Source: an uncultured Alphaproteobacteria bacterium (GTDB lineage Bacteria > Pseudomonadota > Alphaproteobacteria > HIMB59 > GCA-002718135). Taken from it: a DNA stretch of 64,000 nt. Shown here piece by piece: positions 1-64,000 of this stretch. The position numbers and the translations under genes were made by a program. Under the pieces are notes generated by a model. The model was not told the origin of the DNA. It searched no databases and saw nothing but the letters and a program-made list of their open reading frames with translations. Numbering within the stretch: the first letter of the stretch is position 1; each line of letters opens with the position of its first letter. The DNA is taken from assembly GCA_902567855.1 (NCBI GenBank), contig CACFOQ010000002.1, forward strand, positions 15,163 through 79,162, read 5' to 3'.

Positions 1-1396
1 TGACTTACCTTCTTCTGAACCCGATAGAATTAAAGATCAAATAGAAGAAATTCTTGGAATAAATTCTCAAGAAGCTGCTTTAGTATCTGCTAAAACGGGT
101 GACGGGATAAAAGATTTGTTAGAAAAAATAATAAAGAAATTACCCTCACCATCAGGAAATGAAAGCGACCCCTTAAAATGTATGTTGGTAGATAGTTGGT
201 ATGATAGTTATCTAGGAGTTGTAGTTTTAGTTAGAGTCATTGATGGCAAGTTAAGTAAAAATCAAAAAATTCGTTTCATGGCTGCTGGGGTAACCCACAC
301 TATAGATAGAGTAGGAATATTTTCACCTAAAGCAGAAGAAGTAGATTCTTTAGGTCCTGGAGAAATTGGTTTTATTAACTCTGGAATCAAAAGTGTTTCA
401 GACTGTAAAGTTGGAGATACAATTACTGAGGAGAAAAATCCTGCTAAAGATCCTTTACCAGGTTTTAAACCTTCACAGCCAGTTGTTTTTTGCGGCATGT
501 TCCCCGTAGACTCAGATGATTATGAACATTTAAGAGATAGTATGGTGAAATTAGCATTAAATGATTCTAGTTTTTCTTATGAGCCAGAAGTTAGTCCTGC
601 TCTTGGTTATGGCTTTAGGTGTGGCTTTCTTGGTTTACTGCATCTAGAAATTATTCGAGACAGATTTGAAATAGAATTTAATTTAGAATTAGTAACCACG
701 GCACCTTCTGTTGTTTATAAAGTTAATATGAATGATGGAAGTGTAATTGATTTGCATAACCCTACAGATATGCCAGATCCAGTAAAAATAAACAACATCG
801 AAGAGCCATGGATCAAAGCTACAATTTTGGTTCCCGATGAATATCTTGGACCCGTATTAGAATTATGCACTTCAAAAAGAGGAATTCAAAAAAATCTAAG
901 TTATGCTGGAACTAGAGCATTAGTTGAATATAAATTACCTCTCAATGAAGTAGTTTTTGATTTTTATGATCGTCTTAAATCTATAACAAAAGGTTATGCT
1001 AGTTTTGATTATGAAATGACAGGTTATGAAGTAAATGATTTAGTAAAAGTTTCTATTTTGATTAATGGAGAACCTGTAGATGCCCTGTCATTAATTGTAC
1101 ATCGAGATAGATCACAATCAAGAGGTAGGACTCTTTGTTCTAGATTAAAAGATTTAATTCCAAGACAACAATTTAAAGTAGCAATTCAAGCAGCCATAGG
1201 TGGTAAAATTATTGCGCGTGAGACGGTTGCTTCTTTTAGAAAAGATGTTACGCAAAAATTATATGGCGGCGATGTTACAAGAAAGAATAAATTGTTAGAT
1301 AAACAAAAAAAGGGAAAAAAGAGAATGAAGCAATTTGGTAAAGTAGATATTCCACAAAATGCCTTTTTAAATGCTCTTAAAATGAATGAAAACTAG
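1..1396 (+). CDS. lepA: Elongation factor 4 (LepA), C-terminal ~465 codons; 5' end lies upstream of the window
   Basis: Frame is open from nt 2 ([20 protein letters not shown]...) and continuous with track ORF 116..1396. LepA-like domain order and basic C-terminal tail ([22 protein letters not shown]). Confidence 0.9.
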
Positions 1397-1424
1397 TCTA
1401 CGGATCTGGAGCTTGGGTATCGGA

Positions 1425-2027
1425 CTAACTTAAACTTATATTAAAGCTTATTACAATTCTGTCTTCATTTGATCTATTTACATCAACAGAGTGATGTAAG
1501 TAGCTAGGAAACAGTACTAACAAGCCTTCTTCTGGTTTAATTGAGACAATATTAGTATTTAAGTTATTAGGATTTTCTACTTTAGGGTGAAAATACACTG
1601 GTTCACTTCTTGGATCGTGAAAAACAATATTGCCACAATTTTCAGGTGCTTTTACGTAGTAGGCTGCACTTATATAGTTATTACTATGTATATGTCTCGC
1701 ATTAGTAGCATCATTTCTATTTATTATAGACCACATACTAGTAATTTTAACTTTTTGATTTTTTAAATCCCATCCCATATCTACAAGTGATTCATTTATA
1801 TAAGGGCCAATAGAGTTAATATAATTTTTTATATTGTCAGCATTCATATCAAAGTCTTGAGAGTGCCATCCTTTTGAATTAGATTTTTGAACTCCTTTAG
1901 GATTTTGAGACTCTAAACTTTTTATATATTCTAATATTTTTTTATTTACTTCTTGGTGGTTTTTCACTCGTGAAACCCAAACAGGAGTTGAAAAAAAAAG
2001 TTTTAATTCCGACACTCTATCTGTCAT
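1425..2027 (-). CDS. Putative 2OG-Fe(II) oxygenase-like protein (TIGR02466-like small cupin family)
   Basis: 200 aa. HIHSN ... LFPSYLHHSV spacing resembles this family. Motif-level call only. Confidence 0.5.
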   Translation of the reverse strand: MTDRVSELKLFFSTPVWVSRVKNHQEVNKKILEYIKSLESQNPKGVQKSNSKGWHSQDFDMNADNIKNYINSIGPYINESLVDMGWDLKNQKVKITSMWSIINRNDATNARHIHSNNYISAAYYVKAPENCGNIVFHDPRSEPVYFHPKVENPNNLNTNIVSIKPEEGLLVLFPSYLHHSVDVNRSNEDRIVISFNISLS

Positions 2028-2085
2028 ACGTTTTAACTACCTTAACTTTTTGAATTTTGCTAGAAAATTCTACAGACTTACTGCA

Positions 2086-4056
2086 TTACTTAGTACTATC
2101 AATACAAACAATTGCATAAGGTAATAATTCCAGTTTGAGAGATCCATTATCAGCTACGTGTTTTTTAAAGTTTTGAACACGAAAGGCTTCTGGCGATCTC
2201 ATTGCTTCCTCAATATTACTTTCATTGAGATGTCGAATATTAACTGAGCTACTTAAATTTTTTACTGTTAATCGTTGTACTTCTGAAATTAAATTAGCTA
2301 AAATAATTCTTATTTGACCTTCTTTAATAATAGCTAATCCATTTATTTTCAAAGGATTGCTTGATGAGGTTGCAATAATCTCTCCATCTGCAAATTCTCC
2401 TATATCAGCAAAAACGTGATAAAGAGGAAAAACAGATTCTTTAAATGAATAAAATTTTTCTGGAATAGGTGAACCATATTTAGTTTCCATTACTCCTCGC
2501 CATCCAGTTGTTTCATAATATGTCAAACTGTAAGCTGCACTTTCACATAGATATTTTAAACTACCAACTGTCCAGCCTGCTCCAAAGAGAGACATTTGTC
2601 TTACATCTACTTGTGATGGAAGTTGGTTAGATTTAAGAATTGTTTCAGGGGAAGTAGCAAAGGGATTAAAGCGCATTTTTAATGTAATAGGTGAAACAGC
2701 AATAAATTTCTCATTGGAAAATTGATGAGCACTTTTTACTGTTTCAGGTTGAGCAGAAAGCGTTTCTATAAGTGAAAGATTATCAAAAGCGTGTACCTGC
2801 GGATTAATAGAATAACAAACTATATCCATATCTTCAAAAGAGGCAGTAGAACGATTCAGATCAGTAAATAATACATTTGTACCAGAACCAATTTTGATAT
2901 TACGATCATATTTTTGTAAATACTTTCTAGCTAATAATATCCATTTTTTAGAAGTTGTTATCTCTTCTTTATGGAAAATGAGCCAAGTTAATATAGGAGG
3001 TTTAATCTTTTCTAATAATTTAAGAAACGCCATCAGTTCAGACTCTGCATCATTTGAAAGAAACAATGCTACCTCTAAATTAATTCCTAATTTGTGAGCA
3101 TCCTTAGATGATTGGTCGAATTTTGCTTCATAATTAAGATCATATAAATTTAAATTAATTCTTTGATGAGATAGATTTAATACTTTAAGTCGCTCCAACT
3201 CTTTTTCATTGAGTGGATAATCATGACTAGCTTCATCCAACCCAATTTTTGGGAGTTTTCGTATTACTTTTTCTTTTATTAAAAAAGTAAGCTCATCATT
3301 AGCTTCAAAAGATTTTAATTCATGATCTTGATTTTTTAAAGTCAAAGAAAAGTTTTGAGAAATTTTTGTACCAGCTTTAACTTCTACTGGAGAAGGTTTT
3401 CTAAGTGGAGTACCGTAGGTTTTAAAAGAAGCATCTGTCCAGTTTCGTTGATCTTCCATTTCAAAATTGTCACCTTTAAAACGAACTTCTGCTAGTAAAT
3501 TTGGCTTTACTTGATAGACAAGTGCTCGCATATTAGAAAATGGCTCAACAGGTGAAGGCTTATCGTTAATAATAAGTTGCGGTGCTATAAATTTTGGAAA
3601 TGTAGTTTGTTCAATTGTTCCATCCACATGTTCAATTTTACACTCTGTACTAGCATATTCCATTGGATGCAAAATACAAAAACCAATGCGGTTTCGAAAA
3701 AACGTGGAACGTGCTTCACCATCCATACTAAAGGTAATAGTACCATTAGCTTTACCAATAATTTTTCCTTGCCAGCAGAAATCAATGTCACTTTGAATAT
3801 TATTGACAGTATATGCGATGATAAAAGAATTATCTTTTATATCCATTTTTACATTTGATAAAACTGGTTCTACAGTGTCCCAATTACGATCACGCACCGC
3901 AACATAGATACGACGGATTATTTCCTTATCACCATATTTAATATAGCGAAGATCTCCTGCTTCATAAAATAAATTTAATGGTCCAGCTTTAAGGTCTATC
4001 TGTTCGGATAACGATTCATCTTTTCCATAATATTGAACGTTTTTAGATAGTTTCAT
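2086..4056 (-). CDS. Large hypothetical protein (656 aa) in the sugar-acid catabolic cluster
   Basis: Long uninterrupted ORF, 20-nt gap to the upstream oxidoreductase gene. No motif I can name. Confidence 0.6.
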   Translation of the reverse strand: MKLSKNVQYYGKDESLSEQIDLKAGPLNLFYEAGDLRYIKYGDKEIIRRIYVAVRDRNWDTVEPVLSNVKMDIKDNSFIIAYTVNNIQSDIDFCWQGKIIGKANGTITFSMDGEARSTFFRNRIGFCILHPMEYASTECKIEHVDGTIEQTTFPKFIAPQLIINDKPSPVEPFSNMRALVYQVKPNLLAEVRFKGDNFEMEDQRNWTDASFKTYGTPLRKPSPVEVKAGTKISQNFSLTLKNQDHELKSFEANDELTFLIKEKVIRKLPKIGLDEASHDYPLNEKELERLKVLNLSHQRINLNLYDLNYEAKFDQSSKDAHKLGINLEVALFLSNDAESELMAFLKLLEKIKPPILTWLIFHKEEITTSKKWILLARKYLQKYDRNIKIGSGTNVLFTDLNRSTASFEDMDIVCYSINPQVHAFDNLSLIETLSAQPETVKSAHQFSNEKFIAVSPITLKMRFNPFATSPETILKSNQLPSQVDVRQMSLFGAGWTVGSLKYLCESAAYSLTYYETTGWRGVMETKYGSPIPEKFYSFKESVFPLYHVFADIGEFADGEIIATSSSNPLKINGLAIIKEGQIRIILANLISEVQRLTVKNLSSSVNIRHLNESNIEEAMRSPEAFRVQNFKKHVADNGSLKLELLPYAIVCIDSTK

Positions 4057-4076
4057 TTTTTTGAAACTTTAAGCAT

Positions 4077-5114
4077 CTAATTGTCCATTGTTACAAGTGA
4101 ACCACCTTTTGCAGCTGATTGATAAGCTGCCTCTACTAGTTTTAATGTTTTTAAATTATCATCAACTGAGGTTTCTGGTTTAAGATTTTGTGGTACTGTG
4201 TCTATCCAATGACGACATGTATTTTTAACGCTATCTTGAACTACATGCCAAGGTTTTTCACACCAGTCATCAACACTTGGTTCAGCATTTATTGTTTCAA
4301 CTTTTTCACCAGATCTTTTAAACATTTGGTAACCTGCTCCTAGAGTTATTGCACCATTTGTTCCCTCAACAGAGACAAGAGTTTCAGGAAAAAGATCTGG
4401 GACTTGCTTAGATCCATAAGTACATTCAACAATTGCAGTTCGTTCTTCTGAAAATCCTAACATCATTGTAGCCATATCTTCACCAGCAATATCTGAACGA
4501 GTTTTTTGAGTTCGGCAACATATAGAAGTAGCTTCTCCAAATAAAAAACGTGCGGTATCTAGAACATGAACTCCCAAGTCCATTAGCACTAGTTGATCTA
4601 CTTCCTTAAGATAAGGTTGATTTGTATAAATATCGAAAGAGGTACGAAAACTTATCTTACAAAAAAGATGTTGACCAATGTTATCATTTGTAATGAAATT
4701 CTTTAGATCTCTTATAGGTTGTTGAAACCTGAAATTTTCATGAACCATCATGGGTGTTTTAGTTGTTTCAGCAAGATCAACAATTTTAGTTGCTTCTTTT
4801 AATGAGGGGGCCATAGGTTTTTGAATAATTGCAGAAATATTTAGAGACGCTGCTAGTTTTGCAAGATGGTAATGAGATGGAGCAGTTGTGACAATATCAA
4901 CAACATCAGGTCGAACTTCTTTTAACATCAATTCAGCATCGGTGAAATAGGGAGTGCCTTTGGAAATATTACTTGCATTAATAGCTCGCTCTTCATCTAG
5001 ATCACAAACGCCAACTAGATCTACGTCTTTAAAGTTGCTCCATGAAAGAATATGATTTGTTGCAAAAAATCCACAACCTATAACTGCTACTTTGCTTCTA
5101 TTTTCATTTACCAT
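4077..5114 (-). CDS. Gfo/Idh/MocA-family NAD(P)-dependent oxidoreductase
   Basis: N-terminal Rossmann motif VAVIGCGFFATNH. Typical length of 345 aa. Confidence 0.8.
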   Translation of the reverse strand: MVNENRSKVAVIGCGFFATNHILSWSNFKDVDLVGVCDLDEERAINASNISKGTPYFTDAELMLKEVRPDVVDIVTTAPSHYHLAKLAASLNISAIIQKPMAPSLKEATKIVDLAETTKTPMMVHENFRFQQPIRDLKNFITNDNIGQHLFCKISFRTSFDIYTNQPYLKEVDQLVLMDLGVHVLDTARFLFGEATSICCRTQKTRSDIAGEDMATMMLGFSEERTAIVECTYGSKQVPDLFPETLVSVEGTNGAITLGAGYQMFKRSGEKVETINAEPSVDDWCEKPWHVVQDSVKNTCRHWIDTVPQNLKPETSVDDNLKTLKLVEAAYQSAAKGGSLVTMDN

Positions 5115-5150
5115 TTTTATTTTGTATCTATATTATTATTTTCCTTTTGG

Positions 5151-6062
5151 TTATTTCTTGTTCATGAATGTATTGTCCTTTTTTGCATCGGACTTGGATA
5201 GCATTTTTTGGACTTTTTCAAGTGGTGTTCCTATTTGGACATTACTTGATTCTAATTGCCCATCTATTGGATCTATACTGGTGGCAAGTGATCGGTCACG
5301 ACCAATTTCCCTTAAGGATTGATGTATGGAGCGTAATAATAATCCACTATCATTACCAAGAGCTAACATTTTAAAACCTTGTTCAAGTCGGTCGGTCAGA
5401 TTTTTGGTACTTGTTGAGACCACACCACAATGTTTTCCAGAAGCATTAATTATATCTTTTAATTCTAGTATTTGTTCAGCAACACCAGGTCCTTCCCATT
5501 TACCTGGAAAACCAGCAGTTGATGAAAAGTCTGCAGGACCAAAGAAAAAAATGTCGATTCCATCAACCTCACACATTTTAGGAACATTTGGAATAGCTGC
5601 TATACTTTCAATTAATGGTACGATAAGAACATTTTGGTCTGCTTCTGTGGCGTGCTCTTCTAAGCACTGTCCCCAGGCTGTAGCTCTTTCTCCACCAATA
5701 CCTCTTCGGCCTTTAGGGGGAAAACGACAATCTCGGACAGCTTCTTCTAAATCTTTCACATTCTCCATCCAAGGGACAACTATACCATCTGCTCCAATAT
5801 CAAGAGCACGTTTTGACAAGGAAGTACTTCGTTCAGCAATACGCACAAGAACAACAGTATCACTTCGTAAAGCTGCCCTAATATGGGAATTGATATCTCT
5901 CCAATCCAAATGACCATGTTCTGCATCAATTACAACCCAATCCAATCCAAGAGCAACGGCCATATCAGTAATTGACGCTGATTCAAGAGTAACCCATAAT
6001 CCGAATATAGGCTCATTTTTTTTAAGCTTTTGCCTTAGTTTTTGAAGAGCTTTAACTTTCAT
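5151..6062 (-). CDS. HpcH/HpaI-family 2-keto-3-deoxy-acid aldolase
   Basis: WVVIDAEHG and PMIES-like (PLIESIAA) motifs. 303 aa. Confidence 0.75.
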   Translation of the reverse strand: MKVKALQKLRQKLKKNEPIFGLWVTLESASITDMAVALGLDWVVIDAEHGHLDWRDINSHIRAALRSDTVVLVRIAERSTSLSKRALDIGADGIVVPWMENVKDLEEAVRDCRFPPKGRRGIGGERATAWGQCLEEHATEADQNVLIVPLIESIAAIPNVPKMCEVDGIDIFFFGPADFSSTAGFPGKWEGPGVAEQILELKDIINASGKHCGVVSTSTKNLTDRLEQGFKMLALGNDSGLLLRSIHQSLREIGRDRSLATSIDPIDGQLESSNVQIGTPLEKVQKMLSKSDAKKDNTFMNKK

Positions 6063-6221
6063 TTTTGTTCAATTTTATACATTATAGTCATTCTAATTTA
6101 GAACTATTAACACTTGATAATAATTTTTAATACTATTATCATTCTATCGATATGACAAATATGAGTATAATTTAATCATATTTATTTATCAAAACAAATT
6201 TTTAATACGTAGGAGGAAATA

Positions 6222-7256
6222 ATGGTATTAAGAAAAATAATAGCTGCTGGGTTTTTGAGTGTAGCAACAATTTTTAGTTTGTCTATATCAAGCATAGCTT
6301 CAGCCGGTCAGATAGTAGTTGGCTATGCCGCACCTTCTCTTGATGGTGCACAGAAGCAAATATTTGATGGCTTTAGGATTCCAGCAGAAGCAAAAGGTTG
6401 GAAGGTAGTTTCTGTAACATCTGGGGGAGATGCTCAAAAACAAATTAATGACGTTAATGACTTCATCACTCAAGGAGTTGATGCAATTGTAGCGGTTCCT
6501 GATGATAGTGCTGGAATTTGTGTTGCAGTAGCAGCAGCGGAAGAAGCTGGAATACCTTTTTATACAATTGATAGATCTGCAGTTGGTTGCCAAATGGAAA
6601 TGACTGTCCTAGCTGATAACAATCTAGGCGGAAATCAATCTGGTAATGCTGTTGTTGCGCATCTAACAAAAAAATATGGGGAGCCGAAAGGAACAGTTTT
6701 GCATATTACTGGTAACTTAGCACAAAACGTTGCACAGTTAAGAAAGGCAGGATTTGATGAAATTATAAATCAACATTCTAACATTGAACACATTACCAAA
6801 GATGGTGAATGGCAAGTTGAAAAAGGAGTTCAAATAGTTCGTGACGTTTTATCAGTTCGCGATGTTGATGCAATTTATTTACATTCTGACTGTGCTTACT
6901 CTGAGAGTACTGTTCAAACTTTAAAAGAGATGGATCAATATGCACCTAGAGGCGAAGACGGTCATATCTTTATTGCAGCAATCGATGGTTGTAGCTCTGC
7001 TTTAAATTTAATTCGAGAAGGATCAACTGACCAAGCTTCAGGTCAACCAATTCCAGACTTTGGAAGTATGGTTGTTGTATATATTGAAAAGAAATTGAAT
7101 GGTGAACCAATTGAGGAAGGTCAAGTTGTTCAAGAAGGAGCATTATGGTCTCCAGCTCAACTTGTAATGACTGATGTTGGCTTTCAGCTTTTCTTAAGTA
7201 CAACTGATATTTCTATAGACAATGTGGACAATCCTGGACTTTGGGGTAACCAATAG
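6222..7256 (+). CDS. Periplasmic sugar-binding protein (RbsB-like, ABC transporter)
   Basis: Signal peptide. Type I periplasmic-binding-protein pattern (VGYAAPSLDG..., ..IPFYTIDR). Adjacent ATPase and permease genes. Confidence 0.8.
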   Translation: MVLRKIIAAGFLSVATIFSLSISSIASAGQIVVGYAAPSLDGAQKQIFDGFRIPAEAKGWKVVSVTSGGDAQKQINDVNDFITQGVDAIVAVPDDSAGICVAVAAAEEAGIPFYTIDRSAVGCQMEMTVLADNNLGGNQSGNAVVAHLTKKYGEPKGTVLHITGNLAQNVAQLRKAGFDEIINQHSNIEHITKDGEWQVEKGVQIVRDVLSVRDVDAIYLHSDCAYSESTVQTLKEMDQYAPRGEDGHIFIAAIDGCSSALNLIREGSTDQASGQPIPDFGSMVVVYIEKKLNGEPIEEGQVVQEGALWSPAQLVMTDVGFQLFLSTTDISIDNVDNPGLWGNQ

Positions 7257-7300
7257 TTGGATTGAACACTACGTTTGTTGATGTTATAAAAAAAATAAAT

Positions 7301-7331
7301 TTTGGGGGGGTTAATTTTTATCCCCTCCAAA
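7301..7331 (+). terminator. GC-rich stem-loop between the binding-protein and ATPase genes (attenuator or mRNA stabiliser candidate)
   Basis: tttggggggg / tcccctccaaa forms a ~10-bp stem (one G-U) with an 11-nt loop. No U-run follows. Confidence 0.4.
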
Positions 7332-7379
7332 CTCGTAATTCAAAGATTATAAATATAATATAAATATGATAAAAAGATT

Positions 7380-8132
7380 TTGGTTGGAATTATGAAAATT
7401 CTTGAATTAAAAAATATTTCGAAAAGCTTTGGCGCAATCCATGCTTTAGAAAATGTAGATTTAGATATTAATCCAGGAGAAGCGCTTGGTCTAATGGGTG
7501 ATAATGGAGCTGGCAAATCAACACTTGTGAAAATTGTTGCTGGAAATTTTTCTCCTACAAATGGAGAAATTTTTGTTGCAGGAAAAAAAACTTCAATTTC
7601 AAATCCACTTGAAGCTAGAAATCATGGTATCGAAATCGTGTATCAAGATCTTAAATTGTGTAATAATTTAACAGCCTCTGCGAATGTTTTTTTAGGCCGG
7701 GAAATAAATTCAGGTTTTGGTTTTTTTTCACGGCTAAAACACACTGCTATGAATGATCGAGCTGCAGAATTATTTGGAGAATTACAATCCGAAACACGTC
7801 CACATGATGTAGTTGAACGAATGTCTGGCGGCCAACGACAAGCAGTTGCGCTTGCACGAACACGTTTGTCTGATCCAAAAATTGTTTTGTTAGATGAGCC
7901 TACTGCTGCAATTTCAATTCGCCAAGTAGCAGGAATTCTTGCAAGAATTAAACAACTTAAAGAAACTGGTCATGCTGTAATTTTGGTAAGTCACCGAATG
8001 ATGGATGTTTTTGAGGTATGTGATCGTGTCGCTGTTCTACGAAGAGGGAATAAAATTGCTGATAAACCAATCGCCAACACAAACCCAGAAGAGGTTACTG
8101 GATTAATAACTGGAGCTTTAGAAAAAGCATGA
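7380..8132 (+). CDS. Sugar ABC transporter ATP-binding protein (single NBD)
   Basis: Walker A GDNGAGKST, signature MSGGQRQ, Walker B VLLDEPT. The ATG at 7392 is a likelier start than the TTG at 7380. Confidence 0.9.
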   Translation: MVGIMKILELKNISKSFGAIHALENVDLDINPGEALGLMGDNGAGKSTLVKIVAGNFSPTNGEIFVAGKKTSISNPLEARNHGIEIVYQDLKLCNNLTASANVFLGREINSGFGFFSRLKHTAMNDRAAELFGELQSETRPHDVVERMSGGQRQAVALARTRLSDPKIVLLDEPTAAISIRQVAGILARIKQLKETGHAVILVSHRMMDVFEVCDRVAVLRRGNKIADKPIANTNPEEVTGLITGALEKA

Positions 8133-8153
8133 ATTATTCTTTAGAGGAAAATT

Positions 8154-9188
8154 ATGTTTTCATATAATCGTTTATTATTTCTGATTGATCATTTAATTTG
8201 GGGTATTCTAGTGCTTGTATTTGTGTTTTTCATATTTCAATCTGAGTATTTTCTTACTGAACGAAATATTTCCAATATTTTAACAGCAGCAGCGGTATTA
8301 GGTGTCTTGGTAGCGGGTCAAACTTTTGTTTTAATAAGTGGCAACTTCGATTTATCGACAGAGTCCACATTAGGATTGGCAGCTTTAGTTGGTATCTGGT
8401 TGATTGTACCTGCAGGTCCGACAACTTTTGGTGGTGGAATTTTTATGAATCCCTACCTATCAATTATTTGTAGCTTATCTATGGGAGCTTTAATTGGTTA
8501 TATTATCGGTTGCTTAATAACATATGGTAATATGCATAATTTCATCGTTACTTTAGCAGCTCTTCTTGTTATTAGAGGTTTAATGATGGCCTTTACAGAG
8601 GGTGCACCAGTAAGTGGTTTTAATAATCCAAGTGCAGATGTTTTCTACTGGCTTGGTCATGAAAAAGCTTTTAAGCTACCAGGTCTTGGTAAGATTTCTG
8701 TTGCTGTTCTTGCAACAGGATTAGTTTATATTGTTTGTCATTTAATTTTAAAACATCACAAATTTGGTCGAGAACTATATGCAATTGGTGGTAACCGTGA
8801 TGCTGCAGAAGCATTAGGTATAAATGTCAATAGAAGAATTAGGCAAGTGTATATGCTTAGTGGACTACTAGCTGCCCTAGGTGGTTGGATGTTAGCAGGA
8901 AGAGTAGTATCCATACAAAGCAATCTTGGTGAAACTTTTATATTTACTGTTTTTGCTGGAGCTGTCATTGGTGGTGTAAGTCTTCAAGGTGGTAGAGGAA
9001 CAATGCTAGGTGCTTTAGGTGGAGTTTTATTACTTTCTACAATTGATCGGGGATTAAATTTAATGCAAGTTTCTGTCTTTTGGATAAAAGTTATTCAAGG
9101 ATCAGTGATTCTAGTAGCTATGCTTATTGACGCACAACGTGTCCGTCTTAAAGAACTTAGTATTATTGCAACCAGTGAAAAAAAATAA
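8154..9188 (+). CDS. Sugar ABC transporter permease (RbsC/BPD_transp_2 type)
   Basis: 344 aa, about 9-10 hydrophobic segments. GGNxxAAxxxGI motif (IGGNRDAAEALGINV). Confidence 0.85.
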   Translation: MFSYNRLLFLIDHLIWGILVLVFVFFIFQSEYFLTERNISNILTAAAVLGVLVAGQTFVLISGNFDLSTESTLGLAALVGIWLIVPAGPTTFGGGIFMNPYLSIICSLSMGALIGYIIGCLITYGNMHNFIVTLAALLVIRGLMMAFTEGAPVSGFNNPSADVFYWLGHEKAFKLPGLGKISVAVLATGLVYIVCHLILKHHKFGRELYAIGGNRDAAEALGINVNRRIRQVYMLSGLLAALGGWMLAGRVVSIQSNLGETFIFTVFAGAVIGGVSLQGGRGTMLGALGGVLLLSTIDRGLNLMQVSVFWIKVIQGSVILVAMLIDAQRVRLKELSIIATSEKK

Positions 9189-9237
9189 TTATTTAAATTT
9201 TAATTAAGAAGAATAGAAAGTAAGCTCTTGTATTTAT

Positions 9238-10254
9238 TTGTATCTAAAATATGATATAATAATAACTATCTTAGATGATGTAGCCTTAAAGGATATGTAT
9301 CAACACTTATTGACTAACAAAATAGGAAACGATGGCTACAGAACATTTAATCATCCTCATGGATATTTTGTAACTAATTATCTAGAAACACTAGGTTTTG
9401 TGCGTATTTCAAAGTGTGGTTCAAGTACTTTTTCTCATCGTCATGAATTAAATAAATGGAAAAAATTTAGTGATGCAAAAAATATATCTTTAACTTTGTG
9501 TTGTTTAAGAGATCCTTATTCAAGAATAATATCCTCAATACCTGAAACACTTAATAGATTATATTGTGAAGAAATTCCTGAGAGTAAATTTGATTGGACA
9601 AATTTAAAAATATCTAAAGACGTCTATGTTTTTCTTTCTAAAAAAATAAAAGCAGATCCCAAATCATTACTGTATTGTTTTCAAGAAGCAATTAATCATT
9701 TTGGTTTTTTTGATGCATGTCATGAACCTATGACTAACTTTCTTTTTTCTAAAAATGGAGATATAGAAATTAATCCTTATATGTTTACACTAAATAAAAT
9801 GGATAAGATTAGCAGACTTATTTTTTCTATGTCAAATGACTTACAAAAGACAAAATTTAATAAAATAAATGTACGCGACCAAAATATTCAGCAAAAAGAA
9901 TTTTATTCATTTAAGAGATATGCTCATTATCTACAAATAAAGATGATAAAAAAACGCTTTTTAATTTACAAAGAATTTTTAAAATTCAAAAAATTTGCTC
10001 TAAACAATCAACACCCTTTATCAGAAATTATAAAAAACTACGAAAGAAGTGAAAAATTATTTAGCAAAAAGAAATTACTTTTAAAGACTTACTCATTACT
10101 AAAAGAGAATAAAATTAGCCCAAGTCATATGAATGAATTTATGAAAAAAAACTATAAATCTGATATTAATATTTATAAATCAACATCTGAAAATTGTGAA
10201 AATCTTTCAATTGATAAATCTCTGTTAAATTTAAAGAAACTGACTGAAATTTAA
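9238..10254 (+). CDS. Hypothetical protein, possibly sulfotransferase-like
   Basis: ISKCGSSTF and LRDPYSRIIS resemble the 5'-PSB and 3'-PB motifs of sulfotransferases. Very AT-rich. The start may be the ATG at 9295. Confidence 0.4.
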   Translation: MYLKYDIIITILDDVALKDMYQHLLTNKIGNDGYRTFNHPHGYFVTNYLETLGFVRISKCGSSTFSHRHELNKWKKFSDAKNISLTLCCLRDPYSRIISSIPETLNRLYCEEIPESKFDWTNLKISKDVYVFLSKKIKADPKSLLYCFQEAINHFGFFDACHEPMTNFLFSKNGDIEINPYMFTLNKMDKISRLIFSMSNDLQKTKFNKINVRDQNIQQKEFYSFKRYAHYLQIKMIKKRFLIYKEFLKFKKFALNNQHPLSEIIKNYERSEKLFSKKKLLLKTYSLLKENKISPSHMNEFMKKNYKSDINIYKSTSENCENLSIDKSLLNLKKLTEI

Positions 10255-10335
10255 TTAAATTATTATCTAATTTTAATAATTATAAAAAATCAACAATAGT
10301 AGATTGAAAAAAGTCTCTAAAAAAATTAATAATAT

Positions 10336-10953
10336 TTAAAAAACTAAATTTGGATTTTTTAAATTATGAATACTGTTAGAATCACTAATTCCCGTAATAT
10401 TTAGAGTTGTTTTAGGCTCAGACCCAGCATTTGATCCTAAATGATATTTATCTCCCCAATAAATCATATCTCCTTTTTTCCAATTAGATATATTTTCATT
10501 CTCAATAAAAAAAGTATGACCAACCTTCCAATCTTCCATAAAAATCATATATCTGACTACATCAGCATTTTTTGGATCTATATTATTTTTCAATTTAAAA
10601 TTGATAAAAGTGTCTTGGTGCATTGGCAAGGTGTTGCCTGGTGTTTGTGTAATAAAAGAGGATACAGCTTTTTTTAAGCCTGTCATATTTATTATAGGCA
10701 AAAAAATATCAGGATACTGATGGTTAAATACTTGATAAAAAACTGTATTCTTTTCATTATATCCCCAGGATTTATATAAATTTATTCTTTGATTTATTTC
10801 TTTGGTTACTTCTGATTTGTCACTCAGTGTATTTTCGTCTGTAGTTACCAAAACTTGTTTTGAAGCAACATTTTTAAAGTTTTTAATAAGGTCATCTATC
10901 TTAGAAAAATTACCCTTAACTCTTCCTATGTATGTATAATTTTTATTATTCAT
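10336..10953 (-). CDS. Hypothetical protein, possible cupin/2OG-oxygenase fold
   Basis: 205 aa. PMHQD ... KYHLG gives an HxD...H pattern. Weak call. Confidence 0.35.
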   Translation of the reverse strand: MNNKNYTYIGRVKGNFSKIDDLIKNFKNVASKQVLVTTDENTLSDKSEVTKEINQRINLYKSWGYNEKNTVFYQVFNHQYPDIFLPIINMTGLKKAVSSFITQTPGNTLPMHQDTFINFKLKNNIDPKNADVVRYMIFMEDWKVGHTFFIENENISNWKKGDMIYWGDKYHLGSNAGSEPKTTLNITGISDSNSIHNLKNPNLVF

Positions 10954-11095
10954 AATGTTAAATATGTTAGATAATGTATTGTAAAAGATAGTATATACTC
11001 ATATCAGAATATTTATTATTAATAAATAAAATTTAACATATTTATAAAAAATGATAGATAGAATAAATTAATCACAAAATATCAATTTAGATTCA

Positions 11096-11998
11096 ATGAA
11101 ATACGAACAAATTAGTGATAAATCAATTAATCAAGGTCTTATTACTAAAAATGCAATGCCAATACCGCATAAAAAAATTTTGGAGTTTTGGAACAACTTA
11201 AATATTAATACCATTAACTCTATATTTGATTATGATACTATTGAAAGATATAGAAATAAATATTTTAATTGGATAATCAGTTCAAAAAGAAATAATTTGA
11301 AAAATTTAAGTGATTTCAAAGAGATAACTTTTACTTATGGAACTACAGAAACATTCAGTAATTTTTTTTCTAAATATCATAGTAAAAGATTTAGATGTTT
11401 TAAGGGAGAGTATTTATTTCATAGACTGAATTGGAGAAATAATTCAATTGCATGGAAATATATTGAAGAAGAAGATATTAAAAAAAATGATGCTGTTATA
11501 ATTAGTTTACCATTTAGTGATAGTGGCGATATTCACCCTATGACAAAAATTATTCTTGAGAAATGTAATGCATTGGGAGTTCCAGTATGTATTGACTGTG
11601 CGTATATGGTCATAGCTAAAGATATTGAATTTGATTTTAATCAACCTTCCATTGAATGTATCACTTTTTCTTTAAGTAAAGGTTTTTGGGGAATAGATAA
11701 ATTACGTTGTGGTTTAAGGTTAAAAAAAATAGATGAAGATGATTCAATCGATATTTACAATAAATGGAGTTGTGTCAATTTATATTCAATGGCAGTAGCT
11801 GAAAAGATATTTGAAAATTTTGATTCAGATTACAATTGGGATACATTTGAAAATAAATATTATGAAATGTGCAAAGAACTTAATCTAGAGCCTACAAAAT
11901 GTATAATTTTTGGTCTTGGAGGAGAAAAATATACCAAATATAATAGAGGTGGTAATTTTAATAGAGTCTGCATTTCAAATTCTTTATCAGATAATTAA
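11096..11998 (+). CDS. Hypothetical protein, possible PLP-enzyme-like
   Basis: 300 aa. FSLSKGFWG resembles the SxSK PLP-lysine motif of fold-type I enzymes. Weak call. Confidence 0.3.
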   Translation: MKYEQISDKSINQGLITKNAMPIPHKKILEFWNNLNINTINSIFDYDTIERYRNKYFNWIISSKRNNLKNLSDFKEITFTYGTTETFSNFFSKYHSKRFRCFKGEYLFHRLNWRNNSIAWKYIEEEDIKKNDAVIISLPFSDSGDIHPMTKIILEKCNALGVPVCIDCAYMVIAKDIEFDFNQPSIECITFSLSKGFWGIDKLRCGLRLKKIDEDDSIDIYNKWSCVNLYSMAVAEKIFENFDSDYNWDTFENKYYEMCKELNLEPTKCIIFGLGGEKYTKYNRGGNFNRVCISNSLSDN

Positions 11999-12135
11999 TT
12001 ATTAATTTTTTTTTGCTACTTTTAATAATCCTAATTATTCCACAGGAGGTATTGCATTTGTTATTATTTTTGTTTTATTCTTAGCTTTGAATTGGATTTT
12101 TAGTGCTTTTGATTAATAAAATAAATTTATATACT

Positions 12136-12155
12136 TGATCACATTCTGATCACGT
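12136..12155 (+). repeat. Tandem 11-bp-periodic repeat tgatcacat-tc-tgatcacgt upstream of the tRNA
   Basis: Same N5-CAC-W/R-T x2 form as the cassette barcodes, but at a different distance from the tRNA core (109 nt versus 84-85 nt). Confidence 0.4.
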
Positions 12156-12219
12156 TTGTGTTAAGAAGAAAACCTATTAACAACAAAATTATTGTGATAA
12201 ATCATAGGAAATATAAGTA

Positions 12220-12309
12220 GGAGAGGTGGCCGAGTGGTTGAAGGCGCCCGCTTGGAAAGCGTGTATAGTGGCAACACTATCGAGGGTTCGAATCCCTCTC
12301 TCTCCGCCA
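12220..12309 (+). tRNA. tRNA-Ser (anticodon GGA), intact, CCA encoded
   Basis: Acceptor GGAGAGG/TCTCTCC. Anticodon loop TTGGAAA (GGA at 12254-12256). Long variable arm tatagtg-gcaa-cactat. T-arm GAGGG-TTCGAAT-CCCTC. G discriminator plus CCA. 90 nt. Confidence 0.95.
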
Positions 12310-12354
12310 TAAATTAAGATTTTTCTTTAACGATTTTTCAAAAAAAAAACGTTT

Positions 12355-12375
12355 GGTTGCACATAGGTTGCACTT
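12355..12375 (+). repeat. Barcode 1L: ggttgcacat-a-ggttgcactt
   Basis: CACAT begins 51 nt after the tRNA CCA end. Confidence 0.85.
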
Positions 12376-12415
12376 GATAGCATACTTTTTATAATCATTT
12401 TGGCAATTTAGTGAT

Positions 12416-12751
12416 ATGATATTATTTGTGAATATAATTATTTCTCTTACTTTCTTTTTATTTTTATTAACCATAAACGTTAATGCTATTGAAAATTTTG
12501 ATTGTCCTAAAAAAAATTTAGGTGAAACGTTTGATCAAGCTTATGAAAGATTAAATCTTAGTGAAGAACAAATAAGGTATTGTAAAAAAGATCGATTGCT
12601 AAATAAAGATACAATAAAAAAAATAGCGGAAGATAAAAAACAATTTGAAGAATTTATGTGGATTAAAGATAGAGCCTTACCTATTTTATGGATATTAATT
12701 GCCATAATAGTAGGTCCAATAATTTTAATTAAAATTTTTAGAAAAAAATAA
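12416..12751 (+). CDS. Small secreted, C-terminally anchored protein with a Cys pair (paralog of 13175..13528)
   Basis: Signal peptide, AIENFDCPK, YCKK, FEEF, C-terminal TM segment plus basic tail. Confidence 0.6.
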   Translation: MILFVNIIISLTFFLFLLTINVNAIENFDCPKKNLGETFDQAYERLNLSEEQIRYCKKDRLLNKDTIKKIAEDKKQFEEFMWIKDRALPILWILIAIIVGPIILIKIFRKK

Positions 12752-12754
12752 TTT

Positions 12755-13165
12755 ATGGTTAATGTGATTGTTAGTATTTTTTTATCCGTATTTTTTTGTA
12801 TAATCGTTGCTATTGTTGACAATAATTTTACAATTCATAGTGACATAAATTTATTAAATAAATTAGAAAATTATATACCTCGAAATAGCACTTCTTATAT
12901 TATTGCTTTTTTAATTTTAGGTGTGATCAACGGATCATTATCCGCATTTATTATTTCTAGATATAAAAGTTTTAATCTTGTTGCTTCAATGATTTTGCCT
13001 ATTTTGATCACAATTGGTTATTTATATATTAGTTTTCTTTTACCAATTCAGCTTTATTTAAGTAATGTTGGTGGAGCAATTGGATCGATTGATTGGGGCT
13101 TAACTCAATTTCTTTTAATTTCTATTACTACTTTGTTTCTTTTTTTAAGAGATCAATCTAATTAA
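12755..13165 (+). CDS. Small integral membrane protein (about 4 TM)
   Basis: 136 aa with four hydrophobic segments. Starts 4 nt after the upstream stop. Confidence 0.55.
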   Translation: MVNVIVSIFLSVFFCIIVAIVDNNFTIHSDINLLNKLENYIPRNSTSYIIAFLILGVINGSLSAFIISRYKSFNLVASMILPILITIGYLYISFLLPIQLYLSNVGGAIGSIDWGLTQFLLISITTLFLFLRDQSN

Positions 13166-13174
13166 AATGAAAAA

Positions 13175-13528
13175 TTAAGTTCGGCGTTTTAAAAAATATC
13201 TTATTAAACGGAAAATAATATAAATTATTAAAAGAATACCCGATAAGAAAATTAAAGCGGGTTTAGATGTATATTTTTCGTACTTTTGTTGTTCTTTAAA
13301 CTCTTCAAATGCTTCCTCACTTTTTTTTGTACAAAAATCTTTTTCTTCTTGAGTTAGATCTTCCCATTTTTTGTTTGGTTGTAAATTTTCTGAATTTTCT
13401 GAAACTAGATTTTCAATTGTACCTTCAAGTTTTGAATCTATTGGTTCTTTAGGACACTCTATAGCTTTCAAATTAAAGGAAATTATCAATACAAAACAAG
13501 TAAGCAAAAATAATGCAAAATATCTCAT
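13175..13528 (-). CDS. Small secreted, C-terminally anchored protein with a Cys pair (paralog of 12416..12751)
   Basis: Signal peptide, AIECPK, FCTKK, FEEF, C-terminal TM segment plus basic tail. Convergent with its paralog. Confidence 0.6.
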   Translation of the reverse strand: MRYFALFLLTCFVLIISFNLKAIECPKEPIDSKLEGTIENLVSENSENLQPNKKWEDLTQEEKDFCTKKSEEAFEEFKEQQKYEKYTSKPALIFLSGILLIIYIIFRLIRYFLKRRT

Positions 13529-13580
13529 TGAATAATCTTATCACCAATATTTAAATTATTCTTTATTAAAATAATTTTTT

Positions 13581-13601
13581 GGTTGCACATTGGTTGCACT
13601 T
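13581..13601 (+). repeat. Barcode 1R: ggttgcacat-t-ggttgcactt
   Basis: CACAT begins 85 nt before the core of tRNA fragment 2. Same 5-mer as 1L. Confidence 0.85.
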
Positions 13602-13670
13602 ACTCACTCATTATTTGCAACTTCACGTTTAATTTTTCCTAGAAAACCTAAACTTTGTATTTAATCAGCA

Positions 13671-13731
13671 CGCTTGGAAAGCGTGTATAGTGGCAACACT
13701 ATCGAGGGTTCGAATCCCTCTCTCTCCGCCA
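13671..13731 (+). repeat. tRNA-Ser 3' fragment 2 (61 nt, anticodon stem to CCA; variable-arm allele A)
   Basis: Identical to 12249-12309. Preceded by the conserved ..tttaatcagca. No 5' acceptor or D arm. Confidence 0.95.
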
Positions 13732-13776
13732 TAAACTAGGATTTTTCTTTAACGATTTTTCAACAAAAATATGTTT

Positions 13777-13797
13777 CGGCGCACATACGGCGCACTT
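13777..13797 (+). repeat. Barcode 2L: cggcgcacat-a-cggcgcactt
   Basis: CACAT begins 51 nt after the fragment 2 CCA. Confidence 0.85.
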
Positions 13798-13914
13798 ACA
13801 CATTCTTTTTCATCTTTGAAAAGTATGTTATTTATATTTTCTTAATTGGTTTTTTTCGGGTGTCATTAATCGGGGATATAGATTAACTTAATCTTTAATT
13901 CAATCAATTACCTA

Positions 13915-13942
13915 TCAACATCCCTCGTGGTTGGTGGTAGGA
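13915..13942 (+). repeat. 28-nt direct repeat, copy 1 (tcaacatccctcgtggttggtggtagga)
   Basis: Second copy at 14138-14165 with 2 mismatches. The pair brackets the small ORF 13964..14122. Confidence 0.8.
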
Positions 13943-13963
13943 TGATTTTGAAAGTAAGAACTT

Positions 13964-14122
13964 ATGGATAATAAAATAATAGATAAATTTTTAAAATTCA
14001 TAGAAAAAGATGTAGTACCTCCTATAAAAAAAGATTTTACATGGCTGGCCAAGACTATAACTAAGGACTTGGAAAAACTTACAAAAGACAAAAAACAATC
14101 TAAAAAAAAGAATAAATCATAG
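13964..14122 (+). CDS. Small Lys-rich protein (52 aa), below the ORF-track cutoff; paralog of 32209..32391
   Basis: Hand translation: MDNKIIDKFLKFIEKDVVPPIKKDFTWLAKTITKDLEKLTKDKKQSKKKNKS. It aligns along its length with the 60-aa ORF at 32209 (PIKKDFTWL, DLEKLTK.KKQSKKK). Confidence 0.6.
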   Translation: MDNKIIDKFLKFIEKDVVPPIKKDFTWLAKTITKDLEKLTKDKKQSKKKNKS

Positions 14123-14137
14123 GAATAAATAATATCC

Positions 14138-14165
14138 TCAACATTTCTCGTGGTTGGTGGTAGGA
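14138..14165 (+). repeat. 28-nt direct repeat, copy 2 (tcaacatttctcgtggttggtggtagga)
   Basis: See 13915-13942. Confidence 0.8.
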
Positions 14166-14192
14166 GTTTTAAAATGAATCCTCTTGGAAGAA

Positions 14193-14939
14193 TCATTTTA
14201 TTTTTTTATTAAAAACCACAGGCATTTTACCTTTCCACTGGAACCACAGATTAGGTTGTTCAATGCACTCACACATAAAATGAGCGACGTTTGCTCGTGT
14301 AGTAGTAAGTCCATTAAAAATAGTTTGAGGAGGTGTCGCTACTACTTCATAGTTCGAAATTTCAGCATTAATGAGTCCGTCTGGTCGGACCACTACCCAT
14401 TCAATAAATTCATTTTCTGAACCAATGTTATCTCTCAAAAAAGCAGCGGAGGCTTCATTATCATAATGTGGTGGTATGAGGTTGCGTAACAGAGATAAAA
14501 TAACTTTTTCGCTCGTGGTTACTCTCTCACCAGGATTGCGATTACCTACGGTGTTCATTAATAAAAATTTTGTTTTATCTAGAGAATGAGTAGCTTTAAT
14601 AGCTACACATAGACGTTTGACTGCTTCCAGAACAAGCGTTCTGGGCTTGCCAAATATTCCTTTAAAACTCATTGTGTGACCTAAGCAGCAAGCCACAGCA
14701 GCACAACCTTTTACGGCTTCCAACATTTGTTCGTCACTCAGATCAAGCAAACTTGCTTTTATGATTTTAAGCTTTGGATTTTCAAGAAGTTCTTGTGGAA
14801 ATTTATCGAGTGACCGAACAATAATTCGAAGGCTATAGCCGCGGACAAGCAGCTGTTTTACAAGAGGGAAACCTGTATTTCCTGTAGCCCCGACCACTAA
14901 AACTGTTTTAGAATTTGAATTGGTTTTTTCGGATGTCAT
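14193..14939 (-). CDS. NAD(P)H-binding atypical SDR (NmrA / flavin-reductase-like)
   Basis: N-terminal VVGATGNTG Rossmann motif. 248 aa. Confidence 0.7.
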   Translation of the reverse strand: MTSEKTNSNSKTVLVVGATGNTGFPLVKQLLVRGYSLRIIVRSLDKFPQELLENPKLKIIKASLLDLSDEQMLEAVKGCAAVACCLGHTMSFKGIFGKPRTLVLEAVKRLCVAIKATHSLDKTKFLLMNTVGNRNPGERVTTSEKVILSLLRNLIPPHYDNEASAAFLRDNIGSENEFIEWVVVRPDGLINAEISNYEVVATPPQTIFNGLTTTRANVAHFMCECIEQPNLWFQWKGKMPVVFNKKIK

Positions 14940-14952
14940 TTATGGTTATCTT

Positions 14953-16275
14953 CTAGTTTTTAATTTTTTTTGCTGCTTTTGCATATTCTATATTTCTTCC
15001 GCCATAACGTCTTAGACGTATGTTGCATTGTTCGGCATGACCAAGAAAACCTTCTAAATATGAAAGTCTAGAGCCATACTCACCTATTAAGGTCGCAGCT
15101 TCATCTGTTAAAACTTTTTGATATGTGTGTGTTTTGATAAATTTACCCACCCATAATCCGCCAGTATAACGTCCGGCTTTTTTAGTAGGTAGGGTATGGT
15201 TTGTTCCAATCACTTTGTCACCATTTGCAACATTGGTTCTTGGGCCAAGAAATAATGCACCGTAAGATTTCATATTTTCCAAAAACCAATCATCTTTTTT
15301 TGTCATCACTTGCACATGTTCCGAGGCAATTTCATTTGCTTTATCAAGCATTTCTTCGTACGAATCACAAAGTATAACTGCACCGTAATCTCTCCAACTT
15401 ATACTTGCTGTTTCTTTAGTTGGTAAAATTTGAAGAATTCTTTCAATCTCTAATAGAGTAGACTCTGCTAAATTTTTTGAATTTGTAATTAGAACTGCGG
15501 GTGAATTATATCCATGTTCAGCTTGCCCTAAAAGATCAGTAGCACATAATTCTCCATCTACAGTATCATCTGCAATAACCATTGTTTCCGTTGGGCCAGC
15601 AAATAAATCAATCCCCACTTTTCCAAATAATTGTCTTTTAGCTTCAGCAACATAAGCGTTACCAGGACCAACAAGCATATCAACTGGTTTTATTGTTTCA
15701 GTTCCTATTGCCATTGCACCTATACCTTGCATACCACCTAATACATATATCTCATGGGCTCCACCTAAATGCATAGCCGCAATTACTGCTGGATTAGGTT
15801 TGCTTTGAAATGGAGATGTAGTAGCTACTATTCTAGGGACATCTGCAACAGATGCTGTTACTACAGACATGTGTGCGGATGCTACCATAGGAAATTTTCC
15901 TGCAGGAACATAACAGCCAACTGATTGTACTGGAATATTTTTGTGACCTAATATCACTCCAGGTAGTGTTTCAACTTCTAATTCCTTTAATGTTGCAAGT
16001 TGTGCTTCTGCAAATTGTCTTATTTGTTTTTGCGCAAATTTGATGTCCTCAATGTCATCTTCAGATACCTTACTAATTAAATTTTGAATCTCGGAATCTA
16101 TTAACCTAAAACTTGTTGGGGAATAATTATCAAATTTCTCTGACAATTCTCTAACATATTGGTCACCTTGTTGTTCTATTTTTTTTAATGTTTCTTCAAC
16201 AATGTTTTTAACTTTATCATTCTCAGCTGATCGTTCTTGTTCAGCAATTCCTTTTTTCAAATATTGAATAGTCAT
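14953..16275 (-). CDS. Histidinol-dehydrogenase-family (HisD-like) NAD-dependent alcohol/aldehyde dehydrogenase
   Basis: 440 aa. GQAEHG... and GPGNAYV motifs of the HisD family. The catabolic context argues against biosynthetic hisD. Confidence 0.7.
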   Translation of the reverse strand: MTIQYLKKGIAEQERSAENDKVKNIVEETLKKIEQQGDQYVRELSEKFDNYSPTSFRLIDSEIQNLISKVSEDDIEDIKFAQKQIRQFAEAQLATLKELEVETLPGVILGHKNIPVQSVGCYVPAGKFPMVASAHMSVVTASVADVPRIVATTSPFQSKPNPAVIAAMHLGGAHEIYVLGGMQGIGAMAIGTETIKPVDMLVGPGNAYVAEAKRQLFGKVGIDLFAGPTETMVIADDTVDGELCATDLLGQAEHGYNSPAVLITNSKNLAESTLLEIERILQILPTKETASISWRDYGAVILCDSYEEMLDKANEIASEHVQVMTKKDDWFLENMKSYGALFLGPRTNVANGDKVIGTNHTLPTKKAGRYTGGLWVGKFIKTHTYQKVLTDEAATLIGEYGSRLSYLEGFLGHAEQCNIRLRRYGGRNIEYAKAAKKIKN

Positions 16276-16278
16276 AAG

Positions 16279-17373
16279 TTATTTTTTATGTATTAAATCA
16301 AATATATCAACGTCTATCTGGTTAAGTATGTGTGCAATATCAATGGGCACCCAGTTTTCTCTTATTAATCCTTCGTGATGTAAATAAAAATCCATAACTC
16401 TCATTGTTACTGATTTGCCTGTGCCTTCATATCCAAGCCATTCTTTTGAACCATGCTTACACTCTATGCTGTGCCAACCTGATGTCATCGAAAAATTGCC
16501 ATCTGCAATTTCAATATAGTGTCCTATTTTCCAATAGTCTCTTTCCTTAAATGTTAGTCGAAATGGTAATTGATGATGATCAACATATCCTTTTAGCCCT
16601 CTTGCAGTACCTATACCGCTAGGACCATACCACATCATTTTAGGATGCCAGAAATCTTTTTGTGCATGATTTAATAATTTCTCTCTTATATATTCATAAT
16701 TAGATCCAGGATCAGTTTCAGGTTTGATGTTTAAACTTCTTTGCATTGTTAAAGCTTGCTCCATAGATTTAATTGATAATTCATTATCCATATTTTCAAA
16801 TGTTGTACCATCACCGGTTATTGGCCCTGGCCACATACCTTCCGCGCCTAGAGATTTATTTACTGGCCAAAATCCAGCCTGACGAATAAAATCTAAAGTA
16901 TCAATTAAAATGTGAGATTGAATAATTTTATTATCTTTGATTTCATGCGCTTCACATATTCTAAGATGAATTGTTTTGGCATGAGCAGGAACATTAAGCC
17001 ATGGATTTACAAAAGTCCCTGTTAAATGAGCTACTGTAGAAACAAAAATTTTATCTTGAAAAGATCCTCCAAGAATTAGATTATCCCTTCTTTCAAGATC
17101 AGGAAATGCATTTATAAGTGGTTTCCATAATTTTTCTGTTATTTCAGAAATTCCTTTTAAGTCATTAAGTGGATGGAATGCTCTTATTACCGCATCATCA
17201 TGATACGCATCACTAATATTTTTATTAATATTTTCTAAATTGGATTCAGCTATATTTTTTAGAAGAATTCTAATTTTTTTTTTATTTGCTAAATTTATCT
17301 TTGGATCTAAATTAATGACTTCAGTACTTCCCTCTTTTTTTATTCCAGTATTAAAATTTTCAATGTTTGTCAT
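16279..17373 (-). CDS. NTF2-like / SnoaL-like (ester-cyclase-like) two-domain protein; paralog of 24982..26055
   Basis: Shares PDLERRD, TGDG, WHP..WYGP.GIGT.RG, HQ.PF and LIRENWV..D blocks with 24982..26055. Confidence 0.5.
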   Translation of the reverse strand: MTNIENFNTGIKKEGSTEVINLDPKINLANKKKIRILLKNIAESNLENINKNISDAYHDDAVIRAFHPLNDLKGISEITEKLWKPLINAFPDLERRDNLILGGSFQDKIFVSTVAHLTGTFVNPWLNVPAHAKTIHLRICEAHEIKDNKIIQSHILIDTLDFIRQAGFWPVNKSLGAEGMWPGPITGDGTTFENMDNELSIKSMEQALTMQRSLNIKPETDPGSNYEYIREKLLNHAQKDFWHPKMMWYGPSGIGTARGLKGYVDHHQLPFRLTFKERDYWKIGHYIEIADGNFSMTSGWHSIECKHGSKEWLGYEGTGKSVTMRVMDFYLHHEGLIRENWVPIDIAHILNQIDVDIFDLIHKK

Positions 17374-17436
17374 AATTATTTAAATTTTAGTTACTCACAA
17401 TTAGGCAAATTTTAAATTGATTTATTCAATATTTTG

Positions 17437-17461
17437 AATATTATTCATTAAAAATGAATAA
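17437..17461 (+). promoter_or_regulatory. Candidate operator in a divergent promoter (aatattattcatta; palindrome ttattcat-taaaa-atgaataa)
   Basis: The 14-mer aatattattcatta recurs exactly at 21611-21624, upstream of the LacI-family gene and binding-protein gene. Confidence 0.3.
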
Positions 17462-17479
17462 AATATAATTTTTCCTAAA

Positions 17480-18448
17480 ATGTCAATAGATATAGAAAAA
17501 CGTCTAGCAAGATTTAATGATCTTATTCCCAGTAAGATCCCTTTTGTAGAAGGTAAGTTAAAAGGTCATCAGGATAGAAAAAATTATTCAATTGTCGGAC
17601 CAGGGGTAAGTGAAGATTCTAAGCAAAATGTAAAAATTGCTGAAGCTCACGGATTTAATATCGGGGCTGTAAGTGCTGCCCCAATGAATGGTTCAGGATT
17701 GCATAGTCATACAACTGCCGAGGTGTTTATTATACATGCTGGTTCATGGCGTTTTTATTGGGGAGTAAATGGCGAAGAGGGCGAAGTAATTCTTAGCAAA
17801 GGAGATGTAGCATCATTTCCTACTAATATGTTTAGAGGATTTCAAAATGTTAGTGATGAAGAAGCCCTTATGTTTGTTGCGCTAGGTGAAGATGATCCAG
17901 GTGTTATTACGTGGACTCCAAGATTATTGAAAGAAGCAAATGAATCAGGAATGTTATTAATGGAAGATCGTTCATTGGTTGATCTTAATAAGCAAAAAGT
18001 GCCTGAGGGTAAGTTAGTAACAAAACCTCTTGAAGATAAGGAACTGGAAAGCTTTGACCATTATACCTCAGATGAAATTGAGAAATTTGTTATTCGTTAT
18101 AATGATAATAAAAATTATGTTGATGATGAACATTATAATTCAAATTCAATAATTAATTATTTAGATTCATTTGAAATACATGGAAAAAAAATTGAACCTA
18201 AAATTCCTCACAAAACAGGCTTTGGATTGACTCTATTAAAAGGTGTTTCAGCCCATATGCATGCGTATTCTATTAATTCATCTGAAGTTTATAATTGTTT
18301 AAATGGCAAGTGGGAAGTCACATGTAATGATGAGAAAGTTATTCTCGAACCACGTGATAGTTTCTCTGCTCCAAAGAATTCTACAAGAAGTGTAAAACAG
18401 ATAAGCAATGATGAGGGTAGTTTATTTATCGTTAGGCAATCAAATTAA
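17480..18448 (+). CDS. Bicupin-domain protein
   Basis: Cupin motif GSGLHSHTTAEVFIIHAG in the N-terminal half and a second cupin-like half (GVSAHMHAY...). Confidence 0.65.
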   Translation: MSIDIEKRLARFNDLIPSKIPFVEGKLKGHQDRKNYSIVGPGVSEDSKQNVKIAEAHGFNIGAVSAAPMNGSGLHSHTTAEVFIIHAGSWRFYWGVNGEEGEVILSKGDVASFPTNMFRGFQNVSDEEALMFVALGEDDPGVITWTPRLLKEANESGMLLMEDRSLVDLNKQKVPEGKLVTKPLEDKELESFDHYTSDEIEKFVIRYNDNKNYVDDEHYNSNSIINYLDSFEIHGKKIEPKIPHKTGFGLTLLKGVSAHMHAYSINSSEVYNCLNGKWEVTCNDEKVILEPRDSFSAPKNSTRSVKQISNDEGSLFIVRQSN

Positions 18449-18460
18449 TTTATTAAAAAT

Positions 18461-19432
18461 ATGAAGGGTTTTGATAAAAAATTTAAAGATCTGCCTGATT
18501 ATATTCTTAAGATTACCTATCAGATTTGGGAGGATAAAGATGTTGAGTCAATTAGGGAGTATTATGCAAAGGGAATTCCGGTAAGATCTCCTGATGGAGT
18601 TATCTACGGACCTGATAAAGTAGTAAAAGCAACTTATGCTACGCTTGACGAATTTCCAGATCGGCAACTTCTTGGAGAGGATGTTATTTTTATAGGTAAT
18701 GAAAATGATGGTTATTTATCTTCGCATCGTATTTTAACAAAAGCGACTCATCTAAATGATGGAGTTTACGGAAAAGCCACAGGAATTAAAATATCTTACA
18801 GAGTTATAGCAGATTGTGCTTGTAAAAATAATCAAGTTTATGATGAATGGTTGGTTAGAGATCAGGGAGCAATAGTCAGACAGTTAAATTTAGATCCAAA
18901 AACCTATGCTAAAACATTAATTGATAAGCAAGGCGGTGTAACAAAATGCTCTATACCTTTTAATCAAAATACACCTCTAGATTTAAAATATACCCAGTTA
19001 AGTTTGCCTAAAAATAACACTGGTTATGAATATGCTGAAATATTAAAAACTATATTTCAAAAGGATTTGGATAGTATTGAAAAATTTTATGACAGATCTA
19101 TTAATCAAGAACAACCTAGTGGTCTTAAAGCGTATGGAGTAGACGAGGTTAAATCTTTTTGGTCATCAATTTTTTCTTCCTTTCCTGAAGCGACATTTAA
19201 AATTGAACATGTCAGTTATCTGGATGAGCCTGCAGCATATAGAAAAGCAGCGATAAGATGGTCTTTAAATGGTATCCACTCTGGTCCTGGGTATTTTGGC
19301 AATCCTAGTCAAACAAAAGTTTATGTAATGGGAATTTCTCATGCAGAATTTGGTCCCAGAGGTATAAAAAATGAGTGGGTTTTATTTGATGAAACTGCAA
19401 TATGGAAACAAATTTTAATGAAAACTGGTTAA
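18461..19432 (+). CDS. NTF2-like / SnoaL-like two-domain protein
   Basis: 323 aa. The YQIWEDKDVESIREYYA start and repeated halves resemble ester-cyclase-like proteins. Confidence 0.45.
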   Translation: MKGFDKKFKDLPDYILKITYQIWEDKDVESIREYYAKGIPVRSPDGVIYGPDKVVKATYATLDEFPDRQLLGEDVIFIGNENDGYLSSHRILTKATHLNDGVYGKATGIKISYRVIADCACKNNQVYDEWLVRDQGAIVRQLNLDPKTYAKTLIDKQGGVTKCSIPFNQNTPLDLKYTQLSLPKNNTGYEYAEILKTIFQKDLDSIEKFYDRSINQEQPSGLKAYGVDEVKSFWSSIFSSFPEATFKIEHVSYLDEPAAYRKAAIRWSLNGIHSGPGYFGNPSQTKVYVMGISHAEFGPRGIKNEWVLFDETAIWKQILMKTG

Positions 19433-19445
19433 GGATAGATAAACA

Positions 19446-20576
19446 TTGAATACGAAAATTTTAACAACCCATGTTGGAAGTTTACCACGTTCAAAAACAT
19501 TATCTGAATTTCTTTTTGCTAAAGATAAGGGAGAAAGTTTTAATTTAAATGAGTTTGATGAAGTAGTATCTCAAAATGTGCATGAAATTGTAAAAAAACA
19601 ATTAGATATTGGTATTGATTTTATCAGTGATGGGGAAATGAGTAAAATCAGTTATGCTACCTATGTCAAAGAGAGAATAAATGGCTTTTCTGGAGAAAGT
19701 GAAAGAAGAGCTCCTGCTGATTTGGATGCATTTCCCGAATATAAAGAAAAAATTGCCAAAAGTGGTGGAACGCCTACTTATACCCGTCCCTGTTGTACTG
19801 GAGAGCTGTCACTTAAAAAAAATAGTGACCTTTTAAAAGATATAAATAATTTTACATCTGCTCTTAAATCAAACAACCATAAAAACGGCTTTATGAACTC
19901 TGCTTCACCAGGGGTTATAAATGTTTTTTTACCAAACAAATATTATAAAAATGATGATGAGTATCTTGAAAAACTATCTTCAATAATGTCTGATGAATAT
20001 GAAACAATTACATCAAAAAATTTATATTTACAAATTGATTGTCCTGATTTGGCTTTAGCTAGGCATATGAATTTCAAAGATATGGATGAAAAAAGTTTTT
20101 TACATCGCGCTGAAAAACAAATTGAAGCTCTCAATGCTTCTCTCGCAGCAGTTCCACAGGATCAAATTAGAATTCATATTTGCTGGGGTAATTATGAAGG
20201 GCCTCATACTTTTGATGTTGCTTTGGAAAAAATTTTACCAATTGTTCTAAAAGCTAAAACTAAATACCTGTTAATTGAGTCTTCAAATCCAAGACATGCT
20301 CATGAATGGAAGGTGTTTGAGAATATTAAATTACCAAAAGATAAAGTTATTGTTCCAGGGGTTATTGACTCGACATCAAATTTTGTTGAACATCCTGAAG
20401 TTGTTTCAGATCGACTTAGACAATTTGCAAGTGTTGTTCCAAAAGATCAGATTATGGCAGGTACAGATTGTGGTTTTAGTACATTTGCTGGATTTGGAAA
20501 AGTTGACGAGAAAATTTGTTATGAAAAATTAGGCTCCCTAGTTAAAGGTGCTAAAATAGCCTCAAATATAATTTGA
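19446..20576 (+). CDS. Cobalamin-independent methionine-synthase-family (MetE C-terminal-like) protein
   Basis: 376 aa. HICWGN (His/Cys) and GTDCGFS (Cys) Zn-ligand-like motifs. TTG start. Confidence 0.7.
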   Translation: MNTKILTTHVGSLPRSKTLSEFLFAKDKGESFNLNEFDEVVSQNVHEIVKKQLDIGIDFISDGEMSKISYATYVKERINGFSGESERRAPADLDAFPEYKEKIAKSGGTPTYTRPCCTGELSLKKNSDLLKDINNFTSALKSNNHKNGFMNSASPGVINVFLPNKYYKNDDEYLEKLSSIMSDEYETITSKNLYLQIDCPDLALARHMNFKDMDEKSFLHRAEKQIEALNASLAAVPQDQIRIHICWGNYEGPHTFDVALEKILPIVLKAKTKYLLIESSNPRHAHEWKVFENIKLPKDKVIVPGVIDSTSNFVEHPEVVSDRLRQFASVVPKDQIMAGTDCGFSTFAGFGKVDEKICYEKLGSLVKGAKIASNII

Positions 20577-20589
20577 ATTGTTAATTTTT

Positions 20590-21591
20590 TTATCTAGTTG
20601 TATTTCGATAAATAAATTTGCCCTGTATTACATGATTAACAGGCTCAAATTCTGGATCCTTTATATTATCATCTATAATTTGGGTAACAAGCTTTGACAT
20701 TTGTCTAATAGGTTGTCTAATTGTTGTTAAATTATATGAATACCAATTTGCTGTTGATATGTCATCATATCCAATTACCTCTATTTCTTTTGGGATATTT
20801 AATTTTGTATTTTCTTTAATATAATCAAGGCAACCAAAAGCCATAGTATCGTCAGCACAAAACAATGCTGTAATATTTTTTTTTAAAAGTTTTTTTGCTG
20901 ACTCGAAACCTCCTTCATATGTAAAATTTCCTTTTTCATGAAAAAATTTAATTTTGTTTAAATTTTTAAAATGGTTTTTAAAACCTTTACATCTTTCATT
21001 ACTTACAAAGGATCCAGTTGGTCCTTCAACCATTCCTATATTAATATGTCCATTGGTAATGAAATGTTCTGCCGCTGCTTCTCCCCCATATCTGTGATCA
21101 CAAGCTACAGAACTCAATGTGGGTATTTTCCAATTTCTATTAAAAGCGATAAGTTGAATTTGTTTGGATAAACAATTTTCTACAAATGCATCCGTAGGCT
21201 TTGTAGCCGAAACAATCGCAACTAATCTCTCTTTTAGGTAAGGTTGAATTAAGTTGTTATCAAGTTCTTCACCATCATCGGTTGTAATTAAAAGTATCCT
21301 GTACCCACTCATTCGAAGAGCCTCATGTAATTCAGTTAGGACTTCAGGATAATATCTATTGGTGATATAGGGTAATATTACGCCCACTAGCCCACCATCC
21401 ACTGATGAAGAAAAAGAATGCTGAATAGTTTGATGTTTATAGCCCAATTTTTTAGCAGCTTCGATGACGCGTAATTTTGTGCGATTTGAGATACTGGCTC
21501 CTTTGGTGAAGCACCGAGAGACTGCTGACTGGGATACACCAGCTAATGTGGCCACATTCTGGGATGTTGGATTCTTTAATTTAGTTTTCAT
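20590..21591 (-). CDS. LacI-family transcriptional regulator
   Basis: N-terminal HTH NVATLAGVSQSAVSRCF plus a periplasmic-binding-protein-like effector domain. Confidence 0.9.
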   Translation of the reverse strand: MKTKLKNPTSQNVATLAGVSQSAVSRCFTKGASISNRTKLRVIEAAKKLGYKHQTIQHSFSSSVDGGLVGVILPYITNRYYPEVLTELHEALRMSGYRILLITTDDGEELDNNLIQPYLKERLVAIVSATKPTDAFVENCLSKQIQLIAFNRNWKIPTLSSVACDHRYGGEAAAEHFITNGHINIGMVEGPTGSFVSNERCKGFKNHFKNLNKIKFFHEKGNFTYEGGFESAKKLLKKNITALFCADDTMAFGCLDYIKENTKLNIPKEIEVIGYDDISTANWYSYNLTTIRQPIRQMSKLVTQIIDDNIKDPEFEPVNHVIQGKFIYRNTTR

Positions 21592-21610
21592 TTATGCCTT
21601 TATCCACCGA

Positions 21611-21624
21611 AATATTATTCATTA
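21611..21624 (+). promoter_or_regulatory. Candidate operator (aatattattcatta) in the lacI / binding-protein intergenic region
   Basis: Exact 14-mer shared with 17437-17450. A nearby inverted repeat attgcat ... atgcaat lies at about 21625-21653. Confidence 0.3.
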
Positions 21625-21731
21625 CATTGCATATTTATTCAAAACAATGCAATATATTTATTATAAATATTTATAATATTAATTCTCTTAATATAACAAT
21701 TTATTTTAAGGGTAATTAATAAGGAGGAAAA

Positions 21732-22973
21732 ATGTTATTTAAAAAACTAATATTAGTTGGATTTATTTCCCTATTTTTCAGCTCATCTTTGTATGCAGCT
21801 GATTGTGGACCGAATGGGCAATCAATCCGAATTCTAGCAAGTGATTTTCCAGCAATTCACGCAATAGCAAATTCTGCTGAAAGTAATTGTGCAGGATCTG
21901 CTTCTGAATTCAATCGAAATCATACTACCGAAGCACGTCAAATAATGAATGCTGCTCAAACACCAAATCCAGCAGAGTATACTTCAGTTATTGTAGCTAA
22001 CTCTACCCTAGTTCAATTAATGAACGATGGACTTGTTAGACCATTAGATGATTTAGTTGAAAAATATGGTGGTCACTTAAAATCTAACCAACTGATAACT
22101 ATTGATGGAAAAATAATGGCAATAGCGTTTATGGCAAATTCTCAGCACATGTATTATAGAACAGATATTTTAGAAAAATCTGGGGTTGATGGAATACCAG
22201 CAACTTATGATGAAGTAATATCTGCTGCTGAAAAGATACGTGCAGCTGGTATCATGGAGCATCCACTTGTAATGAATCTCAAAGTCGGATGGAATGTTGG
22301 TGAAGTATTTAACACTATATACCTAGCACATGGTGGAGAATTCTTTAAGCCTGGTAGTGCTGAAGCATCTATTAATAATGCCAAAGGTGTTGCTGCTCTA
22401 GAAACAATGAAAGCTCTTGTAGAGTATGCTCACCCTGATCATTTAACGCAGGCATCTGATGATACGCAAGGATTATGGGAAGCTGGTCAAGCGGCAATTG
22501 GCTTTATGTGGGGTTCTCGTGGAGGAGTTATACTAGATAATGAAGGTTCTTCAGCTGAAGTGACTTCAAATACTGTTTTATCTGCAGCTCCAACTGTTAC
22601 TGGTGGCTCAATACCAGGAGCAACTCTATGGTGGGATGGAATAACTATAGCTACTAACGTGTCTGACAGTGAAGCAGAAGCAACGTTTGCAGCACTTGTA
22701 AGTGGTATGACTTCAGAAATGGTTGCTGCTAATAATGATGATGCAATTTGGTTAATTGATGGTTTTAAACCTGGTCCAGCTGCAGCAGGAGTTTCTGCAA
22801 CTGCTCAAGGCGGTGCTAAATCTTACCCGATGTTTGCTCAAATGGGATTATTGCACAATGCATTAGGTGCAGAGCTAGTTGATTTTTTAAAGGGATCTGA
22901 GAGCGCTGAACAAGCACTTAGTGATGTAGAGGCTGTTTACGAAACAGCTGCTAAAGACGCAGGTTATCTGTAG
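21732..22973 (+). CDS. ABC transporter extracellular solute-binding protein (family 1 / CUT1-like)
   Basis: Signal peptide, 413 aa, followed by MalF/MalG-type permeases. Confidence 0.75.
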   Translation: MLFKKLILVGFISLFFSSSLYAADCGPNGQSIRILASDFPAIHAIANSAESNCAGSASEFNRNHTTEARQIMNAAQTPNPAEYTSVIVANSTLVQLMNDGLVRPLDDLVEKYGGHLKSNQLITIDGKIMAIAFMANSQHMYYRTDILEKSGVDGIPATYDEVISAAEKIRAAGIMEHPLVMNLKVGWNVGEVFNTIYLAHGGEFFKPGSAEASINNAKGVAALETMKALVEYAHPDHLTQASDDTQGLWEAGQAAIGFMWGSRGGVILDNEGSSAEVTSNTVLSAAPTVTGGSIPGATLWWDGITIATNVSDSEAEATFAALVSGMTSEMVAANNDDAIWLIDGFKPGPAAAGVSATAQGGAKSYPMFAQMGLLHNALGAELVDFLKGSESAEQALSDVEAVYETAAKDAGYL

Positions 22974-22995
22974 TCAATATAAATAAATCAGTAAA

Positions 22996-23023
22996 AAGGG
23001 GTTTTCAAATTTGAAAACCCCTT
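22996..23023 (+). terminator. Perfect 14+14 palindrome after the binding-protein gene (attenuator or stabiliser hairpin)
   Basis: aaggggttttcaaa/tttgaaaacccctt. Only a weak T-tract follows. Confidence 0.45.
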
Positions 23024-23053
23024 GTATCTTTCTATGTAATTTAAAATCGCATA

Positions 23054-24088
23054 ATGAAGCACAGCACATTCTTATTATTTTCTCTTCCTTCATTAAGTGT
23101 AATGTTTTTATTTATTGCAATACCTATAGTTTCTGTTTTTATTCAATCTCTGCATATTGAGCATAAACAAGTAATAATTGTTACAGAAAATTGTGATCCT
23201 TTTGGATGTGAGACAACAACAGCTGTGGATACTGAAGCTTCCGCAAAGTTAAAAGAAAAAGCACCTCTTGGTAAATTTAATGGATTTAAAACATATTCAA
23301 ACAGAATGCATTTTGCATTTGATGAAGTAGGAGAAGCTTGGAAGAGCTCGGATAGTTTTACAGTTTTTACTAAAAAATTATATAATTACCCCCTATATAG
23401 AGCGCTCAGTTTCACTCTTACTTACACCTTCGTAGTTACTCCTTTTGTCTTATTTCTTGGTTTTTTAGTTGCCGTTGGAGTTAATAATCTTCCAAAGATG
23501 TTTAAAGGTCCAACAATTTTTGCATCTCTTCTTCCAATGATAGTTACACCTCTTGTTGGTTCATTGATACTTTTCTGGATGGTTGACGGTGATGGTGTGA
23601 TTGGGGCTACACTCCAAAAAATATTTAATGATAATTCTCTTAGCTTGAAAGCATCACCTGTGCTTACCTGGATTATGTTGATGGTATACGGTATTTGGCA
23701 TTTGATGCCTTTTAGTTTTATTGTTTTTTATGCAGGTCTTCAAACGGTTCCTCAAGAAACAATAGAGGCGGCAACAATAGATGGCGCATCAAAATTTCAA
23801 AGAATACGCCACGTTGTTATTCCTCATTTAATGCCACTTGCTATTTTCATCACTTTAATACTTTTGATGGATAATTTTAGAGTTTTTGAACCAATCATAG
23901 GTTTTAGAGCAGAAGCGCACGCCACCTCAATATCGTGGTTAATATGGAATCATTTGCGAGAAAGTGCTTACCCTCTCTATAACGCCGCAGGTGCTACATC
24001 TATGGTTACTATTTTTGGTGTAGCAATTTTACTCTTGCCCGTACTAATTCGAACATGGCGAGATTTTAAAGAAAAAAATAAAGGTTAG
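23054..24088 (+). CDS. ABC transporter permease (MalF-like)
   Basis: EAA loop EAATIDGASKFQRIRHVVIP. Large periplasmic loop after TM1. Confidence 0.85.
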   Translation: MKHSTFLLFSLPSLSVMFLFIAIPIVSVFIQSLHIEHKQVIIVTENCDPFGCETTTAVDTEASAKLKEKAPLGKFNGFKTYSNRMHFAFDEVGEAWKSSDSFTVFTKKLYNYPLYRALSFTLTYTFVVTPFVLFLGFLVAVGVNNLPKMFKGPTIFASLLPMIVTPLVGSLILFWMVDGDGVIGATLQKIFNDNSLSLKASPVLTWIMLMVYGIWHLMPFSFIVFYAGLQTVPQETIEAATIDGASKFQRIRHVVIPHLMPLAIFITLILLMDNFRVFEPIIGFRAEAHATSISWLIWNHLRESAYPLYNAAGATSMVTIFGVAILLLPVLIRTWRDFKEKNKG

Positions 24089-24094
24089 GAATTT

Positions 24095-24976
24095 GTGAAT
24101 ACAAAAATTGAAAATAAATTAACCCCAGTTCGTATTATTGCTTTTATATTTGTGGCTCTGTGGTTGGTTATTGCTATGTTTCCTTTTATTTGGACATTGT
24201 GGGGATCTTTCAAAGTACAAGCTGATTTTTTTTCAAAAGCTGATTGGTCAAATGCAATATTTGGCTTTCATACTGAAAAACAAACAGGCGGTTTTTTTAC
24301 TATGGATGGATATTATGGCTCTTGGATTGAAGAAGAATTTTGGCGTGCCGTTATTAATACAAGCATAGTAGTATTTTTTACAGTTTTAATTTCTCTTACT
24401 TTTGGAACTTTAGGTGGTTATGCTCTTGCAAGGTCTACTTATCGTTATGCCTTCTGGATTTTAATGGCAGGTCTGATCTTTCGTGCGATGCCTCATATGA
24501 CTTTGATTTCAGGATATCTTCAACCTTTTTTTGCATGGAATGTTTGGGGAATTTTGCCTACAACAATAATTGTGCTTGTTGCAATTAACCAACCTTTTAC
24601 TCTGTGGATGCTACATTCATTTTTTTTAAACATACCAAAAGATTTAGATGAAAGCGCTATGTGCGATGGTTGTAATAGATTTCAAGCATTTAGATATGTG
24701 ATCATTCCTATAATGTGGCCAGGGGTAATCACTACTGGATTATTTAGTTTCCTTCTTGCTTACAATGATTTTACAGTTACATCCATGTTGCTTTCAGATG
24801 AAAATGAAACAATGATTCCAGCAATTGCAAGTTTTCTAGGTACTGTCCAAGAAGAAGGTAAAGTAATGTATGCTGTAGCAGCCGTTGTTTCAGCAACTGC
24901 TCCATTATTCTTTTTTGTACTGTTTTTTCAAAGACAGATTGTTAGTGGATTAACAGCTGGAGCAGTAAAAGGTTAA
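24095..24976 (+). CDS. ABC transporter permease (MalG-like)
   Basis: EAA loop ESAMCDGCNRFQAFRYVIIP. GTG start. Confidence 0.85.
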   Translation: MNTKIENKLTPVRIIAFIFVALWLVIAMFPFIWTLWGSFKVQADFFSKADWSNAIFGFHTEKQTGGFFTMDGYYGSWIEEEFWRAVINTSIVVFFTVLISLTFGTLGGYALARSTYRYAFWILMAGLIFRAMPHMTLISGYLQPFFAWNVWGILPTTIIVLVAINQPFTLWMLHSFFLNIPKDLDESAMCDGCNRFQAFRYVIIPIMWPGVITTGLFSFLLAYNDFTVTSMLLSDENETMIPAIASFLGTVQEEGKVMYAVAAVVSATAPLFFFVLFFQRQIVSGLTAGAVKG

Positions 24977-24981
24977 AAGTA

Positions 24982-26055
24982 ATGAAATCAGAGCAATTAA
25001 AAAAATACTTTGAAGATTATCAAATAGCTACTCAAAATTTTAATAAAAATTCAATAAATAATTCTCTAACTAAATACTTCTCAGAACATTCTGTGTTTCA
25101 ATTCTGTTATCCCTTTGGAACGTTTAATGGATTAGATAATTTTTTATCTAATTGTATCAATCCTCTTTTAGAAAGTATTCCAGATCTTGAAAGAAGAGAT
25201 ATGATTGTTATGGCAGGCACAACACCTGAAGATAAACACTGGGTAGGTACTATGGGTAATTATATGGGAACATTTTTAAAATCATTTTTAGATATTCCAC
25301 CAACTGGTAATTTAGTTCATATGCGTTATCATGAGTTTTTCCAAATTGAAAATAATCAGATTATAGAAATGCAATCAATATGGGATCTACCTGAACTGAT
25401 GATCCAGGCCAATGCATGGCCAATGAGTCCTCAGCTAGGATCTTTTTTATGTACACCATCTCCGATGACCGGAGACGGTTTAAAAATAAAAGGCGATGGA
25501 TCAAAAAATTTTGATCTTGTGATTAATATGCTTCAAGACATGGTTTTACACCCTAGTAATCCAGATCCACAAGTTATGAATTTAGATAAGTATTGGCACC
25601 CCAGATTTAATTGGTATGGACCAGCTGGAATTGGAACTGGAAGAGGTATAGCAGGATTTCGCCATTGGCATCAAATACCCTTCTTACGTGCAATGCCGGA
25701 TAGAAAGGGAGGTTCATCAAATGATAGCTTAAAAAATGAGGGATTGAAGGATATGCTAACTCATTGGATATATGAAGGAGATTATGTCTGTGAAACTGGT
25801 TGGCCAAATATGCGATCTACAATATCACAAGATGGATGGATGGGTATTGCTCCTTCAAACCAGATTATAGAAATGCGGAGTTTAGATTTTTGGAGAGTTG
25901 AAAATAATCTTATAAGGGAGAATTGGGTTTTAGTAGATCTTCTGGATGTTTATCAGCAAATAGGCGTTAATGTTTTTGATAGAATAAAAGAATTTAACAA
26001 AGCAAGAAATGTTGGTGATATTAACATTTCTCAAGGACTTGATTTAATTAAATAA
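24982..26055 (+). CDS. NTF2-like / SnoaL-like two-domain protein; paralog of 16279..17373
   Basis: Block-wise similarity to 16279..17373, as listed for that feature. Confidence 0.5.
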   Translation: MKSEQLKKYFEDYQIATQNFNKNSINNSLTKYFSEHSVFQFCYPFGTFNGLDNFLSNCINPLLESIPDLERRDMIVMAGTTPEDKHWVGTMGNYMGTFLKSFLDIPPTGNLVHMRYHEFFQIENNQIIEMQSIWDLPELMIQANAWPMSPQLGSFLCTPSPMTGDGLKIKGDGSKNFDLVINMLQDMVLHPSNPDPQVMNLDKYWHPRFNWYGPAGIGTGRGIAGFRHWHQIPFLRAMPDRKGGSSNDSLKNEGLKDMLTHWIYEGDYVCETGWPNMRSTISQDGWMGIAPSNQIIEMRSLDFWRVENNLIRENWVLVDLLDVYQQIGVNVFDRIKEFNKARNVGDINISQGLDLIK

Positions 26056-26072
26056 ATATTGATATAGAAGAA

Positions 26073-26840
26073 ATGTATTTACAAAAATTTGAAGTCAAAA
26101 ACAAAACTGCATTAGTAACGGGAGCAGGAAAAGGTTTGGGAAAAGCATGTGCTATTGCTTTGGCTGAGGCAGGAGCCAATCTCATTATATTAAGTCGTAC
26201 CAAAACTGACTTAACAAAAGTTGAAAAACAAATAATAAAATTAAATAGAAAATGTCGATCAATCGTATGTGATGTAACAAATTATGAAGATGTAAAAAAA
26301 ACTTTTTCCTCCATATCTAAGTTAGATATTCTTGTTAATAATGCTGGAACTAATAGACCTGAATATTTTACAAAAATTAAAAAAAAAGATATGGATGATG
26401 TTGTTGATTTGAATATTAAAGCCGCATTTCATATTGCACAATTGGCTTCAAAAATAATGCTAAGATCCAAAAATCGAAAGAAAGTTGGGGCTTCCATAAT
26501 AAATATGTCTTCTCAATTAGGAAAAGTAGGAGCTCCACGCCGAAGTGTTTACAATATGACGAAATTTGGAATTGAAGGATTAACCAAAGGAATGGCTGTG
26601 GATTTAGCTAAACATAATATTCGTGTCAATTCAGTTTGTCCCACATTTGTTAAAACGCCAATGGTTGAAAAGTTTTTTAAAGATAAAGAATTTATGAAAT
26701 CTGTATTAAAAAACATTCCTTTAGGCAGAATAGGTTCAGAAAGCGATATTGCTACAGCTGTAGTGTATCTAGCCTCCAATGCATCATCAATGATTACTGG
26801 CTCATCATTAGTAATAGATGGTGGTTGGACAGCAAAATAA
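26073..26840 (+). CDS. Short-chain dehydrogenase/reductase (classical SDR)
   Basis: TGAGKGLG cofactor motif, NNAG, catalytic YNMTK. Confidence 0.9.
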   Translation: MYLQKFEVKNKTALVTGAGKGLGKACAIALAEAGANLIILSRTKTDLTKVEKQIIKLNRKCRSIVCDVTNYEDVKKTFSSISKLDILVNNAGTNRPEYFTKIKKKDMDDVVDLNIKAAFHIAQLASKIMLRSKNRKKVGASIINMSSQLGKVGAPRRSVYNMTKFGIEGLTKGMAVDLAKHNIRVNSVCPTFVKTPMVEKFFKDKEFMKSVLKNIPLGRIGSESDIATAVVYLASNASSMITGSSLVIDGGWTAK

Positions 26841-26851
26841 TTAAAATTTCT

Positions 26852-26872
26852 CGGCGCACATACGGCGCACTT
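26852..26872 (+). repeat. Barcode 2R: cggcgcacat-a-cggcgcactt
   Basis: Identical to 2L. CACAT begins 85 nt before the fragment 3 core. Starts 12 nt after the SDR stop. Confidence 0.85.
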
Positions 26873-26941
26873 AGACACCCGGTATTTACATTTTCACGTT
26901 TAATTTTTCCTAGAAACCTTACACTTTGTTTTTAATCAGCA

Positions 26942-27002
26942 CGCTTGGAAAGCGTGTGTAGTAGCAATACTACCGAGGGTTCGAATCCCTCTCTCTCCGC
27001 CA
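26942..27002 (+). repeat. tRNA-Ser 3' fragment 3 (61 nt; variable-arm allele B tgtagta-gcaa-tactac)
   Basis: Differs from the intact gene only by two compensatory pairs in the variable arm. Preceded by ..tttaatcagca. Confidence 0.95.
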
Positions 27003-27047
27003 AAAACTTAATTTTTTCTTTAACGATTTTTCTGTAATTTTAAATCT

Positions 27048-27068
27048 GGTCTCACATAGGTCTCATTT
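27048..27068 (+). repeat. Barcode 3L: ggtctcacat-a-ggtctcattt
   Basis: CACAT begins 51 nt after the fragment 3 CCA. Confidence 0.8.
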
Positions 27069-27090
27069 TAAGAATAAATAAAATATTATT

Positions 27091-27285
27091 TTAATACAAG
27101 GAAATACCTCCTCGATGATTAATAGTAATAGTTCCTGATAGATATTCTGCAAATGCTTCTTTTACACCAAATAGTTCGTTTACTATTGGAAAAGAAAATG
27201 CGTTTAAGACTATACCTATTGCAAAAACAGCAAGAATTAGTTTAACCGATTTTTCTAATTTTATTTCATAAGTTACTTTTTTCAT
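27091..27285 (-). CDS. Small single-TM protein (64 aa)
   Basis: ATG preceded by aaggat. One central hydrophobic helix (LILAVFAIGIVLNAFSFPIV). Confidence 0.5.
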   Translation of the reverse strand: MKKVTYEIKLEKSVKLILAVFAIGIVLNAFSFPIVNELFGVKEAFAEYLSGTITINHRGGISLY

Positions 27286-27352
27286 TTTTAATCCTTTGTT
27301 TAAATTATTTAAAGATTACAATATTCTTTGTATTGTTTTTGTAAATTAATTT

Positions 27353-27373
27353 GGTCTTACTTTGGTCTCACTA
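27353..27373 (+). repeat. Barcode 3R: ggtcttactt-t-ggtctcacta
   Basis: Decayed copy of 3L. It sits 84 nt before the fragment 4 core. Confidence 0.7.
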
Positions 27374-27441
27374 CCTAAGTTAAAAACTATAAATTAACCC
27401 TAAATAATCTTTGTTTTTTGTAGAAATTTATAAAATCAGCA

Positions 27442-27502
27442 CGCTTGGAAAGCGTGTATAGTGGCAACACTATCGAGGGTTCGAATCCCTCTCTCTCCGC
27501 CA
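27442..27502 (+). repeat. tRNA-Ser 3' fragment 4 (61 nt; allele A)
   Basis: Identical to 12249-12309. Preceded by ..ataaaatcagca. Confidence 0.95.
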
Positions 27503-27547
27503 TAAATTAAGATTTTCCTTTAACAATTTTTCAGCAAAAATATGTTT

Positions 27548-27568
27548 CGACACACATACGGCGCACTT
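27548..27568 (+). repeat. Barcode 4L: cgacacacat-a-cggcgcactt
   Basis: CACAT begins 51 nt after the fragment 4 CCA. The first unit is decayed. Confidence 0.8.
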
Positions 27569-27617
27569 TGCAACCTATTTTTTATCTACATTTTATATAG
27601 TTGGTGGTAATATTATC

Positions 27618-28061
27618 TTGATGCAAAAGTTTATCAATATAGCCATTTTATTAATGTTGTTTTTTTTTGCAAATAATGTTTTAGGAAAGACTTTAGTGGC
27701 TAAATATTATTGTATAGCAAATGATTTAGTTGGAGTTGAATACTATCCGAATAAAAAATCTTCAGTATTTAATTTAAACAATGAAAATAATCATTTTAAA
27801 CTTAAAATATTTAAAAAAGAAAATGAATATTTTTTTGAGACCGGACTAGCAACCGATTTATGGTTATGGGATTCTATGAAAGGATCATCTGATCCTTATG
27901 GTCCATGGACTACTCTGAATGGATATTTAAAACTTTTTAAAGCAAGTGATAAATTAAGATTTGTTTTATTGCAAGAAACAATAGGAAAAGGTAATAATGA
28001 AGTAGATCGTTTGGCTCATTCGAATGTATATTTGTATGACGGAACATGTCATAGAAATTAA
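27618..28061 (+). CDS. Secreted hypothetical protein (147 aa)
   Basis: Signal peptide (..FFFANNVLGK). Cys near each end. ATG at 27621. Its stop abuts the next start. Confidence 0.55.
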   Translation: MMQKFINIAILLMLFFFANNVLGKTLVAKYYCIANDLVGVEYYPNKKSSVFNLNNENNHFKLKIFKKENEYFFETGLATDLWLWDSMKGSSDPYGPWTTLNGYLKLFKASDKLRFVLLQETIGKGNNEVDRLAHSNVYLYDGTCHRN

Positions 28062-29288
28062 ATGACCAATATAGTTAAATTAAAATACGATTATTTAATG
28101 CATTTAGAATATGTTGGTGAAGTTAAGGATGGCTTGCCCCATGGACAAGGTACATTCAATATATATGGAGAAATATTATTTAAAGAATTAATTAAAAAAC
28201 TAAGAAACAAGGAATCAAAGGAAGGTGAGTACAAACATTTATCTAGCCACACACTTACCTCCGAATATCTTCAGCCACTTATAGAATTTTCTTTAAAAGA
28301 AAGTGAGCCAAAAGATTTTGACCAAGATGTTTTGGAAATGTCTATTAGGGGTAACTTTAAAGAAGGTCTTTGGGACGGACGCTTTTTCAGGATTCATTAT
28401 GATGTTATAAATGGAACAGAAAGTGAAGAAGGTGAAGAAGAAGAAGATTTTGAGATACATGCTGAAGGAATGATTTTTGAAAATAATATTATGGTTGAAG
28501 GAAGATTAGATTATGATGAAGGACATTATTTTGGTGAAGTTTTATATAATGAATTGTTTAGTCACGCTTTTAGAAAACAAATTAAAAATTCTATAGAAGG
28601 CAAAAAAATAGATTCTAAAAAACTCCCTGGAACTCTTTATTATCCTCATAATGAAGGATCATATCATTATCATGATCCGAATAACGAAAAATGGATTAGG
28701 GGCACTTGGGTAAAAGGCGAATTAACTAAAATTGACTACATACATGAATGCAAAGTTTTTCCAAACAATGATATTTATGAAGGAGGTACCAAAATAGATA
28801 ATATCAAAATATCTAAAGATTGGAGAATCAAGATAGATAGTTCTGGGATACCCGATGGTTATGGACAGATGGTTTCGGGAAGAAAGCACGATCAAGATGA
28901 TGATGGTTCTCAAATATATTATGGAATGTGGAAAGATGGCATAATGCATGGAAAAGGAACACTGATTGAAAAGGGAGAGTATACAAATATTGGTGATTTA
29001 CGAAACTACGATACACATCCTTTTGAAGCAAAAAAATATGTTGGCGAGATGAAAAATGGAAAAGCTAACGGTGAGGGAGTGCTGAGTTATATTAGAATAA
29101 AGAAAGACGTGATACCAAAAACTTTTTGGCAAAGTATCAATGACCAAGATTTTCCCCCGGAAGAAACTAAATTTTATGAGGGATCTTTCAAAGATAATTT
29201 ATTTCATGGACAAGGAACAATTTTTTATCATGATGGAACATCAAAGAAAGGTGAGTGGGTTAACGGAAAATTTAAAGAAAATAATTAA
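28062..29288 (+). CDS. MORN-repeat protein (408 aa)
   Basis: Repeated Y.G....G..HG.G motifs (YVGEVKDGLPHGQGTF, YYGMWKDGIMHGKGTL, YVGEMKNGKANGEGVL, YEGSFKDNLFHGQGTI). No signal peptide. Confidence 0.75.
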   Translation: MTNIVKLKYDYLMHLEYVGEVKDGLPHGQGTFNIYGEILFKELIKKLRNKESKEGEYKHLSSHTLTSEYLQPLIEFSLKESEPKDFDQDVLEMSIRGNFKEGLWDGRFFRIHYDVINGTESEEGEEEEDFEIHAEGMIFENNIMVEGRLDYDEGHYFGEVLYNELFSHAFRKQIKNSIEGKKIDSKKLPGTLYYPHNEGSYHYHDPNNEKWIRGTWVKGELTKIDYIHECKVFPNNDIYEGGTKIDNIKISKDWRIKIDSSGIPDGYGQMVSGRKHDQDDDGSQIYYGMWKDGIMHGKGTLIEKGEYTNIGDLRNYDTHPFEAKKYVGEMKNGKANGEGVLSYIRIKKDVIPKTFWQSINDQDFPPEETKFYEGSFKDNLFHGQGTIFYHDGTSKKGEWVNGKFKENN

Positions 29289-29295
29289 AATTTCT

Positions 29296-29316
29296 CGGCG
29301 CACATACGCCCTACTT
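29296..29316 (+). repeat. Barcode 4R: cggcgcacat-a-cgccctactt
   Basis: 85 nt before the fragment 5 core. The second unit is decayed. Starts 8 nt after the MORN gene stop. Confidence 0.8.
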
Positions 29317-29385
29317 ACACACCCGATATTTAAATTTTAACGTTTAATTTTTCCTAGAAACCCTACACTTTGTTTTTAATCAGCA

Positions 29386-29446
29386 CGCTTGGAAAGCGTG
29401 TGTAGTAGCAATACTACCGAGGGTTCGAATCCCTCTCTCTCCGCCA
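29386..29446 (+). repeat. tRNA-Ser 3' fragment 5 (61 nt; allele B)
   Basis: Identical to fragment 3. Preceded by ..tttaatcagca. Confidence 0.95.
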
Positions 29447-29492
29447 TAAATTTACAACTATAAAATACAAAATTAGGTTTTAATAGAGTTTT

Positions 29493-29513
29493 TGGCACAC
29501 ATATGGCACACTT
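29493..29513 (+). repeat. Barcode 5L: tggcacacat-a-tggcacactt
   Basis: CACAT begins 52 nt after the fragment 5 CCA, even though the intervening sequence is unrelated to the other left arms. Confidence 0.85.
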
Positions 29514-29571
29514 GCTAAAAAATAAATTATTATAGTTTTTTTATGGACTGTTTATTAGCTTATATTTTTAT

Positions 29572-30768
29572 ATGAATAAAATTATCTTATTTTTAATTTT
29601 GATAATTCCTTGTATTTCAAATGCTCAAATGAATATTTATGAAAATAATGCAAACTATATTATTTCAGGAGTTTTAGATTATTCTTATTGCACCGATACT
29701 ACTAGTTTTGATGAAGATAAAAGAAAAGATTATGAGTTATATGAAATATTTAACGCAAACTTTAAACAAATAAATCAAAATTATTTTTTAAAAGATAATC
29801 AAGTAACAAATGAAAATGTACTTAAAAAAATTGATGAAATTATAAGTTTAAAAAATAATAATTTGTTTATTTTTTATTTTGCGGGCCACGGTGTTTTAAA
29901 AGATGGAGAGCCTGGAATGTTAATGAGTGATTGCTCTGTAATTAAAAAATCAGAACTTAAAAATATTTTAAAGAAAAAAAACAATAAACAAAAAATTATA
30001 TTATTAGGAGATTTTTGTTATTCAGGACTATTAGCAGAAATTGCTAGAGAACTAAATTCAGAAGGATTAGATATTAACGCAATAACTAGCGCTAGTTCAA
30101 ACGTCTCAACTGGTTCATGGAGTTATACGCAAGCTTTAATCGACTCTTTTTCAGGAAGGCAAATTGTTGATAAAAACAATGATGGTCTAATAACTTTTTT
30201 TGATATGATTAATGAAGTTGAAGAAGTAATGTTAAATAGAGAAAGACAAAAATCTGACTACTTTATAACTGCAGATTTAAAGAATGTAATAATTTCTAAA
30301 TCAAAAATAAAAGATAAATCTAATATAAATTATGGTTCATGGTATTGTTCTAATGAAGGTATAACTAGAGTTATAGATATAAAGAATTCTATCTATGAAG
30401 TAGAATATTATAACTACAATAAATATGAATATAAAAAATTAAGTGAAAAAGATTTATATTCAATCCACGAAACAGATTTTGAAAAAGGCGATTTAATATC
30501 GGTTGTCTGGGAAAATGATAATTATGAAGCAAAAATAAAAAAGATCGATAGAATTTTTTATAAAATCTCTTATGTAGGTTGGGGTGATGAGTGGGATGAG
30601 TGGATTACAAAAAATAGAATCACTGGAAATGAAAAAGTAGAAATCAAATCTGATAACGTTTGGTATCCTGGAGAAATCATTCAATATAAGAATAATAAAT
30701 ATTTTATTAGATATAAAGATTATGATTTTTGTTTTGATGAATGGGTTGATAATTCTAGAATAAGATAA
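29572..30768 (+). CDS. Secreted caspase-like (peptidase C14-type His/Cys dyad) protein with two C-terminal Tudor/Agenet-like domains
   Basis: Signal peptide. FYFAGHG (His) and LLGDFCYSG (Cys) about 46 aa apart. C-terminal repeats GDLISVVWENDNYEAKIKKI..YKISYVGWGDEWDEWI and VEIKSDNVWYPGEIIQYKNNKYFIRYKDYDFCFDEWV. Confidence 0.65.
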   Translation: MNKIILFLILIIPCISNAQMNIYENNANYIISGVLDYSYCTDTTSFDEDKRKDYELYEIFNANFKQINQNYFLKDNQVTNENVLKKIDEIISLKNNNLFIFYFAGHGVLKDGEPGMLMSDCSVIKKSELKNILKKKNNKQKIILLGDFCYSGLLAEIARELNSEGLDINAITSASSNVSTGSWSYTQALIDSFSGRQIVDKNNDGLITFFDMINEVEEVMLNRERQKSDYFITADLKNVIISKSKIKDKSNINYGSWYCSNEGITRVIDIKNSIYEVEYYNYNKYEYKKLSEKDLYSIHETDFEKGDLISVVWENDNYEAKIKKIDRIFYKISYVGWGDEWDEWITKNRITGNEKVEIKSDNVWYPGEIIQYKNNKYFIRYKDYDFCFDEWVDNSRIR

Positions 30769-30774
30769 TTTTCT

Positions 30775-30795
30775 TGGCACACATATGGCACACTA
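30775..30795 (+). repeat. Barcode 5R: tggcacacat-a-tggcacacta
   Basis: 84 nt before the fragment 6 core. Starts 7 nt after the stop codon. Confidence 0.85.
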
Positions 30796-30863
30796 TCCAG
30801 ATCAATAATTAATATTTTATTCTAAATAACCTTTGTAATCCCTTAACTCTCTAAAAATCAGCA

Positions 30864-30924
30864 CGCTTGGAAAGCGTGTAAAGTAGCAATACTTTCGAGG
30901 GTTCGAATCCCTCTCTCTCCGCCA
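30864..30924 (+). repeat. tRNA-Ser 3' fragment 6, terminal (61 nt; allele C taaagta-gcaa-tacttt)
   Basis: Unique allele, again with compensatory pairs. No conserved box or barcode follows it. Candidate displaced original 3' half. Confidence 0.95.
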
Positions 30925-30998
30925 AATATTGATATATTTTTGATTAAATTGATATTATCATTAAATTAATTCAATAAAAAAATATAAAGGAGTTAAAA

Positions 30999-31292
30999 AT
31001 GATTTACGTAATTGCTAAGTTGCCATGTCATGAAGAAGGGGCATCAAAACTTGCTGATTGGGCAAAAGGTAACGATGGATTTTCAGTAACAAGATCTCAT
31101 AAGGGTTTTAAGCATATCGAACTTTTGGTTGGTGAAAATAATAAAACATGTTGGTTGTATGAACAATGGGAGACAAAAGAGGATCATCAAGCATATTTAG
31201 GCTTTAGAATTGATAATGGTTTTGAAGATTTTATGAAAGAAATATTGGAAGATGAATTTTCACTTTCTTATCTTACGAATGCAGGTGCATGA
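30999..31292 (+). CDS. ABM-domain (antibiotic-biosynthesis-monooxygenase-like) small protein
   Basis: 97 aa with ferredoxin-like pattern ..WLYEQWETKEDHQAYL... Strong aaggag RBS. Confidence 0.5.
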   Translation: MIYVIAKLPCHEEGASKLADWAKGNDGFSVTRSHKGFKHIELLVGENNKTCWLYEQWETKEDHQAYLGFRIDNGFEDFMKEILEDEFSLSYLTNAGA

Positions 31293-31388
31293 TAAGTAAA
31301 GAAAGATCTAAGTTTTCAGTAGAAATAGAATTATAACATCAAATTTATGATGATCAACAATCTAATTTTTTGGCGATGAAATAATACG

Positions 31389-32180
31389 ATGTATGATTTA
31401 GATTTGTCTTATAAGAAATATCAGAAGGATGGTTTTGTATATCCAATACCAGTTATTGATTTGAAAAATGCAACGCAATGCAGAATAAAATTAGAAGACG
31501 TAGAAAAAAAAATTGGAACATTGCATTATAAATCAAAAGTTCATACAATTCTTACTTGGGTATATGAGCTAGCTATTGATAATAATATTTTAGATCTCGT
31601 TGAAAAAATTCTTGGTCCCAATATACTTCTTCATAATTCAACTTTTATTATTAAAGAAGCTAAAACCCCTTCGCATGTAAGTTGGCACCAAGATTTGACG
31701 TACTGGGGATTTAGTCATGATGATCAAGTATCTGTTTGGTTGGCTCTTTCACCAGCTAATGAATTAAGTGGAGCGATGCAAATGATCCCAGAAAGTCATA
31801 CATCTGGAATGATTGCACATATCACAACAAAAGATAAAAATAATGTTCTCTTACAAGGACAAAAAGTAGAAAGAGTAAATGAAAAGAATGCTATTCATTG
31901 CCCTCTTTTACCAGGAGAGGCTTCATTTCATCATGGATGGACGCTTCACAGATCCAAACCAAATAGAAGTGCTGATCGTCGCATTGGTCTAAATTTTCAA
32001 TATTTAGCAACTCACGTTAAACAAACAAAACATAATAATGATAGTGCAGTATGTGTCCGTGGTTTTGACCAGTATAATAATTTTAAAATAGATCAACTTC
32101 CTAAACAAGATCTAGATCCAGTTGCTTTAAAAAAATTTATTATTTTAGATAAGCTATATAAAGGTACAGCAGGGAGCTAA
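31389..32180 (+). CDS. Phytanoyl-CoA dioxygenase (PhyH)-family Fe(II)/2OG oxygenase
   Basis: WHQD (HxD) and distal HHGW..H motifs. 263 aa. Confidence 0.7.
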   Translation: MYDLDLSYKKYQKDGFVYPIPVIDLKNATQCRIKLEDVEKKIGTLHYKSKVHTILTWVYELAIDNNILDLVEKILGPNILLHNSTFIIKEAKTPSHVSWHQDLTYWGFSHDDQVSVWLALSPANELSGAMQMIPESHTSGMIAHITTKDKNNVLLQGQKVERVNEKNAIHCPLLPGEASFHHGWTLHRSKPNRSADRRIGLNFQYLATHVKQTKHNNDSAVCVRGFDQYNNFKIDQLPKQDLDPVALKKFIILDKLYKGTAGS

Positions 32181-32208
32181 ATATTTATTTCTCCAAATGA
32201 TTTTATAA

Positions 32209-32391
32209 ATGAATAAAAAGGATAATGATATACTGGATAAATTTTTTAATTTTTTAAAACAGGAAGTTTCTACTCCAATCAAAAAAGATTTTACATGGTT
32301 AGGTAAGATAATAAACGAAGATCTAGAAAAACTAACAAAAGAAAAAAAACAATCAAAAAAAAAGAAAAAAAATCAAACAAATAACTTTTAG
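32209..32391 (+). CDS. Small Lys-rich protein (60 aa); paralog of 13964..14122
   Basis: PIKKDFTWLGKIINEDLEKLTKEKKQSKKKKK. Conservation at the aa level with the cassette-2 copy. Confidence 0.55.
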   Translation: MNKKDNDILDKFFNFLKQEVSTPIKKDFTWLGKIINEDLEKLTKEKKQSKKKKKNQTNNF

Positions 32392-32426
32392 TCAGAGTTA
32401 TTATAAATTAGGATATTTAAATTATT

Positions 32427-32804
32427 ATGAAATCTATAAATGTTGTGGCAGCAATTATTAAAAAAGATAATCAATATTTAATTGTTCAAAGAAATAAAAA
32501 TAAACACTTGGGATTAAAATATGAGTTCCCTGGTGGAAAAGTTGAAGAAAATGAAAGTTTTGAAAGTGCTTTAAAAAGAGAAATTCAAGAAGAATTGAAT
32601 ATAGAAATAAATATTTACAAAAAAATTGCAGAAGAAACATATAAAGATGAAAAAATAGATATTATTTTACATTATTATTTATGTTCACAAAAAAATGGTA
32701 CTATTAAACTTAGTGAGCATGAAAATTTAGCCTGGGTTAAAAAAAAAGATTTTGAAAAATATGATTTTGCTGAGGGTGATGGCAATATACTTTCATCATT
32801 ATGA
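32427..32804 (+). CDS. mutT: NUDIX hydrolase (MutT-like)
   Basis: Nudix box GGKVEENESFESALKREIQEELNI. 125 aa. Confidence 0.8.
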   Translation: MKSINVVAAIIKKDNQYLIVQRNKNKHLGLKYEFPGGKVEENESFESALKREIQEELNIEINIYKKIAEETYKDEKIDIILHYYLCSQKNGTIKLSEHENLAWVKKKDFEKYDFAEGDGNILSSL

Positions 32805-33376
32805 TAAAGAAATTTTTGTTTTTTAGGTTGTATTTTTTTATAATAATTCTATTTAGTTATTCATTTGCTATGGCTTATGAGGAATCTTCTTTTAAAATAG
32901 TTCATCAAACTGATAAATATGAAATTCGTCACTACCAAGATAGATTAGCTGTTCAATCAACCTATACTAATCAAAATAGTAGTTTTCGAAATCTTTTTAA
33001 TTATATTTCAGGAGCAAACAAAGATTCACAAAAAATAAAAATGACTACACCTGTTACACAATATGATAACAATTCAGAATTAGTAATGCAGTTCTATCTT
33101 CCTTCTAAATATACTTTAAAAACAGCACCTATTCCTAGCGATCCTAGAGTTAAGCTTATAAATATAGAAGAAGGATATTATGCTGTGATTAGATATTCTG
33201 GCAATGCAAGAGATAAAAATTTTGATAAACATGCTCAAATTCTAAGAACATCTCTTATTGAAGATAAAGTACAAATTTTAAGTCCATCTATAAAGGCAAT
33301 ATACAATGGACCTTTTACCCTACCAATAATGCGCCGCAATGAAGCTATGTTTAAAGTAGAATGGAAAAAATTGTAA
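32801..33376 (+). CDS. SOUL heme-binding-family protein (secreted)
   Basis: Signal or anchor segment. YE...Y.....YEIR.Y start typical of SOUL/HBP. 191 aa. Confidence 0.55.
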   Translation: MIKKFLFFRLYFFIIILFSYSFAMAYEESSFKIVHQTDKYEIRHYQDRLAVQSTYTNQNSSFRNLFNYISGANKDSQKIKMTTPVTQYDNNSELVMQFYLPSKYTLKTAPIPSDPRVKLINIEEGYYAVIRYSGNARDKNFDKHAQILRTSLIEDKVQILSPSIKAIYNGPFTLPIMRRNEAMFKVEWKKL

Positions 33377-33397
33377 ATATATTAATAATTAAATAAA

Positions 33398-34147
33398 GTG
33401 AACAAAATCGATTTAAAATCATTAGCTAAGAGACAGTGGCAAGATTATCAGCAAAATAATCCAGGCACTTTTTTTTCAATAGAAAAAAATACACTTAGTT
33501 TAGATGAAGCATATGAAGTCCAAAAAGAATGTACAAAAATTAGATGTGCTTCAGGTGATGAAGCAATAGGATATAAAGTTGGCTGTACAGGCTCTAAAAT
33601 TATTGAACAATTTGGAATAGCTGGACCTATATATGGTCGACTATTTAAAAATGAAATTTATGTTTCTGGCATTAAACTAAAAAAAAATAATTTTAAAAAT
33701 TTAGCTGTAGAGGCTGAGATGGCAGTTGAGATTGGAGAAGATTTAAAAATAAAAAAAGCATTTCCAGTTATTGAACTTCATAATTTTATTTTTAGATCTA
33801 AAAGAAAAACACTTATAGAATTAATTGTTAATAATGCCTTTAATGCTGGCTTAGTTTTATCTGATAAAAAGATAGCAAAGCCAATTAATCAATGGGATAG
33901 TGCGAAGCACCTTATATTAAAAGTAAATGGCAAAATCGTTGAATTTGGTAATCCTTGGGCCATGAGAGGTGGTGCAATTGAATCAGTTAAGTGGCTTCAG
34001 GAGAACTTAAATTTACATGGTTTATCCATAAAACAAAATAATATCATTTTAACAGGAACTTCACTTTCATTATATCATGTAAATGTTGGTGATTTTATAT
34101 CTGTTTTCATAGATAAAGATGAATTAGTAAATTGCAAAATTGAATAA
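33398..34147 (+). CDS. 2-keto-4-pentenoate hydratase / FAH-fold hydratase-decarboxylase family protein
   Basis: L..AY.VQ ... GYKVG.TG pattern. 249 aa. GTG start. Confidence 0.6.
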   Translation: MNKIDLKSLAKRQWQDYQQNNPGTFFSIEKNTLSLDEAYEVQKECTKIRCASGDEAIGYKVGCTGSKIIEQFGIAGPIYGRLFKNEIYVSGIKLKKNNFKNLAVEAEMAVEIGEDLKIKKAFPVIELHNFIFRSKRKTLIELIVNNAFNAGLVLSDKKIAKPINQWDSAKHLILKVNGKIVEFGNPWAMRGGAIESVKWLQENLNLHGLSIKQNNIILTGTSLSLYHVNVGDFISVFIDKDELVNCKIE

Positions 34148-34177
34148 TGTTTTTTTTTATAATAAGAGTTATTATTT

Positions 34178-35050
34178 ATGAGTAAAATTAAAGTTGGTTT
34201 TATTGGTGTAGGCTTAATGGGTCTACCAATGTTACAAAATATAGCAAAAAACAACTATCCTTTATCAATCTGGAATAGATCTCAAAAAAATTTAAAAAAA
34301 ATTAAAAATAATAAAATTAATATTTGTAAATATCTGATTGATATACCTTCTCAATCTCAGGTAATTATAATGATGCTATCTAATGACAAAGTTTGCTTAG
34401 ATATTGCTAAAGAGATATCTAAAAAAATAAAAAAAGGACACATACTAATTGATATGAGTTCTACTAAACAAAAAACAGCAATTGAGATTGAAAAAAAAGT
34501 TAAAAGAAAGGGTGGATATTTTTTAGACGCACCTGTTTCTGGGGGAACATTAGCTGCAAAAAGTGGACAATTAGCAATAATGGTGGGTGGTCAAAAAAAA
34601 ATATTTTCAAAAACAAAAAATTTATTAAAAAGTATGGGCAATCCAACTTATTTAGGCAAAACAGGATCCGGACAAATTGCGAAACTTGCTAATCAAACAA
34701 TTGTGGGAATAACGATCGGAGCTGTTGCAGAGGCAATAATTATGGCTGAGGCTGCCGGTGTAGATGCAAAAGCTCTTAGACAAGCTATAAAAAATGGATT
34801 TGCAGGAAGTAAAATTTTAGAAATTCATGGCCAGAGAATGATAAACAAAAATTTTGAGGCGGGAGGAAAATGTTCTACGCAATTAAAAGATATGAATAAT
34901 ATTATTGAAACAGCAAAAAATTATAATGTTAATTTACCAATATCAAAAACAATAAAAAAACTTTATGAATTAACAGTTACAAAAGGTCATGCTGATTTAG
35001 ATCATAGCGCGCTCTATTTATTATTAAAAAATTTAAAGAAAATTAAGTAA
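34178..35050 (+). CDS. 3-hydroxyisobutyrate / 2-hydroxy-3-oxopropionate reductase-family NAD(P) dehydrogenase
   Basis: GFIGVGLMGLPM Rossmann motif. DAPVSGG. 290 aa. Confidence 0.8.
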   Translation: MSKIKVGFIGVGLMGLPMLQNIAKNNYPLSIWNRSQKNLKKIKNNKINICKYLIDIPSQSQVIIMMLSNDKVCLDIAKEISKKIKKGHILIDMSSTKQKTAIEIEKKVKRKGGYFLDAPVSGGTLAAKSGQLAIMVGGQKKIFSKTKNLLKSMGNPTYLGKTGSGQIAKLANQTIVGITIGAVAEAIIMAEAAGVDAKALRQAIKNGFAGSKILEIHGQRMINKNFEAGGKCSTQLKDMNNIIETAKNYNVNLPISKTIKKLYELTVTKGHADLDHSALYLLLKNLKKIK

Positions 35051-35056
35051 ATAAAA

Positions 35057-36361
35057 ATGTATCTTCACTCGAAATTACAAAATCATAAAGAAATGATTAA
35101 TATCGCATTAATTGGATGTGGAAAATTTATTTCAATGTTTTTATCTCAATATAATCAACTTAAAAAAATTAATATTGATTCAATTGTAGATATAGATATT
35201 GAAAAAGCAAAATTAAATTGCATCAATAGTGGTTTAAATGAAGAAACTATTAAAAAAATTAATTTTGTAAATTCTTTAGATGATACGCTAGATAGAAATA
35301 TTGAAATCTATATAGAGGCGACAGGTAATCCTATTATAGGAACGCAACATGCATCAAAAGTAATCCAAGCAAATAAAAATATAGTTATGGTTAATGTAGA
35401 AGCTGATGTTTTGTGCGGAAAATATTTATCAGATTTAGCAAGTAAGCATAATGTAAATTATTCTATGGCTTATGGCGATCAACCTTCTTTAATTTTAGAA
35501 CAAATAGAATGGGCGAGATTAAATGGTTTCTTAGTAACTTGTGCAGGTAAAGGTACAAAATATCATTCTAGTTTTGAATATTCTACCCCTGATAATGTTT
35601 GGCATAATTACGGTTTGACTCAGAAAGAAGCAAAAGAAGCAGGAATGAATCCAAAAATGTTTAATTCATTTGTGACAGGTGACAAAAGCTCAATCGAAAT
35701 GGCCGCAGTTGCAAATGCATCTGAATTAAAATGTCCTAATAATGGATTATCTTACCCTTCGGTAGGAGTCCTTGATATTGCTAATAAATTAATTCCAAAA
35801 GATATGGGGGGATTAATTGACCATGAAGGACAAGTAGAAGTAATTTCAAGTATTGATGAAAATAAAAAACAAATACCTAATGATTTAAGATGGGGCGTAT
35901 ATATTGTTATTAAAGCTCAAAATAATTATACAAAAAAATGTTTTAAAGAATATGGAATGATTACAGATAAATCTGGAAATTATTCGTCTATATGGCGTCC
36001 TTATCACTATATTGGTTTAGAGCTAGCTCAAACTATTTATTCAATTGCTTTAGATAAAAAATCAACAGGAGTAACAAAATTCTTTAATGCAGAAGTAATT
36101 GCGGTTGCCAAAAAAAATTTAAATATCGGAGATATTCTTGATGGAGAAGGTGGTTTTGCTGCAAGAGGTAAATTGATAGCTTCTAGAGATAGTGTAAATA
36201 ATAATTTTTTACCTCTTGGGTTATCTGATGGAGCAACTATAAAAAAAGAAATTAAAAAAGATGATTTTATAAAAATGAGTGATGTTAATATTAATTGGAA
36301 TCCTGAAGTACTAAAAGCAAGAAAATATCAGATAAATTTGATTAAAAATGATTTGAATTAA
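35057..36361 (+). CDS. NAD(P)-binding oxidoreductase with C-terminal SAF-like domain (predicted homoserine-dehydrogenase-like)
   Basis: N-terminal IALIGCGKF. 434 aa. Family recalled by architecture only. Confidence 0.45.
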   Translation: MYLHSKLQNHKEMINIALIGCGKFISMFLSQYNQLKKINIDSIVDIDIEKAKLNCINSGLNEETIKKINFVNSLDDTLDRNIEIYIEATGNPIIGTQHASKVIQANKNIVMVNVEADVLCGKYLSDLASKHNVNYSMAYGDQPSLILEQIEWARLNGFLVTCAGKGTKYHSSFEYSTPDNVWHNYGLTQKEAKEAGMNPKMFNSFVTGDKSSIEMAAVANASELKCPNNGLSYPSVGVLDIANKLIPKDMGGLIDHEGQVEVISSIDENKKQIPNDLRWGVYIVIKAQNNYTKKCFKEYGMITDKSGNYSSIWRPYHYIGLELAQTIYSIALDKKSTGVTKFFNAEVIAVAKKNLNIGDILDGEGGFAARGKLIASRDSVNNNFLPLGLSDGATIKKEIKKDDFIKMSDVNINWNPEVLKARKYQINLIKNDLN

Positions 36362-36771
36362 ATTACTATAATAATTAAAATTAGACTAATTGATATAGTA
36401 AGAGGCAATCTTAAAAAATAAAAAACTTTTTTATTTCTTACATTTGAAAATATCAAAATAAAATCAAAAAATAATTGTGCAATCAAAAGAATCACAGACA
36501 ATAAAAATAATATTTTAATATTATATGAATATAAATTTAGAATTATTAAAACAAGAGAATAAACTGTAGGTATAAAGCCATAAATAATGAGGTGATTTGG
36601 AATTTTTTTTTGCAGATTCCAATTTATAGAACCAATAAAAATACTAATAATTAATGTATAATACAAAATAAAATTTAAAAGAATTTCTTCTTCAATTCTT
36701 AAAAATATATATTTATCAATTACTAAATAAATATATGGAATTAATCCTAGATATGAAATTATATACTGCAA
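36358..36771 (-). CDS. Small polytopic membrane protein
   Basis: 137 aa, four hydrophobic segments. Confidence 0.5.
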   Translation of the reverse strand: MQYIISYLGLIPYIYLVIDKYIFLRIEEEILLNFILYYTLIISIFIGSINWNLQKKIPNHLIIYGFIPTVYSLVLIILNLYSYNIKILFLLSVILLIAQLFFDFILIFSNVRNKKVFYFLRLPLTISISLILIIIVI

Positions 36772-36848
36772 ATTTTCTTAATATTTGTTTAAAATTTATG
36801 TATTTCTAATGTTAATATATTTTTATATATATGATAGAATAAAATAAA

Positions 36849-37691
36849 ATGGTTAAAAAATTAAAAAAAGTCTTTTCCCTAAGTTTAGATCCTGGTTATA
36901 GAAATTATACAATTAGAGATATAATTGATTTAAAAGGAAAAAAAAAATTAACACAAATATGTGTTAATACTGCTAAAGAAGCCGCAGCCGCTGAAGAAGC
37001 TGGAATTGATATTATTTTGATAAGATTTTGCCCTGAAATAGAATCAATTCGTAGAGCAGCTCCTAAAACTTTTATGACTGCTTCAGTTCCTTTTATTAAA
37101 TACTCTGACAAACGTGATGCAATTAAAGATTGTCTTGAAATTATAAGTTTAGGCTTAGATTCGTTAACTTGTGGATCATGGAATTTAAATTTCATGAAAT
37201 ATTTAAACCAGTTTAAAATTCCTTTTCAGGGTCATGCAGGATTAGTGCCAAGAAAATCTACATGGATTGGTGGAGTTAAAGGATACGGCAAAACTTATAA
37301 TGAAGCTATTCAATTATTTAAAGATATAAAAGATATTGAAGATACTGGAGCATGGGGAGTGGAAACCGAATGTGTTCCTGAAGAAATTTTGGATGAGATA
37401 ACTAAAAAAACAAGTTTAGTTACAATTTCTATTGGTTCAGGTAAAAAAGCAGATGTGCAGTTTTTATTTGCTGAGGATATTTTAGGTCACAGCTCCATAC
37501 CATTACCTAGACATGCAAAAAAATATAGAAATTTTGCAGCAACATATAATAAACTTCAAAAAGAAAGAATTTTAGCTTTTAAGGAATTTAAAAGTGATGT
37601 TTTAAAAGGCAGTTTTCCTCAAAAGAGAAATAATGTTAAAGTAGATAAAATTCATTTAAAAAAATTTCAAAATTTTTTAAAAGATAATTAA
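36849..37691 (+). CDS. PanB-like (3-methyl-2-oxobutanoate hydroxymethyltransferase family) protein
   Basis: GHAGLVPRKSTW resembles the PanB GH.GL.PQ motif. The catabolic context makes true panB uncertain. Confidence 0.55.
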   Translation: MVKKLKKVFSLSLDPGYRNYTIRDIIDLKGKKKLTQICVNTAKEAAAAEEAGIDIILIRFCPEIESIRRAAPKTFMTASVPFIKYSDKRDAIKDCLEIISLGLDSLTCGSWNLNFMKYLNQFKIPFQGHAGLVPRKSTWIGGVKGYGKTYNEAIQLFKDIKDIEDTGAWGVETECVPEEILDEITKKTSLVTISIGSGKKADVQFLFAEDILGHSSIPLPRHAKKYRNFAATYNKLQKERILAFKEFKSDVLKGSFPQKRNNVKVDKIHLKKFQNFLKDN

Positions 37692-37698
37692 ACATTTT

Positions 37699-39066
37699 TT
37701 AAATTAAATTAAGCCACTGTTTTTTATATTCATTTATAACTTCTATTTTTGATTTTCTTACCTTAGTTAAATTTAATTTATATTTAGATTTTTTGTTGCA
37801 TAACAAGAATGCGCCAACAGCAGTTCCATGACTATCTTTATTTAAAAAAATATTTTGTTTATATCTTAAAGCAGAAAGATATTTTAAAAATAAGGTGTTT
37901 TTAATAAACCCTCCGTCAATTATAATTGAATTTTTAGATTTTATTTGTTCTAAACAATAATCAGTAATTAATGCAACATATAACGAAGCTAAATTACTAT
38001 ATTCTTCAAAGGAGTTAATTTTTTTTTGGTTAATAATTTTTCCTTTCAAATTGTTAAAAGGATTATCTTCTCCAAATGAAGGAACAACAAAAATCTTATT
38101 TTTAAGAAAATTTTCTATAGTACTTTTTGACTTTATTTTATTTTTATGTTTTTTAACAATATTTGAATACTCCCTTCCTCCCATAAAACGCAAAACAGGT
38201 AATTTTTTTCCAGAAACACTTAATTTTGCAAATATTTTTTTCTTTTCATCAAAAAATTTTGAATTCATTGATTTATTAAAAATCACTATCCAAGTTCCAG
38301 TAGAAATTAATGTAAATGATTTCTTATACTTTTTTTCATAAAGATAATGTGCCAAACTAGAGTCATGTCCCCCACAATATATACTACAATTATCATTTAG
38401 ATTTGTTTTATTTAATATTTCTTTTTTGGGGAAGCCTAATTTTTTCCAGGATTTATATATTTTAGGAATTTTTTTTTCTAAATTATTTTTATAAACAAAA
38501 GTCGAAAATTTTTTTTTTTTAAATGACCATAGATCACTATGACAACCTAAATAAGTAATTTCTGAAGCTTTTACTCCTGTTAATTTCCAAGCAAAGTATT
38601 GAGGATAAAAAATAATATTTTGTATTTTATAAAATTTTTTTTTCATTTTATTTATATTATAAAAAATTGCTTTTGAAATAACTAAACCTCTTGGTAAATT
38701 AGGTGTTAAGGTTTCAGAAAATTTACACTTTTGATATTTTAAATAATTTTTTTCAAATTTTTTATCAAAGGTATTTTCATAATCTATAACTGGTAAATAA
38801 ATATTTTTATTATCATTTAAGTTAAGCACAAAAGTACTTGCATGTGCTGTAAAAATAATTTTATTTATTTTAAATTTTTTTGAAATAATTTTTATTTTTT
38901 TAATAATTAATTGAAAAATTTTATCTATTTCAATAATCTTAATTTTATTAAATTTTTTTATAAATTTTTGATTATTATTATATTCTAAAATAATTTTTCC
39001 ATCAAAGTTAAATAAAATTGACTTAATATGTGTTTTACCAATATCAAAAACAAGAGTGTTGTTCAC
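37699..39066 (-). CDS. FGGY-like carbohydrate kinase (ASKHA fold)
   Basis: N-terminal LVFDIGKTHIKS phosphate-1 motif. 455 aa. Adjacent to the aldolase fusion gene. Confidence 0.6.
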   Translation of the reverse strand: MNNTLVFDIGKTHIKSILFNFDGKIILEYNNNQKFIKKFNKIKIIEIDKIFQLIIKKIKIISKKFKINKIIFTAHASTFVLNLNDNKNIYLPVIDYENTFDKKFEKNYLKYQKCKFSETLTPNLPRGLVISKAIFYNINKMKKKFYKIQNIIFYPQYFAWKLTGVKASEITYLGCHSDLWSFKKKKFSTFVYKNNLEKKIPKIYKSWKKLGFPKKEILNKTNLNDNCSIYCGGHDSSLAHYLYEKKYKKSFTLISTGTWIVIFNKSMNSKFFDEKKKIFAKLSVSGKKLPVLRFMGGREYSNIVKKHKNKIKSKSTIENFLKNKIFVVPSFGEDNPFNNLKGKIINQKKINSFEEYSNLASLYVALITDYCLEQIKSKNSIIIDGGFIKNTLFLKYLSALRYKQNIFLNKDSHGTAVGAFLLCNKKSKYKLNLTKVRKSKIEVINEYKKQWLNLI

Positions 39067-39078
39067 TATTTCAATTAT

Positions 39079-41169
39079 TTATCTGGTAAATGTAGCAACA
39101 TGTCCAGAGTCAATGTTTAAAATATTTCCAGTTGATTTTTCTGAAGAATCTAGGCAGAAGTAATAAATTCCTTCAGCAATATCTTCAGCATAAACAGATT
39201 TTTTTAATAACGATCTATTTTTATAAAAATTTTCTAATTCTTTTGGCAATATATTATATGTTCTTGATCTCTTATTTCTTAGCTCTTCATTCCACATATT
39301 TGAATCTTTAATAACTGCATCTGGATTTATTACATTTGAACGTATATTGTACTCAGCGCCTTCCAAGGCAATACATCTTGAAAGCTGCAACTCAGCTGCT
39401 TTTGCAGCACAATAAGAAGATACCTTTTTAGAAGGTATCATTCCATTTTTGCTTACTATAAATATAATTGATCCACCCATTTGTTGATTTTTCATTATTT
39501 TAAAAGACTCTCTTGCAACAAGAAAATAACCAGTAGAAAGAACACTAAAATTTTGGTTCCATATTTCAAGAGAAGTATTTTCAAAAGTAGCTTCTGTATT
39601 TACAGCTACACTAGATACTAAAATATCTAAGCCTCCAAATGTATTTAATAGTGTTTTAAATCCTTCAAGAACGTTCAGTTCATTAGTTACATCCATCTGG
39701 CATCCTTTGATATTATCAGAACCATATTTATCTTCTAATTCTTGAATTGTTTTATTCAGATTTTTTTGACTTATGTCTGTAAGAAAAACATTCCCTCCAT
39801 GTTCTAATATTTTTTCAGCTGAAGCTTTTCCTATTGCTCCTGAACCTCCTGTTATTAAAGCAATTTTTCCACTTAGAGACTTTGGTTTTGGAAGTCTTTT
39901 TAGTTTATCTTCTTCTAAGGACCAATATTCAATATTAAATGCTTCTTTGTCGCTTAATCCTGTATAAGAAGAAACACCTTCAGCGCCCTTCATAACATTG
40001 ATAGCATTTAAATAAAATTCACTTGCTAATCTCGCATTTGTTTTGTCTTTAGCAAATGAAATCATACCTATTTTTGGTATTAAAAAAATAATAGGATTAG
40101 AGTCTCTTATTTTAGGGGAGTCTTTTCTTTTATTTTTTGAGTAATATTTAGAATAAGTTTTTCTGTAAGCTTCTAAATCATTTTCAATATCTTTAATAAT
40201 TTGATTATCATTCTTATTTTCAATTTTTACATTTAAAACAATAGGTGTTTTTTTTGTCCTTATAAAATGATCAGGACAAGATGTACCAATTTTTGCCATT
40301 TTTTTTAAATTAGCTGAATTTACAAACTCTAAAACATTTTTATCATCATTTAAATGTCCAATTTTTTTTTCTAAAATTGAAATCTTACCTCTTACAAATG
40401 GAATAATCTTAGATACTAGTGTTTTTCTTTTTATTTTATTAAAACTTATACTTTTTTCTTTTCCAAATGGTTTATTTTTAGAATTTTTTTGTAACCAAGA
40501 TGTAGCTTGACTAATCACTTTAATAGTTCTTGTGTAGCATTCTTTATCTGATTTTCCCCAGGTAAATAATCCGTGACCTCCTAAAACCACCCCAATGTAT
40601 TTTTTATTTTTTGAAATTTCTCCTAATTTTAAACCAAGATCAAATCCTGGTCTTTGCCAATTTACCCATGCAACTTTATCTTTAAATATTTTTTTTGTTA
40701 TTTCCCTACCTTTTTTTGATGTAGCAACAGCTATAATTGCATCAGGGTGGGTATGATCAACAAAATCATACTCTATAAATCCATGAAGTGGAGTATCAAC
40801 ACTCGTAGGTCTGGTATTTAAATTAAAAAAACAGTGCGGATACATTGGTATCATATCATCTTCAAATTTCTTTCCTTTATATTTATCTTTTAATGATAGA
40901 AATTTATCCATATATAGACTCGAAAAGCCATCTAATTTTATAGTTCCTAAATCTCCTCCAGAACCTTTTACAAGCATAACTTTAGTTAATTTATTTGAAA
41001 GAGGGTCTTTTAATAATAATTTTGATGAAGTGTTACCTCCTCCAAAATTTGTTACTTGAAGATCCGCTCCAAGTAATTGAGAGCGGTATACTAATTTTTG
41101 AGATAAATTTAGTTTTTGAGTATCTTTATCTTTCCATAAATTTTTAGGAATAATATTGTTAATACCCAT
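39079..41169 (-). CDS. Bifunctional class II aldolase / short-chain dehydrogenase (rhamnulose-1-phosphate aldolase/alcohol dehydrogenase-type fusion)
   Basis: 696 aa. N-terminal aldolase-II half. C-terminal SDR with ITGGSGAIGKA and YCAAKAA. Confidence 0.75.
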   Translation of the reverse strand: MGINNIIPKNLWKDKDTQKLNLSQKLVYRSQLLGADLQVTNFGGGNTSSKLLLKDPLSNKLTKVMLVKGSGGDLGTIKLDGFSSLYMDKFLSLKDKYKGKKFEDDMIPMYPHCFFNLNTRPTSVDTPLHGFIEYDFVDHTHPDAIIAVATSKKGREITKKIFKDKVAWVNWQRPGFDLGLKLGEISKNKKYIGVVLGGHGLFTWGKSDKECYTRTIKVISQATSWLQKNSKNKPFGKEKSISFNKIKRKTLVSKIIPFVRGKISILEKKIGHLNDDKNVLEFVNSANLKKMAKIGTSCPDHFIRTKKTPIVLNVKIENKNDNQIIKDIENDLEAYRKTYSKYYSKNKRKDSPKIRDSNPIIFLIPKIGMISFAKDKTNARLASEFYLNAINVMKGAEGVSSYTGLSDKEAFNIEYWSLEEDKLKRLPKPKSLSGKIALITGGSGAIGKASAEKILEHGGNVFLTDISQKNLNKTIQELEDKYGSDNIKGCQMDVTNELNVLEGFKTLLNTFGGLDILVSSVAVNTEATFENTSLEIWNQNFSVLSTGYFLVARESFKIMKNQQMGGSIIFIVSKNGMIPSKKVSSYCAAKAAELQLSRCIALEGAEYNIRSNVINPDAVIKDSNMWNEELRNKRSRTYNILPKELENFYKNRSLLKKSVYAEDIAEGIYYFCLDSSEKSTGNILNIDSGHVATFTR

Positions 41170-41173
41170 ACAA

Positions 41174-41905
41174 TTAATCTCCCGAAATAATCATTTTTAA
41201 GACATCATCTTTAGATACTTCTTTAATAAGTCTTTTTCCTACAAGTGCTCCATTTTTTAATACTGCAACACGATCTGAATAATCAAAAACATCATGAATA
41301 TCATGACTAATTAATATAATAGTAATATTTTGTTTTTTTAAGTTATGAATTAAATCGCCAACTTTAGCAGTTTCTTCAGGACCTAAAGCTGCAGTAGGTT
41401 CATCCATAATTAAAATTTTTGCATCAAAATAAATTGCCCTACTTATTGCTATAGCTTGTCTTTGACCACCAGATAAGTTTCTTACCTCTCCTTTTAAAGA
41501 TTGGATATGTAACTTGAGTTTACTAAGTACATTAGATGTTTCGTGCTCCATCGATTCATTATCTATTATGCCCATTGCTGTTGTTATTTCTCTTCCTAAA
41601 AAAACATTTGCAGGAGGATTTAAATTTTCAGCTAATGCTAGATTTTGATAAATAGCTTCTATACCATAATTTTTGGCATCTCTTGGATTATTAATAATTG
41701 CTTCCTTACCATTAATAATGATCTGACCGCTATCAGGAGTTAAAGCACCAGATAGAATTTTTATTAAAGTTGATTTACCTGCACCATTATGTCCCAATAA
41801 TCCAACAACCTGGCCAGGATATAATTCAATACTTACGTTATCAAGGGCTTTAATACCTCCAAAATTTTTAGAAATATTCTTAAACTCAACTGAGGGTTCT
41901 GTCAT
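41174..41905 (-). CDS. Sugar ABC transporter ATP-binding protein (single NBD)
   Basis: GHNGAGKST, LSGGQRQ, ILIMDEPT. Confidence 0.9.
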   Translation of the reverse strand: MTEPSVEFKNISKNFGGIKALDNVSIELYPGQVVGLLGHNGAGKSTLIKILSGALTPDSGQIIINGKEAIINNPRDAKNYGIEAIYQNLALAENLNPPANVFLGREITTAMGIIDNESMEHETSNVLSKLKLHIQSLKGEVRNLSGGQRQAIAISRAIYFDAKILIMDEPTAALGPEETAKVGDLIHNLKKQNITIILISHDIHDVFDYSDRVAVLKNGALVGKRLIKEVSKDDVLKMIISGD

Positions 41906-41926
41906 AATATACTACTCTTAAATTTA

Positions 41927-42763
41927 TTAATCTGCCTCTTGCATTATTCTTGGATAATCATATCCAAATAAAAGTGCTTTTAAATCATCAGAAAAATTGT
42001 TTTTAATATCTTCACCACCTGGAAATTTTGATCCTTTTTCCCAATCTTCCATAGGTTTAACAAAACCTGGTAAGTACTGACCAAGTATAGCTCTTCTGTC
42101 TCCACAGTTTTCTTTACTTTCATAAGAGCCATGCCAACAAGCTCCAGTCATCAAAAAAGCAGAACCTGACTCACCAGTAACCTGAATACATTCTTTAAAA
42201 TATTTATCTGTATCCTTAGGATAAGTTCCCCATTTTTGAGATCCAGGAACTAAAGCAGTAGAACCATTATCTTTTGTGAAATCATCAATCATAATTGTTG
42301 ATTGACAATTCATCAAAAAACTAAAATTTATATTTTTTGGATATCTTTCCATAGTATGCATATCAAAATATGGATAATCAACATGAGGAAGCTGAGATTT
42401 ATCACCAGGATTTACAGTTCTTGCAGCAAAAGATCCAAGTACCACACTATTTCCTAAAACTTTTTTAAAAACGTCCACAACCCTTTTCTTTTGTGCCATT
42501 TTTTCAAAAATTTTACCTTTATAAACTAAATTCCAAACTATAATTTTACCTTGAACCAAATTAGCTGAGTCTTTTTTATCATCATACTCACCTTGTATTG
42601 CAGATTTTTTTCCTGCTTCTTCCAAAAGCATGTCCATGTTTTTATCGATCAAATCTTTTGCTTCTTTAATCTCTTCTTTTGTAAAAACATTTGGAATAAC
42701 TACATAGCCCTTACCATTAATTATTTCATCTGCATCATTCTCTATTTGTTTTTCATAATCCAT
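41927..42763 (-). CDS. PhyH-family Fe(II)/2OG dioxygenase
   Basis: LPHVDYP (HxD) plus distal CWHGS. 278 aa. Confidence 0.6.
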   Translation of the reverse strand: MDYEKQIENDADEIINGKGYVVIPNVFTKEEIKEAKDLIDKNMDMLLEEAGKKSAIQGEYDDKKDSANLVQGKIIVWNLVYKGKIFEKMAQKKRVVDVFKKVLGNSVVLGSFAARTVNPGDKSQLPHVDYPYFDMHTMERYPKNINFSFLMNCQSTIMIDDFTKDNGSTALVPGSQKWGTYPKDTDKYFKECIQVTGESGSAFLMTGACWHGSYESKENCGDRRAILGQYLPGFVKPMEDWEKGSKFPGGEDIKNNFSDDLKALLFGYDYPRIMQEAD

Positions 42764-42775
42764 ATATTCCCCCTT

Positions 42776-43987
42776 TTATTTTTTTCTTCTGTACATACTA
42801 TCTAACCATACTGCAAAAATTAACACAAACCCAATTACAATTTTTTGTATAGGAGTAGGTATACCAATTAAAACCATACCATTTTCTAAACTTTGCATAA
42901 ATAATGCTCCTAATACTGCTCCGTATACAGTTCCAACTCCTCCAGCCAAAGAAGTTCCTCCAATAACAGCTGCAGCAATCACGTTAAGCTCAGTCATTGT
43001 TCCAGTAACAGTTGCGGCTGCTCCAATTCTGGCAGTAACAACAATTGAAGCAATTGCCGATAAAAAACCCATCAAAATAAAACTCATCATAATAATTTTT
43101 TTAACATTAATCCCACTTAATTCTGCACTTTCAGGATTTCCTCCAATCGCATAAACATATCTTCCGAATTTAGTGAAATTAGCTATTAATGTCATCATCG
43201 CAGATACAGCTACAAGTATAAGGAAAGGAATGGGAATTCCAGCACCTCCATCAGTTTTTGGTCTTTGATATGAGTTGAGCATGTATGCAAATCCAAGAAT
43301 AATAGATACCCATATAAAAAGTAGCATTATTTCAACCCACATTTTTCTAACCTTAAAATTATAAGAAATCCTTCTTCTTCTTATGTAAAAAGCATAAAAG
43401 ATTACAATTAAGCAGGCGACTATTCCTACTACCCAGGTCCAAAATTCTCCTATAGTACCTCCTCTTCCACCACCTATAATCAAGAAATTTTCATCTAAAG
43501 GAGCTTGCGTTACTCCTCTACTGAGAGCCCAAGCACCATTTCTATAAATTAACAAACCACCTAAAGTAACAATAAAGGCTGCTATTCCAAAATAAGCAAC
43601 TAATAATCCTTGAAAAATACCTATCAAAGTTCCAACTACTAACATTAACAGACAAGCATATAACCAGTTAAAGTTATTCCCATACTCTAAAATGTTTATC
43701 TGAAACATACCTCCACAGATTCCTATAAAACCTAATAAAGATCCCACAGAAAGATCAATATTTCTTGCAACAATTATAAGCACCATTCCAGTTGCCATTA
43801 TTCCAACAACACTAAACTGTGCTGTTAAATTAAAAAGATTTCTAGGAGAGAAAAAAATTCCTCCAGTTAAAAAATTAAAACATATCCAAATTAAGGCAGT
43901 GGCAAAAATCAATCCAAATAATCTTGTATCAAGATCAAGAAAATTTGTTAATCTAACAAAAAAATTTTTATTTTTTTCTTTATCCAT
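42776..43987 (-). CDS. Sugar ABC transporter permease (XylH-like)
   Basis: 403 aa polytopic protein. IGGNPESAELSGINV motif. Confidence 0.85.
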   Translation of the reverse strand: MDKEKNKNFFVRLTNFLDLDTRLFGLIFATALIWICFNFLTGGIFFSPRNLFNLTAQFSVVGIMATGMVLIIVARNIDLSVGSLLGFIGICGGMFQINILEYGNNFNWLYACLLMLVVGTLIGIFQGLLVAYFGIAAFIVTLGGLLIYRNGAWALSRGVTQAPLDENFLIIGGGRGGTIGEFWTWVVGIVACLIVIFYAFYIRRRRISYNFKVRKMWVEIMLLFIWVSIILGFAYMLNSYQRPKTDGGAGIPIPFLILVAVSAMMTLIANFTKFGRYVYAIGGNPESAELSGINVKKIIMMSFILMGFLSAIASIVVTARIGAAATVTGTMTELNVIAAAVIGGTSLAGGVGTVYGAVLGALFMQSLENGMVLIGIPTPIQKIVIGFVLIFAVWLDSMYRRKK

Positions 43988-44022
43988 AAATAATTACTTA
44001 GACTATTTTAAACAAAATAAAT

Positions 44023-44058
44023 CAAAAAAAAAGCCTTACTATAAAAGTAAGGCTTTTC
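44023..44058 (-). terminator. Rho-independent terminator/attenuator after the binding-protein gene
   Basis: On the minus strand, agccttact-tttat-agtaaggct is followed by a 9-nt U-run. Confidence 0.7.
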
Positions 44059-44066
44059 TGATTTTA

Positions 44067-45095
44067 TTATTTACAAGCATCAGGAGCGTTAGAAGTAACT
44101 CCTTGACAGAGTTTCTCTTTTGAGATCCAACCAGAATCAACAACTAAATTTAAATTATCTTTAGTTATTGCAATTGGTTCTAATAATCTTGCTACTTGAT
44201 TATGACCAGACGGAGTTACAAATGTAGTTGTATTTTCAGGTGTCTTACCTTCAATTAAAGCTACTGCAACTCTAGCTGCTGCTTTTCCCAATTCATAAGA
44301 ATTTTTCCAAACAGAAACTGTTTGATGGCCTAGCGCTACTCTGTTTAGAGCTGCTAAATCTCCATCTTGTCCTGAAACTGGAATTCCTTCCATTCCTTGA
44401 GCTTTTAGAGCTGCCACAACTCCACCAGCCATTCCATCATTCATTACTAGGGCAACATCAACACCATTATTTGTTTTAGTTAATATTTGCTCCATAGTAG
44501 ATTGAGCAACATCTGGTTTCCAGTTGTCAACACACTCATCAGCTACAATTTCTATGGCCCCAGATTCTATTAATGGATTAATGACTTCTTGTTGACCTGC
44601 AAAGAATAGGTCAACTATTGGCATAGTACAATCCCCTTTGATAATAGCCCATCTACCATGTGGATGAACATCAGCTAAAGGTTGAGCTTCTAATCTTCCA
44701 ACAGCAACATTATCAAAACTCAAAAAGACAGCATCAGGATGATCTATAGGAATATCGTAAGCTATAACAGGTATGCCTTCATCTATTGCTCTACCTAGTG
44801 CTCCAACTATACCATCAGAATCTTGAGGTAGTAAAATTAAAGCAGAAATACCTCTAGCAATCAATCCTTCTACGTCAGTTATTTGTTTTTGTGGATCTGA
44901 TTGAGCATCTGCACTAATATATTTATAATCACCGCCTATTTCAGCTAGCATATCTTTAATGCCTGCTTCATCAATTCTCCATCTTTCTTCTTGAAAGTGT
45001 CTCCAACTAACTCCAATCAATGTTTGTGCAAATAATGGCACAGTAAATGATGTTAGAACAAAAACACCTACAAAAATTTTCAAATATTTAATCAT
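44067..45095 (-). CDS. Periplasmic sugar-binding protein (XylF-like)
   Basis: Signal peptide, type I PBP fold pattern, 342 aa. Confidence 0.8.
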   Translation of the reverse strand: MIKYLKIFVGVFVLTSFTVPLFAQTLIGVSWRHFQEERWRIDEAGIKDMLAEIGGDYKYISADAQSDPQKQITDVEGLIARGISALILLPQDSDGIVGALGRAIDEGIPVIAYDIPIDHPDAVFLSFDNVAVGRLEAQPLADVHPHGRWAIIKGDCTMPIVDLFFAGQQEVINPLIESGAIEIVADECVDNWKPDVAQSTMEQILTKTNNGVDVALVMNDGMAGGVVAALKAQGMEGIPVSGQDGDLAALNRVALGHQTVSVWKNSYELGKAAARVAVALIEGKTPENTTTFVTPSGHNQVARLLEPIAITKDNLNLVVDSGWISKEKLCQGVTSNAPDACK

Positions 45096-45286
45096 ATTTA
45101 TTTCTCCTCCTAATTAATTATAGAATAACTAAAAAGGAAAATTTAATATTAACAACATTAAAAAAATATATAATAATTATTTATATTTTTCATAAAAAAA
45201 AATTTTTTTATTTTTTTTTATTAAAGAAATAAAATTTTTCTATATAAAAAGATATCTATAAAAAATTATTCTTTAAAAATTATTAA

Positions 45287-46882
45287 TTAAAAAACGGCAG
45301 TTAATAATTCTTTTGTATAATTACTTTTGGGTGAACTAAAAACTTCTTCAGCAGAACCTTGTTCTACAATTTCACCTTTTTTAAGTACAATAATATAATC
45401 AGATACAGAACGAATAACTTTTATATCATGACTAATAAATATATAGCTCAATTCATATTTTTTTTGTAATTTAACTAGAAGTTTAATTATTTGATTTTGT
45501 ATACTTACATCTAGTGCTGAAGTAGGTTCATCTAGAATTAAAAGCTTAGGTTTTAAAATTAAGGCTCTCGCTATTGCTATTCTTTGTCTTTGTCCCCCTG
45601 AAAACTCATGGGGAAAACGGTTTCGAACATCAATATAATTTAAGCCCACTTCATTTAATATATCTATTATCATTTGCTGCTTTTCATTAATTGTTACTTC
45701 TTTCATATGAATATCGAGTCCTTCTCTTACTATTTCTTCTACTGTCATTCTTGGACTTAAAGAACTAAATGGATCTTGAAAAATAATTTGCATATCTTTT
45801 CTAATTTTGATGAGATCTTTGCTTTTTAATTTTGATATATCTAAATTATTAAATAGAATCTTACCCTTAAAAGAAATTAATTTTAAAAGTGCTAGAATTA
45901 AAGAAGTTTTTCCTGATCCAGATTCTCCTACTATTCCTAATGTTTGGTTATAAAATAAGTCTATATTTATTGAATTTACTGCCTTAACATAGTCAATAGT
46001 TCTTTTAAAAATTCCTTTTTTTATGGGATACCAAACTTTCATATCTTGAATTTTTAAAATAGTTTTTTTAGAAATTATTTTTTTTTCTTTATCTATATTT
46101 TTATTACCTATTAATTCTTTTGTATAAACATGCTGAGGATTATTAAATATATTTGATTTCGTATTTTGCTCTACAATAATTCCATCTTTCATTATACAAA
46201 TATAATCAGCAATGTTTTTTACTACAGCTAAATCATGACTTATAAATAAAATTGCCATTTCCAAATTTTTTTGTAATTTTTTTAACAATTTCAATATTTG
46301 TAGTTGAATAGTAACATCTAAAGCAGTTGTAGGTTCATCAGCAATTAATAGATCAGGGTTATTTGCAATACTCATTGCAATCATAACCCTTTGTCTTTGT
46401 CCTCCAGATAATTCATGGGAGTATGATTTTAATCTATTCGATAAATTTTCTAGTCCAACACTTTTTAATAATTCCTTAGTTTTAGTAGAGGCTTCAGCAT
46501 AGGATATTTTTGAATGAATCATTAATATTTCATTAATTTGTTTTTCAATTGTGTGTAGAGGATTTAAGCTCGACATAGGTTCTTGAAATATTGTAGAAAT
46601 ATTATTACCTCTAATATTTTGCATTTCTTTATTTGATATTTGGAGCAAATTTTTATTTTGATAAGTGATTTCACCAGATTCATGAAAAGCTGAAGGATAC
46701 GGTAATAATTTTAAAATACTTAAAGCTGTCACTGTTTTTCCAGATCCTGATTCACCAACTAAAGCAACTGTTTTACCTTTGGGGATATCAAAAGATATAG
46801 AATGAACAACATTATTTTTTTTATTATTCGTTTGAAAACCTATGCTTAAATTTTTAACTGAAATAATATTTGTCATAATCAA
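45287..46882 (-). CDS. yejF: Peptide/microcin-type ABC transporter ATPase with two fused NBDs (YejF-like)
   Basis: Two Walker A motifs (GESGSGKT twice) and two LSGGQRQR signatures. 531 aa. Confidence 0.85.
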   Translation of the reverse strand: MIMTNIISVKNLSIGFQTNNKKNNVVHSISFDIPKGKTVALVGESGSGKTVTALSILKLLPYPSAFHESGEITYQNKNLLQISNKEMQNIRGNNISTIFQEPMSSLNPLHTIEKQINEILMIHSKISYAEASTKTKELLKSVGLENLSNRLKSYSHELSGGQRQRVMIAMSIANNPDLLIADEPTTALDVTIQLQILKLLKKLQKNLEMAILFISHDLAVVKNIADYICIMKDGIIVEQNTKSNIFNNPQHVYTKELIGNKNIDKEKKIISKKTILKIQDMKVWYPIKKGIFKRTIDYVKAVNSINIDLFYNQTLGIVGESGSGKTSLILALLKLISFKGKILFNNLDISKLKSKDLIKIRKDMQIIFQDPFSSLSPRMTVEEIVREGLDIHMKEVTINEKQQMIIDILNEVGLNYIDVRNRFPHEFSGGQRQRIAIARALILKPKLLILDEPTSALDVSIQNQIIKLLVKLQKKYELSYIFISHDIKVIRSVSDYIIVLKKGEIVEQGSAEEVFSSPKSNYTKELLTAVF

Positions 46883-47907
46883 CTAAATGTCTTTCTGGGA
46901 TCTAAAGCATCTCTTATTGCTTCACCAACAAAGACTAAAAGACCAAGCATTAAGCCAAGAGTAAAAAAGCTAGTTAATCCAAGCCATGGAGCTTGTAAAT
47001 TATTTCTTCCTTGATTGACCATTTCACCTAATGAAGCTGAACCAGGTGGCAAACCAAAACCTAAAAAATCTAATCCAGATAACGCTGTGACTGAGGCACT
47101 AAGACTAAAAGGCAAAAAAGTAATAGTCGCAACAGTTGCATTTGGTAACAAATGTCTCAACATAATTGTATTATTTGAAACTCCTAGAGCTTTAGCTGCT
47201 CTTACATAATCCAAGTTTCTTGCACGCAGAAATTCTGCTCTAACTACACCAACATATCCCATCCAACTAAAAAGAAGTAAAATTATTAAAAGCCACCAAA
47301 AATTTGGCTGTACTATACTTGCTAATATTATTAAAACATAAAGTGTAGGTATTGCAGACCAAATTTCCATAAATCTTTGAAAAAATAAATCTGTCTTCCC
47401 ACCAAAATATCCTTGGACTGCTCCAGCAGAAACTCCAATAATCATTGAAAAAAAAGTAAGTGTAAAACCAAATAATATTGAAATTCTAAATCCATAAATT
47501 AATCTTGCCAATACATCTCTAGCTTGATCATCTGTACCAAGCCAATTTTTTTTTGAAGGGGGTGCAGGAGCTGGAACTTCTAAATCTCTAATAATAGTAT
47601 TATATGTATAAGGTATGATAGGCATCACTAACCAACCTTTATTTTCAATTAATTCTATTACATAAGGGTCTCTGTAATCAGCTTCTGTCTCAAAATCTCC
47701 TCCGAAATTTGTTTCTGGATATTCTACAAAAATTGGAAAATATAAATTATTATTATATTTTATTATCAAAGGTTTATCATTTGCAATAAAATCTGCAAAA
47801 ACTGATATAAAAAATAAAAAACTAAATATCCAAAAAGAATACCAACCTCTTTTATTTAACTTAAAATTATTTAATCTTCTTCTATTAAGAGGAGAAATTT
47901 TCATCAA
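46879..47907 (-). CDS. yejE: ABC permease (YejE-like)
   Basis: DppC-type permease, 342 aa. 4-nt overlaps with its neighbours. Confidence 0.75.
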
Positions 47908-49010
47908 TATTCTCTTGTTTCAAAATCTATTCTAGGATCAATTATTGAATACATAATATCTCCAAGTATTCCCATGATTAACCCAAGCAGTGAAAAGAAA
48001 TACAAAGTTGCAAATATTACAGGGTAATCTCTGGTTAAAGCTGCTTCATATCCCAGTAACCCTAATCCATCTAATGAAAATATAACTTCAATAAATAGAG
48101 AGCTAGAAAAAAGTATTCCTATAAAAGCAGATGGAAAACCTGCTATTACTATTAGCATAGCATTTCGAAATACATGTCCATATAATACTTTTCTTTCAGG
48201 TAAACCTTTAGCTCTGGCGGTCATTACATATTGTTGATTTATTTGATCAAGAAAAGAATTTTTAGTTAAAAAAGTTAAACCTGCAAAACCACTGACTACC
48301 ATAGCTAGCAAGGGAAGAGTTAAATGCCAAAAATAATCTTTTATCTTTAATACAAAACTAAGGTCTTCAAAATTTTCAGAAACTAACCCTCGCAGAGGAA
48401 AAATATCATAATACCTACCACCTGCAAAAAATACAATTAGTATAACTGCAAATAAAAAATTTGGAATGGCATAACCAATAGTAATAATTGTACTAGATGT
48501 TATATCAAATTGACTACCATCCTTTACTGCTTTTCTAATGCCTAGTGGTATAGAAATTAAATACACAAGAAGAGTGGTCCATAATCCTAAAGATATAGAA
48601 ACTGGCATTTTATCTAAAACTAAATCTATAACCTTTTGATCTCTAAAAAAACTTTCACCAAAATCAAAAGTTAAATAATTTATTATCATTTCAAAAAAAC
48701 GTTTGTGAGCAGGCTTATCCATCCCATACATCTTTTCAATTTCTTTAATTATGTCGGGATCAAGTCCCTGTGCACCTCTGTATTTTGAATCAAAAGTAGA
48801 AGATTCAGAATAATCAAATGAGTTAAGATTCTCACCTTCATCAGCACCTGAAAATCTAGCAGTAGATTCAACTGCTGTTCCAGTCATCTGAGCAATCATT
48901 TGTTCAACAGGTCCTCCAGGAACAATTTGAACAACGGCAAAATTAATTATCATAATTCCTAGAAGGGTAGGAATAACTAGAAGTAACCGTCTAAAGATGT
49001 ATGCGGTCAT
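47904..49010 (-). CDS. yejB: ABC permease (YejB-like)
   Basis: DppB-type permease, 368 aa. Confidence 0.75.
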
Positions 49011-49060
49011 AGATTTTAATTATATCATTTTTTATGATTAAAAGATGATTATTCTATTAA

Positions 49061-50887
49061 CTATTCTAAAGATTTTTTTGTTTGACGAATATTTTTTTCT
49101 TTTTCAGGATCTATCCACCAAGTATTTGTGCCAAGTGAATATTTAGGTCTTATTTCTGGCTTATCAAATATATCCCAATATAGAGTTCTATATGAAGAAA
49201 TATGCCATTGTGGAATTACATAATGTCCCCATAGTAAAACTCTGTCTAAAGCTCTTGTTGATTGAATAAGCTCTTCTCTATTTTTAGCAGAAATAACTTT
49301 TTCAATTAATAAATCTATAACATCATTTTCTATTCCAATGATATTTCTAGAGCCATTAGTTTTAGCAGCATCTGAACCCCAAAAATTTCTTTGTTCATTT
49401 CCTGGTGATAATGATTGAGAAAATGTACTAACAATCATATCAAAATCAAATGAATCTATTCTATTTTGATATTGAGCACTATCAATCGTTCTAACACTTA
49501 CTTCAATTCCAAGTTTTTTTAAGTTGTCTACAAACGGCAGAACAATTCTTTCAAAAGCAGGAGATACTAAAAGTATTTCAAAAACAAACTTTTTCCCTGT
49601 AATATTGTGTACTAAGTTTCCTTCTTTTAAAATCCATCCTGATTGTTTTAATAACTCAGTAGCTTTTTGTAATTCTTTTCTTATAAAACCAGATCCATCA
49701 GTTTCTGGTACATTAAACTCAGTTTTAAACATTTGTTGAGGTAGTTGATCCATATACGAATGTAGTAAATCTAATTCTTTGCCTGACGGTAGTCCTGATG
49801 ATGCTAGTTCAGAATTTTCAAAAAAACTGTTTGTTCTTTTATAAGCATCATAAAATAAGTTTTTATTAGTCCATTCAAAATCAAAGGCGTATGACAATGC
49901 TTCTCTTACTTTTTTATCTTTAAAAATTTCTCTTCGAGTATTGTAAACGAAAGCTTGCATACCTTGAGGATTTTCATGACTAATTAAATCTTTTTTAATT
50001 AAATTATTTTTTACAGCGGGAATTTCATAACTTGTAGCCCACTCTTTTGAAGAATTTTCTGAAAAAAAGTCTATATCACCTGACTTAAATGCTTCACGCT
50101 CAATTGATCTGTCTTTATAGTATTCATATTGAATAATACCAAAATTTTCAGTACCTTTTTTTATAGGTATGTTTTTCCCCCAGTAATTATTATCTAGTTC
50201 ATAAGTAATTGATCTTCCTGCATCAAAATCTTTAATTCTATATGGGCCACTACCAATTGGAATTTCTAATGTAGTTTCTTCAAAATTTTTATTCTCCCAA
50301 TAATGTTTTGGTAATACTGGTAGCTGACCTACAATTAGAGCTAATTCTAAATTGGTATTTCCTTTGAAATTAAATCGAACTTTATTATTACTTTCTTTAA
50401 TTGCCTCAACTACATCTCCATAATAATATTTATAAAAAGGATGACCTTTTTCCATTAGTGTGTTGAAAGTCCAAATTACATCTTCTGGTGTAATTTTTTT
50501 TCCATCATGCCAAATTGCTTCTTCTCGAATAGTATATGCTACCCATGAGCGATCTTCTGGCCATTCAATACTTTCTGCAATCAGGCCATATTCTGTAAAA
50601 GCTTCATCACTTGAACTTGTAGTTAGAGTTTCATATAAATTTCCAATTCCAGCAGCTGCAGAACCTTTTAAAATAAAAGGATTAAAAGAATCATATGATC
50701 CAGTACTACTAAAAGTCACCTTCCCGCCTTTTAGAGCGTTTGGGTTAACATAATCTACATGTTTGAAATCACTGGAATATTTTGGACTTCCATGCATGGC
50801 TATTGCATGTGAATTATTAATTTCTGCTTTGACAGATATTGTTAATAATAAAAAACAGATAAAATAATAAATTTTAATAAATTTCAT
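49061..50887 (-). CDS. yejA: Extracellular solute-binding protein family 5 (YejA-like, about 600 aa)
   Basis: Signal peptide. Length and operon context match YejABEF. Confidence 0.7.
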   Translation of the reverse strand: MKFIKIYYFICFLLLTISVKAEINNSHAIAMHGSPKYSSDFKHVDYVNPNALKGGKVTFSSTGSYDSFNPFILKGSAAAGIGNLYETLTTSSSDEAFTEYGLIAESIEWPEDRSWVAYTIREEAIWHDGKKITPEDVIWTFNTLMEKGHPFYKYYYGDVVEAIKESNNKVRFNFKGNTNLELALIVGQLPVLPKHYWENKNFEETTLEIPIGSGPYRIKDFDAGRSITYELDNNYWGKNIPIKKGTENFGIIQYEYYKDRSIEREAFKSGDIDFFSENSSKEWATSYEIPAVKNNLIKKDLISHENPQGMQAFVYNTRREIFKDKKVREALSYAFDFEWTNKNLFYDAYKRTNSFFENSELASSGLPSGKELDLLHSYMDQLPQQMFKTEFNVPETDGSGFIRKELQKATELLKQSGWILKEGNLVHNITGKKFVFEILLVSPAFERIVLPFVDNLKKLGIEVSVRTIDSAQYQNRIDSFDFDMIVSTFSQSLSPGNEQRNFWGSDAAKTNGSRNIIGIENDVIDLLIEKVISAKNREELIQSTRALDRVLLWGHYVIPQWHISSYRTLYWDIFDKPEIRPKYSLGTNTWWIDPEKEKNIRQTKKSLE

Positions 50888-50918
50888 TGTTTAAATATAA
50901 TTCAAAAATATAAAATAG

Positions 50919-51701
50919 CTAATTATTAATGATATCAATTATTTGATTATGTAAAGCTTTATTTGCAGTCGCAAGAATACTACCATCTGAATTAATAGTT
51001 ATAGGTTGCCCATATTTATCAGTTACTATTCCACCAGCACCTTCAATCACAGGAATTAAAGCCATATAATCATGAGCTTTTAGTGTATCTTCTAATACTA
51101 TATCTATTAAACCCGAAGCTATCATCCCGTACATATAACAATCTCCACCTAATCTGTAATATTTCGTTTGTTTAATTATTTTATCACAACTTTTTTTAAA
51201 GTGTTCATTTTCTAAATATAAACCAGAAGTACAAAAATAACTTTTGTTTACTGAAGTAGTATTGGATGTTTTAACAGTTCCATCATTCATAGTTGTTTTT
51301 TTATCTATTATACCTATCCATCTTTCATTGTGCATCGGACAATTAATAATGCCAATTATAGGTTTGCCGTTATGGATAAGGGCAATTAAAGTTCCAAAAT
51401 CTTTATGACCAGCAATAAAACTTCTTGTTCCGTCTATTGGGTCAATTACCCAAAGAAATTCTGAGTCAACATTTTGAGAATCAAACTCTTCCCCAAGTAT
51501 TCCATGACTTGGATATTTTTTATTTATTAAATCCCTAATTTTTAATTCAACTTCTTTATCTGCTAAAGTGACAGGACTTTTATCCTCTTTACTTTCTATA
51601 TTTAAGGCAGTTCTAAAATAATTTTTTATTAGCTTTTCTGATTCATCAGCAAGATGTTTAGAAAAGTTTATAAATTCATCTAAATTTGAAAGCACGAACA
51701 A
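50919..51701 (-). CDS. Inositol-monophosphatase-family phosphatase (possibly histidinol-phosphatase HisN type)
   Basis: WVIDPIDGT and GEE motifs. 260 aa. Confidence 0.75.
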   Translation of the reverse strand: MFVLSNLDEFINFSKHLADESEKLIKNYFRTALNIESKEDKSPVTLADKEVELKIRDLINKKYPSHGILGEEFDSQNVDSEFLWVIDPIDGTRSFIAGHKDFGTLIALIHNGKPIIGIINCPMHNERWIGIIDKKTTMNDGTVKTSNTTSVNKSYFCTSGLYLENEHFKKSCDKIIKQTKYYRLGGDCYMYGMIASGLIDIVLEDTLKAHDYMALIPVIEGAGGIVTDKYGQPITINSDGSILATANKALHNQIIDIINN

Positions 51702-51716
51702 TTAATAACTTATATT

Positions 51717-52262
51717 TTATGGAAGTGGTACTGGATTATCAGATTGTTCTCTCATGAATAAGATTAAATTTGCTCTATCTTCAGCTTTTTTAAGTCCAGC
51801 AAAATTCATTTTAGTACCCTTAATGTAATCTTTAGGTTTATATAGAAATTTAGAAAGTTCTTCATAGCCCCATACGCCTCCAAATTCTGCTAAAGCACCA
51901 GAATAAGCAAAGCCATCTACATTTGCTTTAGGTCTATTTACAATATTCCATAAATTTGGCCCCACTTTATTTTTACCATCTTTTGTGTAACTATGACAAG
52001 ATCCACATTTCTTATAAGTTTTTTCTCCTTTTTCTAATGAAGCACTGGCAAGTAATGTTAAGATAGATTCTATTTCTATTTCTGAAGTATCTTTATTTTC
52101 TTCTGTTGCAGTAGATTCTGTGATTTCAACATTATAGGCAGTTTTAGTATTTGAGTCTTTATTTGGATTAACTAAATAATCTCCAATATTAGAGATTAAA
52201 AAAACTATAAGAACTGCCATAATTATAGCAGCAAGAATTTTATTAACTTCAAGACTAGACAT
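51717..52262 (-). CDS. cycM: Membrane-anchored c-type cytochrome (CycM-like)
   Basis: N-terminal TM anchor and a single CGSCH heme motif. 181 aa. Confidence 0.75.
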   Translation of the reverse strand: MSSLEVNKILAAIIMAVLIVFLISNIGDYLVNPNKDSNTKTAYNVEITESTATEENKDTSEIEIESILTLLASASLEKGEKTYKKCGSCHSYTKDGKNKVGPNLWNIVNRPKANVDGFAYSGALAEFGGVWGYEELSKFLYKPKDYIKGTKMNFAGLKKAEDRANLILFMREQSDNPVPLP

Positions 52263-52339
52263 GTGTAAGAACCATATATAGTTTTTTTTATAAAATGAAT
52301 AGAGTTCAAATCATTCAAATAATTTTTTTAATAGTTTAA

Positions 52340-53083
52340 TTGTCGCATAAACATATGAAAACAATAATTATTATTCCAGCAAGAATGGCTTCACAAAGAT
52401 TTCCTAATAAACCTATGGCTTTAATTGACGGAATACCAATGATTCAAAGGGTATGGGAAAAAGCAAAATTAGCCAATATTGGAGAAGTGGTCGTAGCATG
52501 TTGTGAAAAAATAGTTTTTGATAAAATTAATTCTATTGGTGGTACAGCAATAATGACAAACCCTGATTTGCCTAGTGGAACTGATCGAGTTTATGAAATT
52601 ATTAATAACCATCCAAATGCTAATCAATTTGAATGTATAATTAATTTACAAGGAGATATGCCTTTAGTTGATCCTAATGATATTCAAAAAGTCAGTATAC
52701 CTTTAATGCAAGGTTTTGATATTGGTACATTAGTTACCCATATATCTGAAGAAGAGGAAAAAAATATTAATATTACTAAGGCTAAGGTAAACTGGATAAA
52801 AAGAGAAAATATTGGGGAAGCAATAGATTTCTATAAAAAACCAAAAAAAGTTTTAAAAAATATTTATCACCATATTGGAATATATAGTTTTAGAATTAAT
52901 AGTTTAAAAAAGTTTATAGGTTTAAAACCGTCAGAAAATGAATTATTTCATAAGCTTGAACAATGGCGTGCACTTGATTCCAATATGACTATCGGTACAA
53001 AATATATAGATGAATCATATTTTGGTGTTGATACAGAAGAAGATTTGCTTAAAGCAGAAAATATTATAAAGGATAAAAAATGA
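52340..53083 (+). CDS. kdsB: 3-deoxy-manno-octulosonate cytidylyltransferase
   Basis: IIPAR..S.RFP.KP start and GDMP motif. The likely true start is the ATG at 52355. Confidence 0.85.
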   Translation: MSHKHMKTIIIIPARMASQRFPNKPMALIDGIPMIQRVWEKAKLANIGEVVVACCEKIVFDKINSIGGTAIMTNPDLPSGTDRVYEIINNHPNANQFECIINLQGDMPLVDPNDIQKVSIPLMQGFDIGTLVTHISEEEEKNINITKAKVNWIKRENIGEAIDFYKKPKKVLKNIYHHIGIYSFRINSLKKFIGLKPSENELFHKLEQWRALDSNMTIGTKYIDESYFGVDTEEDLLKAENIIKDKK

Positions 53084-53922
53084 ATACAAATTTCAAATTT
53101 TCTTTTCAAGGAGTTAATGGTGCTTATAGTGAATTAGCAGGTATTGATCTTTATCCAAACTACAACTCAATTCCATGTAAAACTTTTGAAGAAATGTTTG
53201 AAAAAGTTAGGGAAAAAAAAGCTGAAATTGCTATTGTTCCTATAGAGAACTCTAGAGCTGGTAGAGTAGGTGATACACAAAGATTAATACCTGACTCTAA
53301 ATTGAAAATTATCGGAGAATATTTTTTAGAAGTAAATCATTGTCTTTTAGGTATTCCTGGTTCTACACTGCAAGAAATAAAAAGAGTACATAGTCATGAA
53401 CAAGCGATTGCTCAATGTAGAAATAATTTAATTAAACACAACAAAGATATGATAGTAGCCGCTGATACAGCAGGAGCAGCTAAAATGGTTTCAGAATTAA
53501 ACCGGAAAGAGGATGCAGCAATAGCTTCTGAACTTGCAGCAAAAACTTATTCTTTAGACATATTGCAAAATAATTTTCAAGACTCTGAAAAAAATGTAAC
53601 TCGTTTTTTAATTATGTCTAATAATCTTAATACTCCAGATAGTAATGATGACGACTTAATGACCACCTTAGTTTTTGAATTAAAAAGTATTCCAGCCGCT
53701 TTGTACAAAGCCCTTGGAGGACTAGCAAGTAATGGGGTAAATATGACAAAATTAGAAAGCTATATAAATCCCCAAGGTTTTGATGTTGCTCAATTTTATA
53801 CTGATATTGAGGGACATCCAGAGAATCAAAAGGTTAAATTAGCTTTAGAAGAAATGAAGTATTACTGTAAGCATGTTGATATACTAGGTGTTTATAAAAT
53901 GTCTAATTTTAGAAAAAAATAA
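53080..53922 (+). CDS. pheA: Prephenate dehydratase
   Basis: PDT domain with TRF motif (NVTRFLIM) and a C-terminal ACT domain. Confidence 0.85.
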   Translation: MNTNFKFSFQGVNGAYSELAGIDLYPNYNSIPCKTFEEMFEKVREKKAEIAIVPIENSRAGRVGDTQRLIPDSKLKIIGEYFLEVNHCLLGIPGSTLQEIKRVHSHEQAIAQCRNNLIKHNKDMIVAADTAGAAKMVSELNRKEDAAIASELAAKTYSLDILQNNFQDSEKNVTRFLIMSNNLNTPDSNDDDLMTTLVFELKSIPAALYKALGGLASNGVNMTKLESYINPQGFDVAQFYTDIEGHPENQKVKLALEEMKYYCKHVDILGVYKMSNFRKK

Positions 53923-53978
53923 TAAAATAGTTGTAACTGAGAGTAGGCCTTTTTTACCAATAATGTTATATTGAAGTT

Positions 53979-54068
53979 GGAAGGTATTGAGGGCAAATAA
54001 CTTGCTAATCCAGTCAGATCTGAAAAGAAGCAGCTGTAACAAGCTTATTTGGGTCTCTTTTGCCTTCC
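53979..54068 (+). ncRNA. ffs: Signal recognition particle RNA (small 4.5S type)
   Basis: ccagtcagatctgaaaagaagcagc resembles the conserved domain IV (CCAGGUCAGGUCCGGAAGGAAGCAGC). Closing helix ggaagg.../...ccttcc. Conserved position upstream of dnaX. Ends are approximate. Confidence 0.7.
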
Positions 54069-54102
54069 ATTAAAAAATTTGCAAATGAAAGTTTAATTAT
54101 TA

Positions 54103-55779
54103 ATGAATAATGAATATAAGGTTTTAGCGAGAAAATACCGCCCTCAAAAATTTAGCGATTTAATTGGACAAGAAGTATTAGTAAAGACTTTAACAAATTC
54201 AATATTACAAAACCGTATCGCTCATGCTTATATTTTAACAGGTGTTAGAGGTGTAGGAAAAACAACTACTGCAAGATTAATAGCAATGAGTTTGAATTGT
54301 GAAAACCGATCTGAAAAAACTTGTGAACCTTGTGGTAAATGTAACTCATGTTTAGCAGTGCTTGAAGATAATAATCTTGATGTTCTTGAAATGGACGCTG
54401 CAAGTAAAACAGGCGTTGATGATATTCGTGAAATAATTGATAATATTAAATATAAGCCTGTTAATAGTAAATATAAAATTTTTATTATTGATGAAGTTCA
54501 CATGCTATCAAAAAGTGCATTTAACGCACTTTTAAAAACCTTAGAAGAACCTCCTGAACATATAAAATTTATATTTGCTACTACAGAAGTTAAAAAGATA
54601 CCTATAACTATTATTTCTCGCTGTCAGAGGTTTGATTTATTAAGAATTCAGATAAAAGATTTAAGTGAGCAACTATCAAAAATATCAATAGAGGAAAAAA
54701 TAAAAATAGATCAAGAAGCTCTTAATTTAATTGTTCGTTCTGCTGATGGTTCTATGCGAGATGGTTTAAGCCTACTTGATCAAGCTATAGCAAATGAAAA
54801 TGACAATATAACAGCTATGTCAATTATTAAAATGTTAGGTTTAGCCAATAGAGAGGGAGTATTTGATCTTTTAGAGTCAATTTTTAATGGAGATGCACCA
54901 CAGGCTATAAAAATCTATAATTCTATTTATGAAGCTGGTGCAGATGTTGTTATGATTTTTGATGAAATGTTGAATATTGTTCATTTTATTACTCAGATGA
55001 AAATTGCACCTGAATTAAAAAATGAAATTTATATTCCAGAGTTAGAGAGAACAAGAGGTCAAGAAATATCCTCTAAAATTTCAATGACATCTTTAGGTAT
55101 GGTTTGGCAGGTTTTATTCAAAGGATATGAAGAATTACAATCAGGTTACCATCTATTTCAACATGGAGAGATGATAATATTGAGGTTAATACATTTATAT
55201 GACGGGCCAAATCCTGATGACTTAATAAAAAAATATTCTACATCTAATATAGAAGAAAATACTGCATTGAACAAAAAAAAAGATGAATTAAATATAGCTG
55301 AAAACAATCAAGCAAATATAATTAAGAATGTTGAGCAAAAATCAACAAATATTAAGGGAATAATATCTGTTAATTCTTACAGACATTTTGTAGAATTATT
55401 TTACAAAAATAAAGAAGCTATTTTGCATACTAATTTATACAACAATGTTAAACTTATTTCATTTAAAGATGGAGAAATAGAAATTAATTCAAGCTCTATT
55501 TCTGATAAACACTTTAACAGAACTATAGCAAAATTAATTTCTAAGTGGACAGGCAGAATTTGGCAAGTTAGTAACAGCACTAGCAACCTTGGTCAAAGCT
55601 TATATGAGGAAGATTTAATTCAAGAACAAAAAGAAATTGATCAGATGAAAGATGACCCAGAAGTTAAAAATCTACTAGACTCTTTTCCAGGAATTAAAAT
55701 TCACTCAATTACTAATATTAAAGAGACTATTGCAGAAGAAAATGAAACAATTCAAACCAGTACAAAAAAGGAGAAATAA
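54103..55779 (+). CDS. dnaX: DNA polymerase III subunits gamma/tau
   Basis: LARKYRPQKF, GVRGVGKTT Walker A, Cys-rich zinc module CEPCGKCNSC, IDEVHML. Confidence 0.9.
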   Translation: MNNEYKVLARKYRPQKFSDLIGQEVLVKTLTNSILQNRIAHAYILTGVRGVGKTTTARLIAMSLNCENRSEKTCEPCGKCNSCLAVLEDNNLDVLEMDAASKTGVDDIREIIDNIKYKPVNSKYKIFIIDEVHMLSKSAFNALLKTLEEPPEHIKFIFATTEVKKIPITIISRCQRFDLLRIQIKDLSEQLSKISIEEKIKIDQEALNLIVRSADGSMRDGLSLLDQAIANENDNITAMSIIKMLGLANREGVFDLLESIFNGDAPQAIKIYNSIYEAGADVVMIFDEMLNIVHFITQMKIAPELKNEIYIPELERTRGQEISSKISMTSLGMVWQVLFKGYEELQSGYHLFQHGEMIILRLIHLYDGPNPDDLIKKYSTSNIEENTALNKKKDELNIAENNQANIIKNVEQKSTNIKGIISVNSYRHFVELFYKNKEAILHTNLYNNVKLISFKDGEIEINSSSISDKHFNRTIAKLISKWTGRIWQVSNSTSNLGQSLYEEDLIQEQKEIDQMKDDPEVKNLLDSFPGIKIHSITNIKETIAEENETIQTSTKKEK

Positions 55780-56102
55780 TGGTAAATATAGGAAATATGA
55801 TGAAGCAAGCACAGCAGCTTCAAAAAAAAATGTCTGAGGCACAAGAAAAATTAAATTCCATAGAAGTTGAGGGTGTTTCAGGAGGAGGCTTAGTAAAAGT
55901 TACAGCAACTGCAAAAGGTGAAATTAAAAGAATATTACTTGATGAATCTTTATTAAAAAAAGAAGATAAAGAAATGACTGAAGATTTGATAGTTGCTGCT
56001 ATTAATGATGCAAAACAAAAAGGTGAAGTTGCCTCACAAGAAGAAATGAAATCTTTAACTGGAGGATTACCTTTGCCACCTGGAATGAAATTGCCTTTTT
56101 AA
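55779..56102 (+). CDS. ybaB: Nucleoid-associated protein YbaB/EbfC
   Basis: 107 aa. MMKQAQQLQKKM start. dnaX-ybaB-recR synteny. Confidence 0.85.
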   Translation: MVNIGNMMKQAQQLQKKMSEAQEKLNSIEVEGVSGGGLVKVTATAKGEIKRILLDESLLKKEDKEMTEDLIVAAINDAKQKGEVASQEEMKSLTGGLPLPPGMKLPF

Positions 56103-56106
56103 TATA

Positions 56107-56709
56107 TTGATGAATAGTTCTGAGATAGATATATTGATAAACGAAATATCAAAACTCCCTGGATTGGGAAGACGATCAGCTCAGCGTATTGCTATTTACT
56201 TATTAAAAAACAAAAGTGCTAAACTCTCACCTTTAATTAAAACACTTACTGATGCCCAAACAAAGATTGTAGATTGTAATAAATGTGGAAATATTGATAT
56301 GATTGATCCTTGTAACTTATGCCAAAATAGCAAAAGAGATGATAATACCATCCTAGTAGTAGAAGATGTATCTGATCTATGGACTTTTGAAAGAACAGGT
56401 TTTTATAAAGGTAAATATCACGTATTAGGAGGATCTTTGTCAGCAATGAACGGTTTAGGTATTAATGAACTTAGAATAAGTAAATTAATTGACCGAATTA
56501 AAGTACAAAAAATAGATGAAGTAATTCTTGCTTTAAGTACTACCATGGAAGGCCAAACTACCAGCCATGTTATTGCAGATAAACTTGAAACATTTAAAGA
56601 TTTAACTATTACTCGTTTAGCCCAAGGTATACCTATGGGTGGAGAGGTGCATTTTTTAGATGAAAATACTTTAAATGCAGCATTTCAATCAAGAAAAAAA
56701 ATTATTTAA
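56107..56709 (+). CDS. recR: Recombination protein RecR
   Basis: LPGLG..SAQR HhH motif, C4 zinc finger CNKCGN..C.LC, Toprim domain. ATG at 56110. Confidence 0.9.
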   Translation: MMNSSEIDILINEISKLPGLGRRSAQRIAIYLLKNKSAKLSPLIKTLTDAQTKIVDCNKCGNIDMIDPCNLCQNSKRDDNTILVVEDVSDLWTFERTGFYKGKYHVLGGSLSAMNGLGINELRISKLIDRIKVQKIDEVILALSTTMEGQTTSHVIADKLETFKDLTITRLAQGIPMGGEVHFLDENTLNAAFQSRKKII

Positions 56710-56715
56710 CTTTGA

Positions 56716-57228
56716 ATGAATAAAATTCTTTATGTTCCTGATCCAATATTACGTCAAACCTCAAAAAAAATAAAAAAAATTACATCAAAAGAAATAGATA
56801 TTTCAAAAAAAATGATAGATTTAATGTTGAAAGCTCCTGGAGTAGGTCTTGCAGCAAATCAAATTGGAATATTAAAAAAAATAGTGACCATTAATCTTCC
56901 AAGTGAAAATAATGAGAAAAATAAAATTTATACTTTATTTAATCCAATAATTACTTCGTACTCTAAAAAAAAAGTTATTATGGAAGAAGGATGTTTATCT
57001 ATTCCAAAGCAGTTTGCAGATATTGAAAGACCAGAAAATATAACCATAGAATACTTGAATGAAAAAAATGAGCAAATTAAAGAAAAAAAACAAGGTTATG
57101 AAGCTAGAATACTTCAACATGAAATAGATCATCTGTATGGACGGCTTTTTATAGATTATCTTTCTTCTTTAAAAAGAAATATTATAATTAAAAAAGTTTT
57201 AAAATTGAAAAAGGCTGGAGATATCTGA
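56716..57228 (+). CDS. def: Peptide deformylase
   Basis: GVGLAANQ, EGCLS and HEIDHL motifs. Confidence 0.9.
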   Translation: MNKILYVPDPILRQTSKKIKKITSKEIDISKKMIDLMLKAPGVGLAANQIGILKKIVTINLPSENNEKNKIYTLFNPIITSYSKKKVIMEEGCLSIPKQFADIERPENITIEYLNEKNEQIKEKKQGYEARILQHEIDHLYGRLFIDYLSSLKRNIIIKKVLKLKKAGDI

Positions 57229-58154
57229 TGGCATCAAGAAGAATTATTTTTATGGGAACACCAGAAATTTCTTCTATATATTTACAATCTTTAATAGATT
57301 CCGATCAAAATATTATTGCTGTTTTTACTCAACCTCCAAGAAAAAAAGGAAGAGGAATGAAAATTCAACAATCTCCTGTTCATAAATTAGCTGAAGATAA
57401 TTCAATTAGTGTTTTTACTCCAACGGATTTAAATTTGAATATTTCATTAAATAAAATTAAAGAATTAAAACCAGATTTAATCGTAATAATGGGCTATGGA
57501 CTTAAAATTCCAAAAAATATTTTAGATTTACCAGAGTATGGTTGCATTAATATCCATGTATCTTTACTTCCAAGATGGCGAGGAGCATCACCAATTGAAT
57601 ATACTTTATTAAATGGAGATAAAGAAGCTGGAATAACAATTTTTAAACTTATTGAAAAAATGGATGCAGGGCCAATCATTTTTCAAGACTCTATAGAAAT
57701 TGATAATAAAATTAATAAAGATGATCTTACTAGTAAATTAAATAATATAGGTAAAAAATCATTAATAAGAATTTTACCAAATATATTTGATAATAAAATT
57801 AAATTTAAGGATCAAGATAATAACAAGGTTACCTATACAAAAAAAATATTACCAGATATGAGAAAACTTGATTTTAATGAAAATGTTGAAACTATTCATA
57901 ATAAAATCAGAGCTTTTTCAACTTATCCTTGTGCTTGGTTTGAATTAAATAACGAAAGAATTAAAATCATTAAATCTAATTTTGTTAAAGGAAATTGGCT
58001 ACCATCAACTATAATAAATGATCAATTTCATATTGGTTGTACTTTTGGGAAAATTTGTCCTCAGTTAATTCAAAGAGAAGGAAAAAAACCAATGCTGCTA
58101 AGTGATTTTTTAAAGGGATATAGCTTTGAAATTGGCACTAAGATAGATGAATAA
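57228..58154 (+). CDS. fmt: Methionyl-tRNA formyltransferase
   Basis: IIFMGTPE start, HVSLLPRWRGASPI motif, def-fmt synteny. Confidence 0.9.
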   Translation: MASRRIIFMGTPEISSIYLQSLIDSDQNIIAVFTQPPRKKGRGMKIQQSPVHKLAEDNSISVFTPTDLNLNISLNKIKELKPDLIVIMGYGLKIPKNILDLPEYGCINIHVSLLPRWRGASPIEYTLLNGDKEAGITIFKLIEKMDAGPIIFQDSIEIDNKINKDDLTSKLNNIGKKSLIRILPNIFDNKIKFKDQDNNKVTYTKKILPDMRKLDFNENVETIHNKIRAFSTYPCAWFELNNERIKIIKSNFVKGNWLPSTIINDQFHIGCTFGKICPQLIQREGKKPMLLSDFLKGYSFEIGTKIDE

Positions 58155-58881
58155 ATATAAATTAAAAATAGAATATGATGGCTCACATTTTGTAGGTTGG
58201 CAAAAACAAAATAATGGTGTTTCAATTCAAGAATCTATAGAACATGCTATTTTTGAATTAACTGGTGAAAAAACAATAGTATTTGGAGCTGGACGAACAG
58301 ATGCTGGCGTTCATGCTTTAGGTCAGGTTGCACACTTTGATTTAGAAAAAAATTTTAATATAGATAAGGTTCGTGATGGTTTAAATCATCATTTAAGACC
58401 TAACCCAATAGCAATATTAAAAGTTGAAAATGCTAGTGATAGTTTTCATGCTCGTTTTTCAGCTAAACAACGTACTTATGAATATCTAATAACTAATAGA
58501 CGGGCACCATTAACAATTAAAAAAAATAAATCATGGTCAATTTTTAAAACAATAGAATTAGAAAAAATGAAATATGAAGCAAATTTTTTTATTGGGAAAC
58601 ATGATTTACAAGCTTTTAGATCCATAGATTGTCAATCTACTACTTCCATAAAAACTATTGATGAAATAAAGATATCTAAGAATAATGAAAATTTGAATAT
58701 ATCTATATCTGCTAAATCATTTTTGCATTCTCAAGTAAGAATAATGGTTGGTACTTTAGTGGAAATAGGTAAAGGCAAAATAACAGAATCTATTACTCAG
58801 ATCATAAAAAGTAAGGACAGAACTAGAGCAGGAGTTACAGCGCCTGCACATGGCTTATACCTAGTAAAAGTTAATTATTAG
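58147..58881 (+). CDS. truA: tRNA pseudouridine(38-40) synthase
   Basis: GAGRTDAGVHA catalytic motif. Confidence 0.9.
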   Translation: MNKYKLKIEYDGSHFVGWQKQNNGVSIQESIEHAIFELTGEKTIVFGAGRTDAGVHALGQVAHFDLEKNFNIDKVRDGLNHHLRPNPIAILKVENASDSFHARFSAKQRTYEYLITNRRAPLTIKKNKSWSIFKTIELEKMKYEANFFIGKHDLQAFRSIDCQSTTSIKTIDEIKISKNNENLNISISAKSFLHSQVRIMVGTLVEIGKGKITESITQIIKSKDRTRAGVTAPAHGLYLVKVNY

Positions 58882-58886
58882 AAAAT

Positions 58887-59156
58887 TTATTTTTTAGACT
58901 CTAATAAACGTTTTTTAAATAAAGTTACCCCAAATTTTTTTTTGTTTTCATATGATTTATCAAAAGCAATTTGTTGCCATCCAGAAAGACGTTTTCGTAT
59001 AGTATTCAAATTTTCTTCTTTCCAGTTGTTACTAGTATCTGGATTATTCCACTCAACTTTATCACTGTCAGATCTTCCACAGCCATAACAATAACCTGAC
59101 ACAGGATCTGATTTACATATTGATATACAGGGAGAAACAATTAAATTTTCATTCAT
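58887..59156 (-). CDS. DUF1289-like small Cys-rich protein
   Basis: SPCISICK....GYCYGCGR pattern. 89 aa. Confidence 0.6.
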   Translation of the reverse strand: MNENLIVSPCISICKSDPVSGYCYGCGRSDSDKVEWNNPDTSNNWKEENLNTIRKRLSGWQQIAFDKSYENKKKFGVTLFKKRLLESKK

Positions 59157-59236
59157 TACGTAAAAGTATATTTATTTATAAACTTTTCAAATAAAATAGT
59201 TTAGTTATCAACAAAACAGTTAATAGTAGTTTTATT

Positions 59237-60217
59237 ATGATCAATTTTAATATTTCTCAAATAAATGAGGCATATCAACGAATTCAACCATTTATTGTAA
59301 AAACGCCTTTAATTTATAGTGAATACTTAAATAATATTACTAAGGCTAAAGTTTTTTTCAAATTAGAAAATTTACAAAGAACAGGTTCTTTTAAATTAAG
59401 AGGCGCAACAAATAAAATTATTCAATTAACTTTAGAAGAAAAAAAAAGAGGTGTCGTTGCATATTCATCTGGTAATCATGCTCAAGCAGTTGCATATGCT
59501 TCAAAGCTTTTGGGGATTAATGCTAAAATTGTTATGCCAAAAAATGCACCAATGATAAAAATTAATAATACAAAAAAATATGGTGCTGAAATTGTTCTTT
59601 ATGATCCTACTTCAGAAAATAGAGAAAAGATTGGAGAAGAAATAGCTAATATTGAAAAACGTATTTTAATTAAACCATATGATGATGAAAACATAATAGC
59701 TGGCCAAGGAACAAGTGGTAAAGAAATAGTAGAAGAATTAATTAATTTAGGAGAAAAACCAGATTTATATTTATGTTGTTGTGGTGGAGGCGGATTAATT
59801 GCAGGAACTTCCACATACATGAAACATAAATTTAAAAATATTAAATGTTATTCTGTTGAGCCAGAAAATTTCAATGATACTCAAATTTCTTTAATTAATA
59901 ATAATATTACCCCTAATAAAAAATTATCGTATTCAATTTGTGATGCGCTTTTAGCAGAACAACCAGGAGATGTTACTTTTGCAATAAATAAACAAAATCT
60001 ATCAGGAGGATTAACAGTAAGTGATGATGAGGTTAAAAAAACTATAGTTGAGCTTGCTGAAAATTTAAAAATAGTTGTAGAACCAGGAGGCGCTGTTGCT
60101 GCAGCAGCTTTGTTAAATAAAAAAATTGATGTTAAAGATCAAACTATTGTAGTTATGATTTCTGGTGGCAATATCGATAGTGAGTTTTTTTATAATATTT
60201 CAAAAGATTGTAAATGA
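59237..60217 (+). CDS. PLP-dependent threonine/serine dehydratase-family enzyme (fold type II)
   Basis: PLP-lysine motif GSFKLRGA and GGGGL loop. 326 aa, no regulatory domain. Confidence 0.8.
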   Translation: MINFNISQINEAYQRIQPFIVKTPLIYSEYLNNITKAKVFFKLENLQRTGSFKLRGATNKIIQLTLEEKKRGVVAYSSGNHAQAVAYASKLLGINAKIVMPKNAPMIKINNTKKYGAEIVLYDPTSENREKIGEEIANIEKRILIKPYDDENIIAGQGTSGKEIVEELINLGEKPDLYLCCCGGGGLIAGTSTYMKHKFKNIKCYSVEPENFNDTQISLINNNITPNKKLSYSICDALLAEQPGDVTFAINKQNLSGGLTVSDDEVKKTIVELAENLKIVVEPGGAVAAAALLNKKIDVKDQTIVVMISGGNIDSEFFYNISKDCK

Positions 60218-61965
60218 TTTCATTATTAAAAATTCAAAAATGGATGGAAGAAAACAATAAGGATGTTCTTCTCATAAATAGGACTGATGAATTTTTAAGT
60301 GAATATATCGCACCTTATGCAGAAAGGCTACAATGGTTAACGAAATTTTCAGGCTCTGCAGGAAGAGCTATAATAGAAAAAAATAAAGCATATATATATG
60401 TTGACGGTAGGTATACAAATCAAGTTAAACAGGAAGTAGATAAAAATTTTTTTGAAATCAAACATTTGAAAGAATATTGGAATAAATTAGAAAAATATAA
60501 GAAAGAAAAAAAAATTATTGCTTTAGATGAATCATTACATTCTATAAATGAAGTAGATAAATTAGAAGAAATATTTAAATTTTCTAAATGCTCCTTAAGT
60601 TTTTTAGAAAATAATCCAATTGATTTTTTTTGGAAAGACCAGCCAAAATTTCCTAATTCTTTAGCTTTTTTACATGAAGAAAAGTATGCTGGAGATAAAA
60701 CAATAAATAAAATTAAAAAAATACAATATAAAATTAAACAAGCTTCAATTGACTATTATCTATTAAATACTTTAGACTCAATAGCATGGCTTTTAAATAT
60801 AAGAGGTAATGATGTAATGTATACCCCTTTAATATATTGTTATGTTATAATCCCCAAAACAGGAAAAGTAGAATTATTTATTGAAAAGAAAAAAATTAAG
60901 AAAATTATTAATAAAATAGATAAATATGTTAATGTTAATTCTTTTAAAAGTTTTAAATTATTTATAAATAAAATTAAAATTCAAAAAACTATAGGAATAG
61001 ATAAAAAAGAATCACCATATTCATTCAAAAAAATATGTAAATACACAGGACTAAAAATTCATTATTTAGAAAATCCCTGTCTTTATCTAAAAGCTAAAAA
61101 AAACTTAGTAGAAATAGAGGGTGCGAAGAAAGCTAATATTCGAGATGGAGTAACGATTTCAAAATTTTTATATTGGTTAAAAAACAAAATTGATATTGAT
61201 AAAATGGATGAAATAAAAGCCTCTCAATATTTATTGGCATTAAGAAAAAAAAATGAATTATTTTATTCTCCTTCTTTTGAGACAATATCAGCTTTTGGTA
61301 AACATGCTGCCTTACCTCATTACAGAGTTTCGAAGAAATCAAATTTACGTTTTAAAAAAAATCAAATTTATTTGTTTGATTCTGGAGGACAATATTTTGA
61401 TGGCACTACAGATATAACTAGAACAGTTATTATTGGGAAATCTAATAATGAACAAAAAGATCGTTTTACTAGAGTCCTGAAAGGACATATTGCTATTGCT
61501 TTAGTTAAGTTTCCTAAAAATTCTAAAGGCTCTTCCATTGATCATTTGGCAAGAAAATGGCTTAATGAAATAAATTGCGATTTTGATCACGGTACTGGGC
61601 ATGGCATAGGTAGTTTTTTGAGTGTTCACGAAGGACCTCAAAGAATAGCTAAAAATCAAGGCCAAAGTGATGGCATCCTTAAAGAAGGTATGATTGTTTC
61701 TAATGAACCTGGTTACTATAAAGAAGAAAAATATGGAATAAGAATAGAAAATTTAATTTTGTGTGTTGTTAATGGTAAAAACTCTCTTCAATTTGAGACA
61801 ATTTCTTGGGCGCCAATTGATAGAGATATGATAAAAGTTAGTTTATTAACTAAAGATGAAATTGATTGGGTTAATAATTATCACAATAAAGTTTATGAAA
61901 ACTTAAATAAATATCTTGATGAAGATGAGAGGAACTGGCTATATTTAGTAACAAAGCCACTGTAA
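60214..61965 (+). CDS. Xaa-Pro aminopeptidase (M24B, long form)
   Basis: HGTGHGIG, SNEPGYY and IRIEN metal-ligand motifs. 583 aa. Confidence 0.85.
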   Translation: MISLLKIQKWMEENNKDVLLINRTDEFLSEYIAPYAERLQWLTKFSGSAGRAIIEKNKAYIYVDGRYTNQVKQEVDKNFFEIKHLKEYWNKLEKYKKEKKIIALDESLHSINEVDKLEEIFKFSKCSLSFLENNPIDFFWKDQPKFPNSLAFLHEEKYAGDKTINKIKKIQYKIKQASIDYYLLNTLDSIAWLLNIRGNDVMYTPLIYCYVIIPKTGKVELFIEKKKIKKIINKIDKYVNVNSFKSFKLFINKIKIQKTIGIDKKESPYSFKKICKYTGLKIHYLENPCLYLKAKKNLVEIEGAKKANIRDGVTISKFLYWLKNKIDIDKMDEIKASQYLLALRKKNELFYSPSFETISAFGKHAALPHYRVSKKSNLRFKKNQIYLFDSGGQYFDGTTDITRTVIIGKSNNEQKDRFTRVLKGHIAIALVKFPKNSKGSSIDHLARKWLNEINCDFDHGTGHGIGSFLSVHEGPQRIAKNQGQSDGILKEGMIVSNEPGYYKEEKYGIRIENLILCVVNGKNSLQFETISWAPIDRDMIKVSLLTKDEIDWVNNYHNKVYENLNKYLDEDERNWLYLVTKPL

Positions 61966-61970
61966 AAAAA

Positions 61971-63080
61971 ATGATATTAATTTTAACTCAATGTTTTCCT
62001 AGCCGAATTGGAGGAGTAGAAAATTTAATAAGTAATCTTTCTTTAAGTTTAAGTAATTCTGAAAAAATTATTGTTTTTGCAGATAGTCATCATTTAACTA
62101 ACGATGCTCAGTATGATAATTTATATAAAAACAGAATAACAGTTTATAGAACAGGAGGTATAAAATTTTTAAGGCGCAGGAAAAAAATAAAAGAGGTTAA
62201 GAATTTTATTGAGTCAAATGAAGTAAAGCTTATCATAGCTGATAGTTGGAAAAGTCTAGAAATTGGCATAGATTATTTTAATAATAAAAAAATACCAACA
62301 ATTTGTCTTGCACATGGCAATGAATTATTATCCTCTAATCCAAATAAAAATAAAAGAATAAATCAGACTTTAAATAAGACAAATATCATCATTTCAAACT
62401 CTAATTATACTAAAAGTCTTGTAAGTAGAGTAACTAAATCACAAAGTGATATTAATGTTATATATCCCGGAGCTTCAGATTTTAGAAACTTAAAAGAAAA
62501 TAAAATCAATAATATAAATGGGAATCCCATACTATTGACATTAGCTCGATTAGAAAAAAGAAAGGGTCATTTAATTATTATAAAAGCAATCAAAGAACTA
62601 TTAAATGAATTTTCTAATTTAACATACCTTATTGCTGGAAATGGACCTGAAGAAAAAAGTTTAAAACAATTTGTTCAAGAAAATAATCTTCAAAAAAATA
62701 TAATTTTTCTAGGTAATATAGATGACTCTCAAAAAAAATATATATTTGATAAAACAGACTTAATGATTATGCCTACACTTGATGAAACAAAAAATAATTC
62801 AATTGAAGGGTTTGGCATTGCCTATATAGAAGCTGCATTCTTTTCTATACCTTCTATAGCTTCTAATAAGGGCGGCACTCCAGAAGCTGTTTTAGATAAT
62901 GTTACAGGAAAAATTATCAATAATATTAATGAACTTGAAAATTCAATTAGAGAATTAATAACAAACAAAAAACTAAGAGAAAAACTAGGAGTAAATGCAA
63001 AACAAAGAGCTGAAAATGAACTTAGTTGGAAAATTATATCTGATAAATATCTATCGTTAATAAAGAGTTTAACTAATTAA
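61971..63080 (+). CDS. Glycosyltransferase family 1 (GT4-like)
   Basis: C-terminal EGFGIAYIEA motif. 369 aa. Confidence 0.8.
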   Translation: MILILTQCFPSRIGGVENLISNLSLSLSNSEKIIVFADSHHLTNDAQYDNLYKNRITVYRTGGIKFLRRRKKIKEVKNFIESNEVKLIIADSWKSLEIGIDYFNNKKIPTICLAHGNELLSSNPNKNKRINQTLNKTNIIISNSNYTKSLVSRVTKSQSDINVIYPGASDFRNLKENKINNINGNPILLTLARLEKRKGHLIIIKAIKELLNEFSNLTYLIAGNGPEEKSLKQFVQENNLQKNIIFLGNIDDSQKKYIFDKTDLMIMPTLDETKNNSIEGFGIAYIEAAFFSIPSIASNKGGTPEAVLDNVTGKIINNINELENSIRELITNKKLREKLGVNAKQRAENELSWKIISDKYLSLIKSLTN

Positions 63081-63086
63081 TAAATT

Positions 63087-64000
63087 ATGAAAATTTTATT
63101 TTATAATCCATGGCCCAACCAAAATAAATGGATATTATCTATTAAAAAAAAGTTTGTTGGTTATCAAATATATACTCTTAAAGACAAATTTAAATTTGAA
63201 GATATAGAATGTGCAATTATTTGGAATTTACCCGATAACATATTTAAAAAATTAAGCAGATTAAAAGTTATTTTCTCATTAGGTGCAGGTGTTGATCATA
63301 TTTTAAAATTACCAAGTTATAAAGACACTCCAATTTTTCGAATTAAAGATACTAATATGTCTAAAAGAATGTTTAATCATATTCTTTCACAAGTTTTATA
63401 CTATCAATTAAAATTAAAAAAATTTGAAAATGGAAAAATTAAAAAACAATGGTTAGAAGAAGAAGAAACTTTACTTAATCAACAAATAACAATAGGAATA
63501 TTAGGAGCAGGTTTTTTAGGAAATGAAGTAGGAAAAAATCTTAAAAAATTAAATTATAATATTATAGGTTATAAAAATTCTAAAAATAATACTAAAATTC
63601 CATTTGAAGTTTTTACAAAAAATCAAATTGATATATTTTTAAAAAAAAGCGATATTATTGTTTCTATTTTACCGGCAACTTTAGCAACAAATAATTTTAT
63701 TGATAAAACTTTTCTACAGAAAATGAAAAGACAAGGTTTATTAATTAATGTAGGTAGGGGAAATTCAATAAATGAAAAGCATTTAATTAAGCATTTAATA
63801 AAACATAAAGATTTTTATGTTTCTTTAGATGTTTTTAAAAATGAGCCACTTACTAAAAATCATAAATTTTGGGATCTTCCAAATGTTACAATTACACCCC
63901 ATATTGCAGCAGTTACAGATATCGAATCTTCTGTAAATTACATTTTTAAAAGAATAAATAGTATAAAAAAAGTTAAAAAAATTAAAAGTGAGGTTAATTT
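63087..64000 (+). CDS. D-isomer-specific 2-hydroxyacid dehydrogenase (GhrA-like), 3' end beyond the window
   Basis: Hand translation from the ATG at 63087 stays open to the window end. GILGAGFLG NAD motif, NVGRG, DVF..EPL, TPHIA. Absent from the ORF track because no stop is reached. Confidence 0.75.
   Translation, partial: MKILFYNPWPNQNKWILSIKKKFVGYQIYTLKDKFKFEDIECAIIWNLPDNIFKKLSRLKVIFSLGAGVDHILKLPSYKDTPIFRIKDTNMSKRMFNHILSQVLYYQLKLKKFENGKIKKQWLEEEETLLNQQITIGILGAGFLGNEVGKNLKKLNYNIIGYKNSKNNTKIPFEVFTKNQIDIFLKKSDIIVSILPATLATNNFIDKTFLQKMKRQGLLINVGRGNSINEKHLIKHLIKHKDFYVSLDVFKNEPLTKNHKFWDLPNVTITPHIAAVTDIESSVNYIFKRINSIKKVKKIKSEVN

Follow-up and report, generated by a model that had tools for sequence, protein, structure and literature searches.

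A 500-bp candidate integrative mini-cassette in a tRNA-Ser array of a SAR11-type genome

CIMEs are integrase-less, att-flanked derivatives of integrative elements, known from streptococcal elements of the ICESt1/ICESt3 type. SAR11, the most abundant marine bacterium, is to our knowledge regarded as almost free of mobile elements, and how it gains and exchanges its flexible genes is an open question. The available parts of the SAR11 pangenome literature describe no canonical mobile elements and almost no integrases in genomic islands, only partial tRNA repeats (PMC11796062; PMC7542561), and the same parts present these repeats as marking the cassettes of the islands (PMC11796062). In the Methylophilaceae, the section of the source at hand describes island fGI-2 as containing repeats of tRNA-Lys, its units ranging in size from 330 bp to 42 kb (PMC10872708). 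The tycheposons of Prochlorococcus are, according to the accessible portion of the preprint, tRNA-targeted cargo elements that are defined by integrase and replication modules (bioRxiv 10.1101/2020.12.28.424599).

Here we describe a 500-bp unit in a tRNA-Ser array on a 64-kb stretch of DNA, the whole of which is referred to as the window. Judging from its sequence features, this unit would be a non-autonomous, trans-mobilised integrative mini-cassette of a CIME-like kind in a SAR11-type genome, a reading to which we assign a probability of about 0.58.

The tRNA-Ser array and the anatomy of its third unit

The window has a G+C content of about 29%, and its closest matches in a scan of one genome per species were single-cell and metagenome genomes of SAR11/Pelagibacterales. 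A single intact tRNA-Ser(GGA) was called in the window by ARAGORN and Rfam, with a 5' half unlike that of the common SAR11 tRNA-Ser. The 28-nt 3' end of this tRNA recurred on the same strand in five exact extra copies (13704-13731, 26975-27002, 27475-27502, 29419-29446 and 30897-30924), compared with none in 100 shuffles. The tRNA repeats in full were 69-85 nt long, spanned the D-loop and anticodon stem to the CCA, and were present at every unit border. One sequence left of the anticodon loop, AATCAGCACGC, was initially taken as element-specific and turned out to be the ordinary D-arm and anticodon stem of the common SAR11 tRNA-Ser; most single matches to it in the genome scan are therefore intact tRNAs.

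Five units were cut from the interval 12309-30924, with start-to-start spacings of 1422, 13271, 500, 1944 and 1478 bp. Both arms of the units carry tandem 8-mers, here called barcodes, that were assigned to classes by their five variable bases. Unit 1 encoded three small membrane ORFs between barcodes of class GGTTG on both arms, and unit 2, with class CGGCG on both arms, about 13 kb of metabolic and transport genes, including genes for histidinol dehydrogenase-like, SnoaL-like, cupin and MetE-like proteins, a LacI-type regulator, an ABC sugar transporter and an SDR. Unit 3, the mini-cassette, had class GGTCT on both arms. A secreted protein and a MORN-repeat protein made up the cargo of unit 4, whose barcodes were CGGCG-like and degraded, while unit 5 encoded a protein with caspase-like and Tudor/Agenet domains between arms that were both of class TGGCA. 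No recombinase-like ORF was found in any of the five units by Pfam, integrase HMMs or tblastn with SAR11 integrases, which bears out the claim of an earlier note on this DNA that a unit as small as the third cannot be autonomous. Two HMMs derived from phage integrases and tblastn with SAR11 integrases detected no tyrosine recombinase anywhere in the 64-kb window.

The mini-cassette covers 26934-27433 with a period of 500 bp and is followed by the next tRNA fragment; 439 bp (27003-27441) lie between tRNA copies 3 and 4. The earlier note had placed in this interval a left box and barcode, one minus-strand ORF with a ribosome binding site, and a right barcode and arm, all of which we recovered at the positions it gave:

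12220-12309, plus strand: intact tRNA-Ser(GGA), the attachment target heading the array (ARAGORN; Rfam RF00005, 54.4 bits)
26934-27002, plus strand: partial tRNA-Ser copy, from D-loop/anticodon stem to CCA
27003-27047, plus strand: left arm with the box TTTCTTTAACGATTTTTC, common to many other units (alignment, left-arm listing)
27048-27066, plus strand: left barcode GGTCTCAC-ATA-GGTCTCAT, two 8-mers 11 bp apart
27091-27285, minus strand: cargo ORF for a 64-aa peptide (ORF call and homologues)
27291-27296, minus strand: Shine-Dalgarno-like AAGGAT, 5 nt before the ATG and kept in L099 and L105
27318-27345, minus strand: promoter-like TTTACA-16 nt-TATTGT, the cassette's own (promoter scan)
27353-27371, plus strand: right barcode GGTCTTAC-TTT-GGTCTCAC, matching the left barcode
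27372-27433, plus strand: right arm with TAAATAATCTTTGT-type sequence common to other units (alignment, BLAST)
27434-27502, plus strand: next partial tRNA-Ser copy, on the attR side as seen from the mini-cassette and on the attL side as seen from unit 4

Under a Campbell-type model, the segment 26934-27002 would be the tRNA segment that was brought in by the mini-cassette, on its attL side. Its 69 nt were 100% identical to the tRNA segment that adjoins this cassette on the left in L099, and 96% identical to that in L105. The left edge of copy 4 was fuzzy by about 8 nt: sequence common to the fragments begins at 27434 (AATCAGCACGC), and identity to the window's own tRNA only at 27443. In BLAST comparisons the right barcode, right arm and fragment start together showed 77% identity to L040 over 94 nt, and the distal 60 nt showed 83% identity to L080. 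The sequence following the left barcode was weakly similar to an integrase leader (TTTAAGAATAAAT versus TTAGAAAGGAATAAATG) and is too AT-rich for this similarity to count.

The only ORF of at least 60 aa in the mini-cassette was that for the 64-aa peptide, and no integrase gene was found inside it with integrase HMMs, Pfam or tblastn with SAR11 integrases. The peptide has a basic N-terminus, one hydrophobic helix (approximately residues 14-31), an AFA-E motif and a variable C-terminal tail. Throughout the family AxA-E is conserved, and the tails of relatives often end in Cys-containing motifs or in SG-x-(I/L). The earlier note had considered that the ORF might be conserved in no relative; we found homologues in 11 clusters at 55-100% identity, including a 100% identical cluster representative, and a profile search recovered 180 clusters (50% identity), almost all of 30-120 aa. 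Over the first 46 codons dN/dS was 0.11-0.21 in comparisons with distant paralogues, the only informative ones, as values between the closest cassette copies were noisy (0.18-1.36) owing to small counts. This low ratio marks the 64-aa ORF as a real gene. No match was obtained in Pfam, PADLOC or NCBIfam, and thus none to a toxin, immunity or defence family described there, and PHROGs gave only matches with E of at least 0.03, and these for other members of the family. Our best guess, held with low confidence, is that the peptide may be membrane-anchored or secreted, with an exposed and fast-evolving tail.

Barcode pairs across tRNA-Ser loci

Tandem 8-mers with an 11-bp period occurred ten times in the 64-kb window (shuffle mean 0.48), all on the plus strand and all in or beside the array. 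An extra match of the tandem-8-mer scan, at 53648 (ATGACGAC/ATGACCAC), was unrelated. A tRNA-core scan of one genome per species yielded 96 stretches, almost all of them from SAR11, which together with the window gave about 97 tRNA-Ser loci. These contained 35 closed units of 366-13271 bp, nine of which were no longer than 603 bp and encoded one or two tiny ORFs each for membrane, lipoprotein or secreted products. At 11 or more loci the site was empty, with the intact tRNA running directly into a conserved flank, and in five arrays the last fragment was followed by this same flank.

Left and right barcode cores agreed at all five variable bases in 15 of the 19 scorable units. The mean match was 4.47 of 5 positions as opposed to 2.81 after shuffling, and the highest value among 2000 shuffles was 3.84. 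Spacing was constant as well, although the arm sequences form at least two types: the left barcode had an offset of 44-46 nt from the CCA at 39 of 43 sites (45 for unit 3 on this scale), and the distance from the right barcode end to the reference point of the fragment was 61-62 nt at 25 of 28 sites. The arms of the mini-cassette, described in the earlier note as being in register, accordingly have family-typical distances, with the left barcode starting 46 nt after the CCA and the right one ending 61 nt before the reference point of the fragment.

Barcodes fell into a limited set of classes, namely GGTCT, TGGCA, CGGCG, GGCTA, GGTTG, GATCA, GGTAG and others, and were present on both arms irrespective of which cargo lay between them and of its orientation. 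Class GGTCT alone flanked the peptide of the window, a 247-aa protein (L005), two small lipoproteins (L072) and a 151-aa lipoprotein (L040). Hybrid units with unmatched barcodes were also found, one in which a GGTCT left barcode precedes cargo that belongs to a GGTAG unit (L053) and another that was likewise mixed (L071).

Integrase-linked elements and further copies of the mini-cassette

The same site format was found next to integrase genes, among them those of viral and integrative-element contigs that come from bacteria other than SAR11 and have a tRNA-Ser attP. In L149 TTGTGACA is located at -196, -185, +38 and +49 relative to the tRNA end, and in L156 and L201 TGTGCGGTT is located at -184, -173, +56 and +67. 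A comparable arrangement was present in L207, L223 provided another case of pair, core and pair, and in L218 and L219 TTGGTCTCAYATTGGTCTCAG flanked a tRNA fragment on both sides, with the integrase gene ending 15 nt before the first pair. The genes adjoining these control attP sites were assigned to Phage_integrase by Pfam, and the one in L149 also to Arm-DNA-bind_4. Because this layout recurs in integrase-bearing contigs, a pair of direct repeats spaced by one helical turn, present on either arm of a tRNA core, is the usual arm-site signature of heterobivalent tyrosine integrases.

Within SAR11 itself, four tRNA-Ser loci (L013, L051, L231 and L234) have an integrase gene inserted at the tRNA whose ATG is preceded, at a distance of 14-16 nt, by a barcode pair of this format, with cores ending in CAC in L013, L051 and L231 and in AAC in L234. 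SAG AG-464-G03 (L051) showed the order tRNA-Ser 5' half, about 70 nt, TGCGTCAC-ATA-TGCGTCAC, 14 nt, and the ATG of an integrase remnant, a 106-aa ORF that matched integrase N-termini with a more sensitive HMM; a second pair, TGTGTCAC-TTT-TGCGTCAC, followed about 2.5 kb on, before an intact tRNA-Ser. The layout was the same in SAG AG-897-D18 (L013), where GATCAC barcodes lie at either end and the integrase remnant is 43 aa long, and it was repeated in the metagenome contigs L231 and L234. At a tRNA-Gln (L233) we found an intact tRNA, 33 nt, CGTCACAC-ATA-CGTCACAC, 14 nt and the integrase ATG, and a decayed tRNA-Gln in L232 had a barcode of its own. The 14-nt spacer contained a Shine-Dalgarno-like AAGGT in L051 and AAGGA in L013, L232, L233 and L234. 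Relatives of the SAR11 integrase proteins carried the Pfam domains Int_N and Phage_integrase, and one of them was labelled Pelagibacteraceae.

All integrase copies at SAG tRNA-Ser loci were truncated (43 aa in L013, 106 aa in L051), and those from metagenomes were either truncated or cut by the contig end. Class GATCA was common to the integrase-linked element of L013 and to integrase-less cassettes such as the 602-bp unit of L014, and no integrase tied to the GGTCT class was found in SAR11. The integrase-linked elements at tRNA-Ser carry the 5' half of the tRNA and the cassettes its 3' part, so the same enzymes need not act on both. A further integrase match, in L073, was discarded as it belonged to a different organism with a different tRNA-Ser and looked like an Xer-type housekeeping gene. 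We also considered the GATCAC tandem at 12135 as the arm of an element left of the window's tRNA; L231 and L234 have this motif upstream of the displaced, chromosomal tRNA 5' half, and it may thus belong to the native sequence preceding the tRNA in that lineage.

The best reading of the barcodes is that of predicted arm-type integrase binding sites, given their occurrence in the array only, the matching within units, the fixed spacing, the same layout at phage attP sites and the barcodes adjacent to SAR11 integrase genes. They would be better described as arm-type sites in a limited set of classes than as unique labels.

The earlier note had proposed to look for the peptide and the cassette elsewhere, and the same mini-cassette was indeed found in five JGI contigs (L099-L103) and one ENA contig (L105). 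The JGI copies repeat at about 505 bp, carry GGTCTCAC on either arm and encode the peptide on the opposite strand. The cassette is the only unit in these contigs, in position 1, with the intact tRNA on one side of it and a decayed terminal fragment on the other. In the ENA contig it lies beside a unit of class GGCTR, and in the window it occupies array position 3 with older units distal to it. The possibility raised earlier that the segment is a deletion remnant of a larger element does not agree with this recurrence in other contexts, which speaks against a one-off local deletion. Vertical inheritance, combined with turnover among the neighbouring units, could likewise account for the different positions in the arrays. 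Partial occurrences or other contexts were a mere portion of the cassette, lying behind an ABC ATPase gene to which it is fused (L106), two tandem paralogues between barcodes of another type and without a tRNA-Ser fragment (L107), and a peptide homologue without recognisable scaffold (L104).

The view of the earlier note that the arms and not the cargo define the unit held up in these comparisons. Arms, barcode class and peptide gene recur together in the JGI and ENA contigs, other cargos use the same GGTCT class, and in SAG AG-435-K07 (L095) a different unit, of class GGCTA, takes the place of the mini-cassette after the right end of unit 2. Among the three orthologous cassettes the barcodes were 84-100% identical, the promoter region (27286-27352) 79-91% and the ORF 79-90%, as opposed to 58-70% for the surrounding arms in full-length arm comparisons.

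JGI metagenome contigs were searched for GGTCT barcodes flanking a tRNA-Ser fragment, which would mark a circular or attP copy; there were ten matches and none was from SAR11. They comprised 11-bp satellite arrays as well as two attP sites of other bacterial origin. IMG/VR viral contigs were queried with the tRNA segment, with the right arm and with four of the barcode classes, and most of these queries returned nothing. None of the contigs had the SAR11 tRNA-Ser segment, arms or barcodes, and the GGTCT and GGCTR patterns matched only high-GC viral contigs unrelated to SAR11. A phage database search with one junction module returned only tRNA-Ser genes of unrelated phages. The integration sites of known pelagiphages are tRNA-Cys, tRNA-Leu and tRNA-Arg, and not tRNA-Ser.

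Possible mobilisation and comparison with known systems

The mini-cassette probably descended from an integrase-bearing element. Trans-mobilisation, a circular intermediate and an integrase acting on the GGTCT class are what we infer from its site architecture. This architecture is the full one of a tRNA-targeting element in the style of lambda and P4, with the tRNA-Ser 3' segment and its anticodon stem-loop as the likely crossover core and, on each arm, a pair of predicted arm-type sites of class GGTCT at a fixed distance from the core. A rare helper element or a phage, present elsewhere in the cell, could supply a heterobivalent tyrosine integrase; the N-terminal domain of this enzyme would bind the two matching barcode pairs, and its core-binding and catalytic domains the anticodon stem-loop core. 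Recombination of attL with attR would then release a circle of about 500 bp, whose attP would recombine with a tRNA-Ser gene or an array fragment, leading to insertion.

The unit might instead be an inert fossil, left by an old integrase-mediated insertion that lost its integrase and became immobile, with its presence in other genomes explained by vertical descent and by gain and loss of neighbours. Such a history would fit the truncated integrase remnants, the only ones seen at SAG tRNA-Ser loci, the failure to find an attP or circular form in JGI metagenome contigs and the mere piece of cassette in L106, and new insertions at the tRNA would bring an old unit from the first to the third place of the array although the unit itself never moved. 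However, both barcode pairs and their spacing were kept while the arm DNA diverged to 58-70% identity, left and right barcodes match across many units and classes, and vertical descent would need extra deletions where the cassette is the sole unit (L099-L103), since older units lie distal to it in the window. We therefore regard a fossil as rather unlikely. RecA-dependent homologous shuffling of cassettes among SAR11 genomes through the 70-80-nt tRNA repeats and conserved arms, with no need for a site-specific recombinase, is suggested by the identical 69-85-nt repeats that bound every unit, by the hybrid units and by the high recombination of SAR11, for which the available text of one study gives the transfer mechanisms as unknown (PMC7542561). 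As a full explanation it seems improbable, because it does not account for the same class on both arms, the several classes and the fixed spacing, nor for the presence of the format beside integrase genes of SAR11 and of unrelated phages. Since the hybrid units L053 and L071 exist, such shuffling probably acts too, alongside site-specific recombination.

The barcode 14-16 nt upstream of the integrase start codon in the integrase-bearing relatives would suit autoregulation. The tandem 8-mers could be regulatory operators or insulators for the cassette genes, bound by a regulator of the host or element, and not recombination sites. We consider this very improbable as an account of the barcodes, which lie on both arms regardless of cargo and whose spacing is constant relative to the tRNA and not relative to the genes. 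The operator and arm-site roles are not mutually exclusive, and other systems have int promoters that are overlapped by arm sites.

As the mini-cassette and its relatives show, the tRNA-Ser islands are composed of discrete units, each with a complete and conserved recombination scaffold. The scaffold classes, together with a SAR11 tyrosine integrase family beside the same format, make trans-mobilisation by class-specific integrases testable, and the tRNA fragment, the fixed spacing and the N5-CAC tandem provide signatures by which cassette flow could be traced in metagenomes. A unit of 500 bp would rank among the smallest integrase-dependent integrative elements known. A much broader picture is possible and is offered tentatively: SAR11 might run an integron-like cassette economy at its tRNA genes, in which a large pool of integrase-less cassettes, down to 0.4-0.6 kb in size, carry a full attP-type scaffold each, arm sites serve as address labels for at least eight integrase specificity classes, integrases reside on rare helpers or phages, and the whole is a main builder of the additive islands of SAR11. 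The parts of the searched literature that were available make no mention of a complete conserved arm-site scaffold on units so small, of a class structure of such sites or of their link to a SAR11 integrase family.

The array shares with the additive islands of SAR11 and with fGI-2, as far as the available descriptions go, cassettes between partial tRNA repeats, an island without integrase and units that can be tiny. Whereas those descriptions report tRNA repeats only, the units of the window keep complete arms, matched tandem sites and fixed spacing, and the sites of SAR11 units fall into classes common to integrase-linked elements. With tycheposons, in the portion of the preprint at hand, it has in common the streamlined marine host, tandem insertions split by partial tRNAs and degenerate remnants in islands, but the mini-cassette and the array contain no genes of recombinase or replication modules. 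Direct-repeat pairs about one helical turn apart on both arms of a tRNA-gene core also characterize attP sites of the lambda/P4/L5 type, a layout seen again in L149, L156, L207, L218 and L223; there the integrase gene adjoins the site, whereas the mini-cassette has none. MITE- or IS-type ends are absent, as the mini-cassette ends in direct repeats and the apparent duplication is a 69-nt tRNA segment.

Integron cassettes are similarly about 0.5-1 kb in size, usually hold one gene and no recombinase, are stacked at one site and are moved by a tyrosine recombinase encoded elsewhere, which is the function proposed for the mini-cassette as well. The mini-cassette differs in having no adjacent intI, attI or Pc and a promoter-like site of its own. 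A repeat search found no attC-like hairpin, that is no inverted repeat linking or within its arms, and the borders consist of direct repeats and the tRNA segment; the predicted recombination site is this tRNA segment together with the direct-repeat arm sites. Like CIMEs, the mini-cassette is flanked by attL/attR-like sites, which may be related to those of integrase-bearing elements at the same tRNA; it has no recombination genes, adjoins further elements in a tandem array and would be mobilised in trans. At 0.5 kb it is much smaller than a CIME, occurs in a streamlined marine alphaproteobacterium, and its type is found in arrays of up to five or more units with several arm-site classes. Thus the unit appears CIME-like in kind, and in function it resembles an integron cassette.

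The tRNA-Ser locus and its upstream tandem

The intact tRNA-Ser of the window (12220-12309) showed an unusual 5' half (GGAGAGGTGGCCGAGTGGTTGAAGGCGCCCGC), which leaves the anticodon stem with a C:U mismatch. The common form of this tRNA (...GAGAGCGGTTTAATCAGCACGC) was present in all five partial copies of the window and in most SAR11 genomes. A barcode-like tandem of the GATCAC type, TTGATCAC(A)-N3-(C/T)TGATCAC, precedes the start of tRNA-Ser by about 85 nt, on the attB side. We found it at the following positions:

Window, 12135-12153: GATCAC-type tandem
Metagenome contig L231, 5761-5781: GATCAC-type tandem
Metagenome contig L234, about 7760-7780: GATCAC-type tandem
Single-cell genome AG-897-D18 (L013) and L096: GATCAC-type tandem also present

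In L231 and L234 this tandem preceded the 5' half of the tRNA that is chromosomal and displaced, so we assign it to the sequence that natively lies ahead of the tRNA in this lineage.

Integrase remnants and the leader motif

Insertions with integrase remnants were found in tRNA-Ser at four loci, each flanked by a tRNA 5' half at one end and by a complete tRNA at the opposite end. Members of the same integrase family, with tandem barcodes of their own, adjoined tRNA-Gln(TTG) on two further contigs, and the system is therefore not confined to tRNA-Ser.

L013, about 2202-4490 (reverse): integrase-remnant element in tRNA-Ser
Single-cell genome AG-464-G03 (L051), about 4530-7407 (reverse): integrase-remnant element in tRNA-Ser
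L231, 5846-6444: integrase-remnant element in tRNA-Ser
L234, 7840-8733: integrase-remnant element in tRNA-Ser
L233, 1240-1400: integrase family and barcodes at tRNA-Gln(TTG)
L232, 3240-3395: integrase family and barcodes at tRNA-Gln(TTG)

A conserved 'leader' motif (...TTAATCCCGTATCGGTATTGTGGTAGGATAAT..GTGATG) followed shortly after the truncated integrase gene in L051 and was fused directly to the integrase gene in L234; in both it opened a cargo gene. Many cassettes carried a conserved leader motif of about 28 nt (TCAACATCCCTCGTGGTTGGTGGTAGGA and variants) between the left barcode and the first cargo start codon. This motif may serve as a promoter or a 5' leader, or it may mark the boundary of a module.

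Window, 13915-13942, 14138-14165 and 27585-27609: leader motif
L005, L071, L042, L053 and L087: leader motif also present

Rearranged units and cargo

On the reverse strand of L007, about 130 nt upstream of a tRNA fragment with its CCA end at 2430, left-arm-like sequence passed directly into a GGTAG barcode and then a right arm; the arms enclosed no cargo. This site looks like an empty cassette of the kind that recombination of a left with a right barcode would produce. Two hybrid units combined left and right barcodes of different classes, and the one in L053 shared homologous cargo with a GGTAG unit of L005.

L053, 1325-2362: hybrid unit
L071, 3208-5128: hybrid unit
Window, 29572-30768: unit 5 cargo, a 398-aa protein with a caspase-like (Peptidase_C14) region and Agenet and Tudor-knot domains

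The domain combination of the unit 5 protein is unusual for a bacterium. One end of a 4.4-kb contig labelled Candidatus Neomarinimicrobiota (L098) was identical to the right end of window unit 2 (130 nt compared) and was followed by a tRNA fragment with a different variable-arm variant. This is probably a mis-binned SAR11 contig.

The peptide family and the GGTCT repeat beyond tRNA-Ser

Contig L107 (1-869) encoded two tandem paralogues (68 and 62 aa) of the mini-cassette peptide between CTTGGCAT-AAT-CTTGGCAC tandem sites. The flanks of these sites were homologous and a tRNA-Ser fragment was absent; here the same family of cargo seems to rely on another scaffold. In four JGI metagenome contigs (L224, L226, L227 and L220; GC 0.42-0.49), the 11-mer GGTCTCACATT or its close variants formed long satellite arrays. 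This 11-mer is the same repeat unit as the GGTCT barcode, occurring in dozens of copies in unrelated contigs.

Follow-up and report, generated by a model that had tools for sequence, protein, structure and literature searches.

What is a caspase-like peptidase with chromo-like barrels at its C-terminus doing in a streamlined marine alphaproteobacterium, and does it work inside or outside of the cell? The question is raised by one gene on the plus strand (29572-30768) of the window, i.e., the whole 64,000-nucleotide stretch of DNA that was analysed. The exact extent of its open reading frame, as given in a preliminary description of this DNA, was confirmed; the frame starts with ATG and is complete, encoding 398 amino acids followed by a stop codon. 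From sequence and structural models, the product is fairly likely to be a Sec-exported, periplasmic or released cysteine endopeptidase of clan CD (C14-like), possessing an EF-hand Ca2+ loop and three barrels, and carried by an integrase-less tRNA-Ser cassette. An identical protein is present in a public collection as an NCBI-derived record (P0001), and since 18 close relatives and at least 458 distant ones have the same layout, the observation is far beyond chance. The full-length AlphaFold model of the 398-aa protein has a pLDDT of 88 and a pTM of 0.87.

The peptidase domain (aa ~24-245; 29641-30306, plus strand) has a predicted caspase-hemoglobinase fold, as indicated by Foldseek and profile matches. 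Specifically, Foldseek comparison with the PDB recovered MALT1, Dronc, caspase-9, AtMC9 (metacaspase-9), legumain, and GSU0716, all with a probability of 1.0 and with TM-scores of up to 0.65 on the target, and a profile search against the PDB recovered Arabidopsis metacaspase-4 (AtMC4, 6W8S) at E=8.5e-8. In the alignment to AtMC4, GHG pairs with HYSGHG, a motif that contains the catalytic His of that enzyme, and DFCYSG pairs with DSCHSG. Together with the alignments of homologs, these pairings predict a catalytic dyad of His106 (codon at 29887-29889, plus strand, in FYFAGHG, aa 101-107) and Cys149 (codon at 30016-30018, plus strand, in GDFCYSG; LLGDFCYSG spans aa 144-152). His106 is invariant in both alignments of homologs and is His in 152 of the 155 relatives used for per-position conservation counts, while Cys149 and Asp147, the latter two residues ahead of it, are each retained in 153; all three, along with Arg51 and Asp53, are at least 97% conserved. 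The caspase/metacaspase-type fold and dyad of the preliminary description are thereby upheld, with the dyad kept in 98-99% of relatives and the His106-Cys149 spacing corrected from about 46 to 43 residues. The C14 assignment is borne out at the profile and structure level only: in Pfam, PF00656 (Peptidase_C14) reached 21.2 bits, 0.2 short of its 21.4-bit cut-off, over an alignment limited to aa 75-150, and the 398-aa protein had no match to CHAT. Several close homologs do have precomputed PF00656 matches.

The Asp-x-Cys motif is suggestive, though no proof, of a preference for a basic residue at P1. Metacaspase profile matches end at profile position ~166, covering only the His-to-Cys core. 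In metacaspases and orthocaspases, the p10-like region contains SGCxDxQTSAD, an acidic Ca2+/S1 motif; the segment TSASSNVSTGSW (aa 172-183) is conserved among homologs of the present protein but lacks the Asp residues of that motif. Relative to the metacaspases, orthocaspases, and paracaspase of MEROPS C14B (AtMC4 6W8S, AtMC9, MALT1), the protein shares the fold, the order and spacing of His...Cys, the D-x-C motif, and a probable Ca2+ dependence. It differs in that no p10-type SGCxDxQTSAD region was recognised, its predicted Ca2+ site is an EF-hand loop located elsewhere, its C-terminal barrels are absent from C14B enzymes, and it is apparently exported, whereas most metacaspases are cytosolic.

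The caspase domain holds a canonical EF-hand loop (aa 200-211; 30169-30204, plus strand), and Ca2+ binding is predicted. The loop sequence, DKNNDGLITFFD, fits the 12-residue consensus D-x-[DNS]-x-[DNS]-G-x-[ILV]-x-x-x-[DE] and is flanked in the AlphaFold model by helices 184-194 and 209-224, giving a helix-loop-helix arrangement. Among the 155 family members, the pattern D-x-[DN]-x-[DN]-G-x-[IVL]-x-x-x-[ED] is 88-99% conserved per position, and Ca2+ dependence of the peptidase is probable. Because Pfam EF-hand_1 scores far under its cut-off (13.7 bits against 25.4; E=0.047), the feature is named an EF-hand-type loop and not a Pfam EF-hand domain. In the closest marine clade (P0003-P0012, 56-65% identity), the signal peptide is absent and most members carry a Lys in the fifth position of the EF-hand loop, so neither export nor Ca2+ binding extends to the whole family.

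C-terminal to the peptidase, two AlphaFold models (pLDDT 88 and 91) place three beta-barrels at aa ~255-297, 305-350, and 353-398. Two Tudor/Agenet-like repeats had been described here; the type agrees with the Pfam, profile and Foldseek results, and the number rises to three in the models, barrel 1 having been overlooked because it lacks a DEW motif. This divergent chromo-like/SH3-fold barrel (30334-30462, plus strand) is built in both models from four strands (aa 257-291); an aromatic residue occupies the W257 position in 86% of the 155 relatives and the Y282 position in 94%. Barrel 2 (30484-30621, plus strand) is chromo-barrel/Tudor-knot-like. When aa 300-398 alone were searched with phmmer, the chromo barrels of MRG701, EAF3, MRG2, and MRG15 were matched at E-values of 1e-5 to 4e-4, with the MRG-type alignment in barrel 2 covering YEAK...Y.GW..WDEW. 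The putative aromatic-cage positions Y318, Y334, W337, and W341, which are aromatic in 80-94% of the 155 relatives, align in this region with the YEAK..HY.GW...W positions of MRG proteins, which include the cage residues of MRG15. Barrel 3 (30628-30765, plus strand) is Agenet/Tudor-knot-like, with aromatic residues at Y365, Y381, Y384, and F388; aa 354-398 score 33.9 bits with Pfam Agenet (cut-off 27; E=4e-8) and 21.8 bits with Pfam Tudor-knot (cut-off 20.8), and the same phmmer search also aligned this barrel with the MOF chromo barrel. About one third of relatives are missing barrel 3. Finally, Foldseek matched the barrel array to the SETDB1 triple Tudor, L3MBTL 3xMBT, FMRP/FXR Agenet, and SPT5 KOW arrays.

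By sequence comparison, MRG/EAF3-type chromo barrels are the nearest counterparts of the predicted barrels, in which the aromatic-cage positions are kept. The fold and the signature Y-x-x-x-Y-x-G-W-x-x-x-W-D-E-W-[VI]-x-x-x-R-[IV] are shared with the MRG15/MRG2/MRG701/EAF3/MOF chromo barrels and with Agenet/Tudor domains, all Royal family methyl-lysine readers; four cage positions align with those of the MRG-type readers, and the scores exceed the Pfam thresholds for Agenet and Tudor-knot. In contrast to the eukaryotic readers, the protein described here is bacterial, apparently extracytoplasmic and without chromatin, and has three barrels packed against a protease.

Export is indicated by the N-terminus, MNKIILFLILIIPCISNAQ, in which a basic n-region (K3), a hydrophobic core of 9 residues, and a Pro at -6 can be read. 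Residues 1-18 (MNKIILFLILIIPCISNA / Q; 29572-29625, plus strand) constitute a predicted Sec signal peptide with an SPase I site and without a lipobox, the cleavage context S-N-A / Q following the -3/-1 rule; the mature protein is about 45 kDa. In the full-length AlphaFold model, aa 1-17 have a pLDDT below 50. The signal peptide proposed in the preliminary description is supported by these n-, h-, and c-region features, by the S-x-A / Q rule, and by a hydrophobic N-terminal segment in 127 of the 155 family members.

The domain combination is already known from sequence analysis in other bacteria, and the present protein is a further member. The idea that Tudor-like barrels are rare in the company of secreted proteases is not supported: passages of Kaur, Iyer, Subramanian & Aravind (2018, Sci Rep 8:6196, PMC5906684) count the caspase-like peptidase with the partners most often joined to the secreted chromo-like domains of bacteria. 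Here, the caspase-barrel fusion was found at no fewer than 179 genome loci, and an exhaustive profile search with a threshold of E<1e-30 returned at least 458 cluster representatives from a wide range of phyla. The same passages report the caspase fusion in planctomycetes, cyanobacteria, bacteroidetes, and chloroflexi, which agrees with the present loci, those listed including Planctomycetota, Bacteroidota, and Chloroflexota. They also list EF-hands as partner domains of bacterial chromo-like domains and predict that the aromatic cages recognise methyl-lysine-like moieties of the murein or the matrix. A signal peptide, a caspase-like peptidase, tandem chromo-like SH3-fold barrels, and an aromatic cage are thus common to the present protein and that family, which is defined by computation alone. 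Unlike the proteins listed there, the present one comes from a streamlined marine alphaproteobacterium and a tRNA-anchored cassette, and the peptidase-embedded EF-hand loop and the count of three barrels seen here are unmentioned in those passages of the paper. Among the matches listed, the nearest homolog in the genome collection is from SAG AG-447-L18, an ‘uncultured Alphaproteobacteria’.

The cassette in question is the fifth and last of an 18.6-kb array (12310-30924) anchored by a complete tRNA-Ser(GGA) at 12220-12309 (plus strand; ARAGORN, Rfam). Besides this full tRNA-Ser there are five partial copies, and a 28-nt match to the tRNA-Ser 3'-end occurs six times in the window where none is expected. 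Cassette 5 (1.48 kb) has the peptidase gene as its sole cargo and is bounded by tRNA-Ser 3' fragments on both sides: on the left a partial tRNA-Ser(GGA) running from the D-arm to the 3' end (29378-29446, plus strand), identified by alignment with a 28-nt perfect match, and on the right the fifth and last partial copy (30856-30924, plus strand), identified by repeat match and alignment. The right boundary is followed by the core genes ABM (at 30999) and PhyH (at 31389). Within the cassette, the motif TGGCACAC-ATA-TGGCACAC, a tandem 8-mer, occurs upstream of the gene (29493-29511, plus strand) and again 7 nt past the stop codon (30775-30793, plus strand), i.e., two matches against none expected in the motif search, and each cassette of the array has its own tandem 8-mer variant at both ends.

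The description of the gene as mobile has been substantiated. In a metagenome contig (L082), a cassette 97.9% identical over 1.6 kb directly follows a full tRNA-Ser, thereby occupying a different position in its array, and is flanked by a lepA only 80% identical to that of the window and by different downstream genes; at least three further metagenome samples contain copies at 98-99% nucleotide identity, and both motif copies are kept in the cassettes of L082, L083, and L084. These observations support the transfer of the cassette, in one piece, among related genomes of marine alphaproteobacteria. No integrase Pfam match was found in the scanned ORFs of the array (12416-29288) or its flanks, and no replication module or other mobility gene in the ORFs scanned across the 18.6 kb. 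Integrases are not among the 25 families listed (of 61 matched) for 46 representative ORFs located 3' of marine metagenome tRNA-Ser genes, where one may still occur, and the att sequence had no match in viral contigs. Cassette 5 behaves as an integrase-less cargo unit or remnant, presumably mobilised by an integrase acting in trans. The gene itself is missing from all 80 sampled tRNA-Ser metagenome contigs and is, therefore, a rare cargo at that site.

Comparable islands have been reported in streamlined marine bacteria: stacked elements divided by partial tRNA copies (Hackl et al., bioRxiv 10.1101/2020.12.28.424599), and partial tRNA repeats that flag cassette insertions in SAR11 islands (PMC11796062). 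Stacking by a tRNA, partial copies between units, variable cargo, and the presence of one unit in several genomes are shared between the present array and the tycheposon-type or other tRNA-anchored islands described there. The array differs in that no tyrosine recombinase, replication or mobility gene was found in it, and it is not classed as a tycheposon because no element-encoded integrase was found. The cassette-specific tandem 8-mer at the cargo ends goes unmentioned in the relevant passages of either source.

These features can be combined into a mechanism, each step of which is inferred from homology. The protein would be exported and its signal peptide cut off after Ala18, whereupon Ca2+, abundant outside the cytoplasm, would bind the loop at aa 200-211 and stabilise or activate the peptidase. 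Through their predicted MRG15-type aromatic cages, barrels 2 and 3 may then hold the enzyme at a ligand bearing a methylated or quaternary amine, examples being the methyl-lysine-like groups of proteins that belong to the envelope or matrix or are foreign to the cell. In this way, the barrels would direct the peptidase to ligands of the envelope or of the extracellular matrix that are cationic or resemble methyl-lysine. The His106/Cys149 dyad would cut peptide bonds nearby, and the outcome could be the processing of envelope or matrix proteins or the degradation of exogenous protein.

Four other accounts must be weighed against this one. The role in conflict or programmed death envisaged in the preliminary description would make the protein a caspase-like executioner akin to orthocaspases, CHAT proteins or type III CRISPR-associated proteases, and both the caspase fold and the location of the gene within a mobile, variable island are in keeping with it. 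Database searches add a sole, weak PADLOC match to a generic ‘caspase’ (17.6 bits, E=4e-4) and an NCBIfam caspase_w_EACC1 score of 29 bits, far under the cut-off of 140, alongside the missing CHAT match. As generic caspase matches below threshold, these were rejected as grounds for a defence or CHAT assignment. A proposed survey of homolog neighbourhoods, extending over 80 genome loci from many phyla, found no gene conserved beside the homologs; the best neighbour cluster, a generic ABC ATPase, is present at 12 of the 80, and the recurrent neighbours (ABC ATPase, BNR/T9SS protein, DUF4126, DUF1361, aspS, E1 dehydrogenase, and Ser/Thr kinase) are lineage-specific. Since conserved neighbours and defence-system signatures are both lacking, such a role is unsupported. 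It is made improbable also by a cassette that carries this one gene and neither a sensor nor an NTPase nor a partner, and by the Sec signal, which would put the protein outside of the cytoplasm and argues against an intracellular suicide protease. In another account, translation begins at Met20 (ATG at 29629), leaving the 19 upstream codons untranslated and the protein cytoplasmic, and the ten close, SAR11-type relatives P0003-P0012 do start exactly at the residue aligning with Met20, with no upstream extension; at locus L001 a stop codon lies two codons 5' of the ATG, and at L002 the start codon overlaps with the 3' end of the gene ahead of it. For the present gene, however, this start is improbable. 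The 19-codon extension is kept in P0002 with three substitutions and zero indels next to unrelated upstream DNA, similarity to an 87%-identical homolog (L085) begins 11 nt 5' of the ATG at 29572, beyond which the DNA is unrelated, and the segment shows every signal-peptide feature, closely resembling the N-terminus of the distant homolog P0014 (…ISQAQ/F) and having its like in most relatives, as noted above.

An exported protein might still be a nutritional exoprotease, released to degrade dissolved or particulate protein, with barrels that merely anchor it to the substrate or cell surface and with the peptides imported by, e.g., the oligopeptide ABC system encoded at 49061-50887 in the window. 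This account overlaps the preferred one, differing in the target alone; it draws on the same signal peptide and peptidase domain, on an oligopeptide-binding protein gene in the same window, and on the frequent relation of tRNA-Ser island cargo in marine metagenomes to transport and uptake. Clan CD enzymes are typically engaged in selective processing, not bulk degradation, barrels with aromatic cages speak for a specific ligand, and neither a transporter link nor a conserved neighbour was found, leaving a minor share of the probability to this account. The least probable account by our estimate, and a very doubtful one, is that of inactive or decaying cargo, either a pseudoprotease kept just for binding or a gene drifting in an old cassette. 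Cassette 5 is the array's farthest from the tRNA-Ser(GGA) and hence the oldest under the tycheposon integration model, its GC content is low, at 24% as compared to 30% for the window, and the barrels differ from those of P0002 by 31 non-synonymous and 24 synonymous changes. Against decay, the reading frame is intact, all family-invariant residues are kept, including His106, Cys149, Asp147, and the EF-hand ligands, and nearly identical copies recur in other metagenome samples.

The protein belongs to a large and widespread family, and being small and modelled with high confidence, with barrels unusually close to MRG15-type methyl-lysine readers, it makes a convenient candidate for learning what bacterial chromo-like domains bind, a matter that bears on the origin of eukaryotic chromatin readers. 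For marine microbiology, it adds an example of an exported protease that a streamlined genome carries, as flexible and rare cargo, in a tRNA-Ser island hotspot, and it offers a clean case of a single-gene cassette that moved between genomes with flanking lepA genes just 80% identical. By itself, the gene brings no change to current views.

A bolder proposal, to which only a low probability is attached, has two parts. The barrels might genuinely read a post-translational mark in bacteria, for instance methyl-lysine on proteins of the outer membrane, pilus, S-layer or phages, and steer a Ca2+-gated caspase-like protease to marked targets outside the cell; if so, an extracellular reader-plus-effector device would be older than the eukaryotic chromatin readers. 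The array might likewise represent an undescribed integrase-less cassette platform at tRNA-Ser(GGA), with its own tandem 8-mer for each cargo, which could capture or shuffle cassettes by a mechanism other than that of integrons or tycheposons. A sigma-54 promoter was considered for the TGGCACAC-ATA-TGGCACAC motif and rejected, as GG-N10-GC fits just two of the four motif variants, and a scan of the cassette for sigma-70 promoters and terminators gave counts near those of shuffled sequence. Elsewhere in the array, a gene of cassette 2 belongs to a 90%-identity cluster that carries MarineAlpha5 bin names, MarineAlpha5 being described as HIMB59-related.

The protease gene carried by cassette 5 lies at 29572..30768 on the forward strand, precisely where the preliminary description had placed it, and the ORF listing gives an ATG start and a product of 398 aa containing both of the motifs originally quoted, FYFAGHG (aa 101-107) and LLGDFCYSG (aa 144-152). 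Read by eye, the N-terminus, MNKIILFLILIIPCISNAQ, displays all three recognizable regions of a Sec signal peptide, namely the basic K3, a nine-residue hydrophobic core, and a Pro at -6 ahead of S-N-A at -3/-1, followed by Q; a lipobox is absent from this sequence. Signal-like N-termini occur across the family, with a hydrophobic segment present in 127 of the 155 relatives (each of at least 330 aa) used to assess conservation. In addition, the 19-codon N-terminal extension is kept between the window protein and its close homolog, P0002, above which the DNA is unrelated, and this supports the long, signal-peptide form.

The body of the protein adopts a caspase-like fold. With the single sequence, Pfam Peptidase_C14 (aa 75-150) scored 21.2 bits, or 0.2 bits under its cut-off of 21.4. 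The full-length AlphaFold model, built from a 20-sequence alignment of the family (A2), has a mean pLDDT of 88 and a pTM of 0.87, with values below 50 for residues 1-17 alone, and Foldseek matched MALT1 paracaspase, Dronc, caspase-9, Arabidopsis metacaspase-9, legumain, and Geobacter GSU0716 in the PDB, each with a probability of 1.0. When compared with PDB sequences, the family profile matched Arabidopsis metacaspase-4 at E=8.5e-8, its alignments to metacaspases being confined to the His-to-Cys core and pairing FYFAGHG with HYSGHG and DFCYSG with DSCHSG, the two segments bearing the catalytic His and Cys of metacaspase-4. His106 is conserved in 152 of the 155 relatives, Cys149 and Asp147 in 153 each, Arg51 in 152, and Asp53 in 151. 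At the level of profile and structure, the C14-type relationship and the His/Cys dyad initially proposed are thus upheld; with Pfam, the single sequence falls just short. The Asp-x-Cys arrangement resembles that of the Arg-specific metacaspases and MALT1.

Overlooked at first was a canonical EF-hand loop, DKNNDGLITFFD, at aa 200-211 inside the peptidase domain, which the AlphaFold model places between helices 184-194 and 209-224. Pfam EF-hand_1 (aa 198-212) reached 13.7 bits against a cut-off of 25.4, and the pattern D-x-[DN]-x-[DN]-G-x-[IVL]-x-x-x-[ED] is 88-99% conserved per position among the 155 relatives. Based on this loop, as seen in sequence and model, the protease is predicted to be Ca2+-dependent.

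The C-terminal region was originally interpreted as two Tudor/Agenet-like repeats. The family assignment holds to the extent that aa 354-398 pass the Pfam cut-offs for both Agenet (33.9 bits, E=4e-8, cut-off 27) and Tudor-knot (21.8 bits, cut-off 20.8), but the full-length model and a second one covering just aa 245-398 (pLDDT 91) agree on three small, cage-bearing beta-barrels, at aa ~255-297, 305-350, and 353-398, with an affinity to chromo barrels. Foldseek matches of the barrel module include the triple Tudor of SETDB1, the three MBT repeats of L3MBTL1/3, the tandem Agenet of FMRP/FXR1/FXR2, the ADCP1 Agenet, and the KOW array of SPT5. A phmmer search with just aa 300-398 picked up chromo barrels from rice MRG701 (E=1e-5), an EAF3 homolog, Arabidopsis MRG2, MOF, and human MRG15; YEAKIKKI..DRIFYKISYVGWGDEWDEWITKNRI is aligned there with YEAKVQKS..DEWRYHVHYLGWSKSWDEWVTNDRL. 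The positions that form the aromatic cage of MRG15 correspond to Y318, Y334, W337, and W341, which are aromatic in 80-94% of the 155 relatives. Barrel 3, missing in about one third of these relatives, carries Y365, Y381, Y384, and F388 at equivalent places.

Tudor-like barrels had been considered rare as partners of secreted proteases, a claim that proved wrong because homologs are widespread and the layout has already been published. A word-indexed search found just 18-27 relatives; an exhaustive HMM search of 1.84 billion representatives yielded 458 cluster representatives at E<1e-30, and ~70 of the best 150 matches cover essentially the whole profile. A genome-collection scan identified at least 179 loci with homologs, among them loci from Ignavibacteria, Bacteroidota, Elusimicrobiota, Myxococcota, Planctomycetota, Chloroflexota, and Acidobacteriota, and one at 56% identity in the marine single-cell genome AG-447-L18. 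Kaur, Iyer, Subramanian and Aravind 2018 (PMC5906684) described the caspase-like peptidase with chromo-like domains and predicted that these domains bind methyl-lysine-like moieties in peptides of murein or the extracellular matrix. No later experimental work on this architecture was found in the literature searched. The protein is a further case of a previously described architecture defined solely by computation and overturns nothing in current understanding, and it would serve well as a starting point for experiments on bacterial chromo-like readers.

We envisage that the protein would be exported by the Sec pathway with cleavage after Ala18 and would bind Ca2+ at aa 200-211, and that its barrels would anchor the enzyme to a ligand with a methylated or quaternary amine, carried by proteins of the envelope or matrix or by foreign proteins, after which Cys149/His106 would cleave, possibly behind basic residues. 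A role in conflict or programmed death had also been suggested, from the occurrence of bacterial caspase homologs in such systems. PADLOC did return a generic “caspase” match (17.6 bits), NCBIfam caspase_w_EACC1 scored 29 bits where its cut-off is 140, and giant-virus caspases were the sole matches in a viral structure library. When the ORFs lying up to 7 kb from the homolog at 80 genome loci were clustered, no widely shared neighbor emerged: the top non-self cluster was a generic ABC ATPase at 12 of the 80, and the remaining recurrent clusters were housekeeping or surface genes confined to particular lineages. These results and the export signal jointly disfavor an intracellular suicide or defense effector; an extracellular antagonistic role is possible. 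The early interpretation is supported in part, and the observation beneath it stands once corrected: the barrels number three and have an affinity to chromo barrels, and an EF-hand loop is present.

The closest marine clade (P0003-P0012, 56-65% identity) begins at the residue equivalent to Met20, without a signal peptide. For example, the gene on contig L001 (608-1768) has a stop codon two codons upstream of its ATG, and the ATG of that on L002, from SAG AG-447-L18 (10001-11161), overlaps the end of the preceding gene. In most of the clade (P0004-P0012), EF-hand position 5 is Lys. Taken as a whole, these starts, upstream signals, and substitutions suggest that the clade may be a cytoplasmic, Ca2+-independent offshoot. 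Its genes occupy ordinary chromosomal contexts without tRNA fragments, such as that following a GDSL/SGNH esterase gene in AG-447-L18.

With moderate confidence, the host can be placed among low-GC marine alphaproteobacteria (GC 29.7%), since the names of matching clusters read “Alphaproteobacteria bacterium” and, for one gene of cassette 2, MarineAlpha5 bins, a group described as related to HIMB59. The last 28 nt of its complete tRNA-Ser(GGA) (12220-12309) recur in five perfect downstream copies ending at 13731, 27002, 27502, 29446, and 30924 (0 expected by chance), each reaching back to the D-arm for ~69 nt in total, and the complete gene with its partial copies thus defines five stacked cassettes. 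The protease gene is the sole cargo of cassette 5 (29447-30924; 1,478 bp). The mobility initially proposed is borne out by metagenome contig L082, where the cassette occurs at 97.9% identity over 1.6 kb, both tRNA pieces included. There, lepA (80% identical to that of the window) is followed directly by the complete tRNA-Ser and directly by the cassette, with different genes (nucleotidyl-transferase, epimerase) downstream; cassette 5 has been transferred as a unit. On two further contigs with copies, L083 and L084, the contig ends fall inside the flanking repeats.

For the tycheposons of Prochlorococcus, stacked elements with partial tRNA copies between them have been described (Hackl et al., bioRxiv 10.1101/2020.12.28.424599), and for SAR11 islands, cassette insertions marked by partial tRNA repeats are reported (PMC11796062), so the genomic context is of a known kind. 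The window array shares the stacking, but no integrase domain was found in the scanned ORFs of the array or its flanks, so that, lacking a recombinase, the array cannot be classed as a tycheposon; integration may have used a recombinase supplied in trans. This tRNA-Ser sequence is present on at least 120 marine metagenome contigs, with highly varied downstream cargo (glycosyltransferases, epimerases, methyltransferases, transporters), and the protease was on 0 of the 80 sampled.

Between lepA and tRNA-Ser, the window holds ~10.8 kb (1397-12219), with genes for a sugar ABC transporter (6222-10254) and several ORFs that match no family, versus nothing on L082 (1-520 compared), so the variability among related genomes extends upstream of the tRNA as well. 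At pair 28:42 of the anticodon stem, the window tRNA-Ser shows a C:U mismatch (CCCGC/GCGTG). CACGC/GCGTG is found in the partial copies and in the L082-type tRNA (L082 520-609), and the partial copies bear the D-arm piece TTTAATCAGCA of this allele, the common one in marine metagenomes. An incoming element therefore seems to have supplied the 3' part of the window tRNA, with a crossover in the anticodon stem-loop.

The most unusual feature is not the protein but a tandem 8-mer motif of which each cassette has its own version. Two direct copies of this ~20-nt motif (8-mer, 11-nt period, ATA spacer) bracket each cargo, at 12355, 13581, 13777, 26852, 27048, 27352, 27548, 29296, 29493, and 30775, matching within each cassette and differing between them. 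The 8-mers of the five cassettes are GGTTGCAC; CGGCGCAC; GGTCTCAC; CGACACAC/CGGCGCAC (degenerate); and TGGCACAC. A “left arm plus X-ATA-X” arrangement follows the full tRNA-Ser in ~25-30 of 80 marine metagenome contigs. The motif could be a cargo-capture duplication, a recombinase/excisionase binding site, or an iteron; a sigma-54 reading was rejected, as the spacing does not fit.

Cassette 2 (13732-27002; 13.3 kb, GC 33.7%) encodes a histidinol-dehydrogenase-family enzyme, named sulfopropanediol 3-dehydrogenase by sources, together with three SnoaL-domain proteins, a cupin, a MetE-like protein, a LacI regulator, an ABC sugar-type transporter, and an SDR, a gene content suggestive of an organosulfonate (DHPS-type) catabolic island; its GC is higher than that of the window. 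Cassette 3 (27003-27502), the smallest at 500 bp, has a sole ORF of 64 aa (27091-27285, minus strand) with one hydrophobic segment and may represent a nearly “empty” platform. Cassette 4 (27503-29446) carries two genes, one for a 147-aa protein that matches no family and begins with a signal-like N-terminus, the other for a translationally coupled 408-aa MORN-repeat protein (TAA directly followed by ATG, 28061/28062), whose 90%-identity cluster has 7 members, all from marine metagenomes. Just past the last tRNA fragment is a gene for a 97-aa ABM-family monooxygenase (30999-31292), 82% identical at the protein level to one in AG-447-L18 (L002 5275-5568) that lies 4.4 kb upstream of the protease copy in a different arrangement. 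Finally, a small bacterial SRP RNA (53978-54072; Rfam RF00169, 53.3 bits) fits with core genome lying downstream of the island.
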